From positions 1 to 58,020 of the forward strand of contig CAMDCJ010000001.1 of assembly GCA_945890035.1 (NCBI GenBank): a stretch of 58,020 nt of DNA. The letters are read 5' to 3'. Positions 1 through 58,020 of the stretch are shown here, piece by piece. The position numbers and the translations under genes were made by a program. The DNA is from Rickettsia typhi (lineage in GTDB: Bacteria > Pseudomonadota > Alphaproteobacteria > Rickettsiales > UBA1997). Numbering within the stretch: position 1 is the first letter of the stretch; each line of letters starts with the position of its first letter. The notes under the pieces are model-generated. The model did not search any database. It had not been told where the DNA came from and was given only the letters and a program-made list of their open reading frames with translations.

Positions 1-232
1 TGTTCCATCCCTAGAAAATATTGTTTCTGGAGTATATAAGATTTCTCGTCCACTTTATATTTATTATAAAAAAGAACATTTAAATTTAATTGATGGAATG
101 AAAGAATTTATCGCAGAAATTATTAGCAAAAACACTCTCGGCAATGAGGGTTATCTTTTGCAAACGGGACTCATACCTTTGTCTAATCAAGAAATTGAAA
201 AGATCGAGGTTGGGTTGCGAAAAAATTTGTAA
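1..232 (+). CDS. 3' end of a PstS-family periplasmic phosphate-binding protein (5' part outside the window)
   Basis: Frame 2 is open from the window edge to TAA at 230-232. The translation ..VSGVYKISRPLYIYYKKEHLNLIDGMKEFIAEIISKNTLGNEGYLLQTGLIPLSNQE.. resembles the conserved C-terminal SRPLYIY / GY..PL block of PstS-like binding proteins. Confidence 0.5.
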   Translation, partial: VPSLENIVSGVYKISRPLYIYYKKEHLNLIDGMKEFIAEIISKNTLGNEGYLLQTGLIPLSNQEIEKIEVGLRKNL

Positions 233-519
233 AAATTTTTTTGTATTTTTTTGAGGTCATCGCTTTCCAAATTATTTTTTAATTTGGCTTGTTGATAGGC
301 TTCTCGTCTTTAACTGTCAAACATCGAAACTATGATTTTTATTCCTTTAGCCGTTGTAGTTACGTTATCGATAGTTACTTCTTTAACTTAAGATAACTCT
401 AGTTTATTTCGGAAATATAAGTTTTTTTAAACTTATAAAACTGAAATTTAATGACACTAGCATCTTCTTTTTTTAGAAAGATGAGGGGTTTATCCAAGTG
501 ATAATCTCTGCTACGCATG

Positions 520-552
520 CCCGCCGAGAAAAACTTCTCGGCGGGTTTTTTT
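520..552 (+). terminator. Rho-independent terminator
   Basis: Perfect 10-bp GC-rich stem cccgccgaga (520-529) / tctcggcggg (536-545), 6-nt loop aaaact, then 7 T (546-552). Confidence 0.85.
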
Positions 553-664
553 ATACCAAATTATTAAAAATATTTTTTATATAAAATAATTGTTGTAATA
601 AAAAAATATAAGATTTATAAATAAAAATAAGTAATAAATTTCACCACTTAAATCATTCACCAAT

Positions 665-2182
665 ATGGTTGCCAAAACAAAAACCTTCTCTTTTAGCGGT
701 ATTGAAGCCAATCCCGTTGATGTTCAAGTCAAAATTTCAAATGGAAATTCAGTTTTTTCAATTGTCGGTTTGCCCGATAAATCTGTCGGCGAATCTAAAG
801 AGCGCGTTCGTGGGGCCATCACCTCGACGGGTCTTTCATGGCCTTTTGAAAAAATAACTGTTAATTTGGCGCCGGCGGATTTGCAAAAAGAAGGCGGTCA
901 TTTTGATTTGGCGATCGCGATTGGCATCATGGTTGAAATGGGCGTTCTGCCACAATATTTAATTGATAAATATTTTATAATGGGCGAGCTTTCTCTTGAT
1001 GGATCCGTCAATAGTGTTTCAGGAATCATCTCTTCGGCGATTACCGCCAATCAAATGGGTTGTGGTATAATTTGTCCGAAAGCAAATGGTAAAGAAGCGG
1101 TTTGGGCAGGTGATGTTGATATAATTGCTACTCCAGATATTCTTAGTCTCATTAATCATTTAAAGGGTGAGCAAATTTTAAATCGCCCCGAAAATTTTCA
1201 AAATTTTCAGAATAATAAATATCCAGATTTTGCTGATGTAAAAGGTCAAGAACAAGCCAAAAGAGCCATCGAAATCTCAGCAAGTGGTGGGCATAATATT
1301 TTAATGATTGGCTCGCCAGGATGTGGAAAATCGATGCTGGCTTCTCGAATTCCAAGTATCTTGCCGGATTTAGAATTAATGGAAATGCTTGAAATAAATA
1401 TGATTGCCAGCGTAAGTGATAAAATTAACGACGGCAAACTTATCGTTTCGCGTCCATTTCGCGAAGTGCATCATTCATGTTCAATGCCGGCAATGGTTGG
1501 TGGTGGCGTCAAGGCTAAGCCGGGAGAGGTTTCTTTGGCGCATAATGGAGTTTTATTTTTAGATGAATTGGCAGAATTTCCAAGGCAGGTTCTTGATTCT
1601 TTACGGCAACCGCTCGAGAATCAAGAAATAACAATTTCTCGGGCTAATTCTTGCGCAACTTATCCCGCTAATTTTCAATTGGTGGGGGCTATGAACCCCT
1701 GCCGTTGTGGCTTTTTAGGCGATGCCACCAAAGAATGTAAAAGAGCGCCGATTTGCGGAGAGGAATATAAGAATAAAATTTCAGGACCGTTACTTGATCG
1801 CATCGATATCGTTGTCGAAGTCGGGCAATTTGATTTTTTTGCAAATCAAAAAAATAATTTTAGAAATGAATCTTCAGAAATTATAAAGCAAAGAGTTACG
1901 GAGGTTCGCAATTTACAAAAACAACGCTTTGCAGAATTTGAAGAATTGAAAAATATGCAAATGTTGAATTCAAAAATGAGCGGAAAATTTCTTGAGAAAT
2001 TTTGCAAAATTGATGAAGGTTTACAAAATATTTTACAAAATTTTGTGACAAAAAGCAAAACTTCGATTCGTGGAATAACAAGAATTTTAAGGGTTGCAAG
2101 AACTATTGCCGATATGGAAAATTCTGAGGAAATTTCAAGGGGACATTTGTTAGAGGCCATCTCCTATCGCAAAAAACTCTAA
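665..2182 (+). CDS. comM: YifB/ComM family Mg-chelatase-like AAA+ ATPase
   Basis: 505-aa ORF with an N-terminal Lon-like domain, Walker A GSPGCGKS and Walker B VLFLDELAEF. The C-terminal ..GITRILRVARTIADME..I...HLLEAISYR is typical of this family. Confidence 0.9.
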   Translation: MVAKTKTFSFSGIEANPVDVQVKISNGNSVFSIVGLPDKSVGESKERVRGAITSTGLSWPFEKITVNLAPADLQKEGGHFDLAIAIGIMVEMGVLPQYLIDKYFIMGELSLDGSVNSVSGIISSAITANQMGCGIICPKANGKEAVWAGDVDIIATPDILSLINHLKGEQILNRPENFQNFQNNKYPDFADVKGQEQAKRAIEISASGGHNILMIGSPGCGKSMLASRIPSILPDLELMEMLEINMIASVSDKINDGKLIVSRPFREVHHSCSMPAMVGGGVKAKPGEVSLAHNGVLFLDELAEFPRQVLDSLRQPLENQEITISRANSCATYPANFQLVGAMNPCRCGFLGDATKECKRAPICGEEYKNKISGPLLDRIDIVVEVGQFDFFANQKNNFRNESSEIIKQRVTEVRNLQKQRFAEFEELKNMQMLNSKMSGKFLEKFCKIDEGLQNILQNFVTKSKTSIRGITRILRVARTIADMENSEEISRGHLLEAISYRKKL

Positions 2183-2310
2183 AATCCTCGTCGAATTTTA
2201 AGCGCTTACTTCGTTGTTCATCGAACCCTCAAAGCTCAATGTATTAAAATACATTTTCGCTTCTCGTCTCTCGACCGCCTCGTAATCATCTTAAAATTCT
2301 TAGAGGATTT
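2183..2310. repeat. ~128-nt imperfect palindromic element abutting the comM stop codon
   Basis: Left end aaatcctcgtcgaattttaag pairs with right end cttaaaattcttagaggattt. Central hairpin is aatgtatt-aa-aatacatt. The element starts 0-2 nt from the TAA at 2180-2182. Confidence 0.7.
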
Positions 2311-2358
2311 AGGGCACAACTTTTTACTTTTTTAAATTTATTCGTCGAACTTTAAGCG
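2276..2358 (+). repeat. 83-nt perfect direct repeat, copy 1
   Basis: cgcctcgtaatcatcttaaaattcttagaggatttagggcacaactttttacttttttaaatttattcgtcgaactttaagcg is identical to 2664-2746. Similarity continues for about 10 nt on each side with mismatches. Confidence 0.95.
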
Positions 2359-2574
2359 CTTTCGGGAGCCGTGGGGGGTCAAAAAACCCAAGGCATCAAA
2401 GTTTTTGAGGTTACGAGAAAAGTTAAAGAAAAAAAATTCCAAAAGAACGACCTCTTGATTTATTTAAAAGTTTTTAAATTTATCAATTTTTTAGATTAAA
2501 AACAAAATCAAAAAATTGTTTTTGAAAATTTTTTTGCGGATAAACGCTTCATTTTTTTTCAAAAAAAATTCGCG

Positions 2575-2656
2575 ACTGGGACCCGCGTCGCCTTTGGCTC
2601 CTTATTCCGTTATTCGCTAAAAATAGCCGTTTAAACTATTTTTTAAACGCGAAGAA
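2575..2656. repeat. Composite module D+C; its inverted partner is at 2776-2858
   Basis: ctgggacccgcgtcgcctttggctccttattccgt plus ttcgctaaaaatagccgtttaaactattttttaaacgcgaa aligns at roughly 80% identity to the reverse complement of 2776-2858. Confidence 0.75.
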
Positions 2657-2663
2657 CCTCGAA

Positions 2664-2746
2664 CGCCTCGTAATCATCTTAAAATTCTTAGAGGATTTAG
2701 GGCACAACTTTTTACTTTTTTAAATTTATTCGTCGAACTTTAAGCG
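2664..2746 (+). repeat. 83-nt perfect direct repeat, copy 2
   Basis: Character-for-character identical to 2276-2358. Confidence 0.95.
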
Positions 2747-2758
2747 ATTTCGGAATCC

Positions 2759-3187
2759 AGCTCCCCCCTTGAGGGCTCTTCGCGTTTAAAAAATAGCCTA
2801 AATGGCTATTTTTAGCGAAGAGCGGGATAAGGAGCGAAGGCGACGAAATCCCTGGGGCAAATCTTTTTCGAAGAAAAAGATGAAGCGTTTTTCTAAAAAA
2901 AATTCCAAAAAGACAATTTCTTGATTTTAAATTTAATCCAAAATTTATAATTTTTTAAAGAAAAATTGAGTTACTTTTTTAGTTTAAAAGTTAAATCAAG
3001 AAATTGACTTTTTTGAATTTCTTTTATTTTAAAATTCGATATAATCGATAATTCATTGTCTCTGTAGCTTTTCTGACCCCCCACGTCTCCGCGAATTTAA
3101 CTACCGTTAAATCCGCGTAGCCTGCTCTTCGCTAAAAATAGCCGTTTAAACTATTTTTTAAACGCGAAGAGCCCTCAAGGGGGGAGC
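2759..3187. repeat. ~430-nt giant imperfect inverted repeat (composite palindromic element, copy X-i)
   Basis: Both outer arms are a GC hairpin (agctccccccttgaggg.. / ..ccctcaaggggggagct), each interrupted by a 47-nt family-C palindrome (2776-2822, 3125-3171). Inner inverted modules are aaaaaattccaaaaagacaatttcttgatttt (about 2897-2928) and aaatcaagaaattgacttttttgaattt (about 2993-3020). The right arm carries gcttttctgaccccccac (3067-3084) and the hairpin gcgaatttaac-tacc-gttaaatccgc (3091-3116). Confidence 0.8.
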
Positions 3188-3291
3188 TAGAGCCCGCTGA
3201 TGTTGCGAGTGTTTTTGTAAATGTAGGTTTATAAGCCTCTCAAGGGGAGTGGGAGCTATAGAACGTAAGCGTTGCGAGTTTTTTGTATATT
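3183..3291. repeat. Two tandem copies of flank module E, running up to the lpdA stop codon
   Basis: gagctagagcccgctgatgttgcgagtgtttttgtaaatgtaggtttataagcc is followed by gagctatagaacgtaagcgttgcgagttttttgta. Related copies lie at 24691-24800 and 51927-51990. Confidence 0.7.
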
Positions 3292-4698
3292 TTATGAGTG
3301 AATTTGTCTTTTATCAACCGCAAGGCAAGCTTCTTTAACCGCTTCGTTGTAGGTTGGATGCGCATGACAAGTGCGCGCAATATCTTCGGCGCTTCCGCCA
3401 AATTCCATCGCAACCACAATTTCATGAATAGTATTTCCAGCTTCGCGAGCAATAATATGAGCGCCTAAAATTTTATCTTTTTTGGCGCAAGATATGATTT
3501 TAACGAAACCTTGTTCGTCAAAAGTAGCGCGTGCACGAGAGTTCGCCATCATCGAAAATTTGCCAACTTTGTAATCGATATTTTGTGCCTTTAATTCTTC
3601 TTCAGTTTTGCCAACTGAAGCGACTTCTGGGTAGGTATAAATTACATTTGGAATAGTATTATAATTTATGTGTCCAGCTTGGCCGGCAATAATTTCTGCG
3701 ACCGCGACACCTTCATCTTCGGCCTTGTGAGCAAGCATTGGGCCAGTTGTAACATCGCCAATCGCATAAATATTTTCAACATTAGTGCGCAAATGATGAT
3801 TCTCGATAAAGCCACGATTATTGGTTCTTACACCAACATTTTCTAGGCCTAAATTATTAGTGTTCGGCTTGCGACCAATTGCCACCAAAACCACATCGGC
3901 GCTTAAAGTTTCTTTGTTGCCACCTTGAGCCGATTCAATTTCTACAACTGCACCTTTTTTATCTTTTTTAACTGATAAAACTTTGGTCGATAAACGAAAT
4001 TTAAAGCCTTGTTTTTCAAGGATTCTTTGGAAATTTCTAGAAATTTCATTATCCATTGTCGGGGTAATTTTATCGAGATATTCAATCACCTCGACTTCAG
4101 CTCCAAATCTACTCCAAACAGATCCAAGTTCTAATCCTATAACGCCCGCACCGATTACAATCATTTTTTGCGGAACTGTTTCTAAATTAAGTGCGCCAGT
4201 TGAAGAAATTATAACTTTTTCATCAATTTCAACGCCGGGTAATTGAGCAACTTCAGAGCCCGTCGCTATAACAAAATTTTTGGCATTAAGTGTTTGTTTT
4301 GAGCCATCTTCTTTAACAACTTCAATCGAGTTTTTATCGATAAATTTAGCGACGCCGTGAAAATGTTCAACTTTGTTTTTTTTGAACAACCCAGCTATTC
4401 CTGAGGTTAATCCCGAAACAATATCATTTTTATTTTGAACTAATTTTTTAACATCAATTTTTGGTTTTGAAATGCCGATTCCTAATTTTTCAAATTCATG
4501 GCTGGCATCATGAAATTTATGTGAAATTTCTAACATAGCTTTCGATGGAATGCATCCAACATTTAAACAGGTTCCGCCAAGATTTTTGTGTTTTTCAACA
4601 CAAGCAACTTTTAAGCCTAATTGAGCAGATCTAATTGCCGAAACATAGCCACCTGGGCCACCGCCAATAATAATTATATCAAAAATATTTTCAGACAT
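3292..4698 (-). CDS. lpdA: Dihydrolipoyl dehydrogenase (E3)
   Basis: 468 aa with FAD motif IIIGGGPGGY, redox-active disulfide GGTCLNVGCIPSK and C-terminal HAHPTYNEA interface motif. Confidence 0.93.
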   Translation of the reverse strand: MSENIFDIIIIGGGPGGYVSAIRSAQLGLKVACVEKHKNLGGTCLNVGCIPSKAMLEISHKFHDASHEFEKLGIGISKPKIDVKKLVQNKNDIVSGLTSGIAGLFKKNKVEHFHGVAKFIDKNSIEVVKEDGSKQTLNAKNFVIATGSEVAQLPGVEIDEKVIISSTGALNLETVPQKMIVIGAGVIGLELGSVWSRFGAEVEVIEYLDKITPTMDNEISRNFQRILEKQGFKFRLSTKVLSVKKDKKGAVVEIESAQGGNKETLSADVVLVAIGRKPNTNNLGLENVGVRTNNRGFIENHHLRTNVENIYAIGDVTTGPMLAHKAEDEGVAVAEIIAGQAGHINYNTIPNVIYTYPEVASVGKTEEELKAQNIDYKVGKFSMMANSRARATFDEQGFVKIISCAKKDKILGAHIIAREAGNTIHEIVVAMEFGGSAEDIARTCHAHPTYNEAVKEACLAVDKRQIHS

Positions 4699-5023
4699 TT
4701 GAAAGAGAGTTAAGTTAAAAAATTTTTGGTAAATTTATGATTTTATAAAGAATTTTTTAAATTTTTTTAAAAACGGTAAATTTGAAATTAAAATTTTGTT
4801 ATACAAAATTAAATTTTATAAAGTAAATTTTTATTTTAATTTGGTATTGCGCTGTTTTGAATTATATTTTTTGATATTTTCTTTTCAATGATATTTTTAT
4901 AAATAAAAAATTCCTTAATAATTTTTAAAGAAAAAGCAAAATGTTTGTTTATTAAAGTGGGGGGAAGTGGAGGCGAAATAGTTTTTTAATAAGCGCACAA
5001 GTCTCTTTAAGTAAAGCTTAGAA

Positions 5024-5066
5024 TAAAAAAATGGGCTTTGAAAATTTGTAGCTCAAAGCCCATTTT
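5024..5066 (-). terminator. Intrinsic terminator downstream of rpmB
   Basis: Stem gggctttga (5033-5041) / tcaaagccc (5053-5061). An A-run at 5025-5031 on the plus strand gives a T-run after the hairpin on the minus strand. A short T-run on the plus side suggests it may act in both directions. Confidence 0.7.
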
Positions 5067-5096
5067 TGCATTTTATTTATTCAAGTCTAAATTCTT

Positions 5097-5384
5097 CTAA
5101 GCAATTTTTTGTTTATTTTTTACTTTTAGTCTTAGAGATTGACCTCTTTCTGATAATTTGTTGAATTTATATTTAGTCAAAAAATTATCGATATTTCCAT
5201 ATTTATTTATTGTTCTTAAGGTTGAAGTTGCAACTTTAAGATTTAAATTGGCTCCCAATAGATCGCTAAAAAAAGAAATTGATTTTAAGTTTGGTAAAAA
5301 TCTTCTTCTAGTTTTGCGATTTGAGTGAGAAACTTTGTTTCCACTCATTGCGCCTATATTTAATAATTCACACTTTCTTGACAT
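5097..5384 (-). CDS. rpmB: 50S ribosomal protein L28
   Basis: 95 aa. MSRKCELLNIGAMSGNKVSHSNRKTRRRFLPNL is the L28 N-terminal signature. Confidence 0.9.
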   Translation of the reverse strand: MSRKCELLNIGAMSGNKVSHSNRKTRRRFLPNLKSISFFSDLLGANLNLKVATSTLRTINKYGNIDNFLTKYKFNKLSERGQSLRLKVKNKQKIA

Positions 5385-5402
5385 AATTTTAATTGTTTTT
5401 TA

Positions 5403-5831
5403 TTAGTTTAGTGAGCACATCGTTTTGGTGTTTTCACCTGAAATTGCCGCAACAATAGAAGGGCCTCCGAACATTGTGGCGATACCAGCTGCAACACCAA
5501 TCATCAAACCCCAAGATACTTTACCCGTGAAGAAACCTATGCCGGTTGCAATTACCGCGAAAGTCGCAAAAGTTTTACCAGCTCCACCTGTTACAATTCT
5601 TAAGGCATTACACATAACTCTTGTTAATGAGTTAGAGCTGATGTTTGCACTTGCTTCCATAGCAGCATCAGCTTTAGTTTTTTGATCAGCTGCTTCTCTT
5701 AGTTGTTCTGCTGTTAGGTCTGCTGCTAATGCTTCTACTAGGCTAAGATCGGAAAATAATATTGGAAACAAGGCTAGGATAAAAGCTGTTGTCAAAGAGA
5801 TTTTAAATAATTGCTTGGAGTTAATTTTCAT
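5403..5831 (-). CDS. TrbC/VirB2-family type IV secretion pilin-like protein
   Basis: 142 aa with a long signal/leader ending ..VEALAA. The block CNALRIVTGGAGKTFATFAVIATGIGFFTGKVSWGLMIGVAAGIATMFGG aligns in pattern with Agrobacterium VirB2 (C..ILGP.G...AVLGIVAIGISWMFGR.S.GLVAGVVGGIVIMFGA). It has two hydrophobic helices. Confidence 0.65.
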   Translation of the reverse strand: MKINSKQLFKISLTTAFILALFPILFSDLSLVEALAADLTAEQLREAADQKTKADAAMEASANISSNSLTRVMCNALRIVTGGAGKTFATFAVIATGIGFFTGKVSWGLMIGVAAGIATMFGGPSIVAAISGENTKTMCSLN

Positions 5832-6087
5832 AATTTATTTAAATTAAAATTAATATTTTATTTAGATGTATTTTGTTAGTTTATTATTAATAATTTTTAG
5901 GTTCAAGCTATTTTTTATACTTTTTATATCATTAATAAAAATTATGTTATATTAGACATATATATTTCTTAAAAAAATTTTTAGTTTTACTTAAAAAAGG
6001 TATAAACAAAAAATCTAATTTCAAGTTTTATTATAAATTTGTAATAAAATAAAAAGGAGTAATACAATTTTATAAGTTAAAAATTAA

Positions 6088-6969
6088 TTATTCTAGTATT
6101 TTTATCTCCCACTCTAAATCGATATTAAAGTTTTTTAGCACTTCTTTTTTAGCTTCCTCGCCTAATGCAATTAGATCTCTTGAAGAGGCGTTTTTATTGT
6201 TAATCAAGAAATTACAATGCTTTTGTGATATTTGAGCATCCCCAATTGATTTTCCTCTAAAGCCAACGGCGTCAATTAATTCCCAGGCTTTTTTATTGGG
6301 TGGATTTTTAAAGGTGCTTCCGCCCGTTTTTGCTCGAATGGGTTGAGAGTTCTCGCGAGTTTTTTGCAATTCAGAAATTTTATCCGAGATTTCTTGAGTG
6401 GTCGACTGGTTAAATTTAAATTTTCCAGAAATAAAAATATATTTTTTTGAAAGATTGTTTCCGCGATAAAAAAAACCAAAATCTTGGTTAAGTATTTCGT
6501 GAAAATTACCCAGATAATCAATCGCCGTGGCGCTTATTAGGTTTTTCGAAATATCGGCGCCGTAACATCCAGCATTCATAGCAATTGCACCGCCAATCGA
6601 TCCAGGAATGCCACTTAGAAATTCTAAACCGCCCAATCCAAAATTTTTACAATATTGTGCGATATTTAAGCATAAAGATGCTGATCCGATGGTAATCGTT
6701 TCATTATCATGATTTATCTCGGAAAAACTTGCTGGAAGCTTGATAACGATGCCTTTAACGCCATCATCGGAAATTATAACATTTGATCCGGCGCCGATAA
6801 TTTGTATTTTAAATTCTGGAGAAATATTTTTTAAAAAATACGCCAAATCTTCCACATCTTTTGGTCTAAATAATATTTCTGCCCTACCCTTAAGATCGAA
6901 CCAATTATTTAATTTGGCGTCGAATCTGTATTCGCCTTTGACATTTGGTAATTGTGATTTATCGATCAT
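6088..6969 (-). CDS. murB: UDP-N-acetylenolpyruvoylglucosamine reductase
   Basis: 293 aa with FAD-binding IGAGSNVI, the GGSTFKNP block and C-terminal ISQKHCNFLIN. Confidence 0.9.
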   Translation of the reverse strand: MIDKSQLPNVKGEYRFDAKLNNWFDLKGRAEILFRPKDVEDLAYFLKNISPEFKIQIIGAGSNVIISDDGVKGIVIKLPASFSEINHDNETITIGSASLCLNIAQYCKNFGLGGLEFLSGIPGSIGGAIAMNAGCYGADISKNLISATAIDYLGNFHEILNQDFGFFYRGNNLSKKYIFISGKFKFNQSTTQEISDKISELQKTRENSQPIRAKTGGSTFKNPPNKKAWELIDAVGFRGKSIGDAQISQKHCNFLINNKNASSRDLIALGEEAKKEVLKNFNIDLEWEIKILE

Positions 6970-7646
6970 GATTTTTCAATTTCAATTATAATTGGCTCCC
7001 TGCCCTCAATTATTGCTTTTTTTTGATATTTTGTAATTATCCAATCATTGGGAAAATTTTGCCAAGATTTTTTTGAATTAGCTAGCCAATTAAATTTTGA
7101 GCTTTGTAAAATATGACTTAGAATCCATGTTTTGTAGGAGTCATGATCTGTGGCGATAATAATTTTTCCAGCATTTTTTAATTTTGGAAAAAGAATTTGA
7201 TCTAAAAAATTTTTATCAATTAAGCGTCTTTTGAAATGTTTATATTTCGGCCAAGGATCGGGAAATAAAATAAAGATTTTTTCAAAAAAATTATCAGGAA
7301 AATTATCAATAAAAATTCTAATATCTTTATTAGTAATTTTTAAATTGGTTAAAGGTTCTTTTTTAAGCATGCCGAGTAAATTAACAATGCCGTTTAAATG
7401 AGGTTCGCAACCATAAAAAATGGTGTCAGGATTTTGTTTGGCTTTGCCGTAAATAAAATCTCCAAAACCAAAACCTATTTCTAAAAAATTTTTGGAATTT
7501 GCGTTGTCGATGTTGGATATTTTATATGATTCGTAAAAATTTTCTAAAAGAGAATTTTTATGATTAGATAATTTACGACTCTTTGTTCTGCCAAAGCTGC
7601 GAATTAATTTTTGGTTATAATCCAAGTTTTTCGACTCTAGCGACAT
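6966..7646 (-). CDS. trmB: tRNA (guanine46-N7)-methyltransferase
   Basis: SAM fold LEIGFGFGDF and the TrmB signature LFPDPWPKYKH. The start is placed at the internal ATG (MSLESKNL..; an alternative ATG is at 7658) because the ORF-track start at 7700 lies deep inside rpiB. Confidence 0.8.
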   Translation of the reverse strand: MSLESKNLDYNQKLIRSFGRTKSRKLSNHKNSLLENFYESYKISNIDNANSKNFLEIGFGFGDFIYGKAKQNPDTIFYGCEPHLNGIVNLLGMLKKEPLTNLKITNKDIRIFIDNFPDNFFEKIFILFPDPWPKYKHFKRRLIDKNFLDQILFPKLKNAGKIIIATDHDSYKTWILSHILQSSKFNWLANSKKSWQNFPNDWIITKYQKKAIIEGREPIIIEIEKS

Positions 7647-8064
7647 GTCTTTGACCATCAAATTTTTGAGTAAAAAAAGTTTTACAAATTGCCAAGGCAT
7701 ATTTTTTCTTTAGCATTCTTGCTCCCAAACAAATAACATTGGCATCGTTGTGAGCGCGCGCATTTTTGGCTATGGTTTTATTGTAACAAAGTGCTGCACG
7801 AATTTTTTTATGACGATTGGCGGAAATTGATATTCCAACTCCAGTTCCGCAAATTAAAATACCAAAGTTATTTTCGGTAATTTTTTCGCATAATTTGTTG
7901 GCATAATCTGGATAATCAACTGAATCTTTTGCAGAGTTACAACCTAGGTCGATTATTTCGATATTATTTTTTTTGAAAGAGGTGATTAGATATTCTTTGA
8001 GTTCAAATCCAGCGTGGTCGGAGGCTATATAAATTTTTTTTGCTAAAAAATAACAGTTAGCCAT
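7615..8064 (-). CDS. rpiB: Ribose-5-phosphate isomerase B
   Basis: 149 aa with RpiB/LacAB family blocks IASDHAGFELK and CGTGVGISISANR. Confidence 0.9.
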   Translation of the reverse strand: MANCYFLAKKIYIASDHAGFELKEYLITSFKKNNIEIIDLGCNSAKDSVDYPDYANKLCEKITENNFGILICGTGVGISISANRHKKIRAALCYNKTIAKNARAHNDANVICLGARMLKKKYALAICKTFFTQKFDGQRHVARVEKLGL

Positions 8065-8099
8065 TTTGAATTGAGATTAAATGTAGTAAATTACGAAGA

Positions 8100-8135
8100 T
8101 AAAAAAGTGAGCTTAGAACTTGATGCTCTAAGCTC
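8100..8135 (-). terminator. Intrinsic terminator downstream of rplM-rpsI
   Basis: Stem gagcttaga (8109-8117) / tctaagctc (8127-8135). An A-run at 8101-8106 on the plus strand gives a T-run after the hairpin on the minus strand. Confidence 0.7.
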
Positions 8136-8142
8136 AAAGAAA

Positions 8143-8619
8143 TTAACGTTTACGATAAGTTTGAGCTTTGCGAGCTTTTTTGAGACCGTATTTTTTACGC
8201 TCAACAACCCTAGGATCGCGAGTTAAGAAGCCACCAGCTCTTAATGTTGGATGATTTGATGGGTCAAATAAAACTAGGGCTTTGCTAATGCCGTTAGATA
8301 ACGCGCCAGCTTGTCCACTTTTACCACCGCCTAAAATTGTGGCGACGACATCAAATTTATTTTCATTTTTTGTAGCTCCAAAAGGTGCTTTTGCAATGTT
8401 AACAAGGATTTCACGACCGAAATAACCTTTAACTTCTCTGTCATTGATTGTTACTTTGCCTGTGCCTTGTTTGATCCAAACTTTAGCAATCGCATTTTTT
8501 CTTTTGCCAGTTGCATAAGAGCGACCGAAAGAATCGCGAACTTGAAGATAAACTTTTTTATCTTGGGGTTCAGATTTTTCTTTGATTTCAATAATCTTTT
8601 CTTTAATAAGTGCAGACAT
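8143..8619 (-). CDS. rpsI: 30S ribosomal protein S9
   Basis: 158 aa with GGGKSGQAGA and the C-terminal RDPRVVERKKYGLKKARKAQTYRKR signature. Confidence 0.95.
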   Translation of the reverse strand: MSALIKEKIIEIKEKSEPQDKKVYLQVRDSFGRSYATGKRKNAIAKVWIKQGTGKVTINDREVKGYFGREILVNIAKAPFGATKNENKFDVVATILGGGKSGQAGALSNGISKALVLFDPSNHPTLRAGGFLTRDPRVVERKKYGLKKARKAQTYRKR

Positions 8620-8622
8620 AAT

Positions 8623-9090
8623 TTAGTTAGTTTTTTTGTTTTTACGATTCATGGCGCCGACATCAAGTATTTGTGGATTTTGTGCTTGGTGCTTGTGCTC
8701 GTTGCCTTTATAAATATGAAGTTTAGTCATTAAATCTCTTTGAAGTGGACCGCGAGACATCATTCTTGAAACTGCGTATTCAAGAATTCTTTCAGGATGT
8801 TTTCCTTCCATTATTTGACGAGCCGTGCGATCTTTGATTCCTCCAGGATAGCCAGTGTGCCAGTAATAAAGTTTTTCTGCATATTTCTTGCCGGTCAGTT
8901 TAACTTTTTCGGCATTGATAATGATCACATAATCACCGCAATCAATATTGGGAGTGAATGTTGTTTTGTGTTTTCCGCGTAGAATTTTTGCGACAATTGT
9001 AGCTAAGCGACCAACTATTAAATCTTCGGCGTCAATTAACCACCATTTTTTCTCAATATCACTTGGTTTCGCTGTGTATGTTTTAAGCAT
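8623..9090 (-). CDS. rplM: 50S ribosomal protein L13
   Basis: 155 aa with [32 protein letters not shown]. It lies 3 nt upstream of rpsI, the conserved operon arrangement. Confidence 0.95.
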
Positions 9091-9110
9091 AATAAAATAA
9101 AAAACTTGTT

Positions 9111-9145
9111 AACTGCTTCTAAGCTACAAAGCTTAGCTGGCAGTT
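9111..9145 (-). promoter_or_regulatory. Stem-loop in the rplM 5' leader (possible autoregulatory or processing hairpin)
   Basis: Outer stem aactgc/gcagtt (9111-9116 / 9140-9145), inner stem ctaagct/agcttag (9119-9125 / 9130-9136), loop acaa. It lies 20-55 nt upstream of the rplM start. Function is inferred only. Confidence 0.3.
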
Positions 9146-9333
9146 TAAATTTATCTAAAGATTTTTTGTTAAAATTTTGTATATACAATGATTAGCACTA
9201 GACCTATCAATACAAAACTATGTTAATAAGTTTAAACTCACTTTAAAACAAAGTCAACTTAACAAATAAATTAAATAAGGGGCAAGCATTAAACCAAGCC
9301 CAATAAAAAAAGTCAAATTAATTTTTCAACTTT

Positions 9334-9897
9334 TTATTTATAAAAATCATTTCTTAGCAAACTAAAAAAAAGTACATCCCTAAATTCACCCTTGTGAAGG
9401 CGGTGCTGTCTAAGATAGCCCTCGACAACAAAGCCGTTTTTTTCTAAAAGATTTTGTGAAGCTAAATTCTGCGGAACAACATTCGCTTCGATTCGATTAA
9501 CCTTAAATTCATAAAATCCGTAATCACAAATTTTTTGAATAGCCTTGCTCATAACGCCTTTTTTCCAATATTCTTGCGATAAATCATAACTAACTTCAAT
9601 TCTTTTATGAAATGAATTTAAACCCGTTAAACCAATTGATCCAATCATTTTATTATCCGCTTTTCTAGCGATTGCAAAATAAGCGCCGTCGCCTCTTGAA
9701 AAAGTGCTTTTCCAGTAATAAAAATCATGACGCGCTTCTTCGATATTTTGCGGAATGGTGCATAAAATATATTTATTAACCTCAGGATTTGAATAATATT
9801 CAAAATAATTTGCAACATCGTCATCATGCTCCTCTCTAATCACGAAGTCTCCAATATCAAAGGTTGGCATGGTTTTTATAAAATTAGTATTTTGCAT
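9334..9897 (-). CDS. GNAT N-acetyltransferase, RimJ/RimL-like
   Basis: 187 aa with ..YWKKGVMSKAIQKICDYGF..VNRIEANVVPQNLASQNLLEKNGFVVEGYLR.., the typical RimJ/L-type GNAT core. Confidence 0.75.
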   Translation of the reverse strand: MQNTNFIKTMPTFDIGDFVIREEHDDDVANYFEYYSNPEVNKYILCTIPQNIEEARHDFYYWKSTFSRGDGAYFAIARKADNKMIGSIGLTGLNSFHKRIEVSYDLSQEYWKKGVMSKAIQKICDYGFYEFKVNRIEANVVPQNLASQNLLEKNGFVVEGYLRQHRLHKGEFRDVLFFSLLRNDFYK

Positions 9898-9951
9898 TTA
9901 TTTTTTAAAAATTATTATAGATTTATTTAAAACATTAAATATTTTTTTATA

Positions 9952-10914
9952 ATGAAAATAGTTGCACAAATGGATGATATTTTTTCAATAAATATCAAAA
10001 CTGATACTACTTTATTAATGCTCCAAGAAGCGCAAATTCGTGGTCATGAAATTTTTTATTACACGCCACAATCAATGTTTTTTGATGTTAAAAAACAAAA
10101 AATTTTCGCACAAATATCAAAAATAAAACTTAATAATTCAAGTAATTTCTGTGAAATTTTAGAAAAAAAATATCAAAATCTTAATGATTTTGATGTAATC
10201 CTAGTGCGACAAGACCCCCCCTTTGATATGAATTATTTAACAACAACTTATTTTTTAGAAAAAATAAAAGATTCAGTGTTAATAGTGAATGATCCATCAA
10301 ATATTCGCAATTGTCCTGAAAAGTTATTTGTCACTAATTTTCCTAATTTAACTCCGCCAACCATAATTTCATCAAATTTAGAAATTATAAAAGAATTTTA
10401 CAAAGAACATAAAAAAATTATTTTAAAACCACTTTATTCCTTTGGCGCTGATGGCGTTATACTAATTGACGAAGCTTCGCAAAATCTTACTTCGAATTTT
10501 GAAATGATGCAAAAACTTTATAAAACACCATTGATTGCTCAGAAATTTTTAGAAGAAATTAGTAATGGCGATAAAAGAATTTTTTTACTCGATGGAGAGC
10601 CAATTGGAGCAGTTGCAAGAGTTGCGCAAAAGGGTGAAATTCGTTCGAATTTGCACATTGGAGGAAGTGCGCAAAAGGCGCAAATAACAAATAGAGATTT
10701 AGAAATTTGTCGAGAAATTTCTTCGCATCTAAAAGAATTGAATTTATTGTTAGTTGGAATTGATGTAATTGGGGACTATTTAACCGAGATAAATGTTACT
10801 TCACCAACTTGTATTCCAGAAATAAATGAGTTAAATAACCAAAAATTACAAACAAAAATTCTTGACGCAGTTGAGAAAAAATTGAGTGAATTTAAAGGTC
10901 GTATAAAGCTTTAA
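9952..10914 (+). CDS. gshB: Glutathione synthetase (prokaryotic ATP-grasp type)
   Basis: 320 aa, collinear with E. coli GshB: DVILVRQDPPFD, NCPEKLF, ILKPL, GDKRIFLLDGEP, LTEINVTSPTCI. Confidence 0.92.
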   Translation: MKIVAQMDDIFSINIKTDTTLLMLQEAQIRGHEIFYYTPQSMFFDVKKQKIFAQISKIKLNNSSNFCEILEKKYQNLNDFDVILVRQDPPFDMNYLTTTYFLEKIKDSVLIVNDPSNIRNCPEKLFVTNFPNLTPPTIISSNLEIIKEFYKEHKKIILKPLYSFGADGVILIDEASQNLTSNFEMMQKLYKTPLIAQKFLEEISNGDKRIFLLDGEPIGAVARVAQKGEIRSNLHIGGSAQKAQITNRDLEICREISSHLKELNLLLVGIDVIGDYLTEINVTSPTCIPEINELNNQKLQTKILDAVEKKLSEFKGRIKL

Positions 10915-11749
10915 TTTCAACGGCTTTAACCATTCTTTTATCAGCATCTAAAACTTTAAAAACTAATTGAGATTTTTCAATTTTCGCGCCGGTTTTTGGA
11001 ATAGATTTAAACGCTGACATAACTAATCCACCAACAGTTTCGGCGATACAATCTTCAAATTTTACTTTAAATATTTCTTCGAATTTTTTTATTTCAACCC
11101 TGCCCCCAAGGTGATAAGTTCTTTCGTTAATTTTTTTAATTTGAAAAAAAGAGCTTTCGAGCGGAACATCGTGCTCGTCATCAATTTCTCCAACAATTTC
11201 TTCAACAAGATTTTCGATCGTAACCAAGCCATCAACTGCACCAAACTCATCAAGGACAATTCCGATGTGAACCCTTGATGAGCGCATTCTTAGAAGTGCA
11301 TCAAGAAGTTTTGTTGAACATGGCACGAATAAAATTTTTCGTATAATTTTTTGTAGATTGAAATCACTATTTTCGTCGCATAAAAATTTTGCTAAATCTT
11401 TGCTGTGAATGAATCCGACGATATGGTCGATATTATCTTTGTAGACGGGGATTCTAGTGTGCTCATCTTCGGTAATAATTTTTTTAATTTCGGTAAGAGT
11501 AATGTTTTCCGGGATGGCAATAATATCAGATCGCGGAATCATGATGGTGTTAATTTTTTTATCGCCAAAATTAACTATATTTTTAAGCATCTTTTTTTCT
11601 TCTAGAGTTATGAAACCTTCTCTTTCATAGGTTTCAGTAATATAATTAATCAAAGAAGAAAAAGATTTTTTATTTTTTTTGCCAAATAAATTAAAGAAAA
11701 AATTAATAAATTTTTTAATGTTAAAACTATTAGACGATTTAGATGTCAT
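10892..11749 (-). CDS. tlyC: HlyC/CorC (TlyC) family protein with CBS domains
   Basis: 285 aa with tandem CBS domains and a CorC_HlyC C-terminal domain (DEFGAVDGLVTIENLVEEIVGEIDDEHD). Its 3' end overlaps the convergent gshB by 23 nt. Confidence 0.85.
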   Translation of the reverse strand: MTSKSSNSFNIKKFINFFFNLFGKKNKKSFSSLINYITETYEREGFITLEEKKMLKNIVNFGDKKINTIMIPRSDIIAIPENITLTEIKKIITEDEHTRIPVYKDNIDHIVGFIHSKDLAKFLCDENSDFNLQKIIRKILFVPCSTKLLDALLRMRSSRVHIGIVLDEFGAVDGLVTIENLVEEIVGEIDDEHDVPLESSFFQIKKINERTYHLGGRVEIKKFEEIFKVKFEDCIAETVGGLVMSAFKSIPKTGAKIEKSQLVFKVLDADKRMVKAVEIKALYDL

Positions 11750-12300
11750 TGATTGTAAGGGTTGTTGATATTAAATTTTTTAAGAATTTTTATTTCAAGA
11801 TTTTCCATGATTTTTGCCATTTTTTCTTTTTCATGATCATGTCCTAAGATATGAAGAATGCCATGTAGAATCAAGTGAGTCAAGTGATCTTTAAAATTTT
11901 TTTTATGACTTTCAGCCTCTTTTAAAATATATTCGTAACTCAAAATTATATCGCCAAGAAAAATATATTTATTATTTCCGATAGCTTTTTCTAATCCGTA
12001 TTTTTGAATAATTTTTTCGTCTAAATTGCCAAAAGACAAGACATTTGTAGGCTTGTCATTCTTACGAAATTCTTGATTAATTTTTTTAATTTGCAAATTT
12101 GAACATAAAGAAATCGATAAATCAAAATGAATTTTTTGCTTTAAAAATTCTTCAAGTGGCGAATTTTCAAGAAGTTTTTTGGCTTGAGATTCAATAAATT
12201 TTTCAATATTTTTTATCTCGAGCCATTTTTTAGATCTAACTTCGATATCTATATTCACTAGCCTTGACAAGATTCTGTTTGAAAATTTGGATTTGGACAT
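11746..12300 (-). CDS. ybeY: rRNA maturation endoribonuclease YbeY
   Basis: 184 aa with the zinc motif HLILHGILHILGHDHE. Confidence 0.9.
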   Translation of the reverse strand: MSKSKFSNRILSRLVNIDIEVRSKKWLEIKNIEKFIESQAKKLLENSPLEEFLKQKIHFDLSISLCSNLQIKKINQEFRKNDKPTNVLSFGNLDEKIIQKYGLEKAIGNNKYIFLGDIILSYEYILKEAESHKKNFKDHLTHLILHGILHILGHDHEKEKMAKIMENLEIKILKKFNINNPYNQ

Positions 12301-13361
12301 AATGTAAATTTTTTAGGACAAATTCTTTGTGGATTTTCGCCACAAAAAATTGCTGAACTAGTATTTTTAGAGGTGCTTTTTACAATATTTGAAAGCCCTT
12401 GAATAAAGCTTCTCTCGATGTTTAGCGATGGCACTCGATAATATTTTTTGACCCCAAGTTCTTTGGCAAAATCAAAATATTCTATATCGAGTTCAACCAA
12501 AGTTTCGGAATGATCTGAAACAAAAGCGATAGGAATTATTACGGGAATTTTTTTATCAAGAGCAACGCTACGAACCTCTTGCTCTAAGCTTGGAGTTGTC
12601 CATTTTAATGGCCCAACTTTTGATTGATAACAAATGCGATATTCCAAATTTAATTCTTTAGAATTTTTGTTTAATTTTCTTAAATCCCTCAAGAATTCCA
12701 TAGTTTTTTTAGAAGTTTCTTCAACTTGAAAAACATATGGATCGCCTTTATTTATAACGCTCTGAGGCAGTCCATGTGCAGAAAATAATAGTCTTATTTT
12801 CGATAAATCTTTATCTTCAATTTTATTCAAAGTTTGATTGATGTGAAGCGCGTGAGATTTTATAAAATCATTTTGATTTGGATAGCAACAAACAATTTTT
12901 ATCGGAATTGAAGTTTCAAAAAAATTATCGGCAAAATCTTTAACGGAAGACGCGGTTGTAGTGCTAGAAAATTGTGGATAAAGAGGTAGTAAAATAATTT
13001 GATCGGGCTTGTATGCTTTGATTTTTTTAGCAACTTCTTTTGAAAAAGGATGCCAATAGCGCATTATCGTAAAGACTTTGTAATTACCATCGAAAGACAA
13101 TTCGCGCTCGAGAGAATCAGCTTGTGAGAGTGTTATATCTAAGAGTGGTGACTTGCCACCAATTTGTTTGTAAATATTTTGTGCTTTGTTTTTGCGTCGC
13201 GAAGAAATCAATTTTGCGATAAGAAAACGGAAAGGTTGAGGCAATGATATAATCGCTTTATCGTTGAATAAATTAAATAAAAAAGGTTGAACCGATTCAA
13301 TTTTATCGGGGCCTCCCAAATTTAATAAAACAACGGCAGTTTTGTGATCAAATTTTGTCAT
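12258..13361 (-). CDS. hemH: Ferrochelatase
   Basis: 367 aa with LLNLGGPD, FSAHGLPQS and FVSDHSETLVELD. A Cys-rich C-terminus (CGENPQRICPKKFTLCP) is suggestive of the cluster-binding type. Confidence 0.9.
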   Translation of the reverse strand: MTKFDHKTAVVLLNLGGPDKIESVQPFLFNLFNDKAIISLPQPFRFLIAKLISSRRKNKAQNIYKQIGGKSPLLDITLSQADSLERELSFDGNYKVFTIMRYWHPFSKEVAKKIKAYKPDQIILLPLYPQFSSTTTASSVKDFADNFFETSIPIKIVCCYPNQNDFIKSHALHINQTLNKIEDKDLSKIRLLFSAHGLPQSVINKGDPYVFQVEETSKKTMEFLRDLRKLNKNSKELNLEYRICYQSKVGPLKWTTPSLEQEVRSVALDKKIPVIIPIAFVSDHSETLVELDIEYFDFAKELGVKKYYRVPSLNIERSFIQGLSNIVKSTSKNTSSAIFCGENPQRICPKKFTLCPNPNFQTESCQG

Positions 13362-14145
13362 AAAATAAATTCTTAATTAGTAATGAAATAAAAAATAATA
13401 TGCAGTGAAAAAATATTATTGCGGGTCCAATTGACAAACTCATAGAGCTTGCCGATAAAAAGCTTAAACTTGATATGACAACACTTAAAATGGCGCTTTT
13501 TATTATCATTTCTTTTGGATTTTTCGAAAAAATTCTCGCGGTGGCGCAAGGAATTATCATTAAAGCGGTAATTAGAAAAACGCCCGTAACCTTTACTGCG
13601 AAAGCTATCAGCAATGATAATAAAATCATAAATAAATAATTTAAATTATTTATTTTGATATTTTTTACGATGGCAATATCTGGATTTAATAATGCGATTA
13701 AAAACTTTTTCAAATAAAAAATAATAAAAAGCAAAATTAGAATGCTTAAAATAAAAATTATTAAAAAATGAAAGATTGTAATTGCCGACATATCGCCAAA
13801 GAGAAATTCTTCAAAAACAAAATTTTTGTTAAAATTTTCGTTGAATAAAACGGCACATGACATAAAAAAGTAAGACAAAATCATCACAATACTGTCGATC
13901 GCAAATGATTTTTGTTTTGATAATAAATTAACCAAAGTAGAAAAAATTAGATTAAAAATTATCAAAATAATTATTTGATTTATCTCTAAAAATGCTCCAA
14001 GGGTGAATCCGAGTAAAGCTGAGTGAGAAACTGCGTCTCCGTAGAAAGAAATGCGCTTCCACAAAACTAAATTACCCATCATTGAGCATGATAAAGTGCA
14101 AAAAATTATAGTTAAAAATGACAATGTTGAAAAATTTTCGACCAT
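13348..14145 (-). CDS. Metal (Zn/Mn) ABC transporter permease, ZnuB/MntB-like
   Basis: 265-aa polytopic membrane protein of the ABC-3 family with the block GDAVSHSALLGFTLG. Confidence 0.7.
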   Translation of the reverse strand: MVENFSTLSFLTIIFCTLSCSMMGNLVLWKRISFYGDAVSHSALLGFTLGAFLEINQIIILIIFNLIFSTLVNLLSKQKSFAIDSIVMILSYFFMSCAVLFNENFNKNFVFEEFLFGDMSAITIFHFLIIFILSILILLFIIFYLKKFLIALLNPDIAIVKNIKINNLNYLFMILLSLLIAFAVKVTGVFLITALMIIPCATARIFSKNPKEMIIKSAILSVVISSLSFLSASSMSLSIGPAIIFFHCILFFISLLIKNLFYDKI

Positions 14146-14232
14146 TTTAAATAATTAAATTAGAATTTTTAAAATTTATTTCGATGTTTTAATTTTATAA
14201 ATTAAAATTTATAATAACCATTTGATAATAAA

Positions 14233-14475
14233 GTGATAATAAATTTTTTAATTAATCAAATTATGGACGATATTATAAAAAAATCAAATAACACTTCGAC
14301 TGCAGATAAGGCTAAGGAAATAATGAACAAAATTTTATATGGTTTGTTCGTGGCTTTTATTTTGGCGATCTGTTGTTATTTCTTGTATGTCCTAGTCCCA
14401 GAAATTTTTAGATTTATTATGGATTATGTGGTTATAATAATCAAAAAAGATTATCCAATTTTAAAATCGAATTGA
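14233..14475 (+). CDS. Hypothetical small membrane protein
   Basis: 80-aa ORF with one clear hydrophobic helix (ILYGLFVAFILAICCYFLYVLV). No family recognised. The start codon is uncertain. Confidence 0.3.
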   Translation: MIINFLINQIMDDIIKKSNNTSTADKAKEIMNKILYGLFVAFILAICCYFLYVLVPEIFRFIMDYVVIIIKKDYPILKSN

Positions 14476-14680
14476 AAAAAACCATGAAGTTTGAGTTATG
14501 CAAAACGATAAATAGGCTTGCGAAGCAAGGACTTGGTAATGAAAACTGTAATTTTCAAAATAAAAAATATAATTTTGATAAATTTGACTTTTAATTTAAA
14601 TTTAATTTCAATTACAATGCATAATCTTAAATTTAAAAAAACATATTTTTAAAATTCAAAAATTCTAACAACTTTTTAAA

Positions 14681-15661
14681 ATGATTAAAAATAATTCAAT
14701 CAAAGATTTTAAGAAAGAAGAATTACTCGGTTTTTATCGCGAAATGCTATTAATTCGTCGCTTCGAAGAAAAAGCTGGGCAACTCTACGGCATGGGATTA
14801 ATTGCGGGTTTTTGTCATCTTTATATTGGTCAAGAAGCCATAGCTTCAGGAATGCATTACACAATGCAAAAAGGCGATAAAGTTATTACCACTTATCGCG
14901 ATCATGGACATATGATTTCAGTTGGTTCGGATCCAAAGAAAATTATGGCAGAGTTGCTTGGGAGAAGAGATGGATCTTCAAAAGGCAAAGGTGGATCGAT
15001 GCATTTATTTGATTTGGAAAAACATTTTTATGGCGGCCATGGCATCGTTGGAGCTTCGGTTCCAATCGGCGCTGGACTTGCTTTTGCCGATAAATATAAA
15101 GGCAATAATAATGTCACTTATTGCTATTTTGGCGATGGCGCGGCTCATCAAGGTCAAGTTTATGAAGCCTTCAACATGGCAAAATTATGGAATTTGCCAG
15201 TTTTATTTATTATAGAAAATAATCATTACGCCATGGGGACATCTCTTTCTAGAGCCTCTTCGGTTGATGAACTTCATAAGCGAGGCATCGGCTTTAATAT
15301 TCCGGGCGTTAAAATTAATGGCATGGATATTTTTGAAGTAATTCGTGAGGGTCAAAAATGCGTTGATTATGTAAGGGCGGGTAATGGTCCAATGATTCTT
15401 GAAATGGATACTTATCGTTATCGTGGACATTCAATGTCTGATCCGGCAACATATCGCTCAAAAGAAGAAGTTAATTGCAAAAAAGACCAAGATCCAATTG
15501 ATTCTTTGAGGATCGCGATTCTTGAAAACAAAGTAGTTGGCGAAGATGAAATCAAAAAAATCGATGATGCAGTCAAAAATGAAATCAATGAAATAGTTGA
15601 GTTTGCAAAAAATAGTCCTGAGCCTGATGAGTCAGAGCTTTTAACCGAGATTTATAACTAA
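14681..15661 (+). CDS. pdhA: Pyruvate dehydrogenase E1 alpha subunit
   Basis: 326 aa with YRDHGH, the TPP motif GDGAAHQGQVYEAFNMA and YRYRGHSMSDP. Confidence 0.93.
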   Translation: MIKNNSIKDFKKEELLGFYREMLLIRRFEEKAGQLYGMGLIAGFCHLYIGQEAIASGMHYTMQKGDKVITTYRDHGHMISVGSDPKKIMAELLGRRDGSSKGKGGSMHLFDLEKHFYGGHGIVGASVPIGAGLAFADKYKGNNNVTYCYFGDGAAHQGQVYEAFNMAKLWNLPVLFIIENNHYAMGTSLSRASSVDELHKRGIGFNIPGVKINGMDIFEVIREGQKCVDYVRAGNGPMILEMDTYRYRGHSMSDPATYRSKEEVNCKKDQDPIDSLRIAILENKVVGEDEIKKIDDAVKNEINEIVEFAKNSPEPDESELLTEIYN

Positions 15662-15664
15662 TTT

Positions 15665-16654
15665 ATGACTCTTAGAAAACTTACAGTTCGTGAAGCGCTT
15701 CGTGAAGCAATGGCGGAAGAAATGCGTAAACATCCTGAAATTTATGTGATGGGTGAAGAGGTTGCTGAATATAACGGCGCTTATAAAGTAACGCAAGGTT
15801 TGCTTGCCGAATTTGGCGCTAAAAGAGTAATAGATACCCCAATCACCGAGCATGGATTTGCAGGTCTTGCGGTCGGATCTGCTTTTGCAGGATTGAGACC
15901 AATAGTTGAATTTATGACATTCAATTTTGCCATGCAGGCAATCGATCAAATCATTAATTCTGCCGCCAAAACAAATTATATGTCGGGCGGACAAGTGCGT
16001 TGCCCAATCGTGTTTCGCGGTCCAAATGGCGCGGCGTCTCGAGTGGGCGCGCAACATTCTCAATGTTACGCTTCTTGGTATGGTTCAATTCCGGGATTAA
16101 AAGTTGTTGCACCTTACAGCGCATCTGATGCAAAAGGCTTGCTAAAATCAGCAATTCGCGATCCAAATCCAGTAATTTTTCTTGAAAATGAAATTACTTA
16201 CGGCTTTAGTTTTGAAGAGGAATATGATGATGATCATATCGTTGAAATTGGTAAAGCCAAAATTCTTCGCGAAGGTTCGGATATCACTATTATCGCTTTT
16301 TCTTTGGTCGTAAAATACGCACTTGAAGCTGCCGAAGAATTAGAAAAAATTGGTATTTCTGCCGAAGTGATTGACCTCAGAACGATTCGCCCAATTGATC
16401 GCGAAACAATTGTTAATTCGGTGAAAAAAACTTCGCGATGCATAACCGTTGAAGAAGGCTTCCCTTTTGCTTCGGTTGGCAGTGAAATCGCTTCAATTTT
16501 AATTGACGAAGCTTTTGATTATCTCGATGCACCAATTAAAAAATTAGCTTCGGTTGATGGTCCTTTGCCATACGCTGCAAACCTTGAAAGGCTTGCTCTA
16601 CCTAAGGCGAATGACATTATAAAAGTTGCCAAAGAACTTTGTAATAAAGAATAA
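15665..16654 (+). CDS. pdhB: Pyruvate dehydrogenase E1 beta subunit
   Basis: 329 aa with [30 protein letters not shown] and IEFMTFNF. It lies 3 nt after pdhA. Confidence 0.93.
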
Positions 16655-16736
16655 ATTTTTTAAGTTAAAAAATTTAAATTGTTTTTTAATTTGAATTTTG
16701 AATAATGGCGAGGTGATTTAAATAAATTTTTTTTAA

Positions 16737-17099
16737 ATGATTGTCACTAAAAATACTCTATACAACTTCGTCAGAAGAAACCGCATCAATAAAGCAACCT
16801 TTGTTTCTTATTGCATTACAATCTCAGTGATTTTTTATTTTATGTTCGTCTCAATATTTGGCGATAAAGGCTTAATTGAATATTATTTGCTATCAAAACA
16901 AGTGTCACAAATCGAATTCCAGAAAGCGGAATTGCAAAATAAAATTCGCTCTAAAAAAGAAATGATAAAGGGCATGGATTATGATTCCCTTGACCTTGAT
17001 TTGGTTGATGAGCAATCTAGAAAAATATTGGGATATGTCGGAAAAGATGAGATTGTTATTTATCAAGGCGAAGAAAGTAAAAACCCTAACCAAAAATAA
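16737..17099 (+). CDS. ftsB: Septum formation initiator (FtsB/DivIC family)
   Basis: 120 aa with an N-terminal TM helix, a coiled coil (QIEFQKAELQNKIRSKKEMI) and ..LDLVDEQSRKILGYVGKDEIVIY, typical of alphaproteobacterial FtsB. Confidence 0.7.
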   Translation: MIVTKNTLYNFVRRNRINKATFVSYCITISVIFYFMFVSIFGDKGLIEYYLLSKQVSQIEFQKAELQNKIRSKKEMIKGMDYDSLDLDLVDEQSRKILGYVGKDEIVIYQGEESKNPNQK

Positions 17100-17106
17100 T
17101 TAAAAA

Positions 17107-17721
17107 ATGCCAATCAAGCAAGAGCTTTATAGAAAATTATTTCATATTTTATTGTTCATAATTCCAGTTTCTTTTATTAAGCTAGGAAAGAATGAATTTC
17201 TTAAAATATTTATTCCAATTTCGGTAATCATAATAATGTTAGATTACTATAGATGTAGGTTTGATAAGCTTAACAATATTGCGTGCAAATTTTTTAAAAT
17301 TATCATGCGCGATACAGAAATTAATCAGAAAAAACTTTCGGGGATGAGTTGGGTTTTTGGCGGAGCATTGATAAATTTTTTAATTTTTGACAAAGTTATT
17401 GCGGTTACGGGTTTTTGTATTTTAATTTTTGCCGACGCCATTGCTGCCATCATTGGAAAGTCAATAAAACCAACTCCATTTTATGAAAAATCGCGCGCTG
17501 GATCTTTAGCATTCTTTGTAACTTCAGTCATTGTAATACTGGTTTCGGGGTTATATTTTGACTGTCGCCTACTCTTTTATTTTTTTGCAATTTTTATCGC
17601 CACCCTCTTAACTTTTATCGAAGCCTATCCAAGTTTTTTTATCGTTGATGATAATTTATCGATACCGCTCACCTTCGGAATCTGTATGACTTTGCTAGAT
17701 TTTATGTGGCACATTTTATAA
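17107..17721 (+). CDS. Polytopic membrane protein, cytidylyltransferase / polyprenol(DAG)-kinase-like family
   Basis: 204 aa with about 6 TM helices. The N-terminal RKLFHIL motif and the FADAIAAIIGK block resemble the Sec59/DGK1/VTE5-type CTP-dependent kinase family. The assignment is tentative. Confidence 0.4.
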   Translation: MPIKQELYRKLFHILLFIIPVSFIKLGKNEFLKIFIPISVIIIMLDYYRCRFDKLNNIACKFFKIIMRDTEINQKKLSGMSWVFGGALINFLIFDKVIAVTGFCILIFADAIAAIIGKSIKPTPFYEKSRAGSLAFFVTSVIVILVSGLYFDCRLLFYFFAIFIATLLTFIEAYPSFFIVDDNLSIPLTFGICMTLLDFMWHIL

Positions 17722-17751
17722 TTTTAAGATTCCAAATTTAACAATATTAGC

Positions 17752-25862: not shown

Positions 25863-26947
25863 GATTCGTTTACTCCGTCCAAAGCCAGCTTAATATTCAT
25901 CGCAATTCTCTCAACGACGGGGATTGCCACTGAATTGCCGAATTGCTTATACAAAGCTGAGTCGACGATTTTTGGCAATTTGTAATTCGCGGGAAAGCCT
26001 TGAAAATTAGCACATTCACGCGGGGTTAATTTTCTAATTCCTTTGTCGTCGAGAATAATCGGAACATTGTGCCCGCCCATGCCCATATTGGCGGTGAGAG
26101 TTGGGCAAGCCGAACTTTTATTTTCACGCACATATTTTCTACGCCATTGATAAAGAGTAAATTTTTTAGTCACATCGGTACTAATCCTTGAAAATAAAGG
26201 CTTGTCATTATAATAGTATTTATCGTCAACTTCTTTTTCGAGACAATCTTGAATGGTTTTTGTCAGAGAAATTTTGTTTGGAAAATTAAATTTTTCAAAG
26301 GAATTTTTATTTTTAAAAGCCACAATATAAATTCTTTCTCTATTTTGTGGAATATTGCCATAATCCAGGGCGTTCATGACTTTATCGCATACAAAATAGC
26401 CAAGATTTTCTAGTTCCGAATAAATAATTTTTATTGTTTCACCATTATCGTGACTTTTTAAATTTTTAACATTTTCAAGTAAAATTACTTGTGGTTTTTT
26501 ATCGGCGAGTATTCTAGTAATATCGAAAAAAACATTGCCCCTACCCTTCTCATCATTGAATCCCTGACGATAGCCAGCAATTGAAAATGGTTGACATGGA
26601 AATCCGCCAGCCAAAATATCGCAAGCAGGAATTTGTTGAGTTTGAATTGATGAAATATCACCAAGAAACATTTCGTGATTTTGATTTTGTAGAGAATTTT
26701 TCGAAGCGAAATTATAATCAAAAGTAATTTTACAATTTTTATCAAAATCGTTAGAGAAAACGCAATCGAATCCAGCATTTTCTAGGGCAATTTTAATGCC
26801 ACCGATGCCTGCAAATAGATCAATAAATGATGGCTTTAGTTTTAAAGAAATATTCTTTTTAATATTTTGCAAAGATTGAAAATTACTAAATAAATCAAGA
26901 TTTTCTTGATGAGTATTTTGGGTTTTAATTTTGGTGTTGGCTTTCAT
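25859..26947 (-). CDS. DNA (cytosine-5)-methyltransferase
   Basis: 362 aa with all canonical C5-MTase motifs: I FIDLFAGIGG, IV GGFPCQPFS, VI LLENVKNL, VIII QNRERIYIV, TRD TLTANMGMGGHN, X QFGNSVAIPV. Overall it is collinear with M.HhaI-type enzymes. The target sequence cannot be inferred. Confidence 0.93.
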   Translation of the reverse strand: MKANTKIKTQNTHQENLDLFSNFQSLQNIKKNISLKLKPSFIDLFAGIGGIKIALENAGFDCVFSNDFDKNCKITFDYNFASKNSLQNQNHEMFLGDISSIQTQQIPACDILAGGFPCQPFSIAGYRQGFNDEKGRGNVFFDITRILADKKPQVILLENVKNLKSHDNGETIKIIYSELENLGYFVCDKVMNALDYGNIPQNRERIYIVAFKNKNSFEKFNFPNKISLTKTIQDCLEKEVDDKYYYNDKPLFSRISTDVTKKFTLYQWRRKYVRENKSSACPTLTANMGMGGHNVPIILDDKGIRKLTPRECANFQGFPANYKLPKIVDSALYKQFGNSVAIPVVERIAMNIKLALDGVNES

Positions 26948-27044
26948 AAATGATTTTTTTATTTAAAGAATTTTGCAATTATAAACTCTAAAAAAATAAT
27001 GCAAATATTTAATTCACAAATTTGTTAACATTCGCGATTCATAA

Positions 27045-27677
27045 TCAAAAAACTTTCTTGTCAAATTTGCAAAATTTTTCGATTTGGCAATTTTTGCAAT
27101 TGGGCTTGCGGGCCTGGCAAATATAGCGTCCGTGTAAAATCATCCAATGATGCGCGTAATATAAAAATTTTTTTGGAATTTTTTTTAACAATGATTTTTC
27201 GGTTTTTTCGGGATTGGTTTCGTCAACAATTCCAAGGCGATTGGCCACGCGAAAAACATGCGTATCGACCGCGATTGTTGGTGCGCCAAACGCACAATTC
27301 AAAACTACATTAGCGGTTTTTTGCCCTACTCCCGCTAGATTTTTGAGCGATTCAAAATCATTCGGCACCTCAGAATTATGCAGTTTTATTAATTGTTCGC
27401 TTAGAATTATAATGTTTTTAGCCTTGCCGTTGTATAGCCCAATCGTTGAAATATATTTTTTCAATTTTTCTTCGCCAAGAGCGAGCATTTTTTGCGGAGT
27501 ATCCGCAACTTTAAAAAGATTTTTTGTGGCCTTGTTAACGCCGATATCAGTGCTTTGAGCCGATAAAACGACAGCCACAAGTAAGGTAAAATTATTAGTA
27601 AATTCCAGCTCAGTTTTAGGTTGCGGATTGTTTTTTTGCCAAATTTCAAAAATTTGATTTATAACTTTTGTAAGCAT
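27045..27677 (-). CDS. nth: Endonuclease III
   Basis: 210 aa with HhH-GPD LAGVGQKTANVVL and the 4Fe-4S cluster motif CQARKPNCKNCQIEKFC. Confidence 0.92.
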   Translation of the reverse strand: MLTKVINQIFEIWQKNNPQPKTELEFTNNFTLLVAVVLSAQSTDIGVNKATKNLFKVADTPQKMLALGEEKLKKYISTIGLYNGKAKNIIILSEQLIKLHNSEVPNDFESLKNLAGVGQKTANVVLNCAFGAPTIAVDTHVFRVANRLGIVDETNPEKTEKSLLKKIPKKFLYYAHHWMILHGRYICQARKPNCKNCQIEKFCKFDKKVF

Positions 27678-27773
27678 TTTTTTATAAAAATTGAAATTTT
27701 GATTTTACAAATAAAATTTTTTTTCTACCTTCAATTTTGTTTTCAACAATTCAAAAAGTTTTTTTATTTTTAC

Positions 27774-29186
27774 ATGAATATTAGCGATATAAAACAACAA
27801 AAGAAAGTTCATTTTATTGGGCTTGGTGGCATCGGTATGAGTGCTTTGGCTTTCATTTTAAGAAAATGGAATGTTGCCGTTCAAGGTTCGGACTTAAAAG
27901 AAAATTATTTAACGCCGAAAATTCGTGAAGCGGGAGCCACATATTTTGTTGGACATGATGAAAAAAATCTTACCGATGACGTGTCTTTAGTGGTTGAAAC
28001 TTCGATTATTAAAAACAACAATCCGGAAATTTTAAAAGCACAAGATCGTAATATTCCAATTTTAACGCGCGCGCAACTTTTGGCGATAATTATGCAAGAA
28101 TACAAAGGTATTACTATCGCGGGAACCCACGGCAAAACTAGCACGACGGGCATGGTTTCGATGATGCTTGAATCAAATAATTTTGATCCAACGATAATAA
28201 ATGGTGGAATAATTCATCATTTTCAAAGTAATTCTAAAATTGGTTCGGGCGAATATTTGGTTGCCGAATCAGATGAATCCGATGCCAGTTTTGTTATTTT
28301 GCCAAGTTTCATTGGAGCCGTCACCAATATTGAGCCAGAGCATCTTGAATTTTCAGGATATGGCGGAAATTTTGAAAAACAAAAAGCCTGTTTTGAAAAA
28401 TATATTACGCAAATTCCACAAAATGGTTTATGCGTTTTGTGCATTGATAGTGAAGAAGTTGCGAAGATTTATAATAAACTTTCATCAACTCATAAAAATT
28501 TAGTAACTTACTCTATCAAGACGCAAGCGGATATTATGGCGAAAAATATTAAAATGGATATTAAAGGTTTAACTTTTGATATTTATTTTAAAAGTGGCGA
28601 AATTATTGAGAATGCTCAAATGCCAATTTATGGCGAACACAATGCTAGTAATGCTTTGGTGGCAGTTGCGATTGCTAAATTTTTAAAATTAGATGCTAAT
28701 CAAATTAAACAAGGTTTAGCAAGTTTTACTGGAGTTAAACAAAGATTCACAAAAGTTGGTGAATTTAATGAGGTTTCAATAATTGACGATTACGGCCATC
28801 ATCCCACCGAGATTTTAGCAACTCTAAAAACCGCTAAAAATTTAGTAAAAAACAATCGACTAATTTGTGTTTTTCAACCGCATAAATATTCGCGAGTTCG
28901 TGATTTGTTTAATGAATTTTGTAATGCTTTTAATGATGCGGATTGTGTAATTGTTTCCGATATTTATTCGGCTTCGCAAGCTCCAATTGAAGGCATCACG
29001 CAAGATGCGCTTATTGCCGGAATTAAAAAAACTGGACATAAAAATGTTATAAAATTAAATCACGAAAGTGATTTGGCTTCAATTTTGAAGACGCAAATTT
29101 CCAAAGGAGATTTGGTTTTATGTACGGGCGCGGGAACAATTAGCTCTTGGGCTTATAAGCTCGAAGAGCAATTAAAAAATTTATAA
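27774..29186 (+). CDS. murC: UDP-N-acetylmuramate--L-alanine ligase
   Basis: The start is set at ATG 27774 (MNISDIKQQKKVHFIGLGGIGMSALA). The P-loop is GTHGKTSTT, and DDYGHHP is present. The ORF-track start at 27621 would add 51 non-homologous residues overlapping nth. Confidence 0.9.
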   Translation: MNISDIKQQKKVHFIGLGGIGMSALAFILRKWNVAVQGSDLKENYLTPKIREAGATYFVGHDEKNLTDDVSLVVETSIIKNNNPEILKAQDRNIPILTRAQLLAIIMQEYKGITIAGTHGKTSTTGMVSMMLESNNFDPTIINGGIIHHFQSNSKIGSGEYLVAESDESDASFVILPSFIGAVTNIEPEHLEFSGYGGNFEKQKACFEKYITQIPQNGLCVLCIDSEEVAKIYNKLSSTHKNLVTYSIKTQADIMAKNIKMDIKGLTFDIYFKSGEIIENAQMPIYGEHNASNALVAVAIAKFLKLDANQIKQGLASFTGVKQRFTKVGEFNEVSIIDDYGHHPTEILATLKTAKNLVKNNRLICVFQPHKYSRVRDLFNEFCNAFNDADCVIVSDIYSASQAPIEGITQDALIAGIKKTGHKNVIKLNHESDLASILKTQISKGDLVLCTGAGTISSWAYKLEEQLKNL

Positions 29187-29187
29187 A

Positions 29188-29619
29188 ATGGATATTGTTA
29201 TCAAAGATTTAGAGACTAAAAATATGATGATGGACGCCTTTCCATTGATTCATCAAATGTATAAGAAGATGGATTATAAAGGCTTTGAAGGCGCTCTCGA
29301 TGAAATGATTTTAAATAATAATTATAAAATGGTTGCCGGTTTTCATGATGAAAAAATGATCGCGATTTCGGGATATTGGATTGCGCGAATGTTATATTGC
29401 GGACGCTATTTGCAAGCCTCTAATTTGGTTGTCGATGAAAATTTTCGTGGGAACGGAGTGGGCAAAAAAATTCTCAATTACTTAGAAAACAAAGCTCGCA
29501 AACTAGGTTGCGATAAAATGGTTCTCGATTCTTATTCTGAAAATAAAAAATCACATTCGCTCTATTTTGGAGAGGATTTTTACATTCGTGGTTTTCATTT
29601 TATGAAAGATTTAACCTAA
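29188..29619 (+). CDS. GNAT family N-acetyltransferase
   Basis: 143 aa with the acetyl-CoA motif VVDENFRGNGVGKKILNYLENKARKLG. Confidence 0.7.
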   Translation: MDIVIKDLETKNMMMDAFPLIHQMYKKMDYKGFEGALDEMILNNNYKMVAGFHDEKMIAISGYWIARMLYCGRYLQASNLVVDENFRGNGVGKKILNYLENKARKLGCDKMVLDSYSENKKSHSLYFGEDFYIRGFHFMKDLT

Positions 29620-29635
29620 AATATTCCTCAAAAAT

Positions 29636-30694
29636 TTATTTTCTAAATAGCAAAGAAGAGTCGCCGTAAGAGTAAAAGCGATATTGTTTTTCAATCGCGT
29701 GGCTGTAAAGTTTAAAGGCATTTTCATAACCAATAAAAGCGCAAATTAACATAAATAAAGTTGACTTTGGAAGATGAAAATTAGTCATCAAAATATCAAC
29801 AATTTTAAAGTCATAAGGTGGATAAATAAAAATTTCAGTAGCACGATTTTGCGGATGCAAAATACCATTCTTATCAACGCTGGATTCAACAGCTCGAAGC
29901 GATGTGGTGCCCACGGCAATAATTTTTTTGCCATTTTTCTTGGCGTTATTTATAATTTCACAATTTTCTTTGGATAGAAAAAATTTTTCGCTATGCATTT
30001 TATGTTCTTTTAAACTTTCGGTGCGAACCGGTAAGAATGTTCCCGCGCCAACATTTAAAGTAAGAAAAACGCATTGAATTTTTTTAGCTTTAATTTTGTT
30101 AAAAATATTTTCATTGAAATGCAAGCCAGCGGTCGGCGCCGCAACGGCTATACCGTCTTGAGCATAGATTGTTTGATAATTTTTTTGATCATTTTGAAAA
30201 TCTTTTTGATTATTTTCATCGCGTTTAATATAAGGTGGAAGTGGCACTGAGCCATATTTTTCAAGCTTTGCCAACAATTCGACTTCATCGCAATTAAATT
30301 TTATTTTTATAAAGCCATCATTATCTTTTTCGATAATTTCACAAAAAAAATCATCACTCAAATCTTGTGAAATTATAACTATATCGCCGACGCGAACTTT
30401 CTTGGCTGGCCTACACAAGGCATTCCAAAGCCCATTTGATTCTTGATCTAGATTAAAATGAATAAGCGCTGAATTGCGAGAAATTTTACCCGTTAATTTT
30501 GCCTTGATTACCTTAACTTGATTAAATATCATTACAGAACCCTCTTCGAAAAAATCAATTAAATCATTGATTTTTTTATCAAGAATTTGATTATTTTGAA
30601 AAACTAACATTGGGGTTTGTTCCTTGTTTTTCAAGGGCTCCTGAGCAATTAAATTCTCAGGTAAATTAAAATTAAAATCTGCAGTTTTAAACAT
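29636..30694 (-). CDS. queA: S-adenosylmethionine:tRNA ribosyltransferase-isomerase
   Basis: The start is set at ATG 30694 (MFKTADFNFNLPENLIAQEP, the typical QueA N-terminus); a TTG at 30706 is the alternative. Also present are GSVPLPPYI, VAAPTAGLHF and AVGTTSLR. Confidence 0.9.
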   Translation of the reverse strand: MFKTADFNFNLPENLIAQEPLKNKEQTPMLVFQNNQILDKKINDLIDFFEEGSVMIFNQVKVIKAKLTGKISRNSALIHFNLDQESNGLWNALCRPAKKVRVGDIVIISQDLSDDFFCEIIEKDNDGFIKIKFNCDEVELLAKLEKYGSVPLPPYIKRDENNQKDFQNDQKNYQTIYAQDGIAVAAPTAGLHFNENIFNKIKAKKIQCVFLTLNVGAGTFLPVRTESLKEHKMHSEKFFLSKENCEIINNAKKNGKKIIAVGTTSLRAVESSVDKNGILHPQNRATEIFIYPPYDFKIVDILMTNFHLPKSTLFMLICAFIGYENAFKLYSHAIEKQYRFYSYGDSSLLFRK

Positions 30695-31448
30695 GGAAAA
30701 TAACAAAACTCATTTTGGTTTCAAGGAAGTCGATCGCGATCAAAAATCTAATTTGGTAAAAAACATTTTTTCAAATGTTGCCAAAAAATATGATTTGATG
30801 AACGATTTAATGAGTGCGGGCACTCATCGACTTTGGAAAAATAACATGATAAACTGTATCGATTTTTTTGACAATATCAAAATAATTGATGTTGCGGGTG
30901 GAACCGGAGATATCGCTTTTCGTATCGCTAAAAAAGCTCAAGAAAAAAGTTTAAATTATCAAATTGAAGTTGTTGATATAAACCCACAAATGCTAGAGGT
31001 TGGGCGCTTAAGGGCTGTTGACATGAATTTATTTTCTCATTTAAATTTTGTTGAAAATGATGGCGAAAATCTAAAATTTGCCGACGAATCTTTTGATGTT
31101 TTTACAATTGCTTTTGGCATTCGTAATTTTACCAATATCGATAAAGGTTTGCGAGAAGCGCATCGTGTTTTGAAAAAAGGTGGAAAATTTATTTGTCTTG
31201 AATTTTCAAAAGTTGAAGATATTTTTTTGCAAAAAATTTACGACACTTATTCTTTCAAAATAATTCCTAAGATTGGTGAATTTATACTTAAAGATCATGA
31301 TTCTTATCAATATTTAGTTGAAAGTATTCGTAAATTTCCTGATCAAAAATCTTTTACAAAACTCATTGAGAATGCGGGTTTTTCAAGGGCTGGTTATCAA
31401 AATTTAACATTCGGAGCTTGTGCGATTCATTGGGGTTTCAAAGAATAA
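30693..31448 (+). CDS. ubiE: Ubiquinone/menaquinone C-methyltransferase
   Basis: 251 aa with YDLMNDLMSAGTHRLWK and the SAM motif DVAGGTGDIA. The C-terminus is ..CAIHWGFK. Confidence 0.9.
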   Translation: MENNKTHFGFKEVDRDQKSNLVKNIFSNVAKKYDLMNDLMSAGTHRLWKNNMINCIDFFDNIKIIDVAGGTGDIAFRIAKKAQEKSLNYQIEVVDINPQMLEVGRLRAVDMNLFSHLNFVENDGENLKFADESFDVFTIAFGIRNFTNIDKGLREAHRVLKKGGKFICLEFSKVEDIFLQKIYDTYSFKIIPKIGEFILKDHDSYQYLVESIRKFPDQKSFTKLIENAGFSRAGYQNLTFGACAIHWGFKE

Positions 31449-31722
31449 ATTTCTTATAATTATACTTTTCTTGCTAAGTTCATGTGCCGGAATTTGTAAT
31501 ATTGAGCAAAAATACACCGAGGAAGCATGGCGACTTTATAATATGCCTTTTACCTATAAAGCTGATTTAAGCCAAGATGAAATTTATAAAATATTTGGGG
31601 GATGTTATAGTTTTGGCGATAAGATTTATATTTCACAAAATATGTTTAAAAAGAAATATATTTTAGTTAAAATGGGCGAACCCTACACCTACGCTGATGA
31701 AGATACTTGGCTTGGTTTTTAA
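31420..31722 (+). CDS. Putative small lipoprotein
   Basis: 100-aa ORF from a GTG start. The signal peptide with lipobox is KNKFLIIILFLLSS-C. No family recognised. The start overlaps the ubiE 3' end by 29 nt. Confidence 0.4.
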   Translation: MRFIGVSKNKFLIIILFLLSSCAGICNIEQKYTEEAWRLYNMPFTYKADLSQDEIYKIFGGCYSFGDKIYISQNMFKKKYILVKMGEPYTYADEDTWLGF

Positions 31723-31804
31723 GAAATAAATTTGTTAACCCAATTTAGCTTTGAGTGATATTTTTTTTATTGGGAATGTTATAATTTGCCGTTTTAAATA
31801 TGGT

Positions 31805-33097
31805 TTATTTATTAAGAAAATTTTTAACCAATTGTAAAATTTCCAAAATATTATCACGAATTTTGGCGTCAAAGCCAATGTTAGTTTTTGCCCATTCTTT
31901 AACCCAAGGTCTTGCCAAATTCCAAATATTTAAATCGGGATCAAGCGATACTCCGACACCCTCAACCAATAATAAAGTTTTTTGTAAAAGCAAAAGTTCG
32001 GGCTTGGTGTCCATCTTATAATTGCGCGATAAATCAATTAGAGCGGTCAATAATTTGGCAATGGAAATATCTTTGATATCAACGCCAACAATCATTTCGC
32101 CAATTTTTCGACAAGATAAAGCTAAATCGTCGATATTAGTTTCTTTCGGAACGAAACCAACATCCACATGTATTTTAGCAACTTTTTGGTAATCGCGATG
32201 CAAAAAACCAATTAGAACCTCGGCAACTGCGATGCGAGTTTTTTTGTCAATCTTGCCCATGATTCCAAAATCAACAACCGCAATGTCGCCATTATGCTTT
32301 AGAAATAGATTTCCGGGGTGCATATCGGCGTGAAAAAAACCATGAACATAAACTTGACGAAAATAACTTAAAACTAAATTTTCGGCTAAAATTTTCTTAT
32401 CAAATTTGCAATTAGCTATGGCTTCGCTATTTGAAAATGGAATGCCATCGATCCATTCGATTACTAAGATTTTTGTTGAAGAATATTGCCAAAAAATTTG
32501 TGGAACATAAAAACCTTTGGTGCCAATCATATCATCGCGCAACTTAGAGCCATTTGCTCCTTCGTGCAGTAAATCAAGTTCATATTTTGCAGTTTGATCG
32601 AGTAAATCACCAACATCTTTAAAGGTTTTTGATAAAAATTTTGAGAAAAGATAGCAAATTTTTGTTAATAATCTAAGAGTTGAAATATCGCGCATCATGG
32701 TTTTGTGGATATTTGGTCGAAGAATTTTTACAGCAACTTCTAAATCGTTATTTAACCTGGCTTTATGGACTTGTGCAATTGACGCTGAGGCGACGGGAGA
32801 AAAATTAAATTCTTTAAAAATTTTATCAAAATCATCGCCAAATTCTTGATGCAAAATATTGGAAACTTTTTTGTGAGAAAATGGCTCTAGGCAATCTTGA
32901 AATTTTGTTAAAGTTAGTGCAACTTGTTTGCCAACTAAATCAGCTCTAACTGATAATAATTGACCAAGTTTTATGAAAGATGGACCGGCAAAATTAAAGA
33001 AAAAATAAATCGCTTTTTCTTTGTTTATTAAGAAAAAAGGTGCGACCAAAATTAAAATAAAAATCAGTCGAATAAGATTTATAAGTGACAAAAACAC
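31805..33097 (-). CDS. ubiB: UbiB/ABC1-family atypical kinase (ubiquinone biosynthesis)
   Basis: 430 aa with GPSFIKLGQLLSVRADL, ASIAQVHKA and the kinase-like HADMHPGNLF and DFGIMG motifs. It is shorter than the ~500-aa UbiB proteins I know. Confidence 0.85.
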   Translation of the reverse strand: MFLSLINLIRLIFILILVAPFFLINKEKAIYFFFNFAGPSFIKLGQLLSVRADLVGKQVALTLTKFQDCLEPFSHKKVSNILHQEFGDDFDKIFKEFNFSPVASASIAQVHKARLNNDLEVAVKILRPNIHKTMMRDISTLRLLTKICYLFSKFLSKTFKDVGDLLDQTAKYELDLLHEGANGSKLRDDMIGTKGFYVPQIFWQYSSTKILVIEWIDGIPFSNSEAIANCKFDKKILAENLVLSYFRQVYVHGFFHADMHPGNLFLKHNGDIAVVDFGIMGKIDKKTRIAVAEVLIGFLHRDYQKVAKIHVDVGFVPKETNIDDLALSCRKIGEMIVGVDIKDISIAKLLTALIDLSRNYKMDTKPELLLLQKTLLLVEGVGVSLDPDLNIWNLARPWVKEWAKTNIGFDAKIRDNILEILQLVKNFLNK

Positions 33098-33105
33098 TAA
33101 ATTAA

Positions 33106-33468
33106 TTATTGCTGTTGAACCGAGTCTTTAATGTTGTTTCCCGCGCCCTCGTTGATAATATTTGGGTCGAGTATTGGAGATTTGGAGGTATCGATTTTAA
33201 TTTTAGACAAATCGACTTCAACCCCAGACCATGATAATAAATTTTTAAGTAATTTTGAAATTATTTCTAAAATGTTTGTCGACATTTCTTGGATGCGACT
33301 TATAACTAGTTTTAAAGCTTGGGCTTCGTTGCTTTTTTGATCAAGTCCGATTATTGTAAGCAACTCATCGATAGTTATTATGTTGAGCACGAGCATCATT
33401 ATCATTAAAGATAAGGCCGTGGAGCTATAAATCATTGCGATTCTGATGTAGCTAAAAGGAGTGATCAT
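33106..33468 (-). CDS. Hypothetical membrane-anchored protein
   Basis: 120-aa ORF with one N-terminal TM segment (ALSLMIMMLVLNIITI). No family recognised. Confidence 0.3.
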   Translation of the reverse strand: MITPFSYIRIAMIYSSTALSLMIMMLVLNIITIDELLTIIGLDQKSNEAQALKLVISRIQEMSTNILEIISKLLKNLLSWSGVEVDLSKIKIDTSKSPILDPNIINEGAGNNIKDSVQQQ

Positions 33469-33549
33469 TATTTTCGAATTTTGTTAATAACAGTTTAAAA
33501 GATAATTTGATATTTCTTTATATTCAAGTGATTTAAAAATATTTTAAAT

Positions 33550-34452
33550 TTATAATAATTTTAAAATTGCTTGTCTAACCGCAACTCCAGCCGACACTTG
33601 CTCTAAAATTAAAGATTTTTTTGGATCATCGGCGAGTTGCGATGAAATTTCGACATCACGATTAATTGGGCCGGGATGCATTATTAAAGCATTATTGGCG
33701 TGTAAAATTTTTTCATGATTTAAGCCGTAAATTTTATAATATTCTGAAAGCGAAGAAATATAAGAGCCGAACATTCTTTCTTGTTGAATTCTTAGCATCA
33801 TTATAACATCAACATCTTTTATGCCTTCGATTAAATTTTCGTAAACTTCAATATTCCATTTTTCTTTAAGCCATTCGCGATATTCTTTTGGAATCAATGT
33901 TGGTGACGTTATAACGCGAATTTCACAATTATATTTCGCGAGAAGTTTAATATTAGATCTTGCGACCCTAGAGTGAAGAACATCCCCGCAAATAGCAATT
34001 TTTAAATTATTTAAAGTTTTTTTATGATTTTTGATAACGAAAGAATCAAGAAGGGCTTGCGATGGATGTTCATTAGTGCCATCTCCCGCATTAATTATTG
34101 AACAATTTATGTGCTTTTTTAATATTTCAATAATACCGCTTGAATTATGTCGGATGGCTACAAAATCAGGTTTCAAAGCATTGATTGTTTGAGCGGTATC
34201 GATGATTGATTCACCTTTTTTTAATGAAGATAATGAAATGTCGACATTGATAACTTTTGCCCCCATTCTTTTGGCGGCAATTTCAAAAGACATTCTAGTT
34301 CGTGTCGAATTTTCGAAAAAAAAGTTAACTAAAATTTTTTCTTGCAAATCATGATGTTGAGTGTGTGGGTCAAGAAAATATTGATTGGCTAAGCGATGAA
34401 TTTCATCGATTTGACTAATGTTTAAATTATCAATTGAAATTAAATCTTTCAT
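33550..34452 (-). CDS. pyrB: Aspartate carbamoyltransferase catalytic subunit
   Basis: 300 aa with ENSTRTRMSFE, HPSQALLD and the LMHPGPINRDVEI motif. Confidence 0.88.
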   Translation of the reverse strand: MKDLISIDNLNISQIDEIHRLANQYFLDPHTQHHDLQEKILVNFFFENSTRTRMSFEIAAKRMGAKVINVDISLSSLKKGESIIDTAQTINALKPDFVAIRHNSSGIIEILKKHINCSIINAGDGTNEHPSQALLDSFVIKNHKKTLNNLKIAICGDVLHSRVARSNIKLLAKYNCEIRVITSPTLIPKEYREWLKEKWNIEVYENLIEGIKDVDVIMMLRIQQERMFGSYISSLSEYYKIYGLNHEKILHANNALIMHPGPINRDVEISSQLADDPKKSLILEQVSAGVAVRQAILKLL

Positions 34453-35381
34453 TTTTTAGCGATGAGATGTTTAAAAATTTCTTCCAAATCGGGTTGTTGG
34501 GTCGAGATGTCTCTAATGTTAATCTTGGCTTCAGAAATTATTTGTAAAATTTTTCCGACCTCGGTTTTATCGGGATCATAAGTAATTGAAATTTTATCTT
34601 CAGCTAAAAATTTTGTCTTTAAATTTGGTAATTTTTCAGTAAAATTAGTGTCAATTTTTTCATTCGCCGACACAATAATTTCTTTGCTCGACAACAATTT
34701 CATTAAATTTTCTTTGCGATCGCAAGCGATCACCTCACCTTTGCTAATTATGGCAATTTCATCGCACAATTCTTCAGCTTCTTCTAAATAATGAGTTGTG
34801 AGTAAAATTGTCGTGCCATTTTGATTGAGTTTTTTTACATAAGTCCACAATTGATTGCGAAGCTCAACATCAACGCCGGCGGTTGGTTCGTCAAGGACTA
34901 ATATTTCTGGATTATGCACCAAAGATTTTGCAACCAATAAACGCCGACGCATTCCACCTGAAAGACTGCGCGGAGTTGATTTTGCTTTATCCTTTAAGCC
35001 CAGAGCTTCAATAATTTCGTCGGTGCGTCTTTTGGCTTTTGGAATGCCAAAATATCCCGCATAAATTTCTAAAGTTTCGTAAACATTAAAAAATGGATCA
35101 ATAATTAATTCTTGGGGAACAATACCAATTTTAAATTTGGTGGCTTTTTGATCTTCGTCGATATCAATTCCGGCAATTTTAACTTGCCCTGAAGTTTTTT
35201 TAACCAAACCCGCTAGAATGTTGATAATCGTGGATTTTCCAGCTCCATTAGGTCCAAGCAATCCAAAGAAAGATCCTTTTTTTATTTTTAAATCTATCGA
35301 TTTTAAAGCGTCTTTTTGTAAAGATTTTTTAGATTTTTGATAAGTTTTTTGGAGATTATTTATCTCAATTGCGTATTCCAT
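34449..35381 (-). CDS. ABC transporter ATP-binding protein (ABC-2/DrrA-like)
   Basis: 310 aa with Walker A GPNGAGKST, signature LSGGMRRRL and Walker B ILVLDEPT. There is no permease gene adjacent. It overlaps pyrB by 4 nt. Confidence 0.85.
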   Translation of the reverse strand: MEYAIEINNLQKTYQKSKKSLQKDALKSIDLKIKKGSFFGLLGPNGAGKSTIINILAGLVKKTSGQVKIAGIDIDEDQKATKFKIGIVPQELIIDPFFNVYETLEIYAGYFGIPKAKRRTDEIIEALGLKDKAKSTPRSLSGGMRRRLLVAKSLVHNPEILVLDEPTAGVDVELRNQLWTYVKKLNQNGTTILLTTHYLEEAEELCDEIAIISKGEVIACDRKENLMKLLSSKEIIVSANEKIDTNFTEKLPNLKTKFLAEDKISITYDPDKTEVGKILQIISEAKINIRDISTQQPDLEEIFKHLIAKK

Positions 35382-35432
35382 TTTAATCTAAATGATTTTT
35401 TATTTTCTTAAATTTCAAAAAATTTAAAAGTT

Positions 35433-35753
35433 TTAAACTATTTTTTTATCTTTTAGTAATTCTTGCAATTCTTGAGCTTGAAACATTTCCTTAACTATGT
35501 CGCAACCACCAACAAACTCGCCATCTACATAGAGTTGTGGGATAGTTGGCCAATCAGAAAATTCCTTAATACCTTCGCGAATTTCTGGATTAGTCAAAAC
35601 ATTTATATCGACAAAATTAACATTTAAGTTTTTTAGGATTTGTACGACGGTGGCAGAAAATCCGCATTGCGGAAAATCTTTAGTGCCCTTCATGTAAAGA
35701 ACAACTTTATTGTCCTCGATAGTTTTTTTAATTTCTTCAAAAGTAGTATCCAT
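35433..35753 (-). CDS. grxD: Monothiol glutaredoxin (Grx4 family)
   Basis: 106 aa with the CGFS active site (PQCGFS), WPTIPQLYV and GGCDI. Confidence 0.9.
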
Positions 35754-35757
35754 AAAT

Positions 35758-35988
35758 TTAATTCGATGAAGTTTTGATTTCTATGGCGTGAAGCCGATTA
35801 TTTAAAATTGAATCTAGCGCTTTATGAACAATTCGATGTTGTTGAATTTTATTTTTATCAACAAAAATTTCATCGATAATTTCAATACGATAATGGTCTT
35901 TGTCGCCTACTAAATCAACGATTTTAACAGTTGCATTCGGAAAGCTTGATTTAACAATTTCGTATAATTCTTTTTGCTCTATCGCCAT
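35758..35988 (-). CDS. bolA: BolA family protein
   Basis: 76 aa with ..[12 protein letters not shown]......[11 protein letters not shown].. It sits in the conserved bolA-grxD pairing. Confidence 0.8.
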
Positions 35989-36126
35989 AATTAAATTTTA
36001 AATTTAGCTAATTTTAATAATTTAAATTTTAATGAACAAGATGTTATAATGTTATCAATAAAAAATGTTAAATTAATTTTTTTTGTTTGATTAGAGTTTT
36101 TTGTTAAAACAAAATAAAAAATTATT

Positions 36127-36996
36127 TTAAAAAAAGAATTTTGAAACTGTTATAATGCTCAAAGAGGTGATCAAAATTCCAACAATCAACATTATTAATT
36201 TTGTTGGTAATTTGGTGGTGATTTTGGCGGCAAAGGGTGCAATTAATACTCCTCCAGAGATGAGTCCAAAAATAGTTTCAGGATTATTAATGCCAACAAA
36301 AATAGCAAAAGATAAGCCGGTTGTGGTCGTAATAAAAAACTCTGCTGAATTTACGGAGCCAATGGTTTTCTTGGGTTCATGACCACTTGATAAAAGCGTC
36401 GTGGTAACCACCGGTCCCCAGCCACCTCCGCCAACGGCGTCAATCATTCCGCCCGTAAAGGCTAATGGAGTAATTTTTTTAGAATTAATTTTGGTAGTCA
36501 AAATATTTTTCTTAAAGGCTTTTAGAATTATATAAATTCCCATGATCATTAGATAAATGGCTATCCAAGGTTTTAATATTTGACCGTCAATATTTGTTAA
36601 AATTAAGACGCCGATTAATCCGCCAGCGACTCCGGGGAAAACTAAATTTAGAAATAATTTTTTATTAATGTTGTTAAGGCGCCAATGACTCAAGCCCGAA
36701 GCACCGGTGGTGAATATTTCAGAAATATGAATTGAGCTAGAGGCGACCGCTGGTGAAACTCCTTGAGAAAGTAAAAATGTTGTGGCTGTTACGCCATATG
36801 CCATTCCTATCGAGCCATCAATAGTTTGAGCGATTACACCAATTATGAAGCCATTTAAAAAACTTGAATAATTAATTATTTTTGTTGAATAAATAAACCA
36901 ATAAGACAGCGCAAAAACTAGAGTAGCTAGTAATATTAAGGCAAGAAAATTCTGAAGATTATGATATTTATGTTTGGGTTTTTTTTTATTTAGCAT
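36127..36996 (-). CDS. TauE/SafE family (sulfite exporter-like) membrane protein
   Basis: 289 aa with about 8 TM helices. The internal duplication with G-rich helices (GIIAQTIDGSIGMAYG ; FTGGMIDAVGGGGWGP) is typical of TauE/SafE. Confidence 0.7.
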   Translation of the reverse strand: MLNKKKPKHKYHNLQNFLALILLATLVFALSYWFIYSTKIINYSSFLNGFIIGVIAQTIDGSIGMAYGVTATTFLLSQGVSPAVASSSIHISEIFTTGASGLSHWRLNNINKKLFLNLVFPGVAGGLIGVLILTNIDGQILKPWIAIYLMIMGIYIILKAFKKNILTTKINSKKITPLAFTGGMIDAVGGGGWGPVVTTTLLSSGHEPKKTIGSVNSAEFFITTTTGLSFAIFVGINNPETIFGLISGGVLIAPFAAKITTKLPTKLIMLIVGILITSLSIITVSKFFF

Positions 36997-37012
36997 TATT
37001 TAGAAATTTTTT

Positions 37013-37039
37013 AAGGACTAGGTTTTAAATCTAGTCCTT
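37013..37039. other. 9-bp hairpin immediately 3' of pnp
   Basis: aaggactag (37013-37021) / ctagtcctt (37031-37039). There is no T-run following it on the pnp (minus) strand, so a terminator role is uncertain. Confidence 0.35.
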
Positions 37040-37050
37040 AATTAATTTAG

Positions 37051-39402
37051 TTAACTAAAAAATCCGCGTCTTTTTTTAGTAGGATCTTCACGATCTCCGC
37101 CTGAGCGACGATCTCTGTCACCACTACCTCTTCTATCTTCGCGACGGTCATCACCGCCTCCTCTTCTATCTTCACGACGATCATCGCCACCTCTTCTTCT
37201 GTCGCGACCTTCGCCACCTCTTTCGCCACGACTATCATCGCCACGAGGAGAAAATTCGCGCTCATCAACCATATTTGGTTTGTTAGCGATTTTATCAGAA
37301 ATATCTTCGCCAGTTGTTTGGTCAACACATCTGAAGCTTAATTTAGGACGACCTTTTTTGTCGAAACCTATAACTTTAACTTTAACAACATCGCCTTCAT
37401 TGATAACATCTTCAACAAAATCAATGCGATATTCAGCAAGTTCTGAAATATGAACAAAGCCATCGCGATTATTAGAAATGCTTACGAAAGCTCCGGCATC
37501 GATTACTTTAACTACTGGACCTTCATAGATATCACCAATTTCTGGTTCAAAAGTAATTTCTTGAATCATGCTGATAGCTTTTTTGATGCATTCAGCGCTG
37601 TTTGAAGCGATTTTAACAATTCCGCTATCTTCGATATCAACTGAAGCTCCAGAAACTGCGCAAATTTCTTTGATTACTGCGCCTCTTGAGCCGATAACTT
37701 CACGAATTTTCTTTTGAGCAATATTGATAATTTCAATTTTAGGAACGTTAGTGTTTAGTTCGGTTCTAGGAGTTGACATAACGGCATCCATTTTGTCAAG
37801 AATATGAATTCGACCTTCAAGAGCTTGGTTCAAAGCTTTTTCCATAATTTCAGCGGTAATTCCGTTGATTTTAATGTCCATTTGAAGTGCTGTAATTCCA
37901 TTTCTTGAACCAGCAACTTTGAAATCCATATCGCCAAGATGATCTTCATCACCCATGATATCAGAAAGAATAACATAATTTTCACCTTCTTTAATCAAAC
38001 CCATGGCGATTCCAGAAACTGAAGATTGAATCGGAACTCCAGAATCCATTAATGCAAGCGATGTTCCGCAAACTGTGGCCATTGAAGAAGAGCCGTTTGA
38101 TTCAGTTATTTCAGAAACGATACGAGTTGTATATGAGAATTTTTCAGCACTAGGGTAAACTGGATTGATAGCTCTCCAAGCAAGTTTTCCGTGACCAATT
38201 TCACGACGTCCCGGTGATTTTAGTTGGCCAACTTCTCCAACAGAATATGGTGGGAAATTGTAATGAAGCATGAAAGATTCTTCGGCCATTACTGCATCTA
38301 AATTTTCAATAAGTTGTTTGTCTTTTCCGCCAGCGCCAAGAGTTGATACAACCAAAGCTTGAGTTTCGCCACGAGTGAACAAAGCTGAACCGTGAACTTG
38401 TGGTAAAATACCAACTTCGATTTCAATTTGTCTGATTTGATCAGTTTTACGACCATCGATTCTAAGACCATTTTTTAAAATATCGTTACGAACGATTTCT
38501 TGAGATAGAATTTTAAAAATAGATTTGATTTTATTGTCATCAATTCCTTGTTCGGCATTGACGAATTTTTCTTTAACATCGCTAAGAATTTTTTCAAGAT
38601 CACTTGAGCGAGCTTGTTTTTCAAGTTTTTTGTAAGCTTTGATTAAACGATCACCAATGAAAGTTGTGATGTTATTTTTTAAAGCCACATTATCTTGTTT
38701 GGCGATAACCATTTTTGGTTTTCCGCTTTCAGCTTTAAATTCTTCAATCATGGCGATAACTTCTTGGAAAGCATTATGTCCAAAATTTACTGCTTCTAAC
38801 ATTTTTTGCTCAGATAGTTCTTTTGCTTCTGATTCAACCATTAAAACTGAAGTTTTGGTTCCGGCTACAATTAGATCAAGAGTGCTACCTTTAAGTTCTT
38901 CGTTGCTAGGATTTAATACAAATTCATTGTTGATTAATCCAACTCTAGAAGCGGCGACAACCATTTCAAATGGAGCTTCTGAAATTGATAAGGCAGCTGA
39001 AGCGCCAATTAAGGCAGGAATATCAGGATTACAAGTTGGATCGTAAGATAAAACTGTGCAAACAACATTCACTTCATTATAAAAATTTGCTGGAAACATT
39101 GGGCGAATTGGACGATCAATTAATCGTGAAACTAAAGTCGCAACTTCTGAAGGTTTAGTTTCTCTTTTAAAAAAGCCACCAGGAATTTTTCCTGCAGCGT
39201 ATGATTTTTCTAAGTAATTAACGGTTAAAGGAAAGAAATCTGTTCCTTCGGCAGCTTTTGAAGCAATAGTTACCGCGCATAAAATTGTAGTGTTGCCGTA
39301 TTTTACGATTACTGAGCCATTGGCTTGTCTTGCTATTTTTCCTGTTTCGATTGATAAGGTTTTACCATTCCAATTGATTTCTTTTTTTACAACATTGAAC
39401 AT
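37051..39402 (-). CDS. pnp: Polyribonucleotide nucleotidyltransferase (PNPase) with an Arg/Gly/Asp-rich C-terminal extension
   Basis: 783 aa with two RNase PH domains, KH and S1 domains (…FVHISELAEYRIDFVEDVINEGDVVKVKVIGFDKKGRPKLS). These are followed by about 80 extra low-complexity residues. Confidence 0.95.
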   Translation of the reverse strand: MFNVVKKEINWNGKTLSIETGKIARQANGSVIVKYGNTTILCAVTIASKAAEGTDFFPLTVNYLEKSYAAGKIPGGFFKRETKPSEVATLVSRLIDRPIRPMFPANFYNEVNVVCTVLSYDPTCNPDIPALIGASAALSISEAPFEMVVAASRVGLINNEFVLNPSNEELKGSTLDLIVAGTKTSVLMVESEAKELSEQKMLEAVNFGHNAFQEVIAMIEEFKAESGKPKMVIAKQDNVALKNNITTFIGDRLIKAYKKLEKQARSSDLEKILSDVKEKFVNAEQGIDDNKIKSIFKILSQEIVRNDILKNGLRIDGRKTDQIRQIEIEVGILPQVHGSALFTRGETQALVVSTLGAGGKDKQLIENLDAVMAEESFMLHYNFPPYSVGEVGQLKSPGRREIGHGKLAWRAINPVYPSAEKFSYTTRIVSEITESNGSSSMATVCGTSLALMDSGVPIQSSVSGIAMGLIKEGENYVILSDIMGDEDHLGDMDFKVAGSRNGITALQMDIKINGITAEIMEKALNQALEGRIHILDKMDAVMSTPRTELNTNVPKIEIINIAQKKIREVIGSRGAVIKEICAVSGASVDIEDSGIVKIASNSAECIKKAISMIQEITFEPEIGDIYEGPVVKVIDAGAFVSISNNRDGFVHISELAEYRIDFVEDVINEGDVVKVKVIGFDKKGRPKLSFRCVDQTTGEDISDKIANKPNMVDEREFSPRGDDSRGERGGEGRDRRRGGDDRREDRRGGGDDRREDRRGSGDRDRRSGGDREDPTKKRRGFFS

Positions 39403-39470
39403 ATTTTCATCTTTTTAAATTTTTTTGGGGAGCGTGAATTAATCTCTTAATCACTTTGCAACAATATTTG

Positions 39471-39516
39471 TTATTTAGAACAAGCGCAAGATTGACTCAG
39501 GGATTGTTCTAAATAA
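39471..39516 (-). promoter_or_regulatory. Perfect 13-bp hairpin in the rpsO-pnp intercistronic region (rpsO terminator / pnp leader processing site candidate)
   Basis: ttatttagaacaa (39471-39483) / ttgttctaaataa (39504-39516) with a 20-nt loop. It lies between the rpsO stop (39548) and the pnp start (39402). Confidence 0.55.
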
Positions 39517-39547
39517 TTATTCTTTCGAAAAATATTTAATTTATTTA

Positions 39548-39817
39548 CTATTTTCTGATATCAATTTTTTTGATAAGATCTTCGTAACGTTGATTTGAAA
39601 TATCTTTCAGGTAATCAAGAAGTCTTCTTCTTCTGCCAACCAAAATGAGAAGACCTCTTCTAGAAGAGTGATCTTTTTTATGAATTTTTAAATGCTCTGT
39701 TAAGGTATTAATTTTCTTAGTTATTATTGCGCACTGAACCTCTGTTGAGCCAGTATCATTTTTGCCTTGAGCAAATTCGCTAATTACTTGTTTTTTAGTT
39801 TTTTTATCGAACAACAT
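39548..39817 (-). CDS. rpsO: 30S ribosomal protein S15
   Basis: 89 aa with GSTEVQCAIIT..I..LTEHLK.HKKDHSSRRGLL..VGRRRRLL.YL. Confidence 0.95.
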   Translation of the reverse strand: MLFDKKTKKQVISEFAQGKNDTGSTEVQCAIITKKINTLTEHLKIHKKDHSSRRGLLILVGRRRRLLDYLKDISNQRYEDLIKKIDIRK

Positions 39818-39891
39818 TTTTAAATTAATTATGCCTGAAAGATTAATTCAAGCGGGTTGGTATTGTAAACTCAATCATCTTTTTGCGATTT

Positions 39892-40635
39892 TTACATCTC
39901 GTGCAAAGCTAGAAGAGAGCCATCTTTATTAGATTCACCAAAATTAATGATATTTTTTAATTCGTCAAGTGAAATTGTTTTGTCGATTGAAAATTTCCCA
40001 ACATTTTTTCTTTGTAAGTCGGAAACATAACCACAAATATTATTTTTTTTACAAATATCTCTAGCTAAACTTCTAACATAAGTTCCTTTTGAGCATTCAA
40101 TTTCCATTTCGCAATAATTTGTACAATATTTCAAAACTTTTATTGAATAAATTTCTATTTCTCGAAAAGGCATTTCAATATCCAGGCCTTTTCGAGCTAA
40201 GTCATAGCATTTTTCGCCATTAATTTTTATTGCTGAAAATTTTGAGGGTTGTTGATTTATTTTTCCAATAAAATTTGGAATACTTTTCATAAAATCCGCC
40301 GAAGAAATTCTTTTTTCACTTTCCTCAATTACTTTTCCCGTAATATCATCGCTATCTCTAAACTCTCCGAATATTATTGTAAAATAATATTTCTTTTTAA
40401 AATCCATGATCTTTGAAGATTGTTTCGTGCATTTGTTGATTGCAATTGGTAATACTCCCGTTGCAAATGGATCAAGAGTTCCGCCATGTCCAACTTTTTT
40501 GGCTTTAGTTATTTTTTTTATTATTTTTACTGCGAATGCCGAGGAAATGTCTTTTGGTTTATCTAAATTTATCCAATAATTTTCAGTGGTAAAATCAAAG
40601 TCATTTTTTGCAAAAATACTGGAGACGATTGTCAT
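39892..40635 (-). CDS. truB: tRNA pseudouridine55 synthase (short form, no evident PUA domain)
   Basis: 247 aa with the catalytic motif VGHGGTLDPFATGVLPIAI. This is about 60 aa shorter than E. coli TruB. Confidence 0.85.
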   Translation of the reverse strand: MTIVSSIFAKNDFDFTTENYWINLDKPKDISSAFAVKIIKKITKAKKVGHGGTLDPFATGVLPIAINKCTKQSSKIMDFKKKYYFTIIFGEFRDSDDITGKVIEESEKRISSADFMKSIPNFIGKINQQPSKFSAIKINGEKCYDLARKGLDIEMPFREIEIYSIKVLKYCTNYCEMEIECSKGTYVRSLARDICKKNNICGYVSDLQRKNVGKFSIDKTISLDELKNIINFGESNKDGSLLALHEM

Positions 40636-40640
40636 TTATG

Positions 40641-41528
40641 CTACACTGCGTTGGCGCCAGAGACAATATCAATAAGCTCTCTTGTGATATTTGCTTGACG
40701 AGTACGATTGTAAACCAATGTTAAATTTTTAATCATTTTGCCGGCATTATTACTTGCGGATTCCATTGCAGACATTCTTGCCCCTTGTTCAGAAGCGCTA
40801 TTTTCAAGTAGTTGATTATAAATTTGAATGGCAATATTTTTCGGTAATAATTCTTTAAGAATTTCTTCTTCGCTTGGTTCATAATTAATCGGCGACTCAA
40901 GATTTGCTAAGTTCGAATTAAAGTTGATTGGTGCGGGGATGATTTGATTGCAAACTTGTTCTTGAGAAATTACTGATTTAAATTTGCTATAAATTACTTC
41001 GCAAACATCGAATTTGTTTTCATCGAACATTTCAATAATTTTGTCACTTAATTTTTTAGCAATATCATAATTAATATTACTTTTAAAAATACCGCTAAAA
41101 TTTTCAACAATTTTATTCGCATGAAGAGTGCGAAGTTGCTCGTAAGCTTTTCTGCCGACGCACATTATTTTTACTTCTCGACCTTGAGAAATTAATTCGT
41201 GAATTTTATTTTTTGTAAACTTAACGGTAGCACTGTTAAGACCGCCACACAAGCCTCGATCAGAAGAAATGACAACTATTAAATGTTTTTCATTGGTGCC
41301 TTTTCCGGTTAATAATGGAAATTTTTCATTCAATCCGCCTCTAACTGAAATGTTTGAAGCTAAATTTGAGGTCATTTCGCGAATTTTTTCGGCGAATGGT
41401 CGTGAAGATTCAACTAGGTTTCGAGCTTTTTTAAGACGAGATGCCGCAACCATTTTCATGGCTTTTGTCATCTTCTGAGTTGACTTAACCGATTTTATTC
41501 TTGTTTTTAATGTTTTTAAATTTGCCAT
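40641..41528 (-). CDS. atpG: F1 ATP synthase gamma subunit
   Basis: 295 aa with MANLKTLKTRIKSVKSTQKMTKAMKMVAASRLKKA and C-terminal ..RQANITRELIDIVSGA. Confidence 0.93.
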   Translation of the reverse strand: MANLKTLKTRIKSVKSTQKMTKAMKMVAASRLKKARNLVESSRPFAEKIREMTSNLASNISVRGGLNEKFPLLTGKGTNEKHLIVVISSDRGLCGGLNSATVKFTKNKIHELISQGREVKIMCVGRKAYEQLRTLHANKIVENFSGIFKSNINYDIAKKLSDKIIEMFDENKFDVCEVIYSKFKSVISQEQVCNQIIPAPINFNSNLANLESPINYEPSEEEILKELLPKNIAIQIYNQLLENSASEQGARMSAMESASNNAGKMIKNLTLVYNRTRQANITRELIDIVSGANAV

Positions 41529-41579
41529 AAAATTTCATGTTAACATGCCAAAAAATATTTTTTGGCATTGTTAGCTAAG

Positions 41580-43175
41580 TTATTTTTTTTCGTGTTTTAA
41601 TTTATCATTTAGACCAACATGATCAAAATGAGATGAAGGTGCGTGATTCAAAAATGTTGAAACAAATTCTTCGATTATTTTTTTGAGCTTTGTCTCGGTT
41701 TCGTCAGTAATTTTTTGCTCTTTTTTAATTGAGCTTAAAATTTCTGGATAAGAATTTCTTAGTTTTTGTAAGAAATCATTTTCAAATTTAGTAACTTCTT
41801 TAGCTGAAATTTTATCGAGATAACCCTTTACTCCGGTATAAATTGAAGCAACTTGCTCTTCAAATCCCATCGGAGAATATTGATTTTGTTTCAAAAGTTC
41901 GGTAAGTTTGCGACCTTTATCGAGCAATTTTTGAGTTGCCGGATCAAGATCAGAACCGAATTGAGCAAAAGCTTCAAGCTCACGAAATTGCGCTAAATCA
42001 AGTTTGATTGTTCCTGCTACTTGTTTCATAGCTTTAGTTTGAGCTGCTGATCCAACGCGTGAAACCGATAGGCCCACATTTACAGCTGGTTTTATACCTT
42101 TATAAAATAATTCTGTTTCTAAAAATATTTGTCCATCAGTAATTGAAATTACGTTAGTTGGAATATATGCAGAAACGTCACCAGCTTGTGTTTCAATGAT
42201 CGGAAGCGCGGTAAGAGATCCACCACCCATTTCTTTTGACATTTTAGCGGCTCTTTCAAGCAAGCGAGAATGAATATAAAAAACATCTCCAGGGTATGCT
42301 TCGCGTCCTGGTGGGCGACGAAGTAAGAGTGACATCTCGCGATAAGCTACCGCATGTTTACTTAAATCATCGTAAGCAACTAATGCATGCATGCCGTTAT
42401 CGCGAAAGAATTCGCCGATGGTGCAACCTGTATAAGGAGCAAAAAATTGTAAAGCCGAAGCTTCGGAGGCGGTTGCAGAAACAACGACCGAATATTTCAT
42501 GGCGCCAGCATCTTCAAGCGTTTTGACGATTTGAGCGACCGTAGATCTTTTTTGTCCGATGGCAACATAAATGCAATAAAGTTTTTTGCTTTCATCGCTT
42601 TCTTCATGAGCTTTGGCTTGATTGATGAAGGTGTCGAGTACGATTGCAGTTTTTCCAGTTTGGCGATCACCAATAATAAGTTCTCTTTGACCGCGACCAA
42701 TTGGAATAAGGCTATCAATTGCCTTGATGCCAGTTTGCATTGGCTCGGAAACTGATTGACGAGCAATAATTCCCGGTGCTTTTACTTCAACGCGACGATA
42801 TTCAACATTTTGAAGTGCGCCTTTACCGTCGATTGGATTTCCAAGTGCGTCGACAACTCTTCCAAGCAATGATTTTCCGACGGGAACTTCAACAATTTTA
42901 CCAGTTCTTTTAACATTCGAACCTTCTTTGATTTTTTGTGAATCACCAAAAATTACAATACCGACATTGTCAGTTTCAAGGTTTAGCGCCATTCCTTTTA
43001 CGCCACCATCAAATTCGACAAGTTCACCAGCTTGAACATTGTCAAGGCCATAAACTTTGGCGATTCCATCACCAACTTTAATTACTTCACCAACTTCTTT
43101 TAGTTCGGCCGAAGAGTGAAAATTCTCGATAGTTTTTTGTAATATACTTGAAAATTCTTCAACTTTAATATCCAT
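41580..43175 (-). CDS. atpA: F1 ATP synthase alpha subunit
   Basis: 531 aa with Walker [20 protein letters not shown] and the [12 protein letters not shown] block. It has about 20 extra C-terminal residues. Confidence 0.95.
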
Positions 43176-43295
43176 ATCAGATTTAAATTTTTTGTTAAAT
43201 AGTTATTTTTAAATGACTTTATTTTAAGATTTGCATCGAGGCAACAATCTGCGATTATTTTAAAAACAAAATTTGTAAATGCAACATCAGTTTTT

Positions 43296-43835
43296 TTAAT
43301 TAATCGCCGATAAACATTCTTTTTTAATTTGCTCAATTTGATTCTTAAGACTGGCGTCAATAATTTTTGAGCCAATTCTAATTTGTAAACCGCCCAGAAT
43401 TTTTGGTGACAAAGTTTGTTTTATCAATATTTTTTTATCCGGATAAGATTTTTCAAGCAATTTCTTAATGTTTTCGACATTAATATTGATGGTTGATAAA
43501 ACCTCAACTTCAAGAATTTTTTTATATTCTAGAACTAAGCGATTGAACTCTTCATGAATTTCTGGAAAAAGATTTAAGCGACGATTTTTAACAATTGCTG
43601 CAAAAAAATTTGAAGTTAACTTTCCTAGTTTAAAGCGCGTAGTAACTTCGTTGATAATTTTAACCCCATCATATTTTGAAATTACGGGATTTTTAAGTTC
43701 ATTCGCAAAATCATTGCTGAAATTTTTTCTAAATAATTCCAACTCTTCAGAAACTTTGTCGATCGAGTTGCTATTTTTGGAAGCTAAAAATAAAGTTTTT
43801 GAATATGTTCTGGCGATAACTGAAACTCTAGGCAT
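43296..43835 (-). CDS. atpH: F1 ATP synthase delta (OSCP) subunit
   Basis: 179 aa. It holds the position upstream of atpA and has OSCP-like ..YSKTLFLASK.. and C-terminal ILGGLQIRIGSKIIDASLKNQ. Confidence 0.8.
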   Translation of the reverse strand: MPRVSVIARTYSKTLFLASKNSNSIDKVSEELELFRKNFSNDFANELKNPVISKYDGVKIINEVTTRFKLGKLTSNFFAAIVKNRRLNLFPEIHEEFNRLVLEYKKILEVEVLSTININVENIKKLLEKSYPDKKILIKQTLSPKILGGLQIRIGSKIIDASLKNQIEQIKKECLSAIN

Positions 43836-44036
43836 TTGTAAATAAATTTTGGGTTTAAAAGATATTATTACTAATTGATAACGCTACGTTAAAATATTAA
43901 TAATTTTGTAAAATATTTATTTTTAATGAAAAATTAAAATTAAAAATTCCAAAAATGTCTAAAAAAATTTTAAAGTACAAAAAATAAATTGCAACTCATA
44001 CAAAAATTTTTCCAAATTATATAGATAGGTTTTGGA

Positions 44037-44729
44037 TTATAGTTTTTCTTCGGTATGTTCTTTTCCCTTGAATCCAGTGGCAACTAAATAGGTTTCAGAT
44101 GAGTCTTTTCTAGATGCTTCTGGTTTAAAATATTTAACCATTAAAAAATTTTGTCGCAAAAGATTTAAAATTTCTTCCGAACTTCCGCCTTGAAAAATTT
44201 TGCCAACAAAACAGCCGTCATTTTTAAGAATTTTTTGAGAAAGATTTAATGCCTCCTCAAGAAGTCCAATTATTCTGAGATGGTCCGTATTTTGATCTCC
44301 CGTGGTGTTTGCGGCCATATCGCTCAGCACGATATCGCACAATCCATCTTTATTGTAATTAATTTTTTTTAACTCATCAATTATTTTTTGCGGGGCGTCA
44401 TCGGTTAAAAAATCAAGTTGCATAAAATTGACGCCAGCTATTGGCGAAACGGGAAGTAAATCGATTGCTACCACATTGCCCTCCCCGACTTTTTCTACGC
44501 AATATTGGCTCCAGCCTCCAGGGGCACAACCTAAATCAACGACAATTTTATGCTTTTTAAAAATCTTAAATTTTTCATCAATTTCGATAATTTTAAAAGT
44601 TGAGCGCGATCTCCATCCAGCATTTTTGGCTTTCTCAACAAATTGATCATTAACTTGGCGCAATAGCCATTTTTTTGAGGATTTAGAAAATTTTTTACTC
44701 TTTTTTAATTGTTGAAATTTTTGAGGCAT
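44037..44729 (-). CDS. rlmE: 23S rRNA (uridine2552-2'-O)-methyltransferase RlmE/FtsJ
   Basis: 230 aa with SSKKWLLRQVNDQFV..AK..GWRSRSTFKIIEIDEKFKI and the SAM motif VVDLGCAPGGWSQY. Confidence 0.9.
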   Translation of the reverse strand: MPQKFQQLKKSKKFSKSSKKWLLRQVNDQFVEKAKNAGWRSRSTFKIIEIDEKFKIFKKHKIVVDLGCAPGGWSQYCVEKVGEGNVVAIDLLPVSPIAGVNFMQLDFLTDDAPQKIIDELKKINYNKDGLCDIVLSDMAANTTGDQNTDHLRIIGLLEEALNLSQKILKNDGCFVGKIFQGGSSEEILNLLRQNFLMVKYFKPEASRKDSSETYLVATGFKGKEHTEEKL

Positions 44730-44739
44730 TGTTATTTAT

Positions 44740-44916
44740 CTAATTTATTAAGCGGGCTTTTTCAATTAACATAATTGGAATTCCGTTGATAATTTTATAG
44801 GCTAATTTGGATTTATAACAAATTAATTCTTGATTTTCTTCGTTATAAATTAACTCACCTTTTGATTTCGGGCATCTTAAAATTTCCAATAATTTGGGAT
44901 TAAAATTTTTATGCAT
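44740..44916 (-). CDS. Trm112/YcaR (UPF0434) family small protein - not in the ORF track (58 aa)
   Basis: My manual translation is MHKNFNPKLLEILRCPKSKGELIYNEENQELICYKSKLAYKIINGIPIMLIEKARLIN. The family pattern is LLEIL.CP..KG.L......EL.C....LAY.I..GIP.ML..EAR. The stop lies 10 nt upstream of the rlmE start. Confidence 0.7.
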   Translation of the reverse strand: MHKNFNPKLLEILRCPKSKGELIYNEENQELICYKSKLAYKIINGIPIMLIEKARLIN

Positions 44917-45105
44917 AAAACTTGAATTTATTTATCTTCTTAGATATTGTAGTAAAAAAAATTTAAAAAGTAAGCGATTTAATCCCTAAATTTTATTTTT
45001 TTAAAAGTCTTATAATAATTTACATTTATTTATGGAATATGTTATAAATCCAGTCGTTTTGACTAGAATTATTTATTTCAACATAAAATAATTAAGGATA
45101 AAAAT

Positions 45106-46083
45106 ATGAAAAAAAAAGTTGATAACAAAAAACCAATAAAAAATTCAAAAAATGATGAGAAGTCAAAAAAATCTTTGTTTGATTTATATGAGTTTATGCC
45201 ACAAAAATCAGGGTTTCTCGGTGTTAAAGAAAAATATTTAGAATCAAATGACGATGCCAAAGTAATAGTTATTCCTTTCGGTTTGGAAAAATCGGTGAGC
45301 TATGGCGGTGGCACTAAAAATGGCCCACAAGCCATTATTAAAGCTTCGCATCAAGCCGAATTGTTCGATGAAGAATTTTGGTGTGAACCGTTTCGTCAAT
45401 ATGGCGTTGCAACAATGAAGGCGCAAGAAATAGATTATAGTTCGGTGCCAAAATCGCTTGATCAACTTGAAAAAATTACCTCCGATGTTCTTGAGGCAAA
45501 AAAATTTCCATTAATTTTGGGCGGTGAGCATTCAATTACGGCGGGCTCAATTCGTCCTTTTGTAAAAAAATATAAAGACTTGGCGATTTTGCATTTTGAT
45601 GCTCACGCTGATTTGCGAGATGGTTATGCTGGCGAACATTATTCTCATGCTTCGGCACTGCGTCGGGTTATGGATCATCCGATTTCAACTTTAATTTCTT
45701 GCGGAATCCGCAATATTTCGGCTTCAGAAATCCCTTTTTTAGAAAGTAATTCGAGTCGAATTAAAATGCATTTTGCTAAAGATAAACATGCGTGGGATTA
45801 TAAAAAAATAGTTGAACCTTTAAAGGGCAGAAATGTTTTTTTAACTTTTGATATTGACGGATTTGATTCTGGAATTATGCAGGCTACAGGCACTCCCGAG
45901 CCAGGTGGATTATTATGGTATGATGCCATAAATATTATCAAAGAAGCTTCAAAAATTTGTAATATTGTTGGTGCCGATGTTGTTGAATTGGCGCCTGTCA
46001 AAACCTTACATTCTTGTGATTTTTTGGCCGCCAAATTATGCTATAAAATTTTATCATTTGCCTTAGCTAAACCACAAAAATGA
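45106..46083 (+). CDS. Agmatinase/arginase-family ureohydrolase (SpeB-like) with a Lys-rich N-terminal extension
   Basis: 325 aa with Mn-binding motifs GGEHSIT, HFDAHADLRD and LTFDIDGFD. The first ~25 aa (MKKKVDNKKPIKNSKNDEKSKKS) are low-complexity. Confidence 0.8.
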   Translation: MKKKVDNKKPIKNSKNDEKSKKSLFDLYEFMPQKSGFLGVKEKYLESNDDAKVIVIPFGLEKSVSYGGGTKNGPQAIIKASHQAELFDEEFWCEPFRQYGVATMKAQEIDYSSVPKSLDQLEKITSDVLEAKKFPLILGGEHSITAGSIRPFVKKYKDLAILHFDAHADLRDGYAGEHYSHASALRRVMDHPISTLISCGIRNISASEIPFLESNSSRIKMHFAKDKHAWDYKKIVEPLKGRNVFLTFDIDGFDSGIMQATGTPEPGGLLWYDAINIIKEASKICNIVGADVVELAPVKTLHSCDFLAAKLCYKILSFALAKPQK

Positions 46084-47090
46084 AAGAAAAAAAGAACATT
46101 ATTAATGATATAGAAATTCAGCGAGGCACAAAAGTTCGCATCAATATTGACATGGGTAGAATGCATGATTTTACCGATTTAAAAATGCCAATTGAAGTTG
46201 TGAGTGGAGTAAAAGACGGCCCAACTCTTTTTGTATCCTCAACTATTCATGGCGATGAAATTAATGGCATTGAAATTGTGCGTCGATTGCTTGATTATGT
46301 TAAGGTTGATAAAATATGCGGAACGCTTATCGCCATCCCGATCGTTAATATTTTTGGTTTCAATGATCATTCGCGATATTTGCCCGATCGACGCGATTTA
46401 AATCGTTGTTTTCCAGGAATTAAAAATGGCTCTTTGGCATCGCAACTTGCTTACAAATTCATGCAAGAAATTGTGCTAAAATCCGATTATGGGATTGATA
46501 TTCACAGCGGTTCTTTTCATCGCTCAAATTATCCGCAAGTTCGAACTAATATTGATGAAGAAATTAATCTCGAATTAGCAAAAGTTTTTAATGCGCCCGC
46601 GATTATCAATTCTAATTTACGCGACGGCTCGCTTAGAAGCGCGGGTATGCAAGCTAATATTCCAATAATTTTATATGAAGCTGGCGAAATTTTGCGCTTT
46701 GATGAAAATGCCACAAAGACTGGCTTAAATGGTATTTTAAATGTTATGGAAAAAATTGGCATGATTGCCAAAGCTCCACAAGATGATGCGAAAAAAATAT
46801 TTATTGCGCTTTCAAGTTCTTGGCTTCGCGCGTCACAAAGTGGAATTTTTATTTCCAATATTAAACTTGGTGACATGGTGCAAAAAGGACAAATTATTGG
46901 ATCAATTTCCAATCCTTTTGGCGATAATAAAATCGAAATTCGCGTTAATGAAGATGGTATGGTGATTGGTTTAACAATGATGCCTTTAGTTAATAAGGGC
47001 GATGCTTTACTTCATATTGCTTCACAAAAAAATCAAACCTCAAATGAAGGATTTTTGGTGAATGATAATATCAATTTAACTCTAGATTAA
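46080..47090 (+). CDS. Succinylglutamate desuccinylase/aspartoacylase (AstE/AspA, M14-like zinc hydrolase) family protein
   Basis: 336 aa with the zinc motif STIHGDEINGIE, then DLNRCFPG and GIDIHSG. The ATGA start/stop overlap with the upstream gene suggests translational coupling. Confidence 0.75.
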   Translation: MKEKKNIINDIEIQRGTKVRINIDMGRMHDFTDLKMPIEVVSGVKDGPTLFVSSTIHGDEINGIEIVRRLLDYVKVDKICGTLIAIPIVNIFGFNDHSRYLPDRRDLNRCFPGIKNGSLASQLAYKFMQEIVLKSDYGIDIHSGSFHRSNYPQVRTNIDEEINLELAKVFNAPAIINSNLRDGSLRSAGMQANIPIILYEAGEILRFDENATKTGLNGILNVMEKIGMIAKAPQDDAKKIFIALSSSWLRASQSGIFISNIKLGDMVQKGQIIGSISNPFGDNKIEIRVNEDGMVIGLTMMPLVNKGDALLHIASQKNQTSNEGFLVNDNINLTLD

Positions 47091-47091
47091 A

Positions 47092-47382
47092 AAATACCAC
47101 TTCCACTCTTAAATGATGCGACTGAATTTTGTGGAACTCGTCTTTGCGCGCCTACATTTAGTAGGCTTACGCAGACTCGTCCTTAAATTCAATCGCCTGA
47201 TTTAAGATTGGAAGCGGTATTTCTGAGAGACTAATAAATGATGCGACTGAATTTTGTGGAACTCGTCTTTGCGCGCCTACATTTAGTAGGCTTACGCAGA
47301 CTCGTCCTTAAATTCATTCGCCTCATTTAAGATTGGAAGCGGTATTTCTGAGAGACTAATAAATGATGCGAGGAGAATTTTG
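47092..47382 (+). repeat. Family-A palindromic element duplicated in tandem (125-nt period; 2 full copies plus a partial third)
   Basis: Units 47111-47235 and 47236-47360 differ at only 2 positions (caatcgcctgattt vs cattcgcctcattt). The third unit starts at 47361 (aaatgatgcga..) and then diverges. The array starts 2 nt after the stop at 47088-47090. Confidence 0.92.
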
Positions 47383-47386
47383 CTCA

Positions 47387-47550
47387 ACGCTTCATCTTTT
47401 TCGAAGAAAAAGATGAAGCGTTTATCCGCAAAAAAAATTTTCAAAATGGCAATTTCTTGATTTAACTTTTGAACTAAAAAATCACCAATTTTTGTTTGAA
47501 AAATTTATAAATTTTGTCGATTAAAGTCAAAATCAAAAATTTTCAAAGCA
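47387..47550. repeat. Perfect 16-bp palindrome (family G) followed by the AT-rich inverted modules shared with loci 2400-3030 and 24400-24580
   Basis: acgcttcatctttttc-gaa-gaaaaagatgaagcgt (47387-47421), then ttatccgcaaaaaaaattttcaaaatggcaatttcttgatttaac... . Related sequences are 2861-2935, the reverse complement of 2500-2560, and a degenerate copy at about 470-505. Confidence 0.75.
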
Positions 47551-48051
47551 TCATCTAGGAATATAGTCAACCGAAAGCAGAGAGCCTCTTATGGGAGATT
47601 TTTTTTCAACATTATAATAAACATTTAAATCTTTCAAAATGATGTCCATTTGAGCAGTTTTGTTGCCAGAATCTTTGGTGTCGTAAGTAATAATTTGAAT
47701 GTCGTAATCTTTGATATAAATTTGTACATAACCAAAATCTTTGGGATTAAAAAAACTCGGCAAATCATTTTTTTTGATGCTAAAATTGCGAATTATATTT
47801 TCATTATAAAGATTTTTCCAGCTGACTTTTATTATTCCAAAAAAATCTTCTGAACCATTGATAATAAATGATGATCCTTGGGTTGATCCGGGATTTAATT
47901 GTGAAAGATTTAAAGTTTTTTGAGGAAATTTAATCGAGATATTTTTTACAATATTTGAACTTAAATTACTTACATAAATCGTTGGACCTTCTCGTGGGAA
48001 ATTTGCGCATGAAAATAATAATAAAAATATTAAAATTATCAAATTTTTCAT
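47551..48051 (-). CDS. Putative lipoprotein
   Basis: 166 aa with a signal peptide and lipobox-like MKNLIILIFLLLFS-C. No family recognised. The start directly abuts the stop of the upstream glycosyltransferase gene. Confidence 0.4.
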   Translation of the reverse strand: MKNLIILIFLLLFSCANFPREGPTIYVSNLSSNIVKNISIKFPQKTLNLSQLNPGSTQGSSFIINGSEDFFGIIKVSWKNLYNENIIRNFSIKKNDLPSFFNPKDFGYVQIYIKDYDIQIITYDTKDSGNKTAQMDIILKDLNVYYNVEKKSPIRGSLLSVDYIPR

Positions 48052-48834
48052 TTACTTTTTTAATAAATTAGCTCGAAAAAGTTCACGAGTTTTGATCGCT
48101 TTGGCAAAGCGCGAAAGAGCAAAAATATAGCTATAAATTATTCCATCAAAACCATAAATAAAATAACGACGAACAATGAAGGCTTTTAGAAAGCCAACGG
48201 TTGGTGCCAAAAAAACTTTAAAATAAGATGGACACTTTCCTTTTGCAAAAGCATCTTGAGCTTGCATCGAAGAGTAAGAGTTAATTTTATCAATCCAATG
48301 TGAAAAACTCCGAAAAGATTGGTGAAAAATAATATTTTTTAATTGTAAAATTTGATATTTTTCGTTGGATTTTAATTCGACCGAATCATGAACTGCACTG
48401 TTTTTGAAGCCGGCGACATCTTTGCGATAAAGGCGAAATTGATTATAAAAATAAGCTAATTTTTTGGGGCGCTCTTCAAAGCGAAATTTATTAACAATTT
48501 TAATTTTAAATCCCGCTACATTTTCGGCAATTTTTTGACTAAAAATTTCAATAATTTCTTGTGATAATTCATTTGAAACTTCTTCGTCGGCATCAATATT
48601 TAATATCCAGTTATTGCGACATTGTTGTTCGCCAAAAATTTTTTGCTGACCATAGCCATTCCATTGATTGAAATAAGTTTTAGCGCCCAAAGCTTGGCTT
48701 TTTTCAAGGGTTTTGTCGCTACTTCCAGAATCAACAATTAAAATTTCATCAGCAAAATTTTTAACCGCCTTGATAATGTTTTCGATGCGATCTTCTTCAT
48801 TTTTGGTTATGATAAAAACTGAAATAGGTAACAT
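48052..48834 (-). CDS. Family 2 glycosyltransferase (LPS-core KdtX/WaaE-like)
   Basis: 260 aa with ISVFIITKNEEDRIENIIKAV..FADEILIVDSGSSDKT and the DADE motif (NIDADEEV). Confidence 0.8.
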   Translation of the reverse strand: MLPISVFIITKNEEDRIENIIKAVKNFADEILIVDSGSSDKTLEKSQALGAKTYFNQWNGYGQQKIFGEQQCRNNWILNIDADEEVSNELSQEIIEIFSQKIAENVAGFKIKIVNKFRFEERPKKLAYFYNQFRLYRKDVAGFKNSAVHDSVELKSNEKYQILQLKNIIFHQSFRSFSHWIDKINSYSSMQAQDAFAKGKCPSYFKVFLAPTVGFLKAFIVRRYFIYGFDGIIYSYIFALSRFAKAIKTRELFRANLLKK

Positions 48835-48924
48835 AAATTCTATTGATTTAATTTTTAAGCGATAATATATTTTTTAAAAATATATTCAATTTATTTTTTC
48901 AAATAAATTTTACCATTTAAACTT

Positions 48925-49704
48925 ATGAAAAATAACTCAAAGAAAAAAATTATTGTTTTGGTTTCAATTGTTGTCCTGATTGCCTTCTCAGCTTTGGTAG
49001 CTAATAATTACAAAACTAAAACTTCATTTAAATATGCTAGTCAAAGTGCTGATGAATTAAAGCCCGAATTAAACTCGCAAGACCCCGTAAATAAAGCGGT
49101 AATTGATGATGCTAAAAACCAAGAAGAAGCGCGCAAAAACAGTGAATTATTAAAAATTCTACCTGAAGATTATGTTCTTGGCGATAAAAATGCCCCAGTT
49201 GTTTTCATAGAATATGCTTCTCTTTCTTGCCCTCATTGTGCCTCTTTCGTGCGTGAATCCTTTGAGAAAATCAAAACTGAATATGTTGATAATGGTAAAG
49301 TTGCTTTTATTTATAGAAACTTTCCCTTGAACCACCCCGCCCTTGCTGGTGCCATGATTAGCGAATGTGTTGCTAAAAATAGCGATAATCCAAGTGAGAA
49401 ATATTATAGTGCTACCAAAATTTTATTCAAAACTCAAGATAACTGGGCCTTTGACCAAAAATTTATTGAAAAACTTGAATCTATTTTTAAGCTTGACGGC
49501 ATGAGCTCAGATACTTTCAAAGCTTGTGTAAATGATAAGGCTTTGCAAGAAAAAATTCTAAAACATCGCATGGAAGTTGCTAAATCACTTTTCATAAAAT
49601 CAACGCCAAGTTTTTTTGTTAATGGCGAAATTTCTGAAGGTTATGTCGATTATGTGACTTTAAAAAAACTTATCGATAAAAAATTAGAAGAGGCTAAAAA
49701 ATAA
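48925..49704 (+). CDS. DsbA-family thiol:disulfide oxidoreductase
   Basis: 259 aa with an N-terminal membrane anchor and a thioredoxin fold with the active site SCPHCASF. Confidence 0.8.
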   Translation: MKNNSKKKIIVLVSIVVLIAFSALVANNYKTKTSFKYASQSADELKPELNSQDPVNKAVIDDAKNQEEARKNSELLKILPEDYVLGDKNAPVVFIEYASLSCPHCASFVRESFEKIKTEYVDNGKVAFIYRNFPLNHPALAGAMISECVAKNSDNPSEKYYSATKILFKTQDNWAFDQKFIEKLESIFKLDGMSSDTFKACVNDKALQEKILKHRMEVAKSLFIKSTPSFFVNGEISEGYVDYVTLKKLIDKKLEEAKK

Positions 49705-49707
49705 TTA

Positions 49708-50472
49708 ATGAGCGAAAAAATATCGATTCAAAATCTCGTCAAAAATTTTGATGACAAAGAAGTCTTGTGCGGAATAAATTTGCAAGTTAATAAAGGAGAA
49801 TCTTTGGTTGTCTTGGGTGGCTCGGGAAGTGGTAAATCGGTATTAATCAAAATTATTGCAACCCTAATTGCACCAACTTCGGGAAACATTAAAATCGATG
49901 GCGAAGAAGTTTCAAATATCAAAGAAAAACAGCGTGACAAATTAATGGAAAAATTTGGATTTTTATTTCAAGGCGGAGCGCTTTTTGATTCGCTTTCGGT
50001 CTGGGAAAATGTAGCTTTTCGCTTAGTTAATCATCAAAAAATGCCAAAAATCGATGCCAAAAAAATTGCCATCGCTAAACTTAATGCAGTCGGCTTGAGC
50101 CAAAAAACCGCGGATTTATTGCCCTCGGAGCTTTCGGGCGGAATGCAAAAACGCGTTTCACTTGCAAGAGCAATTGCCACCAATCCCGAAATAATTTTTT
50201 TCGACGAGCCAACCACGGGGCTTGATCCAATCATGGCGGATGTCATCAATAACTTAATCATTGCCAATTCCAAAGAACTCGGCGCCACAACCATCACCAT
50301 TACTCACGATATGCATTCGGCACGCAAAATTGCTGACAAAGTTGCCATGCTTTACGAAGGCAAAATAATCTGGTGCGATTCAATTAAAAATCTTGATAAT
50401 TCCAACAACCCCTTTGTTGATCAATTCATTAATGGTCGCGCTGAAGGACCGATTAACTTTTTAAAGAAATAA
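49708..50472 (+). CDS. ABC transporter ATP-binding protein, MlaF-like
   Basis: 254 aa with Walker A GGSGSGKS, signature LSGGMQKRVSLARA and Walker B IIFFDEPTTGLDP. Its length and C-terminus are typical of MlaF/Ttg2A. Confidence 0.8.
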   Translation: MSEKISIQNLVKNFDDKEVLCGINLQVNKGESLVVLGGSGSGKSVLIKIIATLIAPTSGNIKIDGEEVSNIKEKQRDKLMEKFGFLFQGGALFDSLSVWENVAFRLVNHQKMPKIDAKKIAIAKLNAVGLSQKTADLLPSELSGGMQKRVSLARAIATNPEIIFFDEPTTGLDPIMADVINNLIIANSKELGATTITITHDMHSARKIADKVAMLYEGKIIWCDSIKNLDNSNNPFVDQFINGRAEGPINFLKK

Positions 50473-50564
50473 TTTTTTTAAAAACTACGAGAATTCTTCA
50501 AATACTAATATTTAAAAATAGTTTTTGAAATTTAGTTTTTATAGAGGGATTCTTTCGTGAAAAG

Positions 50565-50640
50565 TGGTGCCTAGAGACGGAATCGAACCGCCGACACAAG
50601 GATTTTCAGTCCTTTGCTCTACCGACTGAGCTATCTAGGC
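50565..50640 (-). tRNA. tRNA-Phe (anticodon GAA), CCA encoded
   Basis: The reverse complement is GCCTAGATAGCTCAGTCGGTAGAGCAAAGGACTGAAAATCCTTGTGTCGGCGGTTCGATTCCGTCTCTAGGCACCA. It folds as a 7-bp acceptor, GCTC/GAGC D stem, AAGGA/TCCTT anticodon stem with loop CTGAAAA, and a TTCGATT T loop. Confidence 0.95.
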
Positions 50641-50787
50641 AAATGTTTTAATCATATTAAAAAACTTAGTTTTAAATGCAATTAAATATTTTTTTAAATG
50701 CATTTTTTTTAAAAATTTATGGTCTTGTTAAAAAATTAAACTCTTATAAAATCACAATATTAAAATTTTTTCAATTTAAATAAGTTT

Positions 50788-50931
50788 ATGGAAAATTTGA
50801 ACGATTATTCTTTTTATGTAAACCTTGCCTATTGGCTTTCGGGATTGATATCATTTGTTTATATTGCTAAAATTTTTATTAATTTTTTTACTTTAAAAAA
50901 AACTTTAAATAATGTTCAAAAAAAGTCTTAA
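50788..50931 (+). CDS. ccmD: Heme exporter protein D (CcmD)-like small membrane protein - not in the ORF track (47 aa)
   Basis: My manual translation is MENLNDYSFYVNLAYWLSGLISFVYIAKIFINFFTLKKTLNNVQKKS. It has a single TM helix and a YV..AY motif, as in CcmD. It overlaps the ccmE start by 20 nt, the canonical position. Confidence 0.5.
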   Translation: MENLNDYSFYVNLAYWLSGLISFVYIAKIFINFFTLKKTLNNVQKKS

Positions 50932-51364
50932 TAATAAGCAAAAAAGATCAATTTTTGTGGCAGGAATTTTTTTAATATCAATTATTTCACTAATTTTTAT
51001 TTTAAAAAATTTTCAAAATAATATTGTCTTTTTTTTCTCGCCATCCGAAATTGATAAAATCCGCTCAAGCCTTTCAAGCGTAAGAGTGGGAGGTATGATA
51101 AAAAAAGATTCAATTAAAAAAATCGACGCTTTAACGACCGAGTTTATTATTACTGATTACAAAAATGACTTAGCAATTAATTATCGTGGAATTTTACCCG
51201 ATCTATTTAGAGATGAACAAGGAGTAGTTGCCAAAGGTAAAATAAATATTGTAGAAAATAAATTTTATTCAAGTGAATTATTGGTGAAGCATGATGAAAA
51301 TTATATGCCACCTGAGGTTGCCAAAGATTTAAAAATGAAAATACCGGATTCCACTCTTAAATGA
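50912..51364 (+). CDS. ccmE: Cytochrome c-type biogenesis heme chaperone CcmE
   Basis: 150 aa with an N-terminal anchor, ..VRVGGMI.., GVVAKG and the heme-binding LVKHDENYMPPEV. The last 9 codons and the stop lie inside a family-A repeat. Confidence 0.88.
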   Translation: MFKKSLNNKQKRSIFVAGIFLISIISLIFILKNFQNNIVFFFSPSEIDKIRSSLSSVRVGGMIKKDSIKKIDALTTEFIITDYKNDLAINYRGILPDLFRDEQGVVAKGKINIVENKFYSSELLVKHDENYMPPEVAKDLKMKIPDSTLK

Positions 51365-51471
51365 TGCGACCGAATTTTGCGGATCTCGTCTTTGCGCGCC
51401 TACTTTAGAGTAGGCTTACGCAGACTCGTCCTTAAATTCAATCGCCTGATTTAAGATTGGAAGCGGTATTT
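51338..51471. repeat. Family-A palindromic element, copy A5, overlapping the ccmE 3' end
   Basis: aaataccggattccactcttaaatgatgcgaccgaattt ... aaattcaatcgcctgatttaagattggaagcggtattt. It is about 85-90% identical (by eye) to 23928-24059 and 47092-47223. Confidence 0.85.
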
Positions 51472-51531
51472 ATGAGAAACTAATGAGTTATGTTGTTGAG
51501 TTTAGGCTATTTTTTTAACGCAAATAACCTA

Positions 51532-51557
51532 GATTTAAGATTGGAAGCGGTATTTAT
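51532..51557 (+). repeat. Solo copy of the family-A right terminus
   Basis: gatttaagattggaagcggtatttat is identical to 51448-51473. Confidence 0.9.
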
Positions 51558-51655
51558 CGTGTTACACATTAAATTTGCTAGCGCAAATTTAGCTTTTTAG
51601 TTGAATCGCTCCATGGCGAATAAATCGCCGTATTCGCGATGAGTTCGGTGCCATT

Positions 51656-51931
51656 GCTCCCCCCTTGAGGGGGAGCGGGCTCCGAGGATTTAACGGTAGT
51701 TAAATTCGCGGAGACGTGGGGGGTCAAAAAAGCTACAGCGACAATTAATTATCGATTATATCGAATTTTAAAATAAAAGAAATTCAAGAAATCGTCTTAT
51801 TTAGAATTTTTTTGTTTTAACTTTTCTCGGAACATTAAAACCTTTGGTGCTCTAAGTTTTTGACCCCCCACGATTCTAGAAACTTAACTACCGTTAAGTT
51901 TCTAGAATCTGCTCCCCCTCAAGGGGGGAGC
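51656..51931. repeat. ~276-nt giant imperfect inverted repeat (composite palindromic element, copy X-iv)
   Basis: The left arm is gctccccccttgagggggagc (51656-51676)..ggatttaac-ggta-gttaaattc..gtggggggtcaaaaaagc (51716-51733). The right arm is tttttgaccccccac (about 51857-51871)..attctagaaacttaac-tacc-gttaagtttctagaat (51873-51908)..gctccccctcaaggggggagc (51911-51931). Confidence 0.85.
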
Positions 51932-51990
51932 TATATTCCGTAAGCGTTGTGAGCATTTTTGTAAAATGTAGGGGTATAAGCCCCTTTAGA
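51927..51990. repeat. Flank module E, copy at locus iv
   Basis: ggagctatattccgtaagcgttgtgagcatttttgtaaaatgtaggggtataagcccc aligns with 3183-3291. Confidence 0.7.
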
Positions 51991-52279
51991 AGGACTTGCA
52001 TTAATCCAAATTCTTGGCGATGCGGAGAGGGGTCAGAAAAGCATAGATAATGAACGGTTTCGCATCAATAGTAAAAATTTTCCAAAATAGTTTTTTACAA
52101 AAGCTAATTTCTTGAATCGATTAAAAGCATTCGAATTTTATAACTTTTCAAATCTTTAATATTTCTGAAGCATAAACCTAAAAAGTTTCATAAAAATTCT
52201 TGCACTTTTTAACTTACTAATCAAAATTAAAAATTATTATTAGCCCAATTAAATTTTAAATTTAAATTATAGGTTTCAC

Positions 52280-53194
52280 ATGGAACAAAAAGCCACATTA
52301 GTAAAATTTACCGATAAAAAACTTGGACGCGGACTTTCAGCTTTACTCGGAGAGAGTAAGGTAAAATCACCTTTATTTAACCCAGAAAATCAAGACGTAG
52401 TTGAAAAAATTAGTCTTAAAAAAATTCGCCCCGGTGTTTATCAGCCTCGTCAACATTTTGAAGAAACTGAATTGCAAGATTTGGCCGATTCAATCAAAGA
52501 GCATGGCGTAATTCAGCCCATAATTTTGCGTAAAACCGATGATGATTTTTATGAAATTATCGCCGGAGAGCGCCGTTTCCGTGCTTCAAAAATAGCTAAT
52601 CTTACCGAAATTCCAGCGATTTTTAGAAAATTTTCTGACAATGATGCTCTTGAAATTGCCATTATTGAAAATGTCCAACGCTCTGATTTGTCGCCGACCG
52701 AAGAGGCTCGAGGCTATCAAAGATTGATGAAAGAATTTGCTTATACCCAAGAAATTGTTGCCAAAAAAGTTGGCAAAAGTCGTGCGCACATTGCTAATTT
52801 ATTGCGCTTGCTAACATTACCTGAAAAAGTTCGTGAATATTTGGATAGTAAACAAATTTCCATGGGGCATGCGCGCGCCATAATTAATTCGATCAATCCT
52901 GAAGAATTGGCAAAAAGAATTATTGCCAAAGGTTTGAATGTGCGTGACGCCGAAGAAATTGTGCGTGACGAAAAAATTGAAAAAGCCAAAAGAACGCCAG
53001 TTTTAATTAGAACCGAATCGCGAATTAAATTTATTAATAGCGAACATTTGGTTGCCTTAGAAAATCAAATATCGGAACTGTGTGGAATGGATTGTAAAAT
53101 TTCTTATAATGGCTTCAAAGGTGTCGGCAAAATCATTATGAAATTTGATGAAATTGAAAAAATTCAACAATTGATTACTGGCTTAGAAAAATAG
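52280..53194 (+). CDS. parB: Chromosome partitioning protein ParB
   Basis: 304 aa with KLGRGLSALLGE, the ParB box IIAGERRFRASK and HTH ..IVAKKVGKSRAHIANLLRLL. Confidence 0.9.
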   Translation: MEQKATLVKFTDKKLGRGLSALLGESKVKSPLFNPENQDVVEKISLKKIRPGVYQPRQHFEETELQDLADSIKEHGVIQPIILRKTDDDFYEIIAGERRFRASKIANLTEIPAIFRKFSDNDALEIAIIENVQRSDLSPTEEARGYQRLMKEFAYTQEIVAKKVGKSRAHIANLLRLLTLPEKVREYLDSKQISMGHARAIINSINPEELAKRIIAKGLNVRDAEEIVRDEKIEKAKRTPVLIRTESRIKFINSEHLVALENQISELCGMDCKISYNGFKGVGKIIMKFDEIEKIQQLITGLEK

Positions 53195-53207
53195 TTTTTC
53201 TAAAATT

Positions 53208-54005
53208 TCAAACAATAATTTTGGCTTTTTTAAAAATTTTATGAAAATTTTTAGTGGTTTGTTCGATAACATTTTCGACTTCTAAATTCTTTAATTTAGC
53301 AATAAATTCCGCCAAATAAAAAGTAAAGGCGGGTTGATTTGTTTTTCCACGATGAGGCATTGGTGATAGATAAGGCGAGTCGGTTTCAATTAATAAAAAT
53401 TCAAGCGGAATTTCTTTGACAATTTTTTGCAACTCTTCGGCATTTTTAAAAGTAACTATGCCGGCAATCGAAATATAAATTCCCAAATCTAAAGCGCATC
53501 GAGCTAGTTCTGGCGAGCTTGAAAAGCAATGTAATAGTGCAGGAAATTGCTGATTTTTTTGAGTATTTTTTAGAATTTCCATCATATCATTATCGGCATT
53601 TCGCGAGTGAATTATCAAGGGCAAATCACTTTTTGTACTCGCCTCGATATGTTCTAAAAAAGATTTTTTTTGCAATTCAACCTGACTTAAATCGTGATAA
53701 TAATCGAGTCCGGTTTCGCCAATTCCAATAATTTTTTGATTTTTTTCACAAATTGCTAAAATTTGCGAAGCGGTTCTGAATTCTTCAACGCTTACATTGC
53801 AAGGGTGCAAGCCGATTGAAGCATAAATATTTTGATTATTTACCGTGTATTTTAAAATTTTTTCAATGGCGCTAATTTTAGTGCAAATCGTTTGCAAGAT
53901 TTTCACATTTTTTTCTTCACAATTTTTTAAAATCTCTTCAATCGTAATGCCTTTTTCCTCAATCAGGTCTAAGTGGCAATGAGTATCAACAATATAATTA
54001 GGCAT
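53208..54005 (-). CDS. tatD: TatD family metal-dependent hydrolase/DNase
   Basis: 265 aa with DTHCHLD, IGETGLDY, IIHSR, LHCFS and ETDSPYL. Confidence 0.88.
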   Translation of the reverse strand: MPNYIVDTHCHLDLIEEKGITIEEILKNCEEKNVKILQTICTKISAIEKILKYTVNNQNIYASIGLHPCNVSVEEFRTASQILAICEKNQKIIGIGETGLDYYHDLSQVELQKKSFLEHIEASTKSDLPLIIHSRNADNDMMEILKNTQKNQQFPALLHCFSSSPELARCALDLGIYISIAGIVTFKNAEELQKIVKEIPLEFLLIETDSPYLSPMPHRGKTNQPAFTFYLAEFIAKLKNLEVENVIEQTTKNFHKIFKKAKIIV

Positions 54006-54531
54006 TGTTATTATTACGAATTTGAGTTGAAGAAATATTTAATTTTCGACTGTGAAAAATCGAAAATTTTGGCAATTTTTTTGATTTATTTTTATATTTT
54101 TGATAAAGTTTTAACGCTTTAAAATTATTTGCTTTTTTTAAATAATTATCACGAGAAAAAATCGCAAATTCAATTTTTTGAATAAGATTTTTAAAGTCGT
54201 GCCAACGATGCAGTTCCAACAGATTATCAGCTCCCATCACCCAAATAAATTCATAATTTTTGTGTTTTTTTTGTAAATAATTTATTAGATCAATAGTGTA
54301 AAAATTATTGATTTTTTTAACATAAATTTTGGGATTTTTTTTTGTTAAAATTTGACAATTTTTAACGCGCTCTTCGAAAGATAAAAAATCATTTTTTGCT
54401 TTTAATGGATTTTGTGCGGTAGGAATCCACCATAATTGATTTAGGGCGAGTTTTCTAATGGCAATTTCACTTAAATGAATATGCCCTAAATGCGCAGGAT
54501 TAAAGCTTCCGCCAAGAATTCCAACCTTCAT
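53998..54531 (-). CDS. nadD: Nicotinate-nucleotide adenylyltransferase
   Basis: 177 aa with the (H/T)xGH motif GGSFNPAHLGHIH and C-terminal ISSTQIR. Confidence 0.85.
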   Translation of the reverse strand: MKVGILGGSFNPAHLGHIHLSEIAIRKLALNQLWWIPTAQNPLKAKNDFLSFEERVKNCQILTKKNPKIYVKKINNFYTIDLINYLQKKHKNYEFIWVMGADNLLELHRWHDFKNLIQKIEFAIFSRDNYLKKANNFKALKLYQKYKNKSKKLPKFSIFHSRKLNISSTQIRNNNNA

Positions 54532-55406
54532 TAACTAAATAAAATTGCCGTTAAAAACAAAATACCAAACCATAAATTTTCTTTAAAAAATTTTAAACAT
54601 TCGGCGGGTTTTTTTAAATCACATTTTAAAATTTTATATAATATTAATAATCCGCTAAAAATCATTAATAAAAAATAAGACAAACTCAACTCTTCGTAAA
54701 CTCCAAGCATTATAAAAAATAATGTGGTTATGATGGCAATTTTATATAAAGATTTTTTGGGATTGTTAGAATTTTTTTTAAAAAAAAGTATGGCACTAGA
54801 TTTTATACCGATGCGTAAATCATCTTCAATGTCTTGAAAGCCATAGATTGTATCGTAAAGAAAAGTCCAAGAAATGCATGCCAAATAAAGAATTATTAAT
54901 CCAAAACTTATTGAAGAATTGAGCGCTAAACCCGCCAAAATTATGCCAAAATTAAAAGTAATTCCTAAAAAAATTTGCGGAAAATAAGTAACTCTTTTCA
55001 TTAGTGGGTAAGTCATTATTAAGCCTAGAGCAACAAAGCCACCAATTATGGTTTGATAATTAAATTGTATCAAAATAATTAACCCCAAAAACAATAAAAT
55101 TGCCAGGAAAAATAATGCTTTTTTTGTAGAAATTTTTTTGCAAGCAAGTGGACGATTTTTCGTACGCTCTACTTTTTTATCTAAATTTTTATCGAGTAAA
55201 TCATTGATAATGCACCCCGCACTGCGCGTCAAAAAAGCTCCGACTATAAATAAAATTGTGGTAAAAATTAATTTTGGAATGGCGATGTCGGGATTAGTTT
55301 TATAAATTAGCGCAATTGCGAAGAAACATGGCAAGATTAATAACGCGGAGCCAATTGATTGTTTGATTCTGATCAATTCTAAGAAGGTTTTTAAAGTAGT
55401 TTTCAT
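54531..55406 (-). CDS. ubiA: 4-hydroxybenzoate polyprenyltransferase
   Basis: 291 aa, polytopic, with the Asp-rich motifs NDLLDKNLDKKVERTKNRPLA and YGFQDIEDD. Confidence 0.88.
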   Translation of the reverse strand: MKTTLKTFLELIRIKQSIGSALLILPCFFAIALIYKTNPDIAIPKLIFTTILFIVGAFLTRSAGCIINDLLDKNLDKKVERTKNRPLACKKISTKKALFFLAILLFLGLIILIQFNYQTIIGGFVALGLIMTYPLMKRVTYFPQIFLGITFNFGIILAGLALNSSISFGLIILYLACISWTFLYDTIYGFQDIEDDLRIGIKSSAILFFKKNSNNPKKSLYKIAIITTLFFIMLGVYEELSLSYFLLMIFSGLLILYKILKCDLKKPAECLKFFKENLWFGILFLTAILFS

Positions 55407-55482
55407 TTATTTTCTTGTTTTTTTACGAAGTTTGAATTAATTTTTAGATATAAAATTTTAAACTATTAAATAATTTTTTCAA

Positions 55483-57483
55483 ATGCATAAATTACTCATA
55501 GCAAATCGTGGTGAAATCGCTTGTCGAATTATCAAAACTTGTCGCAAGATGGGCATCAAAACTGTTGCGGTTTATTCCGACGCGGATGCTAATTCTTTGT
55601 TCGTTCAAATGGCGGATGAGGCTGTTAATATTGGCGCCTCGCCTTCTTCACAAAGCTATTTAAATGTTGAAAAAATCCTTGGGGCGGTTAAGAAAACTGG
55701 TGCAACAATGGTGCATCCCGGATATGGCTTCTTATCAGAAAATCGTAATTTTGCCAACGCTTTAGAAAAAGCTGGAGTAATTTTTGTTGGACCATCGACT
55801 TATTCAATTGAAATGATGGGCGATAAAATTGAATCGAAAAAGATTGCAATTGAAGCTAATGTTAGCACGGTTCCTGGACATATGGGCGTTGTTAAAGATG
55901 ATGTTGAAGCCACAATGATTGCTGAAAAAATTGGCTTTCCCGTGATGGTTAAGGCGTCTGCCGGCGGTGGCGGTAAAGGCATGAGAATTGTTTGGAAAAA
56001 AGAAGAAATGTCAGAATGTTTTCTTTCGGCTTCAAATGAAGCGCGCAACAGTTTTTCCGATGATCGTGTTTTTATTGAAAAATTTATTGAAAATCCGCGA
56101 CATATTGAAATTCAAGTTTTGGCCGATAAACACGGCAATATAGTTTGTCTAGGAGAGCGCGAATGCTCGATTCAGCGCAATAATCAAAAAGTTATTGAAG
56201 AGGCTCCGAGTCCATTTTTAGATGATATTACTCGTCAAAAAATGTATGAGCAATCAAAGGCACTAGCGCAAAAAGTTAAATATTTTTCGGCAGGAACGAT
56301 CGAATATATCATGGATAAAAATAGAAATTTCTTTTTTCTTGAAATGAATACAAGGCTTCAGGTTGAGCATCCAGTGACTGAATTGGTAACAGGTTTAGAT
56401 ATTGTTTCTTTGATGATAAAAATCGCTCTTGGCGAAAAACTGCCATTTAAACAAGAGGATATAAAATTAAATGGTTGGGCAATTGAGTCACGAATTTATG
56501 CCGAAGACCCTTCGCGTGGCTTTTTACCTTCTTCGGGAAGAATTAGTCTTTATATTGAACCTGAAGAAAGTGAAAATATTCGCGTTGATTCTGGAGTTTA
56601 TGAAGGTGGCGAAGTTAGTATGTTTTATGATGCTATGATTGCCAAATTATGTTCATTCGGAAAAACTCGTAATGAAGCAATTGAGCATATGCGCAATGCC
56701 TTGGGTAGTTTTGCAATTAACGGCGTTTCACACAATATAAGCTTCCTTGAAACAATCATGAAAAATGAGCGATTTGTTGCGGGAAATATATCAACTTCTT
56801 TTATCAAAGAGGAATTCCCAGTCGGCTTTTCAGGAAGTCATCTCGATTCGATTGCTGAAGAAGTTTTGATTTCTTGTGCCATGCAAATTTTCTTAAAAAA
56901 TTATGAACGCAACGCCCATATGACGGGACAATTGCGTAATCGTCAAAAGCAAGTTTCTGAGCGTTGGGTGGTTTTTATTGATGAGAAATCTTATCTCGTC
57001 AATATTTTAGATCGTAGCGAAGGTTATTTAAAAATTGAATGCGATGGTAAAGAAATAGAATTAAAAAATAGTTGGAATAATGGCGAAAAATTATTTCGTG
57101 GCTTCGTAAATGATCGCGCGGTTGGTGTTAAAGTTCGTGAAAATAATAATACCGGAAATTATTTGTTGCAATATTCGGGTCTCGACGCCTTTGTAAGTGT
57201 TCATTCTCCAAGAATTGCTGAGTTAAATAAATTCATGCCAAAAATTCTAAAAAATGCTAAGCCGAAGAATCTTACTTCACCAATCACGGGCAAAATTATT
57301 CGCTTTAAAGTGCAAGAAGGAGATGAAATTAAGGCGGGTCAAGAGCTTGTTATTATTGAGGCCATGAAAATGGAAAACATTATTCGTACCGATCACGATA
57401 TTAAAATTGGTAAAATTAAATTTAACGAAGGTGAAGTAGTCGGAATTGGTCAAATAATAATTGAATTTGTACCGCAATCCTAA
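55483..57483 (+). CDS. pccA: Biotin-dependent acyl-CoA carboxylase alpha subunit (propionyl-CoA carboxylase PccA-like)
   Basis: 666 aa with a biotin carboxylase domain (KLLIANRGEIACRI, GGGGKGMRIV, EMNTRLQVEHPVTE) and a C-terminal biotinyl domain with EAMKMEN. Confidence 0.85.
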   Translation: MHKLLIANRGEIACRIIKTCRKMGIKTVAVYSDADANSLFVQMADEAVNIGASPSSQSYLNVEKILGAVKKTGATMVHPGYGFLSENRNFANALEKAGVIFVGPSTYSIEMMGDKIESKKIAIEANVSTVPGHMGVVKDDVEATMIAEKIGFPVMVKASAGGGGKGMRIVWKKEEMSECFLSASNEARNSFSDDRVFIEKFIENPRHIEIQVLADKHGNIVCLGERECSIQRNNQKVIEEAPSPFLDDITRQKMYEQSKALAQKVKYFSAGTIEYIMDKNRNFFFLEMNTRLQVEHPVTELVTGLDIVSLMIKIALGEKLPFKQEDIKLNGWAIESRIYAEDPSRGFLPSSGRISLYIEPEESENIRVDSGVYEGGEVSMFYDAMIAKLCSFGKTRNEAIEHMRNALGSFAINGVSHNISFLETIMKNERFVAGNISTSFIKEEFPVGFSGSHLDSIAEEVLISCAMQIFLKNYERNAHMTGQLRNRQKQVSERWVVFIDEKSYLVNILDRSEGYLKIECDGKEIELKNSWNNGEKLFRGFVNDRAVGVKVRENNNTGNYLLQYSGLDAFVSVHSPRIAELNKFMPKILKNAKPKNLTSPITGKIIRFKVQEGDEIKAGQELVIIEAMKMENIIRTDHDIKIGKIKFNEGEVVGIGQIIIEFVPQS

Positions 57484-57485
57484 AA

Positions 57486-58020
57486 TTAATTATTAGCGAT
57501 TTTGATAATTTTTGAGCAAGCAAAGCTTGAAATGGCGATGATTAAAATCGTTAAGGCGAATAAAATTTTGATATTTAATTCATAATTTTCATTAATCGTT
57601 GCCGAGGTAATTATTAAAATTGGTAATGCCAAGGGAATGGCGATTATTGAAATCATCGAAGTAAATCCACCAAGCATTGACAAGCTTCCGCAAAAAGCTA
57701 ATAAAAAACTCAAAGACAAACTATTTAAAATTAATACTAAAAAAAATTGCCAAAAATTTAAAATTTCGAAGGCGCTAATTTTTAAAATTATCGTTGCCAA
57801 CAAGGCAATTAAAAAGCTTGAAGAGAGCCAGCTGGCAAGGCATTTGGCGATCACAAAAATTTCTAAATTTGAACAATGAATTATAATTTGTTCTAAAGAG
57901 CCATCGCGAAAATCCTTTTCTAAAAAATCATTATTGATAGTGATAACCGAAGTGAGTATGGCAATTATTGTGCCAATTACAAAAAGTTGTGACTGTAAAT
58001 TTTTTTCAAAATTTTGTGTT
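57486..58020 (-). CDS. ccmB: Heme exporter protein B (CcmB), 5' end outside the window
   Basis: The minus-strand frame is open from the window edge (..IGTIIAILTSVITINNDFLEKDFRDGSLEQIIIH..) through the 122-aa track ORF. The DGSLEQ motif and about 6 TM helices fit CcmB. The track GTG start at 57854 is internal. Confidence 0.75.
   Translation of the reverse strand, partial: TQNFEKNLQSQLFVIGTIIAILTSVITINNDFLEKDFRDGSLEQIIIHCSNLEIFVIAKCLASWLSSSFLIALLATIILKISAFEILNFWQFFLVLILNSLSLSFLLAFCGSLSMLGGFTSMISIIAIPLALPILIITSATINENYELNIKILFALTILIIAISSFACSKIIKIANN

Follow-up and report, generated by a model that had tools for sequence, protein, structure and literature searches.

A BIME-like mosaic of palindromic repeats between convergent comM and lpdA genes in a Rickettsiales-labelled genome

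The 1.1-kb gap between the convergent yifB/comM and lpdA genes (positions 2183-3291) in a Rickettsia typhi-labelled assembly is probably an accretion site at which several small, non-coding, hairpin-forming repeat families, specific to an AT-rich freshwater clade labelled Rickettsiales, have been combined into a BIME-like mosaic. The analysed stretch, hereafter the window, comprises 58,020 nt of contig CAMDCJ010000001.1 (GCA_945890035.1, forward strand). The units of the gap also make up the three other large gaps of the window, and they form a new family of REP/BIME-like non-autonomous palindromic repeats, whose dispersal would require a mobilisation step.

Composition and coding potential of the locus

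The longest ORF within the gap encodes 42 aa and neither a pseudogene nor an Rfam family accounts for the locus, in agreement with a sequence-only reading which had found no credible ORF there. Searches of the whole window with Rfam 15 gave tRNA-Phe as the sole match at the gathering score; for the gap none reached it, including in a run with an E-value threshold, and the only matches were sub-threshold plant miRNA hairpin models, alike on both strands (65.7 bits, gathering score 230). Among the PLSDB plasmids, BLAST found no match to the gap, and consensus scans of the gap were at chance level both for promoters (3 seen vs 3.5 expected) and for terminators (1 vs 1.9). A replication origin was considered and rejected, as the cumulative GC skew climbs monotonically over the window without a turning point.

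The proportion of bases in repeated 14-mers is 0.60 in the gap vs a median of 0.12, the maximum among the 1.1-kb stretches of the window, and every repeat listed by the sequence-only reading is present, so that its description of a gap built of repeats holds. Its contrast between GC-rich modules and AT-rich background was also borne out: modules of 0.45-0.57 GC alternate with cores of 0.18-0.20, the window mean being 0.33.

Repeat anatomy of the gap

The features of the gap are collected in Table 1. The left third (2183-2370 and 2658-2758) has no copies beyond the locus in the approximately 0.9 Mb examined, and the same holds for its first element, P1, which is about 96% conserved in strains L063 and L064. 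This element had been described as a 128-nt palindrome (2183-2310); its terminal arms and central hairpin stand, but the interior is poorly paired, and yet it folds better than shuffled sequences (DNA fold z of -3.3 on the + strand and -4.3 on the - strand). An interpretation of P1 as a decayed F palindrome was rejected, the similarity between the two not exceeding that of shuffles. The proposed 83-nt direct repeat (P2) is exactly perfect and maximal, and lengthens to 101 nt at 96% identity.

Table 1. Positions of the repeat units of the gap, of its flanking genes and of the other repeat clusters in the window
Feature	Position	Strand	Remarks
Left flank, yifB/comM-type Mg-chelatase-like AAA ATPase	665-2182	+	TIGR00368, 553.9 bits; stop codon abuts repeats
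P1, imperfect palindrome specific to the locus	2183-2312		21-nt terminal arms 2182-2202/2290-2310 (86%); 7-bp central hairpin
P2, copy 1 of direct repeat	2270-2370	+	101 nt; perfect over 2276-2358
Partial compound element	2365-2570	+	poly-G box, B box, AT-rich core, inverted B-like box, hairpin K'
poly-G box of partial element	2370-2380		CGTGGGGGGTC
B box of partial element	2429-2461
Inverted B-like box of partial element	2489-2530
Hairpin K' of partial element	2535-2570
D module and C palindrome	2575-2658	+	C core 2619-2643; inverted copy 2774-2838, 88%
P2, copy 2 of direct repeat	2658-2758	+	perfect over 2664-2746
G half-hairpin, then inverted copies of C palindrome and D module	2759-2858	-	G half 2760-2775
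K hairpin	2859-2893		CTTTTTCGAAGAAAAAG, 2863-2879; second copy 47396-47412; 9-bp stem in fold
AT-rich core of compound element	2894-3066		inverted B boxes 2894-2943/2977-3026 (84%), then spacer to poly-C box
poly-C box and H hairpin	3067-3123	+	poly-C 3075-3085; 12-bp variable stem around apex TTAACTACCGTTAA (3097-3110)
C palindrome in place of 5' half of G hairpin	3124-3187	+	C core 3134-3158; remaining G half 3172-3187
Two tandem E units, up to lpdA stop codon	3188-3291	+	spacing 69 nt
Right flank, lpdA, dihydrolipoyl dehydrogenase	3292-4698	-	TIGR01350, 572 bits
Cluster 2	23930-24806		F palindrome at recJ stop (23930-24062); full compound element ~24267-24760
Cluster 3	47091-47550		2.2 tandem F units (47091-47370); K hairpin and B-box core (47387-47550)
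Cluster 4	51338-52279		F palindrome 51341-51477; C-like insert 51484-51529; compact compound element 51653-51940; E units

The occurrence of the D+C module in both orientations was confirmed (65-nt arms 2594-2658/2774-2838, 88%), and copies of the C palindrome are present at five other loci. Within the partial compound element, 2520-2558 is complementary to 47407-47446 at 95%, and the AT-rich core at 2894-3066 has 18-30 related matches per tile. The giant inverted repeat proposed for ~2759-3187 is interrupted, with outer arms 2751-2829/3118-3196 (79 nt, 90%) and inner arms 2894-2943/2977-3026 (50 nt, 84%); interleaved with these are further concentric arms around a centre near 2720 (2425-2462/2992-3029, 2489-2558/2874-2943 and 2594-2658/2774-2838). 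As had been noted, two E units run to the lpdA stop (3182-3215/3251-3284, 74%). The same junction of the C palindrome with the remaining G half recurs in L049, L063 and L064, and uninterrupted G hairpins are found at 24673-24690 and 51911-51928. Segments of the gap fold strongly, with z from -3.3 to -9.8.

Building blocks and compound element

The mosaic is built from two hairpins, G (9 bp, GC) and H (17 bp, with an unchanging AAC-TACC-GTT apex above a lower stem that is free to vary); from poly-G and poly-C boxes, B boxes (AAATCAAGAAATYG) and E units of ~70 nt; and from the smaller palindromes C, K, S and F. E units usually read GTAGGGGYGTAAGCCC, followed by a short stem that some copies lack, and often contain a GTAA loop; GTAG is missing from the foot of H and G. 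The units follow one order and together make up a recurring compound palindrome of 290-600 nt, E(n)-G-H-polyG-B...B'-polyC-H'-G'-E(n), of which eight full examples with a common architecture (inverted doublets) were recovered from six genomes. The same order was observed in 66 oriented arms from other genomes, with E following G in most; the distance from B box to poly-C box is 81-84 nt in 53 of 58 copies, and variable numbers of E units flank the arms, so that the ends are not sharp. Two identifications with known protein sites were rejected: of 57 B boxes, no more than 12 conform to the strict IHF consensus WATCAANNNNTTR, and the H apex, on inspection, differs from a CtrA box (TTAA-N7-TTAA) in its N6 spacing and covarying stems.

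Nested architectures recur (C palindrome within the G hairpin, S palindrome within the element core), as expected if families insert into one another; no pair of empty and filled sites was found, and the insertions claimed earlier are deduced from the nesting.

Recurrence in the window and in other genomes

The recurrence of the modules at 24267-24800, 47387-47550 and 51656-52060 was verified, for example by 3009-3127 vs 51673-51791 (119 nt at 94%). The H signature has 5 copies in the window and the G half-hairpin 6, vs 0.00 in shuffles for both (100 shuffles for H). In cluster 2, the compound element has inverted arms of 66-104 nt (24269-24711) and an S palindrome nested at 24470-24525, and the cluster adjoins a strain-variable restriction-modification slot. 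Cluster 4 also contains a decayed half element (~52020-52120), and the final 7 codons of ccmE, together with its stop, come from the F palindrome of this cluster.

The exact 25-base H signature was found in 61 stretches from 11 species genomes, all freshwater MAGs labelled Rickettsiales or Alphaproteobacteria, and in no other species genome of the 596 Gb scanned, no cultured Rickettsia, Orientia or Wolbachia being matched; by our own arithmetic, about 0.004 occurrences of a 25-base pattern are expected by chance in 596 Gb. These 61 loci were retrieved with the H signature itself, and its conservation among them is in part ascertained. No relevant literature was found under the names or accessions of the carrier MAGs. 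Among the 28 loci that are whole contigs, 21 have a copy at most 400 nt from a contig end, as is typical of a high-copy repeat that breaks assemblies. One stem variant is present in 21 identical copies in a single MAG, variants are shared between species, and decayed and chimeric copies exist. In related lineages with 79-95% LpdA identity (231 kb), a single match to the H-loop 10-mer and no G or poly-C motif were found: the family is patchy among relatives and essentially absent from these 231 kb.

Occurrence of the modules elsewhere had been set as a test of the sequence-only reading, and they are multi-copy beyond the locus, in the window and in 11 other species. Its proposal of a proliferating non-autonomous element family agrees with the bursts of single variants, the decayed and chimeric copies, the patchy occurrence, and the lack of an explanation by ORF, Rfam family or pseudogene.

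Covariation of the hairpins

The H hairpins are conserved in shape rather than in sequence, apart from the invariant loop. Compensatory double changes were observed in 11 of the 12 variable pairs of the lower stem; 89.6% of stem cells are paired, vs 72% in shuffles (0 of 500 reach the observed value) and at most 49% when partners are slid. The upper stem switches from TTAAC/GTTAA to GCAAC/GTTGC with the loop unchanged, and the outer stems of C and F are likewise altered on both sides. Selection at the RNA level on H was examined through wobble asymmetry and rejected, no signal being present (12 G-T vs 15 A-C), and in the F palindrome the antisense strand gives a better fold than that of the mRNA. 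The preservation of folding ability together with loop sequence points to a single-stranded fold-back as the relevant form, more likely of DNA than of RNA, whose loop would be read by a trans-acting factor.

Genomic placement

The mosaics lie almost only at the 3' ends of genes, and none was found in divergent promoter gaps or in ORFs. H-bearing junctions are convergent in 13 cases, tandem in 5 and divergent in none, vs a baseline of 37 convergent junctions out of 237 (Fisher p = 2e-8), with a median gap length of 882 nt with H vs 76 nt without. Taking as inside a copy located in a stop-to-stop ORF of at least 150 aa with at least 30 codons on either side, no motif copy was inside a long ORF (0/86 H, 0/72 G, 0/97 poly-C, 0/21 E, 0/12 S and 0/6 F). 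Overlap with coding sequence is 3'-terminal only, and concerns F at ccmE and at an ORF in locus L052; all six F copies have one orientation and lie immediately next to the 3' end of whichever gene or tRNA is upstream. T-runs do not follow any of the hairpins.

Strain comparison

Gap alleles of 847, 1109 and 1299 nt occur among strains whose flanking proteins are 98-99% identical; their edges are common and their centres unrelated. In a search for empty sites the three alleles thus showed no clean insertion, and no insertion boundary was fixed. Lineages with LpdA identity of 95% or less have different neighbours and no modules, and modules are likewise missing downstream of recJ in L003 and of lpdA in sister lineages.

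Synteny breakpoints coincide with three of the four clusters: the gap is an inversion breakpoint, and clusters 2 and 3 also stop at strain-specific breakpoints, similarity to a sister strain ending at 47529 in cluster 3. A sister strain found via CcmE is collinear through cluster 4, and exact-protein look-ups for ParB and the ABC ATPase gave no matches. Cluster 4 is 99.1% identical to that of strain L150 with coding flanks at 96.0%, a conservation above that of the flanks, for which constraint or recent recombination is a better explanation than the decay of junk. Short metagenomic reads underlie every assembly used, and part of the allele variation inside the repeat mosaic could be mis-assembly.

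Origin of the mosaic and alternative explanations

Copy number, distribution, covariation, placement and allele turnover are direct observations, from which we infer a mobilisation step and a trans-acting factor. In the proposed scenario, the units would multiply as non-autonomous DNA and survive only where they are harmless, which in so compact a genome means 3'-3' and 3'-5' junctions; copies would then be reshuffled among themselves by slippage, gene conversion and recombination, which would explain why alleles differ between strains and why mosaics coincide with rearrangement breakpoints. A bolder extension, quite unlikely in our estimation, takes the H hairpin as the recognition site of a hairpin-specific, non-RAYT DNA enzyme whose activity would account for the copying of the elements as well as for exchanges at these sites. 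The H loop is invariant and asymmetric (TACC/GGTA, closed by AAC/GTT) across at least 12 species, its stem accepts any sequence provided that it pairs, and arm-swapped chimeras break at the loop. If such an enzyme exists, recombination would be actively focused on the mosaics, and the inversion breakpoint at the gap, the breakpoint of cluster 3 and the swapping of restriction cassettes beside cluster 2 would all be explained.

The placement data could also mean that the host keeps the elements at 3' ends between converging transcription units as barriers or stabilisers of transcript ends, insulators or nucleoid-protein binding sites, all of them roles proposed for REP/BIME elements. Such a function, which is compatible with a selfish origin, is possible though on balance unlikely. 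It would fit the strong enrichment at convergent junctions with none divergent, the uniform orientation of the six F copies, the fixed spacing between B box and poly-C box, the invariant loop with a stem covarying across at least 11 species, and the identity of cluster 4 in excess of its flanks. It agrees poorly with the lack of T-runs after the hairpins and the chance-level terminator scan, with sister lineages that lack the modules at the same junctions (downstream of lpdA, and of recJ in L003), with gap alleles wholly different between strains, with the few B boxes that follow the strict IHF consensus, and with an H stem devoid of G-U vs A-C asymmetry (12 vs 15) and an F palindrome that folds better in antisense. 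Classical MITEs, i.e. deletion derivatives of an IS moved by its transposase via terminal inverted repeats with formation of target-site duplications, would account for the long inverted arms in the gap and in cluster 2, the element size of 290-600 nt and the copy bursts within one genome. We nevertheless judge this origin distinctly unlikely: no duplication is visible at the ends of the F, S or compound copies inspected, whose exact ends no empty site fixes; no full-length parent, transposase or multi-copy ORF was seen in the window or in the 350 kb (486 ORFs) around H modules; the ends are blurred by variable numbers of E units; and terminal-repeat recognition on double-stranded DNA does not require internal hairpins to covary.

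The remaining explanations concern the nature of the locus itself. A chimeric join or a collapsed repeat made by the short-read metagenome assembler is suggested by the repeat copies that commonly end contigs and by the three alleles, which differ precisely in the repeat-rich centre. It is very improbable, since, besides the window, two JGI samples (L063 and L064) independently yielded the comM-gap-lpdA junction with its conserved edges, the lpdA-side edge recurs in a third contig (L065) that ends 136 nt into the gap, a second contig of the sample from which the window comes follows the whole gap collinearly at 99.8%, and contigs of other samples match cluster 4 collinearly at 99%. Structured non-coding RNA genes, or the remnant of a degraded protein gene, are an extremely improbable source. 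Strong folding and the frequent GTAA loop of the E units are what an RNA gene might show, but the Rfam matches are confined to sub-threshold plant models on both strands, promoter motifs are no more frequent than chance predicts, the longest ORF has 42 aa, even strains differ in the centre of the locus, and the modules are scattered over many unrelated contexts.

Comparison with known repeat systems

The family is a previously undescribed one in an uncultured, apparently host-associated freshwater lineage of Rickettsiales, notable for hairpins that are conserved in shape and for pile-ups located where genomes rearrange. It adds a case of repeats that thrive without a visible transposase, which is an open problem for Rickettsia RPEs and alphaproteobacterial CGTC REPs, and its invariant loop with covarying stem offers a concrete route to the factor that would read the hairpins. 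The repeats fragment the assemblies of the clade and mark strain changes in gene order and defence genes, and are therefore relevant to binning, strain typing and the interpretation of synteny.

The label of the sequence-only reading, RPE/REP/MITE-like, is sustained for REP/BIME-like architecture and placement, but not for the ATGAC motif of RPE-4/6/7, the CGTC geometry or insertion within genes. Bacterial MITEs (Correia/NEMIS of Neisseria, ERIC, RUP) are non-coding, intergenic and nestable elements with inverted terminal arms, present in tens to hundreds of copies (PMC10969869). Inverted terminal arms are shared here (79 nt at 90% in the gap, 66-104 nt in the cluster-2 element); no target-site duplication was visible at the ends inspected and no cognate IS in the window or in the 350 kb around H modules, and, unlike MITEs, the elements have modular rather than sharp ends and covarying internal hairpins. 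The mobile GC clusters of yeast mitochondria are GC-rich palindromic modules in AT-rich spacers, adjoining or nested, polymorphic between strains and with no known transposase; the likeness is one of behaviour only, system and sequence being unrelated.

RPE-1 to RPE-10 of Rickettsia have a host in the same broad order, and also form coexisting families of 100-150-nt palindromes in a genome that is reduced and AT-rich; they have no known transposase, and RPE-4 and RPE-6 are CGTC-tagged REPs (PMC3733652). Like RPEs, the present elements can touch coding sequence, with F at the 3' end of ccmE, but none of the more than 250 module copies shows the hallmark in-frame insertion inside genes. RPE-4/6/7 are typically rich in ATGAC (16-33 per kb; PMC3767692), a motif with 0 occurrences in the gap and all four clusters (3388 nt) and 1.0 per kb in the whole window. 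Again unlike RPEs, the exact H signature matches freshwater MAGs only.

CGTC REPs have an unpaired CGTC (or TGTC/CCTC) ahead of an 8-9-bp stem whose first pairs are A/T; the stem encloses a loop of 4-5 nt and leads to a CCA-like tail (PMC3733652). This geometry gave 3 matches in the window and 17 CGTC-tagged ones in 0.9 Mb, with no family among them that is abundant; where CGTC happens to precede a G hairpin, as in a few cases, the stem opens with GC and the tag changes along with the H stem. E. coli RayT gave no tblastn match at E <= 10 in 0.9 Mb (the window and 148 loci), a small part of each genome and a search of low sensitivity here, and no RAYT was found in the window.

REP/BIME elements are short GC-rich imperfect palindromes of high copy number in extragenic mosaics of alternating orientation, mostly between unidirectional or convergent genes (PMC2817692, PMC3733652), and in REPINs an inverted doublet forms one larger hairpin with maintained base pairing (PMC3116915). 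Several differences exist: no GTAG or CGTC tag was seen in the position that defines these REPs, what stays constant in the 17-bp main hairpin is the loop and not the foot, the compound unit measures 290-600 nt against ~100 nt for a REPIN, and the host clade differs from the Enterobacteria and Pseudomonas of REP/BIME. By the features tested, the family appears to be neither a Rickettsia RPE nor a CGTC REP, and probably not a GTAG REP either, RPEs being set apart on features rather than by consensus alignment. It shares with REPINs the eight full inverted doublets and an H pairing kept by compensatory changes, and with REP/BIME elements the palindromic units of alternating orientation, the conserved inter-unit motifs and the extragenic position (18 of 18 H-bearing junctions convergent or tandem); in architecture and genomic placement, REP/BIME mosaics are the closest known system.

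Repeat content and module anatomy of the gap

The gap between comM and lpdA (2183-3291) is delimited by a convergent pair, both genes pointing into it. Its longest ORF is 42 aa, in agreement with the sequence-only reading, which had found no credible ORF, and a coding remnant was rejected on this basis. A known RNA family was likewise rejected by an Rfam search of the window and gap, and promoter and terminator scans of the gap gave chance-level results. Every repeat listed in that reading was found in the gap (see table): the 83-nt direct repeat is perfect and embedded in a 101-nt repeat at 96%, the D+C module is present in two orientations, the large inverted repeat has outer and inner arms, and two E units extend up to the lpdA stop. 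Also present is the 128-nt palindrome next to the comM stop, in a looser form than claimed (21-nt terminal arms and a 7-bp central hairpin); its folding beats shuffles (z -3.3/-4.3). An additional set of concentric arms interleaves with the inverted repeat. The repeats of the gap are not explained by chance: the window has 5 copies of the H signature and 6 of the G half-hairpin, vs 0.00 of either in shuffles, and repeated-14-mer content peaks at the gap (0.60 vs a window median of 0.12).

Repeat modules and features of the window
Feature	Coordinates	Strand	Sequence, size or identity	Location
E unit			~70 nt, ...GTAGGGGYGTAAGCCC	one or more, outermost
G hairpin			GCTCCCCC-TCAA-GGGGGGAGC	after E units
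H hairpin			12-bp variable stem around TTAACTACCGTTAA	after G
Poly-C/poly-G box			GACCCCCCACG	after H
Spacer			~60 nt	between poly-C/poly-G box and B box
B box			AAATCAAGAAATYG	81-84 nt from poly-C box in 53/58 copies
YifB/ComM-type ATPase gene	665-2182	+		left flank of gap
lpdA	3292-4698	-		right flank of gap
83-nt direct repeat	2276-2358 = 2664-2746			gap
D+C module	2594-2658 / 2774-2838		88%	gap
Inverted repeat, outer arms	2751-2829 / 3118-3196		90%	gap
Inverted repeat, inner arms	2894-2943 / 2977-3026		84%	gap
Concentric arms	2425-2462/2992-3029, 2489-2558/2874-2943, 2594-2658/2774-2838			gap, centre ~2720
Second partial element	2365-2570			gap
Poly-C; H; C-in-G	3075-3085; 3085-3122; 3124-3187			gap, right arm
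TrbC/VirB2-type pilin gene (PF04956, T4SS)	5403-5831	-
F palindromes	23929-24062, 47094-47226, 51341-51474
aatctcaca tandem run	24100-24150		~4-5 copies	between F and compound element of cluster 2
m5C methylase (PF00145) and 351-aa ORF	24807-26947	-		beside cluster 2
pnp	37051-39402	-
pnp tandem units	37118-37213		three of ~33 nt, 70-85% identical	near PNPase gene 3' end

Module order was read from the window's other clusters and from 66 oriented copies in other genomes. The modules are hairpin units in a fixed higher-order arrangement, running from E unit(s) through G, H, the poly-C/poly-G box, spacer and B box to an AT-rich core, followed by the mirror image; complete compound copies are 290-600 nt long. 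Smaller palindromes (C, K, S and F) are carried on this frame, as is the D module. C, an AT-rich 46-mer, takes the place of the 5' half of G in the gap and in three comparison loci (L049, L063, L064), and F is a 135-nt palindrome located at gene ends. The right arm of the gap element is intact, including two E units, and in the left arm C-D-K stands where H-polyG would be expected. The rest of the gap consists of a second partial element and of P1/P2 pieces, which are confined to the comM-lpdA locus in the ~0.9 Mb examined. Elsewhere in the window, a short aatctcaca run lies in cluster 2, and the tandem units in pnp suggest a repeated C-terminal peptide tail.

Conservation of the H hairpin

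The H stem has 12 variable pairs, of which 11 carry double-sided changes among 34 distinct hairpins. Stem cells are paired in 89.6% of cases, vs 72% in column shuffles (0/500 reach 89.6%) and no more than 49% when partners are slid; C and F likewise have changes on both sides of their outer stems. When copies were located by their flanks rather than by their core, TTAACTACCGTTAA was kept in 77/90, the 13 variants comprising 7 with a GCAAC/GTTGC top stem and the same loop, one stem-only change and 5 with substitutions in the TACC loop. Because the loop is preserved in 85/90 copies while the top stem switches, the constant part of H is AAC-TACC-GTT, whose asymmetric centre argues that a folded single strand is recognised, not a dimer site in duplex DNA. 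Wobble-type mismatches showed no strand bias (12 G-T vs 15 A-C), so an RNA-level fold of H gets no support. In two chimeric copies, the arms belong to different subfamilies and the switch falls at the loop. A single H variant reaches 21 copies within one MAG, and variants are common to different species.

Distribution among genomes

A 25-base H signature was scanned in one genome per species (185,579 species) and gave 61 stretches in 11 species, for an estimated chance expectation of ~0.004 matches. All 11 are represented by freshwater MAGs under the labels Rickettsiales, 'Rickettsia' or Alphaproteobacteria, and the window is itself a metagenome contig. The 61 loci are ascertained by the H signature, and copies from one genome are non-independent observations. 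All sequences are short-read metagenome assemblies, in which errors concentrate in repeat-rich centres; a copy lies <400 nt from the contig end in 21 of the 28 whole-contig loci, and repeats therefore break assemblies and true copy numbers exceed those counted. The carriers' coding DNA is 68-71% identical to the window's, and whole H arms are nonetheless sometimes identical. Occurrence is patchy: in 231 kb of contigs anchored on lpdA (lineages with LpdA identity 79-95%), one H-loop 10-mer match was found and neither G nor poly-C motifs, vs 5-6 of each motif in the 58 kb of the window.

Several of the carriers' MAGs were deposited under the name 'Rickettsia typhi', a label that was ruled out for them (coding DNA only ~70% identical to the window's, repeat-rich); R. 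typhi is reported to lack repeats (PMC3733652). The pilin gene of the window, together with a Ceg32/RickCE-like gene of a sister strain, suggests a T4SS and a host-associated lifestyle for the MAG lineage.

Placement relative to genes

The H-holding junctions of the window and of the 61 loci are convergent (13) or tandem (5), never divergent; with 37/237 convergent junctions as baseline, H is enriched at convergent junctions (odds ratio 21, p = 2e-8). The median intergenic gap is 882 nt with H vs 76 nt without, and the four largest intergenic gaps of the window are exactly its four repeat clusters. The 6 F copies are all oriented alike, each beginning directly where the upstream gene or tRNA ends; one encodes CcmE residues 144-150 and the stop codon (51341-51364). 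A host function at transcript 3' ends is a live rival explanation for the repeats, compatible with a selfish origin.

Among CcmE variants in the database, the C-terminus takes one of two forms (...KMKIPDSTLK or ...LNFKSFSPARP). In locus L052 (~2100-2132) F overlaps the end of an ORF, and in locus L033 it follows directly on the CCA end of a tRNA. In the 5 well-delimited copies compared (three in the window, one in each of these loci), folding is 6-12 kcal/mol more favourable for the strand antisense to the upstream gene than for the mRNA-sense strand, with 3-5 G-U pairs vs 1; this asymmetry may be inherited, the copies being related.

Strain comparison and rearrangement

In two close strains (L063 and L064) with ComM and LpdA 98-99% identical to the window's, the gap measures 847 and 1299 nt, respectively. 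The three alleles have common edges and unrelated centres, and the right edge is only ~82% identical to L064, which has a different H subfamily there. All lineages with LpdA identity <=95% have a different gene downstream of lpdA, at 0-650 nt, and no module there. In one of them (L069, 93%), the lpdA 3' end is followed, after 77 nt, by a homologue of window 29640-33547; the segment ~3289-29636 (~26 kb) is therefore inverted relative to L069, with one breakpoint in the gap. At the other breakpoint (29619/29636), the spacer is only 16 nt long and repeat-free.

The m5C methylase beside cluster 2 and the adjacent 351-aa ORF, for which no family match was found, resemble a type II restriction-modification pair. 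In strains with an identical Nth protein (L145-L147), the same slot holds a GmrSD-type restriction gene, and similarity to the window stops at 26990; the slot is a defence locus that varies between strains. The end of cluster 3 coincides with the end of collinearity (window 47529, compared with L150 2325-2725) with the sister strain L150 (96% identity), where a different small F-like palindrome abuts the matching point. L150 has a 615-aa gene with faint or unmarked T4SS-effector-type matches (Ceg32, RickCE_N), and the window has arginase and AstE-like genes at this position. Cluster 4 (51440-52220) is collinear with L150 and 99.1% identical (7 differences in 781 nt), within 9 kb that are 96.0% identical; for the F copy immediately before it, identity is only ~89%. 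Either constraint or recent recombination across this tract is indicated. Taken together, the gap alleles, the inversion, the comparisons of clusters 2-4 and the within-genome copies point to copy replacement, recombination and rearrangement, and not point mutation, as the source of change.

Interpretation and comparison with known repeat classes

The gap is most likely a 3'-3' junction that serves as a tolerated dumping ground, where hairpin-forming, non-autonomous repeats would accumulate and then be shuffled by recombination and slippage among many copies. The pairing requirement and the fixed loop of H imply a folded single strand as the active form, probably of DNA, which would be handled by a trans-acting factor. 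Neither an insertion event nor a duplication nor a mobilising enzyme was observed in these partial genomes and short-read assemblies: the window holds no transposase, and neither a RayT-like sequence nor a multi-copy ORF near module copies was found in the part of each carrier genome covered. The loop-specific hairpin and its link to breakpoints and to the variable defence slot are the features that merit follow-up.

The repeat family is undescribed and its clade unstudied; its general kind is well known. Unlike Rickettsia palindromic elements (RPE), whose hallmark is in-frame intragenic copies, the family has no copy inside a long ORF, and the ATGAC signature of RPE-4/6/7 (PMC3767692) is absent from the window repeats. 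It also differs in geometry from the CGTC-REP class, which includes RPE-4 and RPE-6 (PMC3733652). The mechanism proposed for it resembles that of REP/REPIN/BIME systems; the likeness is one of mechanism and does not amount to membership.

Follow-up and report, generated by a model that had tools for sequence, protein, structure and literature searches.

The DNA analyzed here is a stretch of 58,020 nt (the window) with a GC content of 29–37%, whose housekeeping genes, encoding ComM, Lpd, DnaG, RpoD, RecJ, CcmE, and ParB, are alphaproteobacterial. Its nearest relatives, in a species-representative collection without the window's own species, are freshwater metagenome-assembled genomes (MAGs) labelled Rickettsiales or Alphaproteobacteria, with which Lpd shares up to 96% protein identity and 87% DNA identity. 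The sequence is present in more than 20 lake and river metagenomes. Repeat modules fill the long intergenic gaps (2183–3291, 23930–24806, 47091–47550, and 51365–52279), and the genes near the repeats are housekeeping genes (Pfam, ten flanking genes). The element X-i sits in the first of these gaps, between the convergent genes comM and lpd. In 33 related MAGs, neither X nor C was found downstream of lpd, and the comM–lpd synteny is not kept. What lies between the genes here is a mosaic of palindromic repeat modules, carried on the chromosome of a freshwater Rickettsiales bacterium that has not been cultured.

Anatomy of X-i and of the other copies in the window

The features are listed below, where H is the GC hairpin, H' its distal part, P a variable helix, W a G-rich tail, and C, B, and Y are further repeat modules.

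2270..2370, +: direct repeat D6, 101 nt; its second copy, 96% identical, lies at 2658–2758
2518..2659, +: second Y-B-C composite, in direct orientation
2610..2656: C3, within the second Y-B-C; H does not adjoin
2760..2775, +: left H remnant, gctccccccttgaggg, comprising the 5' strand of the GC hairpin, the loop, and GGG
2776..2822, -: C1, 47-nt hairpin of the C-a subfamily, terminal part of an inverted Y-B-C
2823..2917, -: modules B (about 2823–2862) and Y (about 2863–2917)
2918..3066: AT-rich middle of X-i, with the motif aaatcaagaaat… common to other X copies
3077..3084, -: W, CCCCCCAC on the + strand, the G-rich 3' tail of the right arm (GUGGGGGG in RNA sense)
3085..3124, -: helix P of the right arm with the first G of H; conserved loop aactaccgtt
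3125..3171, +: C2, a solo C with C-a ends, in place of CTCC of H
3172..3187, +: H', ccctcaaggggggagc, the distal 16 nt of hairpin H
3188..3290, +: tail units after H', repeats of about 65 nt, up to the lpd stop codon
24287..24354, +: X-ii left arm, intact H-P-W, no C
24626..24693, -: X-ii right arm, intact, one mismatch in H
51500..51529, +: half copy of C (3' half, C-b type), broken at the apical loop
51656..51723, +: X-iii left arm, intact
51864..51931, -: X-iii right arm, intact

At the left junction of X-i, agctccccccttgaggg (2759–2775) is followed by the 47 nt of C1 (2776–2822) and then by cggg, and at the right junction cctg is followed by the 47 nt of C2 (3125–3171) and then by H' (3172–3187). 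With the closing G-C pair included, the C hairpin measures 49 nt. The original prediction, that C interrupts H at mirror-image positions and in opposite orientation, is thus read directly from these coordinates. Intact hairpins lie at 24287–24307, 51656–51676, and 51911–51931, with a one-mismatch copy at 24673–24693, and no such match is expected by chance (100 shuffles); the two near the end of the window had been placed correctly, while the first starts one nucleotide later than the 24286 given before. The third C copy was rightly described as lying outside any hairpin, since C3 does not abut H, but it occupies 2610–2656 rather than 2611–2656. The half copy is likewise present, flanked by a 25-nt duplication of module R, at 51500–51529 and not at about 51510–51535.

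The description of X-i as a giant inverted repeat does not hold in full. Complementarity between its arms is limited to about 64–79 nt per arm, covering the H part and C, and the sequences inward of C are unrelated (14/40 identical). The left arm runs on into B and Y, C1, B, and Y together forming a composite repeat of about 140 nt (2774–2917, -), whereas the right arm runs on into helix P and the C6 tract of W, so that the orders are mid-Y-B-C-H' on the left and mid-W-P-C-H' on the right. Other modules surround this core: one copy of D6 precedes an orphan W (2365–2386) and the other precedes the left H, and each tail unit of about 65 nt ends in a degenerate H'-like hairpin. Since the right arm of X-ii is collinear with the right arm of X-i on both sides of C, it provides an empty-site comparison, in which the sole difference is CTCC in X-ii versus the 47 nt of C in X-i.

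The Whalefall-1-like arm and module C

The GC hairpin is the first hairpin of an arm of 55–75 nt, which consists of H, the variable, covarying hairpin P, and the G-rich tail W, in the order 5'-CCCCCCAC-(variable helix P)-GCTCCCCCTCAAGGGGGGAGC-3'. The sequence of H is GCUCCCCCCUUGAGGGGGAGC, with an 8-bp stem (GCUCCCCC/GGGGGAGC) that has a C-rich 5' strand and a G-rich 3' strand. Arms were found by scanning for the distal half of the hairpin with its 5' neighbor left free. The purine-rich 3' tail GUGGGGGG is invariant or carries one change in a sample that was ascertained on H and W, and the invariance of H and W within the arm sample follows from that ascertainment. Helix P is represented by 63 distinct sequences of 18–57 nt among the arms listed, nearly all of which fold as a hairpin, and its anchored positions pair in 68% of cases versus 41% in shuffles, MAFFT mis-registering the outer part of P. 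The arm occurs in MAGs of 29–69% GC, including AT-rich Rickettsiales, and those of 48–69% GC are labelled Gammaproteobacteria, Azospirillum, Bauldia, and others. Most arms stand in inverted pairs, either tail-in or tail-out.

Whalefall-1 is made up of two hairpins and, after them, a purine-rich tail, has no assigned function, and was described from a whale-fall metagenome only (Weinberg et al., 2010; PMC2864571). The arm at 51862–51933 aligns over its full length with the Rfam model of this RNA (RF01762) at 24.5 bits in permissive mode, against a gathering score of 37, with H corresponding to hairpin 1, P to hairpin 2, and GUGGGGGG to the purine-rich tail. The left H remnant of X-i corresponds to hairpin 1 of such an arm, its 3' strand being split by C. 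A match was reported for one of the five intact arms of the window, and none in the window reached the gathering threshold of 37 bits; because the arm falls below this curated threshold, it is not filed as a member of the family. At locus L275, from a MAG of 55% GC that also has H-type arms, the threshold is exceeded by two matches (44.5 and 37.6 bits), which are arranged as an inverted pair. In the original Whalefall-1 seed alignment with its flanks, an inverted second copy lies about 45 nt upstream in each contig examined. The two share a C/G-rich hairpin with a UUG-type loop, a variable second hairpin, and a purine-rich tail, but Whalefall-1 was described as a free-standing sRNA and the arm is a high-copy inverted-pair repeat of many lineages. 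From its sequence, the arm reads as a Whalefall-1-like unit with the behavior of a REP or REPIN. A full-text literature search for the hairpin sequence returned chance primer matches only.

Module C, in the genomes sampled, is confined to one Rickettsiales subclade. Its predicted fold has a free energy of −26 kcal/mol (z −6.4 to −7.4), and in an alignment of 27 distinct copies, 96.5% of the cells are paired and four pairs carry compensatory changes, a covariation score reached in none of 500 shuffles. Two subfamilies are distinguished by their ends, CTCTTCGC…GCGAAGAG in C-a and T[T/A]ATTTGC…GCAAATAA in C-b. Among the B modules listed, B is followed by C in 18 of 18, so C is normally the end of a longer Y-B-C unit of about 140 nt or more. 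C also occurs in tandem arrays, and where only half of it is present the break lies at the apical loop; in the loci collected, no ORF was seen between the parts of a split C. In four lake metagenomes, the unitig depth over C is about 70–165 times the single-copy DNA depth, which implies on the order of 100 copies per genome equivalent, related strains being mixed in this figure. None of the 74 intact arms of the GC-rich loci contains C, and the loci sampled from CAMCSJ01, a MAG rich in arms, have no C either; the arm is therefore regarded as older and the C-bearing arm as the derived state.

The junction between C and H

A complete scan for the P loop with the C start after it returned 18 arms from about seven MAG species, which together with the window gives 19 solo copies. 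The first 16-mer scan for C had consisted to about three quarters of chance matches in unrelated genomes. The census base is made up of fragmented MAGs, and the counts from the C, B, and arm scans are counts among the matches listed. Seventeen of the 19 solo copies directly abut H', as …cc[c/t]G / C / CCCTCAAGG or, in one group, as …cgccc / CTC…, and two of these 17 have a variant H' sequence. One of the two exceptions is truncated at its loop, and the other is joined to a different GC hairpin. The polarity relative to H' is the same in all 19, and eight Y-B-C-H' copies have the same right junction and orientation, so C has a single orientation relative to H' in 27 of 27 copies. The site lies in the H stem, 3 nt from the loop; about 4 nt of the target (CTCC) are lost, and the target is not duplicated. 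Tail units following H join H' at the same nucleotide as C.

The solo copies adjoin at least six different P halves, and the majority of these recur in arms that lack C. At the C-b junctions, four P 3' halves run exactly to the end of P plus G, followed by C and then CCCTCAAGG; three of these halves were found whole in empty arms, and the fourth was matched over the 60-nt stretches compared. Two more halves are added, that of the window's own C-a junction, which is near-identical to the empty right arm of X-ii, and that of the cgccc group, which occurs in several empty arms with a one-base difference at its end. The same H site is used by two C subfamilies. Locus L301 (7350–7860) is a complete X element with a solo C in both arms, C-a beside one P type and C-b beside another, and L094 has a mixed anatomy like that of X-i, with different C subfamilies in its two arms. 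However, one P type with C-a is found at three loci of one MAG (L299, L305, and L310), which indicates that part of the pattern is amplification of an occupied arm. In addition, the P helices of L227, L300, and L302 are chimeras joined at the conserved P loop; arms thus recombine, and independent events could be overcounted as a result.

These sequence comparisons point to repeated targeted insertion, and both insertion before arm duplication and homogenization between arms are rejected. That C integrated repeatedly into H in a site- and strand-specific manner is the favored reading, to which we give about an even chance. Of the original suggestion that C targets the apex or the stem of the hairpin, the targeting part is borne out by the fixed junction, the fixed orientation, and the at least six P halves, while the site is in the stem only and not at the apex. 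The association with H that had been expected is recurrent in its fixed junction but not exclusive, since only about 6 of 33 C copies found via C itself (among the matches listed) adjoin H or the variant H2, the larger part being found away from H within Y-B-C.

The junctions could in principle have been created by a metagenome assembler that misjoined repeat copies, the window being repeat-rich and probably metagenome-derived and public unitigs breaking inside these repeats. Such an artefact is hardly credible, because the same junctions occur in independent assemblies of about seven MAG species, parts of the X-i repeat region are covered by short DNA unitigs from four lake metagenomes, and a metatranscriptome contig running from lpd crosses the junction of C2 with H'. 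The symmetry of X-i had been attributed to an insertion of C into a single arm that was then duplicated in inverted orientation, in keeping with the 90% complementarity of H' and C between the arms over 79 nt. This is very improbable, since the arms inward of C are unrelated, as noted above, and differ in class, with Y-B-C on the left and P-W on the right. Besides, the derived core of C2, a stem-breaking GG>AA change absent from all other distinct C copies collected from other genomes, is common to C3 and not to C1; the paired copies had been expected to be each other's closest relatives, and this relationship contradicts that. Copying of C from one arm to the other by intramolecular gene conversion would explain why C1 and C2 share ctc/gag ends that C3 lacks. 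In other genomes, however, those ends likewise go together with a neighboring H, C1 differs from C2 at 3 of 47 positions whereas C2 and C3 have identical cores, and the arms of L094 and L301 hold different C subfamilies, so we regard homogenization of the arms by conversion as equally remote.

A more serious competitor, though still an unlikely one, holds that one or a few ancestral arms gained C by chance and that amplification with recombination or gene conversion did the rest, with no targeting involved. It accommodates the shared P type and C-a junction of three loci in a single MAG and of three further MAGs (L094, L299, L305, L310, and L311), the recurrence of an X-i-like composite at a non-orthologous locus in L094, the chimeric P helices, which prove recombination at the conserved P loop, and the loop-broken half copies and tandem arrays of C as signs of palindrome-driven rearrangement. 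It is strained by the at least six P 3' halves that abut C directly and leave 1–4 nt for a crossover, by the presence of five of the six P halves, that of the window included, in empty arms with at most small differences, by the use of the same nucleotide by two C subfamilies, and by L301, where different P types and different C subfamilies are joined in one element. Function offers a different explanation, in which C was kept or recruited as an RNA-level bidirectional terminator or 3'-end stabilizer between convergent genes and its position reflects selection on the folded arm. The position of X-i between comM and lpd would suit this, as would the strong C stem, the A and T tracts that give a U run on either strand (partly inside the stem in the predicted fold), the compensatory changes that keep both stems, and the terminator-like call for module B on the - strand. 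The C-bearing arm is also predicted to pair the H 5' strand with W and to close a three-way junction, and H' is included in metatranscriptome contigs of the lpd 3' region, one of which runs from lpd through H' into C2; these contigs carry no strand or end information, which lessens their weight. Against function, the consensus terminator scan made no call for C, and C2 and C3 of the window carry stem-breaking changes. Over the repeats, RNA depth exceeds that of lpd only a few-fold, compared with a DNA depth of about 70–165 times single copy, which amounts to a low RNA signal per copy. The fixed junction, the 4-nt loss, and the tandem arrays are moreover not explained by function alone. As the origin of the pattern, function is improbable; a terminator or RNA-stabilizer role for C is possible in terms of the modelled folds, and it is not exclusive of insertion.

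Proposed mechanism of joining and relation to known mosaics

Under repeated targeted insertion, several separate events would have attached C to a single breakpoint of the H stem, G^CTCC^CCCTCAAGG, each time with the same polarity to H, with about 4 nt replaced, and with no target duplication. The C-bearing arms would then have multiplied as units. The symmetry of X-i would arise because its inverted arms were each occupied separately, the left by Y-B-C and the right by a solo C. The loss of CTCC, the lack of a target duplication, and the single polarity suggest a mechanism acting on single strands or hairpins, the likeliest being strand-specific cleavage and joining at hairpin DNA in extruded or single-stranded form. 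One option would be an HUH-type nuclease like those acting on REPs. Another would be replication template switching at microhomologies of 2–4 nt (cccG on the left and CC on the right), which are common to the B-C and P-H junctions. A cut-and-paste DDE transposase is not likely for C. No RAYT/Y1 gene was found in the window or in 2.35 Mb of collected loci by tblastn with an approximate E. coli RAYT query, and the ORFs flanked by arms include no transposase-like gene, QueG only. A match to this RAYT query was seen only in an unrelated MAG.

An occupied/empty polymorphism at an orthologous site was not obtained from the short unitigs and the metagenome scan, which counts against repeated insertion, and the right junction of X-i had no match in the metagenome scan. 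Logan unitigs on X-i, which are short pieces, include joints by which H becomes whole again (3127>3172 plus 'C'); these probably represent paralogous arms rather than alleles. Separately, the arm tail co-varies with the hairpin 1 stem, which would mean that the arm could switch between two folds, and by fold prediction C may affect this switch.

Extending the proposal to the arm itself is tentative, and we think it rather unlikely in its full form. The H-P-W arm and the Whalefall-1 'RNA' would be units of a widespread REPIN-like mobile palindrome, and C would exploit the cut site of its enzyme. The arm would be common to lineages from Rickettsiales to GC-rich Proteobacteria, the putative enzyme would cut inside the hairpin 1 stem (GCTCC^CCC), and C would be a second-order hitch-hiker, a parasite of a genomic parasite.

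The arms resemble REPs and REPINs, which are mobilized by RAYT transposases of the Y1 HUH type whose genes usually have REPs on both sides, in being short, high-copy extragenic palindromes in inverted pairs, often at gene 3' ends, with several arm subtypes per genome. They differ in being longer (55–75 nt) and three-part, in having core sequences common to very different lineages, in lacking a conserved GTAG at the palindrome foot, a tetranucleotide that precedes H only in some P types, and in the absence of a RAYT gene from the sequence sampled here. With enterobacterial BIMEs they share alternating palindromic units and a limited vocabulary of modules (here C, B, Y, R, and tail units), but the sequences and the host are unrelated, and C lies inside the stem of a unit and not between units. 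REP/BIME hairpins are targets of insertion sequences of the IS1397, ISKpn1, and ISPpu9/10 type, in which, as here, a mobile sequence has a repeated palindrome as its specific target. In contrast to these, C is a non-coding 47-nt hairpin with a single orientation and no target duplication.

Closer in insertion behavior are the PATEs derived from IS200/IS605, which share with C the orientation-specific insertion, the lack of target duplication, the recognition of hairpins, the plausibility of a single-strand mechanism, and a fixed short target beside the element, here the left flank cc[c/t]G. C nevertheless has perfect terminal inverted repeats and a target loss of about 4 nt, and no TnpA was found in the 2.35 Mb of loci. 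Terminal inverted repeats, represented in C by its outer stem of 8–9 bp, are also a property of DDE-derived MITEs, from which C differs in lacking a target-site duplication and in its one orientation in 27 of 27 copies. Rickettsia palindromic elements (RPEs) are palindromic repeats of about 100–150 nt spread over a Rickettsiales genome, which are known to insert in frame into genes and have no known transposase. By description, Y-B-C is likewise a palindromic repeat spread in a Rickettsiales genome, but in-frame gene insertion was not seen for it.

A C hairpin nested at a fixed site in a Whalefall-1-like stem is a new variant of REP/BIME-like mosaics. In freshwater Rickettsiales MAGs the repeats are situated where contigs end, and they are apparently what breaks the assemblies. 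One module joined repeatedly to one nucleotide of another, in one polarity, amounts to a natural experiment on mosaic building, and it pinpoints a probable site of cleavage and joining. The orphan Whalefall-1, with no function or host assigned since 2010, is thereby placed as the arm of an inverted-pair repeat of many uncultured Proteobacteria.

Inverted pairing of Whalefall-1 and joint variation within the arm

The arm, which consists of hairpin 1 (the GC hairpin, H), a variable hairpin P and a G-rich tail W, resembles the Rfam motif Whalefall-1 (RF01762), and the genuine Whalefall-1 matches in locus L275 (2214–2347), fetched from another genome, likewise form an inverted pair. In each whale-fall seed contig inspected (Weinberg 2010, Additional file 4, whalefall-1.sto), the annotated motif is preceded, at a distance of about 45 nt, by a second inverted copy with the tail GGGUGAGGAC. 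The consulted passages of the text and supplements of Weinberg 2010 (PMC2864571) make no mention of an inverted second copy beside Whalefall-1.

Between arm subtypes, the 3' tail and the stem of hairpin 1 vary jointly, as seen at window 51656–51723, in L094 (4170–4240), in L275 and in the Rfam seeds.

Stem and tail pairs of the arm subtypes
Stem CUCCCCCC with tail GUGGGGGG
Stem CUCUCCCC with tail GGAGAGGGGG
Stem CCUCUCC with tail GGGUGAGG

As a partial Watson-Crick complement, the tail can compete for the 5' strand of hairpin 1, and it also mirrors the purine strand, which makes alternative pairing or a triplex conceivable. Helix P is chimeric in three loci (L227, L300, L302), where its 5' and 3' halves, drawn from different P types, meet at the conserved loop AACTACCGTT and have lost their pairing.

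Probable rearrangement around X-i

The repeat cluster X-i, which contains an inverted arm pair, is located at a synteny break, with the comM-lpd adjacency of window 2183–3291 kept in none of 33 related MAG loci (L119–L151). Two repeats overlap the region in which the 47-nt hairpin module C sits inside H:

2270–2370 and 2658–2758: 101-nt direct repeat, 96% identical
2365–2658 and 2774–3085: inverted pair of about 300 nt (W-mid-Y-B-C)

This overlap points to a history of local duplication and inversion at X-i in addition to the C insertions.

Other repeats in the window and at contig ends

Further repeats were observed elsewhere in the window:

23938–24059, 47101–47354 and 51350–51471: module R (122–125 nt), beginning directly 3' of the stop codons of three genes, and duplicated in tandem across 47105–47354 (97% identical)
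51443–51555: half copy of C, at whose flanks the end of module R is directly duplicated over 25 nt (gatttaagattggaagcggtattta)
24108–24150: short tandem repeat upstream of the X-ii arm pair, with about four units of aatctcacat
24461–24525: long perfect GC-rich hairpin cacccctcaccctaaccctctcccc…ggggagagggttagggtgagggg in the middle of X-ii, recurring in L309 and L311 adjoining C or half C
37118–37213: three 33-nt tandem repeats, 70–85% identical, within a 783-aa ORF (37051–39402, minus strand)

Many MAG contigs end within a few hundred bases of C or arm copies (L001, L006, L032, L059, L077, L080, L089 and others). The C and arm repeats are probably the cause of fragmentation in these assemblies.

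Arms in GC-rich MAGs

An identical 21-nt hairpin followed by CCCCCCAC is common to MAGs of 48–69% GC labelled as different classes (L200–L296, e.g., L200, L222, L243, L253), and the 'seacave' MAG carries two arm types, paired both head-to-head and tail-to-tail. The exact recurrence of this hairpin and CCCCCCAC across differently labelled classes suggests that the arm has either spread horizontally or been held under very strong constraint.

Follow-up and report, generated by a model that had tools for sequence, protein, structure and literature searches.

A palindromic repeat contains the stop codon of ccmE, and copies of its family lie at gene ends, in freshwater Rickettsiales of family UBA1997

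The last codons and the stop codon of ccmE lie within a palindromic repeat in the DNA examined here, and the locus raises the question of what the repeat did to the gene, namely whether it replaced the native C-terminus of CcmE or joined a tail that was already there. The window (the whole stretch of 58,020 nucleotides that was analysed) derives from a freshwater member of the Rickettsiales, family UBA1997, and the regions between its genes are built as mosaics from short hairpin modules. UBA1997 is a freshwater Rickettsiales family of epibionts of cryptophyte algae and has been termed a "transition-stage" family, lying between the free-living and the intracellular members of the order (bioRxiv 10.1101/2023.01.31.526412). 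That description does not mention palindromic repeats, and the hairpin modules of UBA1997 are apparently undescribed so far. The gene, its heme-binding motif and its stop codon map as follows.

50912..51364, + strand: ccmE open reading frame, heme chaperone CcmE, 150 aa (ORF list, Pfam, PDB alignment)
51290..51304, + strand: codons of the HDENY heme-binding motif, intact (read from the sequence)
51362..51364, + strand: ccmE stop codon TGA, with G and A from the GATGCG of the element

The CcmE domain (PF03100) occupies residues 38-134 and matches the full profile (1-99/99 by Pfam), residues 7-141 align to CcmE chains in the PDB with E values down to 4e-20, and 7995 homologues were retrieved; the 47-aa ORF that overlaps the ccmE start has no Pfam match. 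The protein ends ...HDENYMPPEVAKDLKMKIPDSTLK*, and positions 51338-51364 read AAA ATA CCG GAT TCC ACT CTT AAA TGA, or K-I-P-D-S-T-L-K-stop. The HDENY motif is conserved in all CcmE homologues listed and is intact here, as the earlier note stated, at a distance of 16 codons upstream of the last nine ccmE codons. Beyond ...AKSLK, the homologues carry between 0 and about 17 residues.

The repeat translated at the end of ccmE, stop included, is the left arm of a genuine repeat family (hereafter family A), a proposal of the earlier note that is borne out by the inverted repeat, the fold and the further copies. The copies in the window are given below.

51339..51471, + strand: family-A hairpin at ccmE in its present state, ~132 nt, with arms at 51339-51377 and 51434-51471
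23928..24059, + strand: family-A copy abutting the recJ stop (TAA 23927-23929; motif search, alignment)
47092..47222, + strand: family-A copy, 1-2 nt past the stop of an AstE/AspA-like ORF (motif search, alignment, Pfam)
47230 to about 47349-47354, + strand: second, tandem family-A unit, outer left arm missing (125-nt period)

The AstE/AspA-like ORF occupies 46080..47090, with its stop at 47088-47090. The 151-nt region at the ccmE end folds as a single hairpin (minimum free energy -55.9 kcal/mol, z = -6.5) that is more stable than any of 200 shuffles. The core motifs of the family give 4-5 matches in the window, against 0 expected from shuffles. A search of the window with the ccmE 26-mer, exact or with up to 3 mismatches, gave no second match, because the ccmE copy has one extra base (CCGGATTCC versus CCGCTTCC or CCACTTCC), and the family was recovered instead through right-arm and core motifs. 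The arms at 23928 and 47092 are non-coding, as the earlier note had said of them, and abut stops directly, but they are not identical to the ccmE 26-mer, which that note had taken to recur unchanged. The observation made there is confirmed, and its interpretation is partly supported.

In a contig scan, the invariant core GTAGGCTTACGCAGACTCG was found at 25 loci in six freshwater MAGs, which are labelled Rickettsiales bacterium (UBA1997) or uncultured Alphaproteobacteria; only UBA1997-type MAGs matched. Alignment of 26 distinct copies yields a consensus hairpin of 44 pairs, with compensatory double changes at 10 (including a pair that is C-G in 15 copies and A-U in 8, and another that is A-U in 17 and G-C in 9), and in the copy at L013 both outer arms are wholly replaced with pairing retained. 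The centre is made of two inverted units, each starting GTAGGC, and two of the three reading frames are closed within the arm, by TAA at +18 and by TGA at +22. Family A followed by module B and more shared modules is seen in four intergenic regions of the window and also at MAG loci. A nested origin of family A, with a core MITE inserted under TTAA duplication inside a 38-nt outer palindrome, is unsupported, no solo outer palindrome being present in ~250 kb of related DNA.

Between the left arm and the sequence downstream, the ccmE end is organised in the following parts.

51338..51355, + strand: codons K-I-P-D-S-T, the outer part of the putatively chimeric left arm (identical nucleotides in L003)
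51356..51567, + strand: inserted block, 211-212 nt relative to empty alleles (alignment with the empty alleles L003, L001, L006 and L043 and the filled allele L037)
51474..51531, + strand: 58-nt spacer between two right-arm copies (repeat comparison)
51532..51557, + strand: solo right arm, exact 26-nt duplicate (D1, 100% identity)
51558..51567, + strand: linker CGTGTTACAC, the usual junction of family A and module B (seen at other loci)
51568..51645, + strand: module B (ATTAAATTTGCTAGCGCAAATTTAGC...), directly on the ccmE stop in empty alleles

The block contains the family-A core and right arm, the spacer, the duplicated right arm and the linker. The spacer has weak similarity to a module that occurs at 2613-2658 and 3128-3173 (family D11), and the GTTACAC-ATTAAATTTGC junction after A is also present in L009, L010, L011, L012, L017, L018, L029 and L031. 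TTAAAT occurs on both sides of the insert, at 51357-51362 and 51569-51574. The junction of ccmE and repeat is not an assembly artefact, because a DNA unitig from an independent lake metagenome matches 51209-51378 exactly and five further metagenome contigs carry the same fusion. Metatranscriptome contigs from three RNA runs contain the downstream modules and lack the A hairpin, although they are fragmentary and repeat-confounded and cannot show 3' ends.

Alleles of ccmE without the element determine how much of the tail the repeat supplied. The gene in L003 (P0010) ends ...AAAATGAAAATACCGGATTCCACT AAT TAA ATTTGCTAAAGCAAATTTAGCTTTTTAGTTGAATCGCT, and L003 is identical to the window up to T51355, through codon 148, and again from A51568. 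Element-free tails read ...KMKIPDSTN* (L003/P0010), ...KIPTSTN* (L001, GCA_005787525.1), ...KIPSSN* (L006), ...KIPTSNN* (L002) and ...KMPTSDN* (L043), and the last four loci share an architecture of a T/S-S-x-N tail, TAA and module B flush on the stop. Because L003 has the K-I-P-D-S-T codons without the element and with identical nucleotides, these codons are older than the insertion. Judged from these alignments, the insertion accounts only for CTT AAA TGA (L-K-stop) in place of AAT TAA (N-stop). At the protein level, and among the CcmE clusters listed (at least 89% identity), 13 end in ...KIP(D/S/Y/E)S(T/N)LK, 13 in ...K(I/M)P.S(T)N and 9 in ...NFKSFSPARP; the hairpin of the FKSFSPARP* tail has no further copies in the sequence data compared. 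The earlier note had held that nine repeat residues replaced the native C-terminal tail, and had named an alignment of orthologues as the check on this claim. With element-free orthologues already ending in a K-I-P-D-S-T-type tail, the claim fails for six of the eight residues and stands for L-K-stop alone.

It is thus very improbable that a complete family-A element went in at one step and replaced the native tail with nine repeat-encoded residues and a stop, even though the left arms at 23928 and 47092, like the reverse-complemented right arm, can be aligned to the 26 nt from end to end. Orthologues without the element already have KIP(D/S/T)S(T), and the outer arms of the ccmE copies have native, lineage-specific sequence and an extra base unique to them. 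These copies are the only ones of the 26 aligned with an extra base in the outer arm (alignment columns 10-11), and its sequence follows the native allele of its own lineage, being CCGGATTCC in the window and L003 and CCATCTTC in L037 and L006.

For ccmE itself little is at stake. The tail change from STN to STLK (+1 residue) is probably harmless, and the function of CcmE is probably unaffected, because this tail is not part of the folded domain and is hypervariable among homologues. The ccmE stop now sits 24 nt inside the hairpin base. As a separate observation, the ribosome now has to open the base of a long hairpin before it reaches this stop.

In a neighbour-joining tree of the ccmE body, the filled alleles (the window and L037-L041) form one clade with 98% bootstrap support, nested among empty ones, and the outgroup clade has the empty architecture; the tree is built on about 430 nt, and the positions of L003 and L042 in it are weakly supported (10-32%). 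Filled and empty alleles are about 90% identical. Since the filled alleles are a single derived clade, the reverse order of events, with the filled state ancestral and the "empty" alleles produced by deletions of the hairpin interior that fused the outer left arm to B, is unlikely. Such an order would draw on the tendency of long palindromes to be deleted, on the resemblance of the empty tails to the whole outer arm, on the similar short sequences that flank the insert (TTCCAC/TTACAC, TTAAAT) and on the short and long forms seen at another cluster (L027 versus L007 and L016). However, it has to explain an AAT TAA ATTTGC junction common to all empty alleles, even those about 30% diverged, and recombination between the TTAAAT flanks predicts CCACTCTTAAATTTGC, whereas CCACTAATTAAATTTGC is observed.

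The explanation that best covers these data, and that we hold to be probable, is a derived entry of the block by recombination or conversion, with a chimeric arm as the outcome and a neutral effect on CcmE. In the ancestor of this lineage, ccmE ended ...AAA ATA CCG GAT TCC ACT AAT TAA, and module B adjoined the stop. An insert of 211-212 nt was then placed between codon 148 (ACT) and ATTAAATTTGC with loss of the old TAA, so that the frame now runs through CTT AAA TGA into the element and ...STN has become ...STLK. The left junction would lie in a 17-nt stretch over which the native tail (AAATACCGGATTCCACT) was already similar to the outer arm (AAATACCGCTTCCACT), and the present left arm would be a chimera of a native outer part and an element-derived inner part, since the ccmE copies alone have the extra base and each matches the native sequence of its own lineage. 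We infer that the block most likely came in from another A-B cluster, by homologous recombination or gene conversion, because the native tail is arm-like on the left and the standard A-B junction stands on the right. The other route would be insertion followed by deletion between two direct copies of the arm, and the sequences suggest that one of these two is most likely to apply, clean transposition being the less likely event.

In the empty alleles, the native tail AAATACCGGATTCCACTAATTAAAT resembles the arm AAATACCGCTTCCACTCTTAAAT along the whole outer arm. The alignment score for arm-likeness is 13-15 for L001-L003, and a score of 14 was reached by 0 of 19,328 background windows. Gene conversion is demonstrably active at the ccmE repeat region, because the window and L037 differ unequally in three segments. 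Their ccmE bodies are 5.6% apart and the 806 nt of mosaic that follow the A hairpin about 1.1%; the 61-nt A interior reaches 18% and shows paired changes characteristic of another subfamily. At recJ, the empty allele L047 reads ...ATA TAA ATTAAATTTC.. and the filled allele ...ATA TAA ATAACGCGTCCACTC... The outer arm is absent from L047, which indicates that the arm normally arrives with the element and that the ccmE case is special. Against the recombination or conversion reading, native and element sequences are so similar within 51355-51362 (CCACT..TTAAAT) that the breakpoint cannot be placed more narrowly, TTAAAT on both sides of the insert would also fit transposition with a short target duplication, and no recombination donor was identified.

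The arm-like native tail may itself have a history. Repeat-free relatives end in ATG CCC AAA TAA (L032), ATG CCT AAA AAA TAA (L034) and ATA AAA CCA TAA (L035), giving protein tails ...KMKMPK*, ...MPKK* and ...KIKP*, and have a ccmE-parB spacer of 93-190 nt without arm likeness (score 5). All five repeat-bearing empty alleles have the extended tail and B flush on the stop, and the extension is confined to genes with module B on the stop. This raises a two-step history, in which an older event brought the (T/S/D)-S-(T/N)-N-stop tail from an outer-left-arm-like module together with B, replacing K-stop, and the A core came later. We regard this as a serious possibility that falls somewhat short of an even chance. 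The extended-tail allele L002 groups as sister to L032, a repeat-free allele ending MPK*, with 100% support, the L002 and L001 tails share 28 identical nt despite about 30% divergence of the gene, and the 16-mer CCACTAATTAAATTTG is also present in the unrelated repeat cluster L027. However, AAAATGCC and TAAATTT are already present in repeat-free relatives, so only about 8-10 central nt need a repeat origin, and ordinary tail divergence with ascertainment could suffice, the element having been captured where the site happened to resemble the arm. Module B, moreover, is normally preceded by GTTACACAT or GCTACGCAT, unlike the ccmE tail. If the two-step history is true, most of the last six ccmE codons would ultimately be repeat-derived, by an old event.

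The relation of family A to gene ends is not confined to ccmE. In about 16 independent loci, the left arm starts -4 to +1 nt from the TAA of a long co-directional ORF, so that the element is at or after the stop, and ORFs that enter it end at TGA (+22) or TAG (+71). Four MAGs have the left arm starting exactly at the CCA end of tRNA-Met, and one has it starting at the 5' end of an opposite-strand tRNA-Val. At the remaining family-A loci the ORF terminates within the arm. On its right side the element does not abut a gene at any locus, the nearest ORF being at least 108 nt off in either orientation. Tails coded by the arm were read at five loci, where the ORF enters in the TGA frame.

ispDF, L008: arm-coded tail ...NTASTLK*
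ispDF, L026: arm-coded tail ...NTTSTLK*
rlmN, L011: arm-coded tail ...NNTASTLK*
trpC, L024: arm-coded tail ...NNASTLK*
85-aa ORF, L022: arm-coded tail ...NNTASNLK*

At recJ, alleles of 93-99% identity have A, another module or nothing. One recJ allele, L030, has lost 4 nt, its TAA among them, and continues for 22 codons as far as the TAG at +71. The suggestion made from the window, that the family can remodel gene ends, is therefore better shown at ispDF, rlmN, trpC, the small ORF and recJ than at ccmE.

Whether this placement reflects a property of the element or selection on where it survives can be approached from the ordinary MITE. Family A could be one, moved by a transposase to an AT-rich target (TAAAT, or 5' of ATTAAATTT), with its gene-end bias due to selection and with insertion followed by arm-arm deletion at ccmE. 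Long terminal inverted repeats, a size of about 132 nt and the lack of coding capacity fit, as do the presence/absence polymorphism among recJ alleles 93-99% identical and an insertion point immediately 5' of ATTAAATTT at both recJ and ccmE. However, the copies show no clear target-site duplication. The window has 142 TAAAT sites that are non-coding or overlap a stop codon, and only 7 of these are on a stop, yet virtually all independent copies lie flush against gene ends and share one orientation. We consider the ordinary-MITE account doubtful. A TAAAT target combined with purifying selection fails as the sole cause of gene-end placement on the same count of 7 in 142 eligible sites. More tentatively than the account given for ccmE, we propose that family A may be a gene-end module, set at the 3' boundary of a cistron or mature tRNA with the same arm toward the gene, and not a randomly scattered selfish repeat. 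This proposal is made because the hairpin is kept by paired changes, because stops in two frames close the ORFs that enter it, and because copies are exchanged between loci by conversion.

Among known kinds of element, family A behaves like a REP/BIME- or MITE-like 3'-end hairpin module whose palindromy is maintained, and by analogy its behaviour appears most like that of REP/BIME mosaics and of clustered, nesting MITEs such as BOX/RUP/SPRITE. REPs are co-transcribed as 3'-UTR hairpins and have been reported to stabilise upstream mRNA and to affect translation near the stop codon. As in the REP/BIME (REPIN) elements of enterobacteria and pseudomonads, family A is an extragenic palindrome in mosaic clusters at gene 3' ends, and its GTAGGC starts recall the GTAG head of REPs, which is a resemblance only; unlike a REP, it is one 132-nt hairpin in fixed orientation, flush with the stop codon. 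The MITEs Correia/NEMIS, ERIC and pneumococcal BOX-RUP-SPRITE cluster, nest, form stable RNA hairpins and occasionally fuse in frame with ORFs (PMC10969869). Family A shares with MITEs its size (132 nt overall, with arms of about 38 nt), terminal inverted repeats, lack of coding capacity, RNA hairpin and clustering, and at ccmE and recJ close relatives are polymorphic for the presence of a copy. The TTAAAT/TAAAT flanks at these two loci are also part of the element/module consensus, and the empty recJ site already has TAAATTAAAT. The rule that the left arm lies on the gene end, in position and orientation, is much stricter than what has been described for bacterial MITEs.

The earlier note had drawn a parallel to the Rickettsia palindromic elements (RPEs), which are palindromic, non-autonomous and about 100-150 nt long, and are partly translated in frame with the host gene left intact (PMC10969869). 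The parallel holds for palindromy, size (a palindrome of about 132 nt that forms a long hairpin), Rickettsiales host and partial in-frame translation, and the likeness to RPE-1 to RPE-10 is one of analogy only. It does not extend to insertion. RPEs go into the interior of ORFs, where they contribute a peptide of about 30-50 residues, whereas family A sits at the gene 3' boundary, and an internal in-frame insertion with the ORF continuing beyond was seen at none of the about 16 independent loci. Family A is translated for at most 8 codons of one arm before its built-in stops, with the 22 codons of the recJ allele as the exception, and its host is family UBA1997 and not Rickettsia.

Integron attC sites (e.g. 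Vibrio VCRs) are likewise imperfect palindromes of about 60-140 nt that lie directly after a co-oriented ORF and show paired changes. The family-A ends, AAATACCGC.. and ..GCGGTATTT(GTTACAC), fail RYYYAAC/GTTRRRY, with GTTACAC wrong at the purine positions, and attC was rejected. Unlike attC sites in cassette arrays, the family-A copies are flanked by recJ, ccmE, ispDF, rlmN, trpC and tRNA-Met in conserved synteny and lie many kb apart. An intrinsic terminator was also rejected, since a scan of 50700-52400 gave no terminator-like site at the element and the right arm ends ..GGTATTT, with three T only. Searched against Rfam 15 at the gathering score, the whole window gave only the tRNA at 50568-50640, and the element itself had no match even at E <= 1; blastn of the element against PLSDB plasmids gave no match. 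A sub-threshold match to IS605-orfB-I (38 bits, where the gathering score is 94) falls in another module, and this match and one to whalefall-1, also sub-threshold, were set aside as noise in other modules amid many generic miRNA-type hairpin matches.

The ccmE locus offers a clean dated example of interspersed palindromes editing gene ends, in which a native tail that was arm-like, by chance or by descent, would have been the landing pad and recombination would have moved the stop into the hairpin. More striking than the ccmE event, and deserving of follow-up, is the gene-end regularity of family A, which repeatedly gives C-terminal residues (NTASTLK) and stop codons to housekeeping genes. 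If family A is indeed a gene-end module, there would be either a targeting mechanism that recognises gene ends or a selected, transferable 3'-end cassette, and such a cassette could provide mRNA 3'-end protection, termination, or coupling to translation termination in streamlined epibiotic Rickettsiales. The family is in addition a comparison point for the origin of the in-frame palindromic elements of Rickettsia, and a system in which to test how such repeats select or retain their sites.

The family-A arm TGA that ends ccmE in the window also ends four other genes, at five loci on contigs of related MAGs:

L008 and L026: ispDF
L011: rlmN
L024: trpC
L022: an 85-aa ORF

At these loci the arm encodes the tails NTASTLK, NTTSTLK, NNASTLK and NTASNLK, each followed by the stop, and the arm-coded residues begin just past the ends of the Pfam domains. 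Because a related ccmE allele (L042:2540-2900; tail ...KIPDSNLK and stop) carries of family A the left arm only (through GATGCGACCGAATTTATC), joined to a different module (ACAACGTTTCATCTTTTTCTTCGAAAAAGATTCGCGAC...) and followed by different downstream genes, the arm is a separable module.

A third type of ccmE 3′ end is found in the ccmE alleles P0025-P0034:

L004:1900-2067: third type of ccmE 3′ end
L005:1825-1936: third type of ccmE 3′ end

These diverge after ...AKDL and close with (T/L)NFKSFSPARP and a stop, which is spanned by a different hairpin, TTTCTCGC...GCGAGAGA, followed by a hairpin like that of module B; no further copies of the stop-spanning hairpin were found in the related DNA searched. 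At the other end of the gene in the window, an ORF of 47 aa whose core is hydrophobic (50788-50931, forward strand) extends 20 nt into ccmE and occupies the place where ccmD would be expected. This ORF is also called in several related contigs, and a Pfam search with it returned no match.

Two arrangements of family A were observed in the window:

51448-51473 and 51532-51557: exact 26-nt duplicates of the right arm, with a 58-nt spacer between them
47105-47354: tandem family A, about 2.1 units of 125 nt each

The right-arm duplicate with its spacer is also present in the related ccmE alleles L037-L039, and this arrangement is therefore older than the split of their lineage from that of the window. 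In the tandem, the outer left arm is missing from units 2 and 3, and the junction that links them reads ...GGTATTTCTGAGAGACTAAT|AAATGATGCGA.

Additional repeat modules, among them GGAG(C/A)CGTGGGGGGTCAAAAAA, CCCCCCTCAAGGGGGGAG hairpins and TTCGCTAAAAATAGCCGTTTAAAC..., are common to four intergenic regions (2270-3220, 24340-24730, 47430-47540 and 51484-51965), where they form mosaics 3′ of family A and module B. When window 50912-52279 was compared with L037, the non-coding mosaic 3′ of ccmE was ~1.1% diverged over 806 nt, against 5.6% for the ccmE coding sequence, and the family-A interior differed by 18%; taken together, these values point to recent recombination or conversion within the mosaic. 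Two Rfam matches below their gathering scores lie inside repeat modules other than family A:

24399-24579, reverse strand: IS605-orfB-I RNA (38 bits, gathering score 94, E 6e-7), surrounded by many generic hairpin matches
51862-51933, reverse strand: whalefall-1 (24.5 bits, gathering score 37, E 8e-4), with no recurrence in the scanned paralogous copy

Within 51344-51700, contigs of three lake metatranscriptome runs cover 51479-51700, two of them exact and locus-specific, and the family-A hairpin at 51344-51478 is left uncovered in these runs. Possible reasons for the gap are processing, termination, or just the difficulty of reverse-transcribing and assembling a long hairpin.

The window recJ stop (TAA 23927-23929, in the region 23900-23930) overlaps a family-A arm by two bases. 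In the recJ of one MAG (L030:26-160, reverse strand, and upstream), 4 nt including the TAA are missing and the frame goes on into the element for 22 codons (...EDAII-TRPLLNDANEFIRSRLCAPTLE), up to the TAG at +71 of family A. Among recJ alleles that are 93-99% identical, the flank after the stop differs:

L044: family A
L045, L046 and L071: a different module (TTCTATCATGAAATTTATTATAACGCTTCGTCGC...), flush on a TGA
L047: no repeat

Such different flanks on such similar alleles indicate quick turnover of modules at a single gene end.
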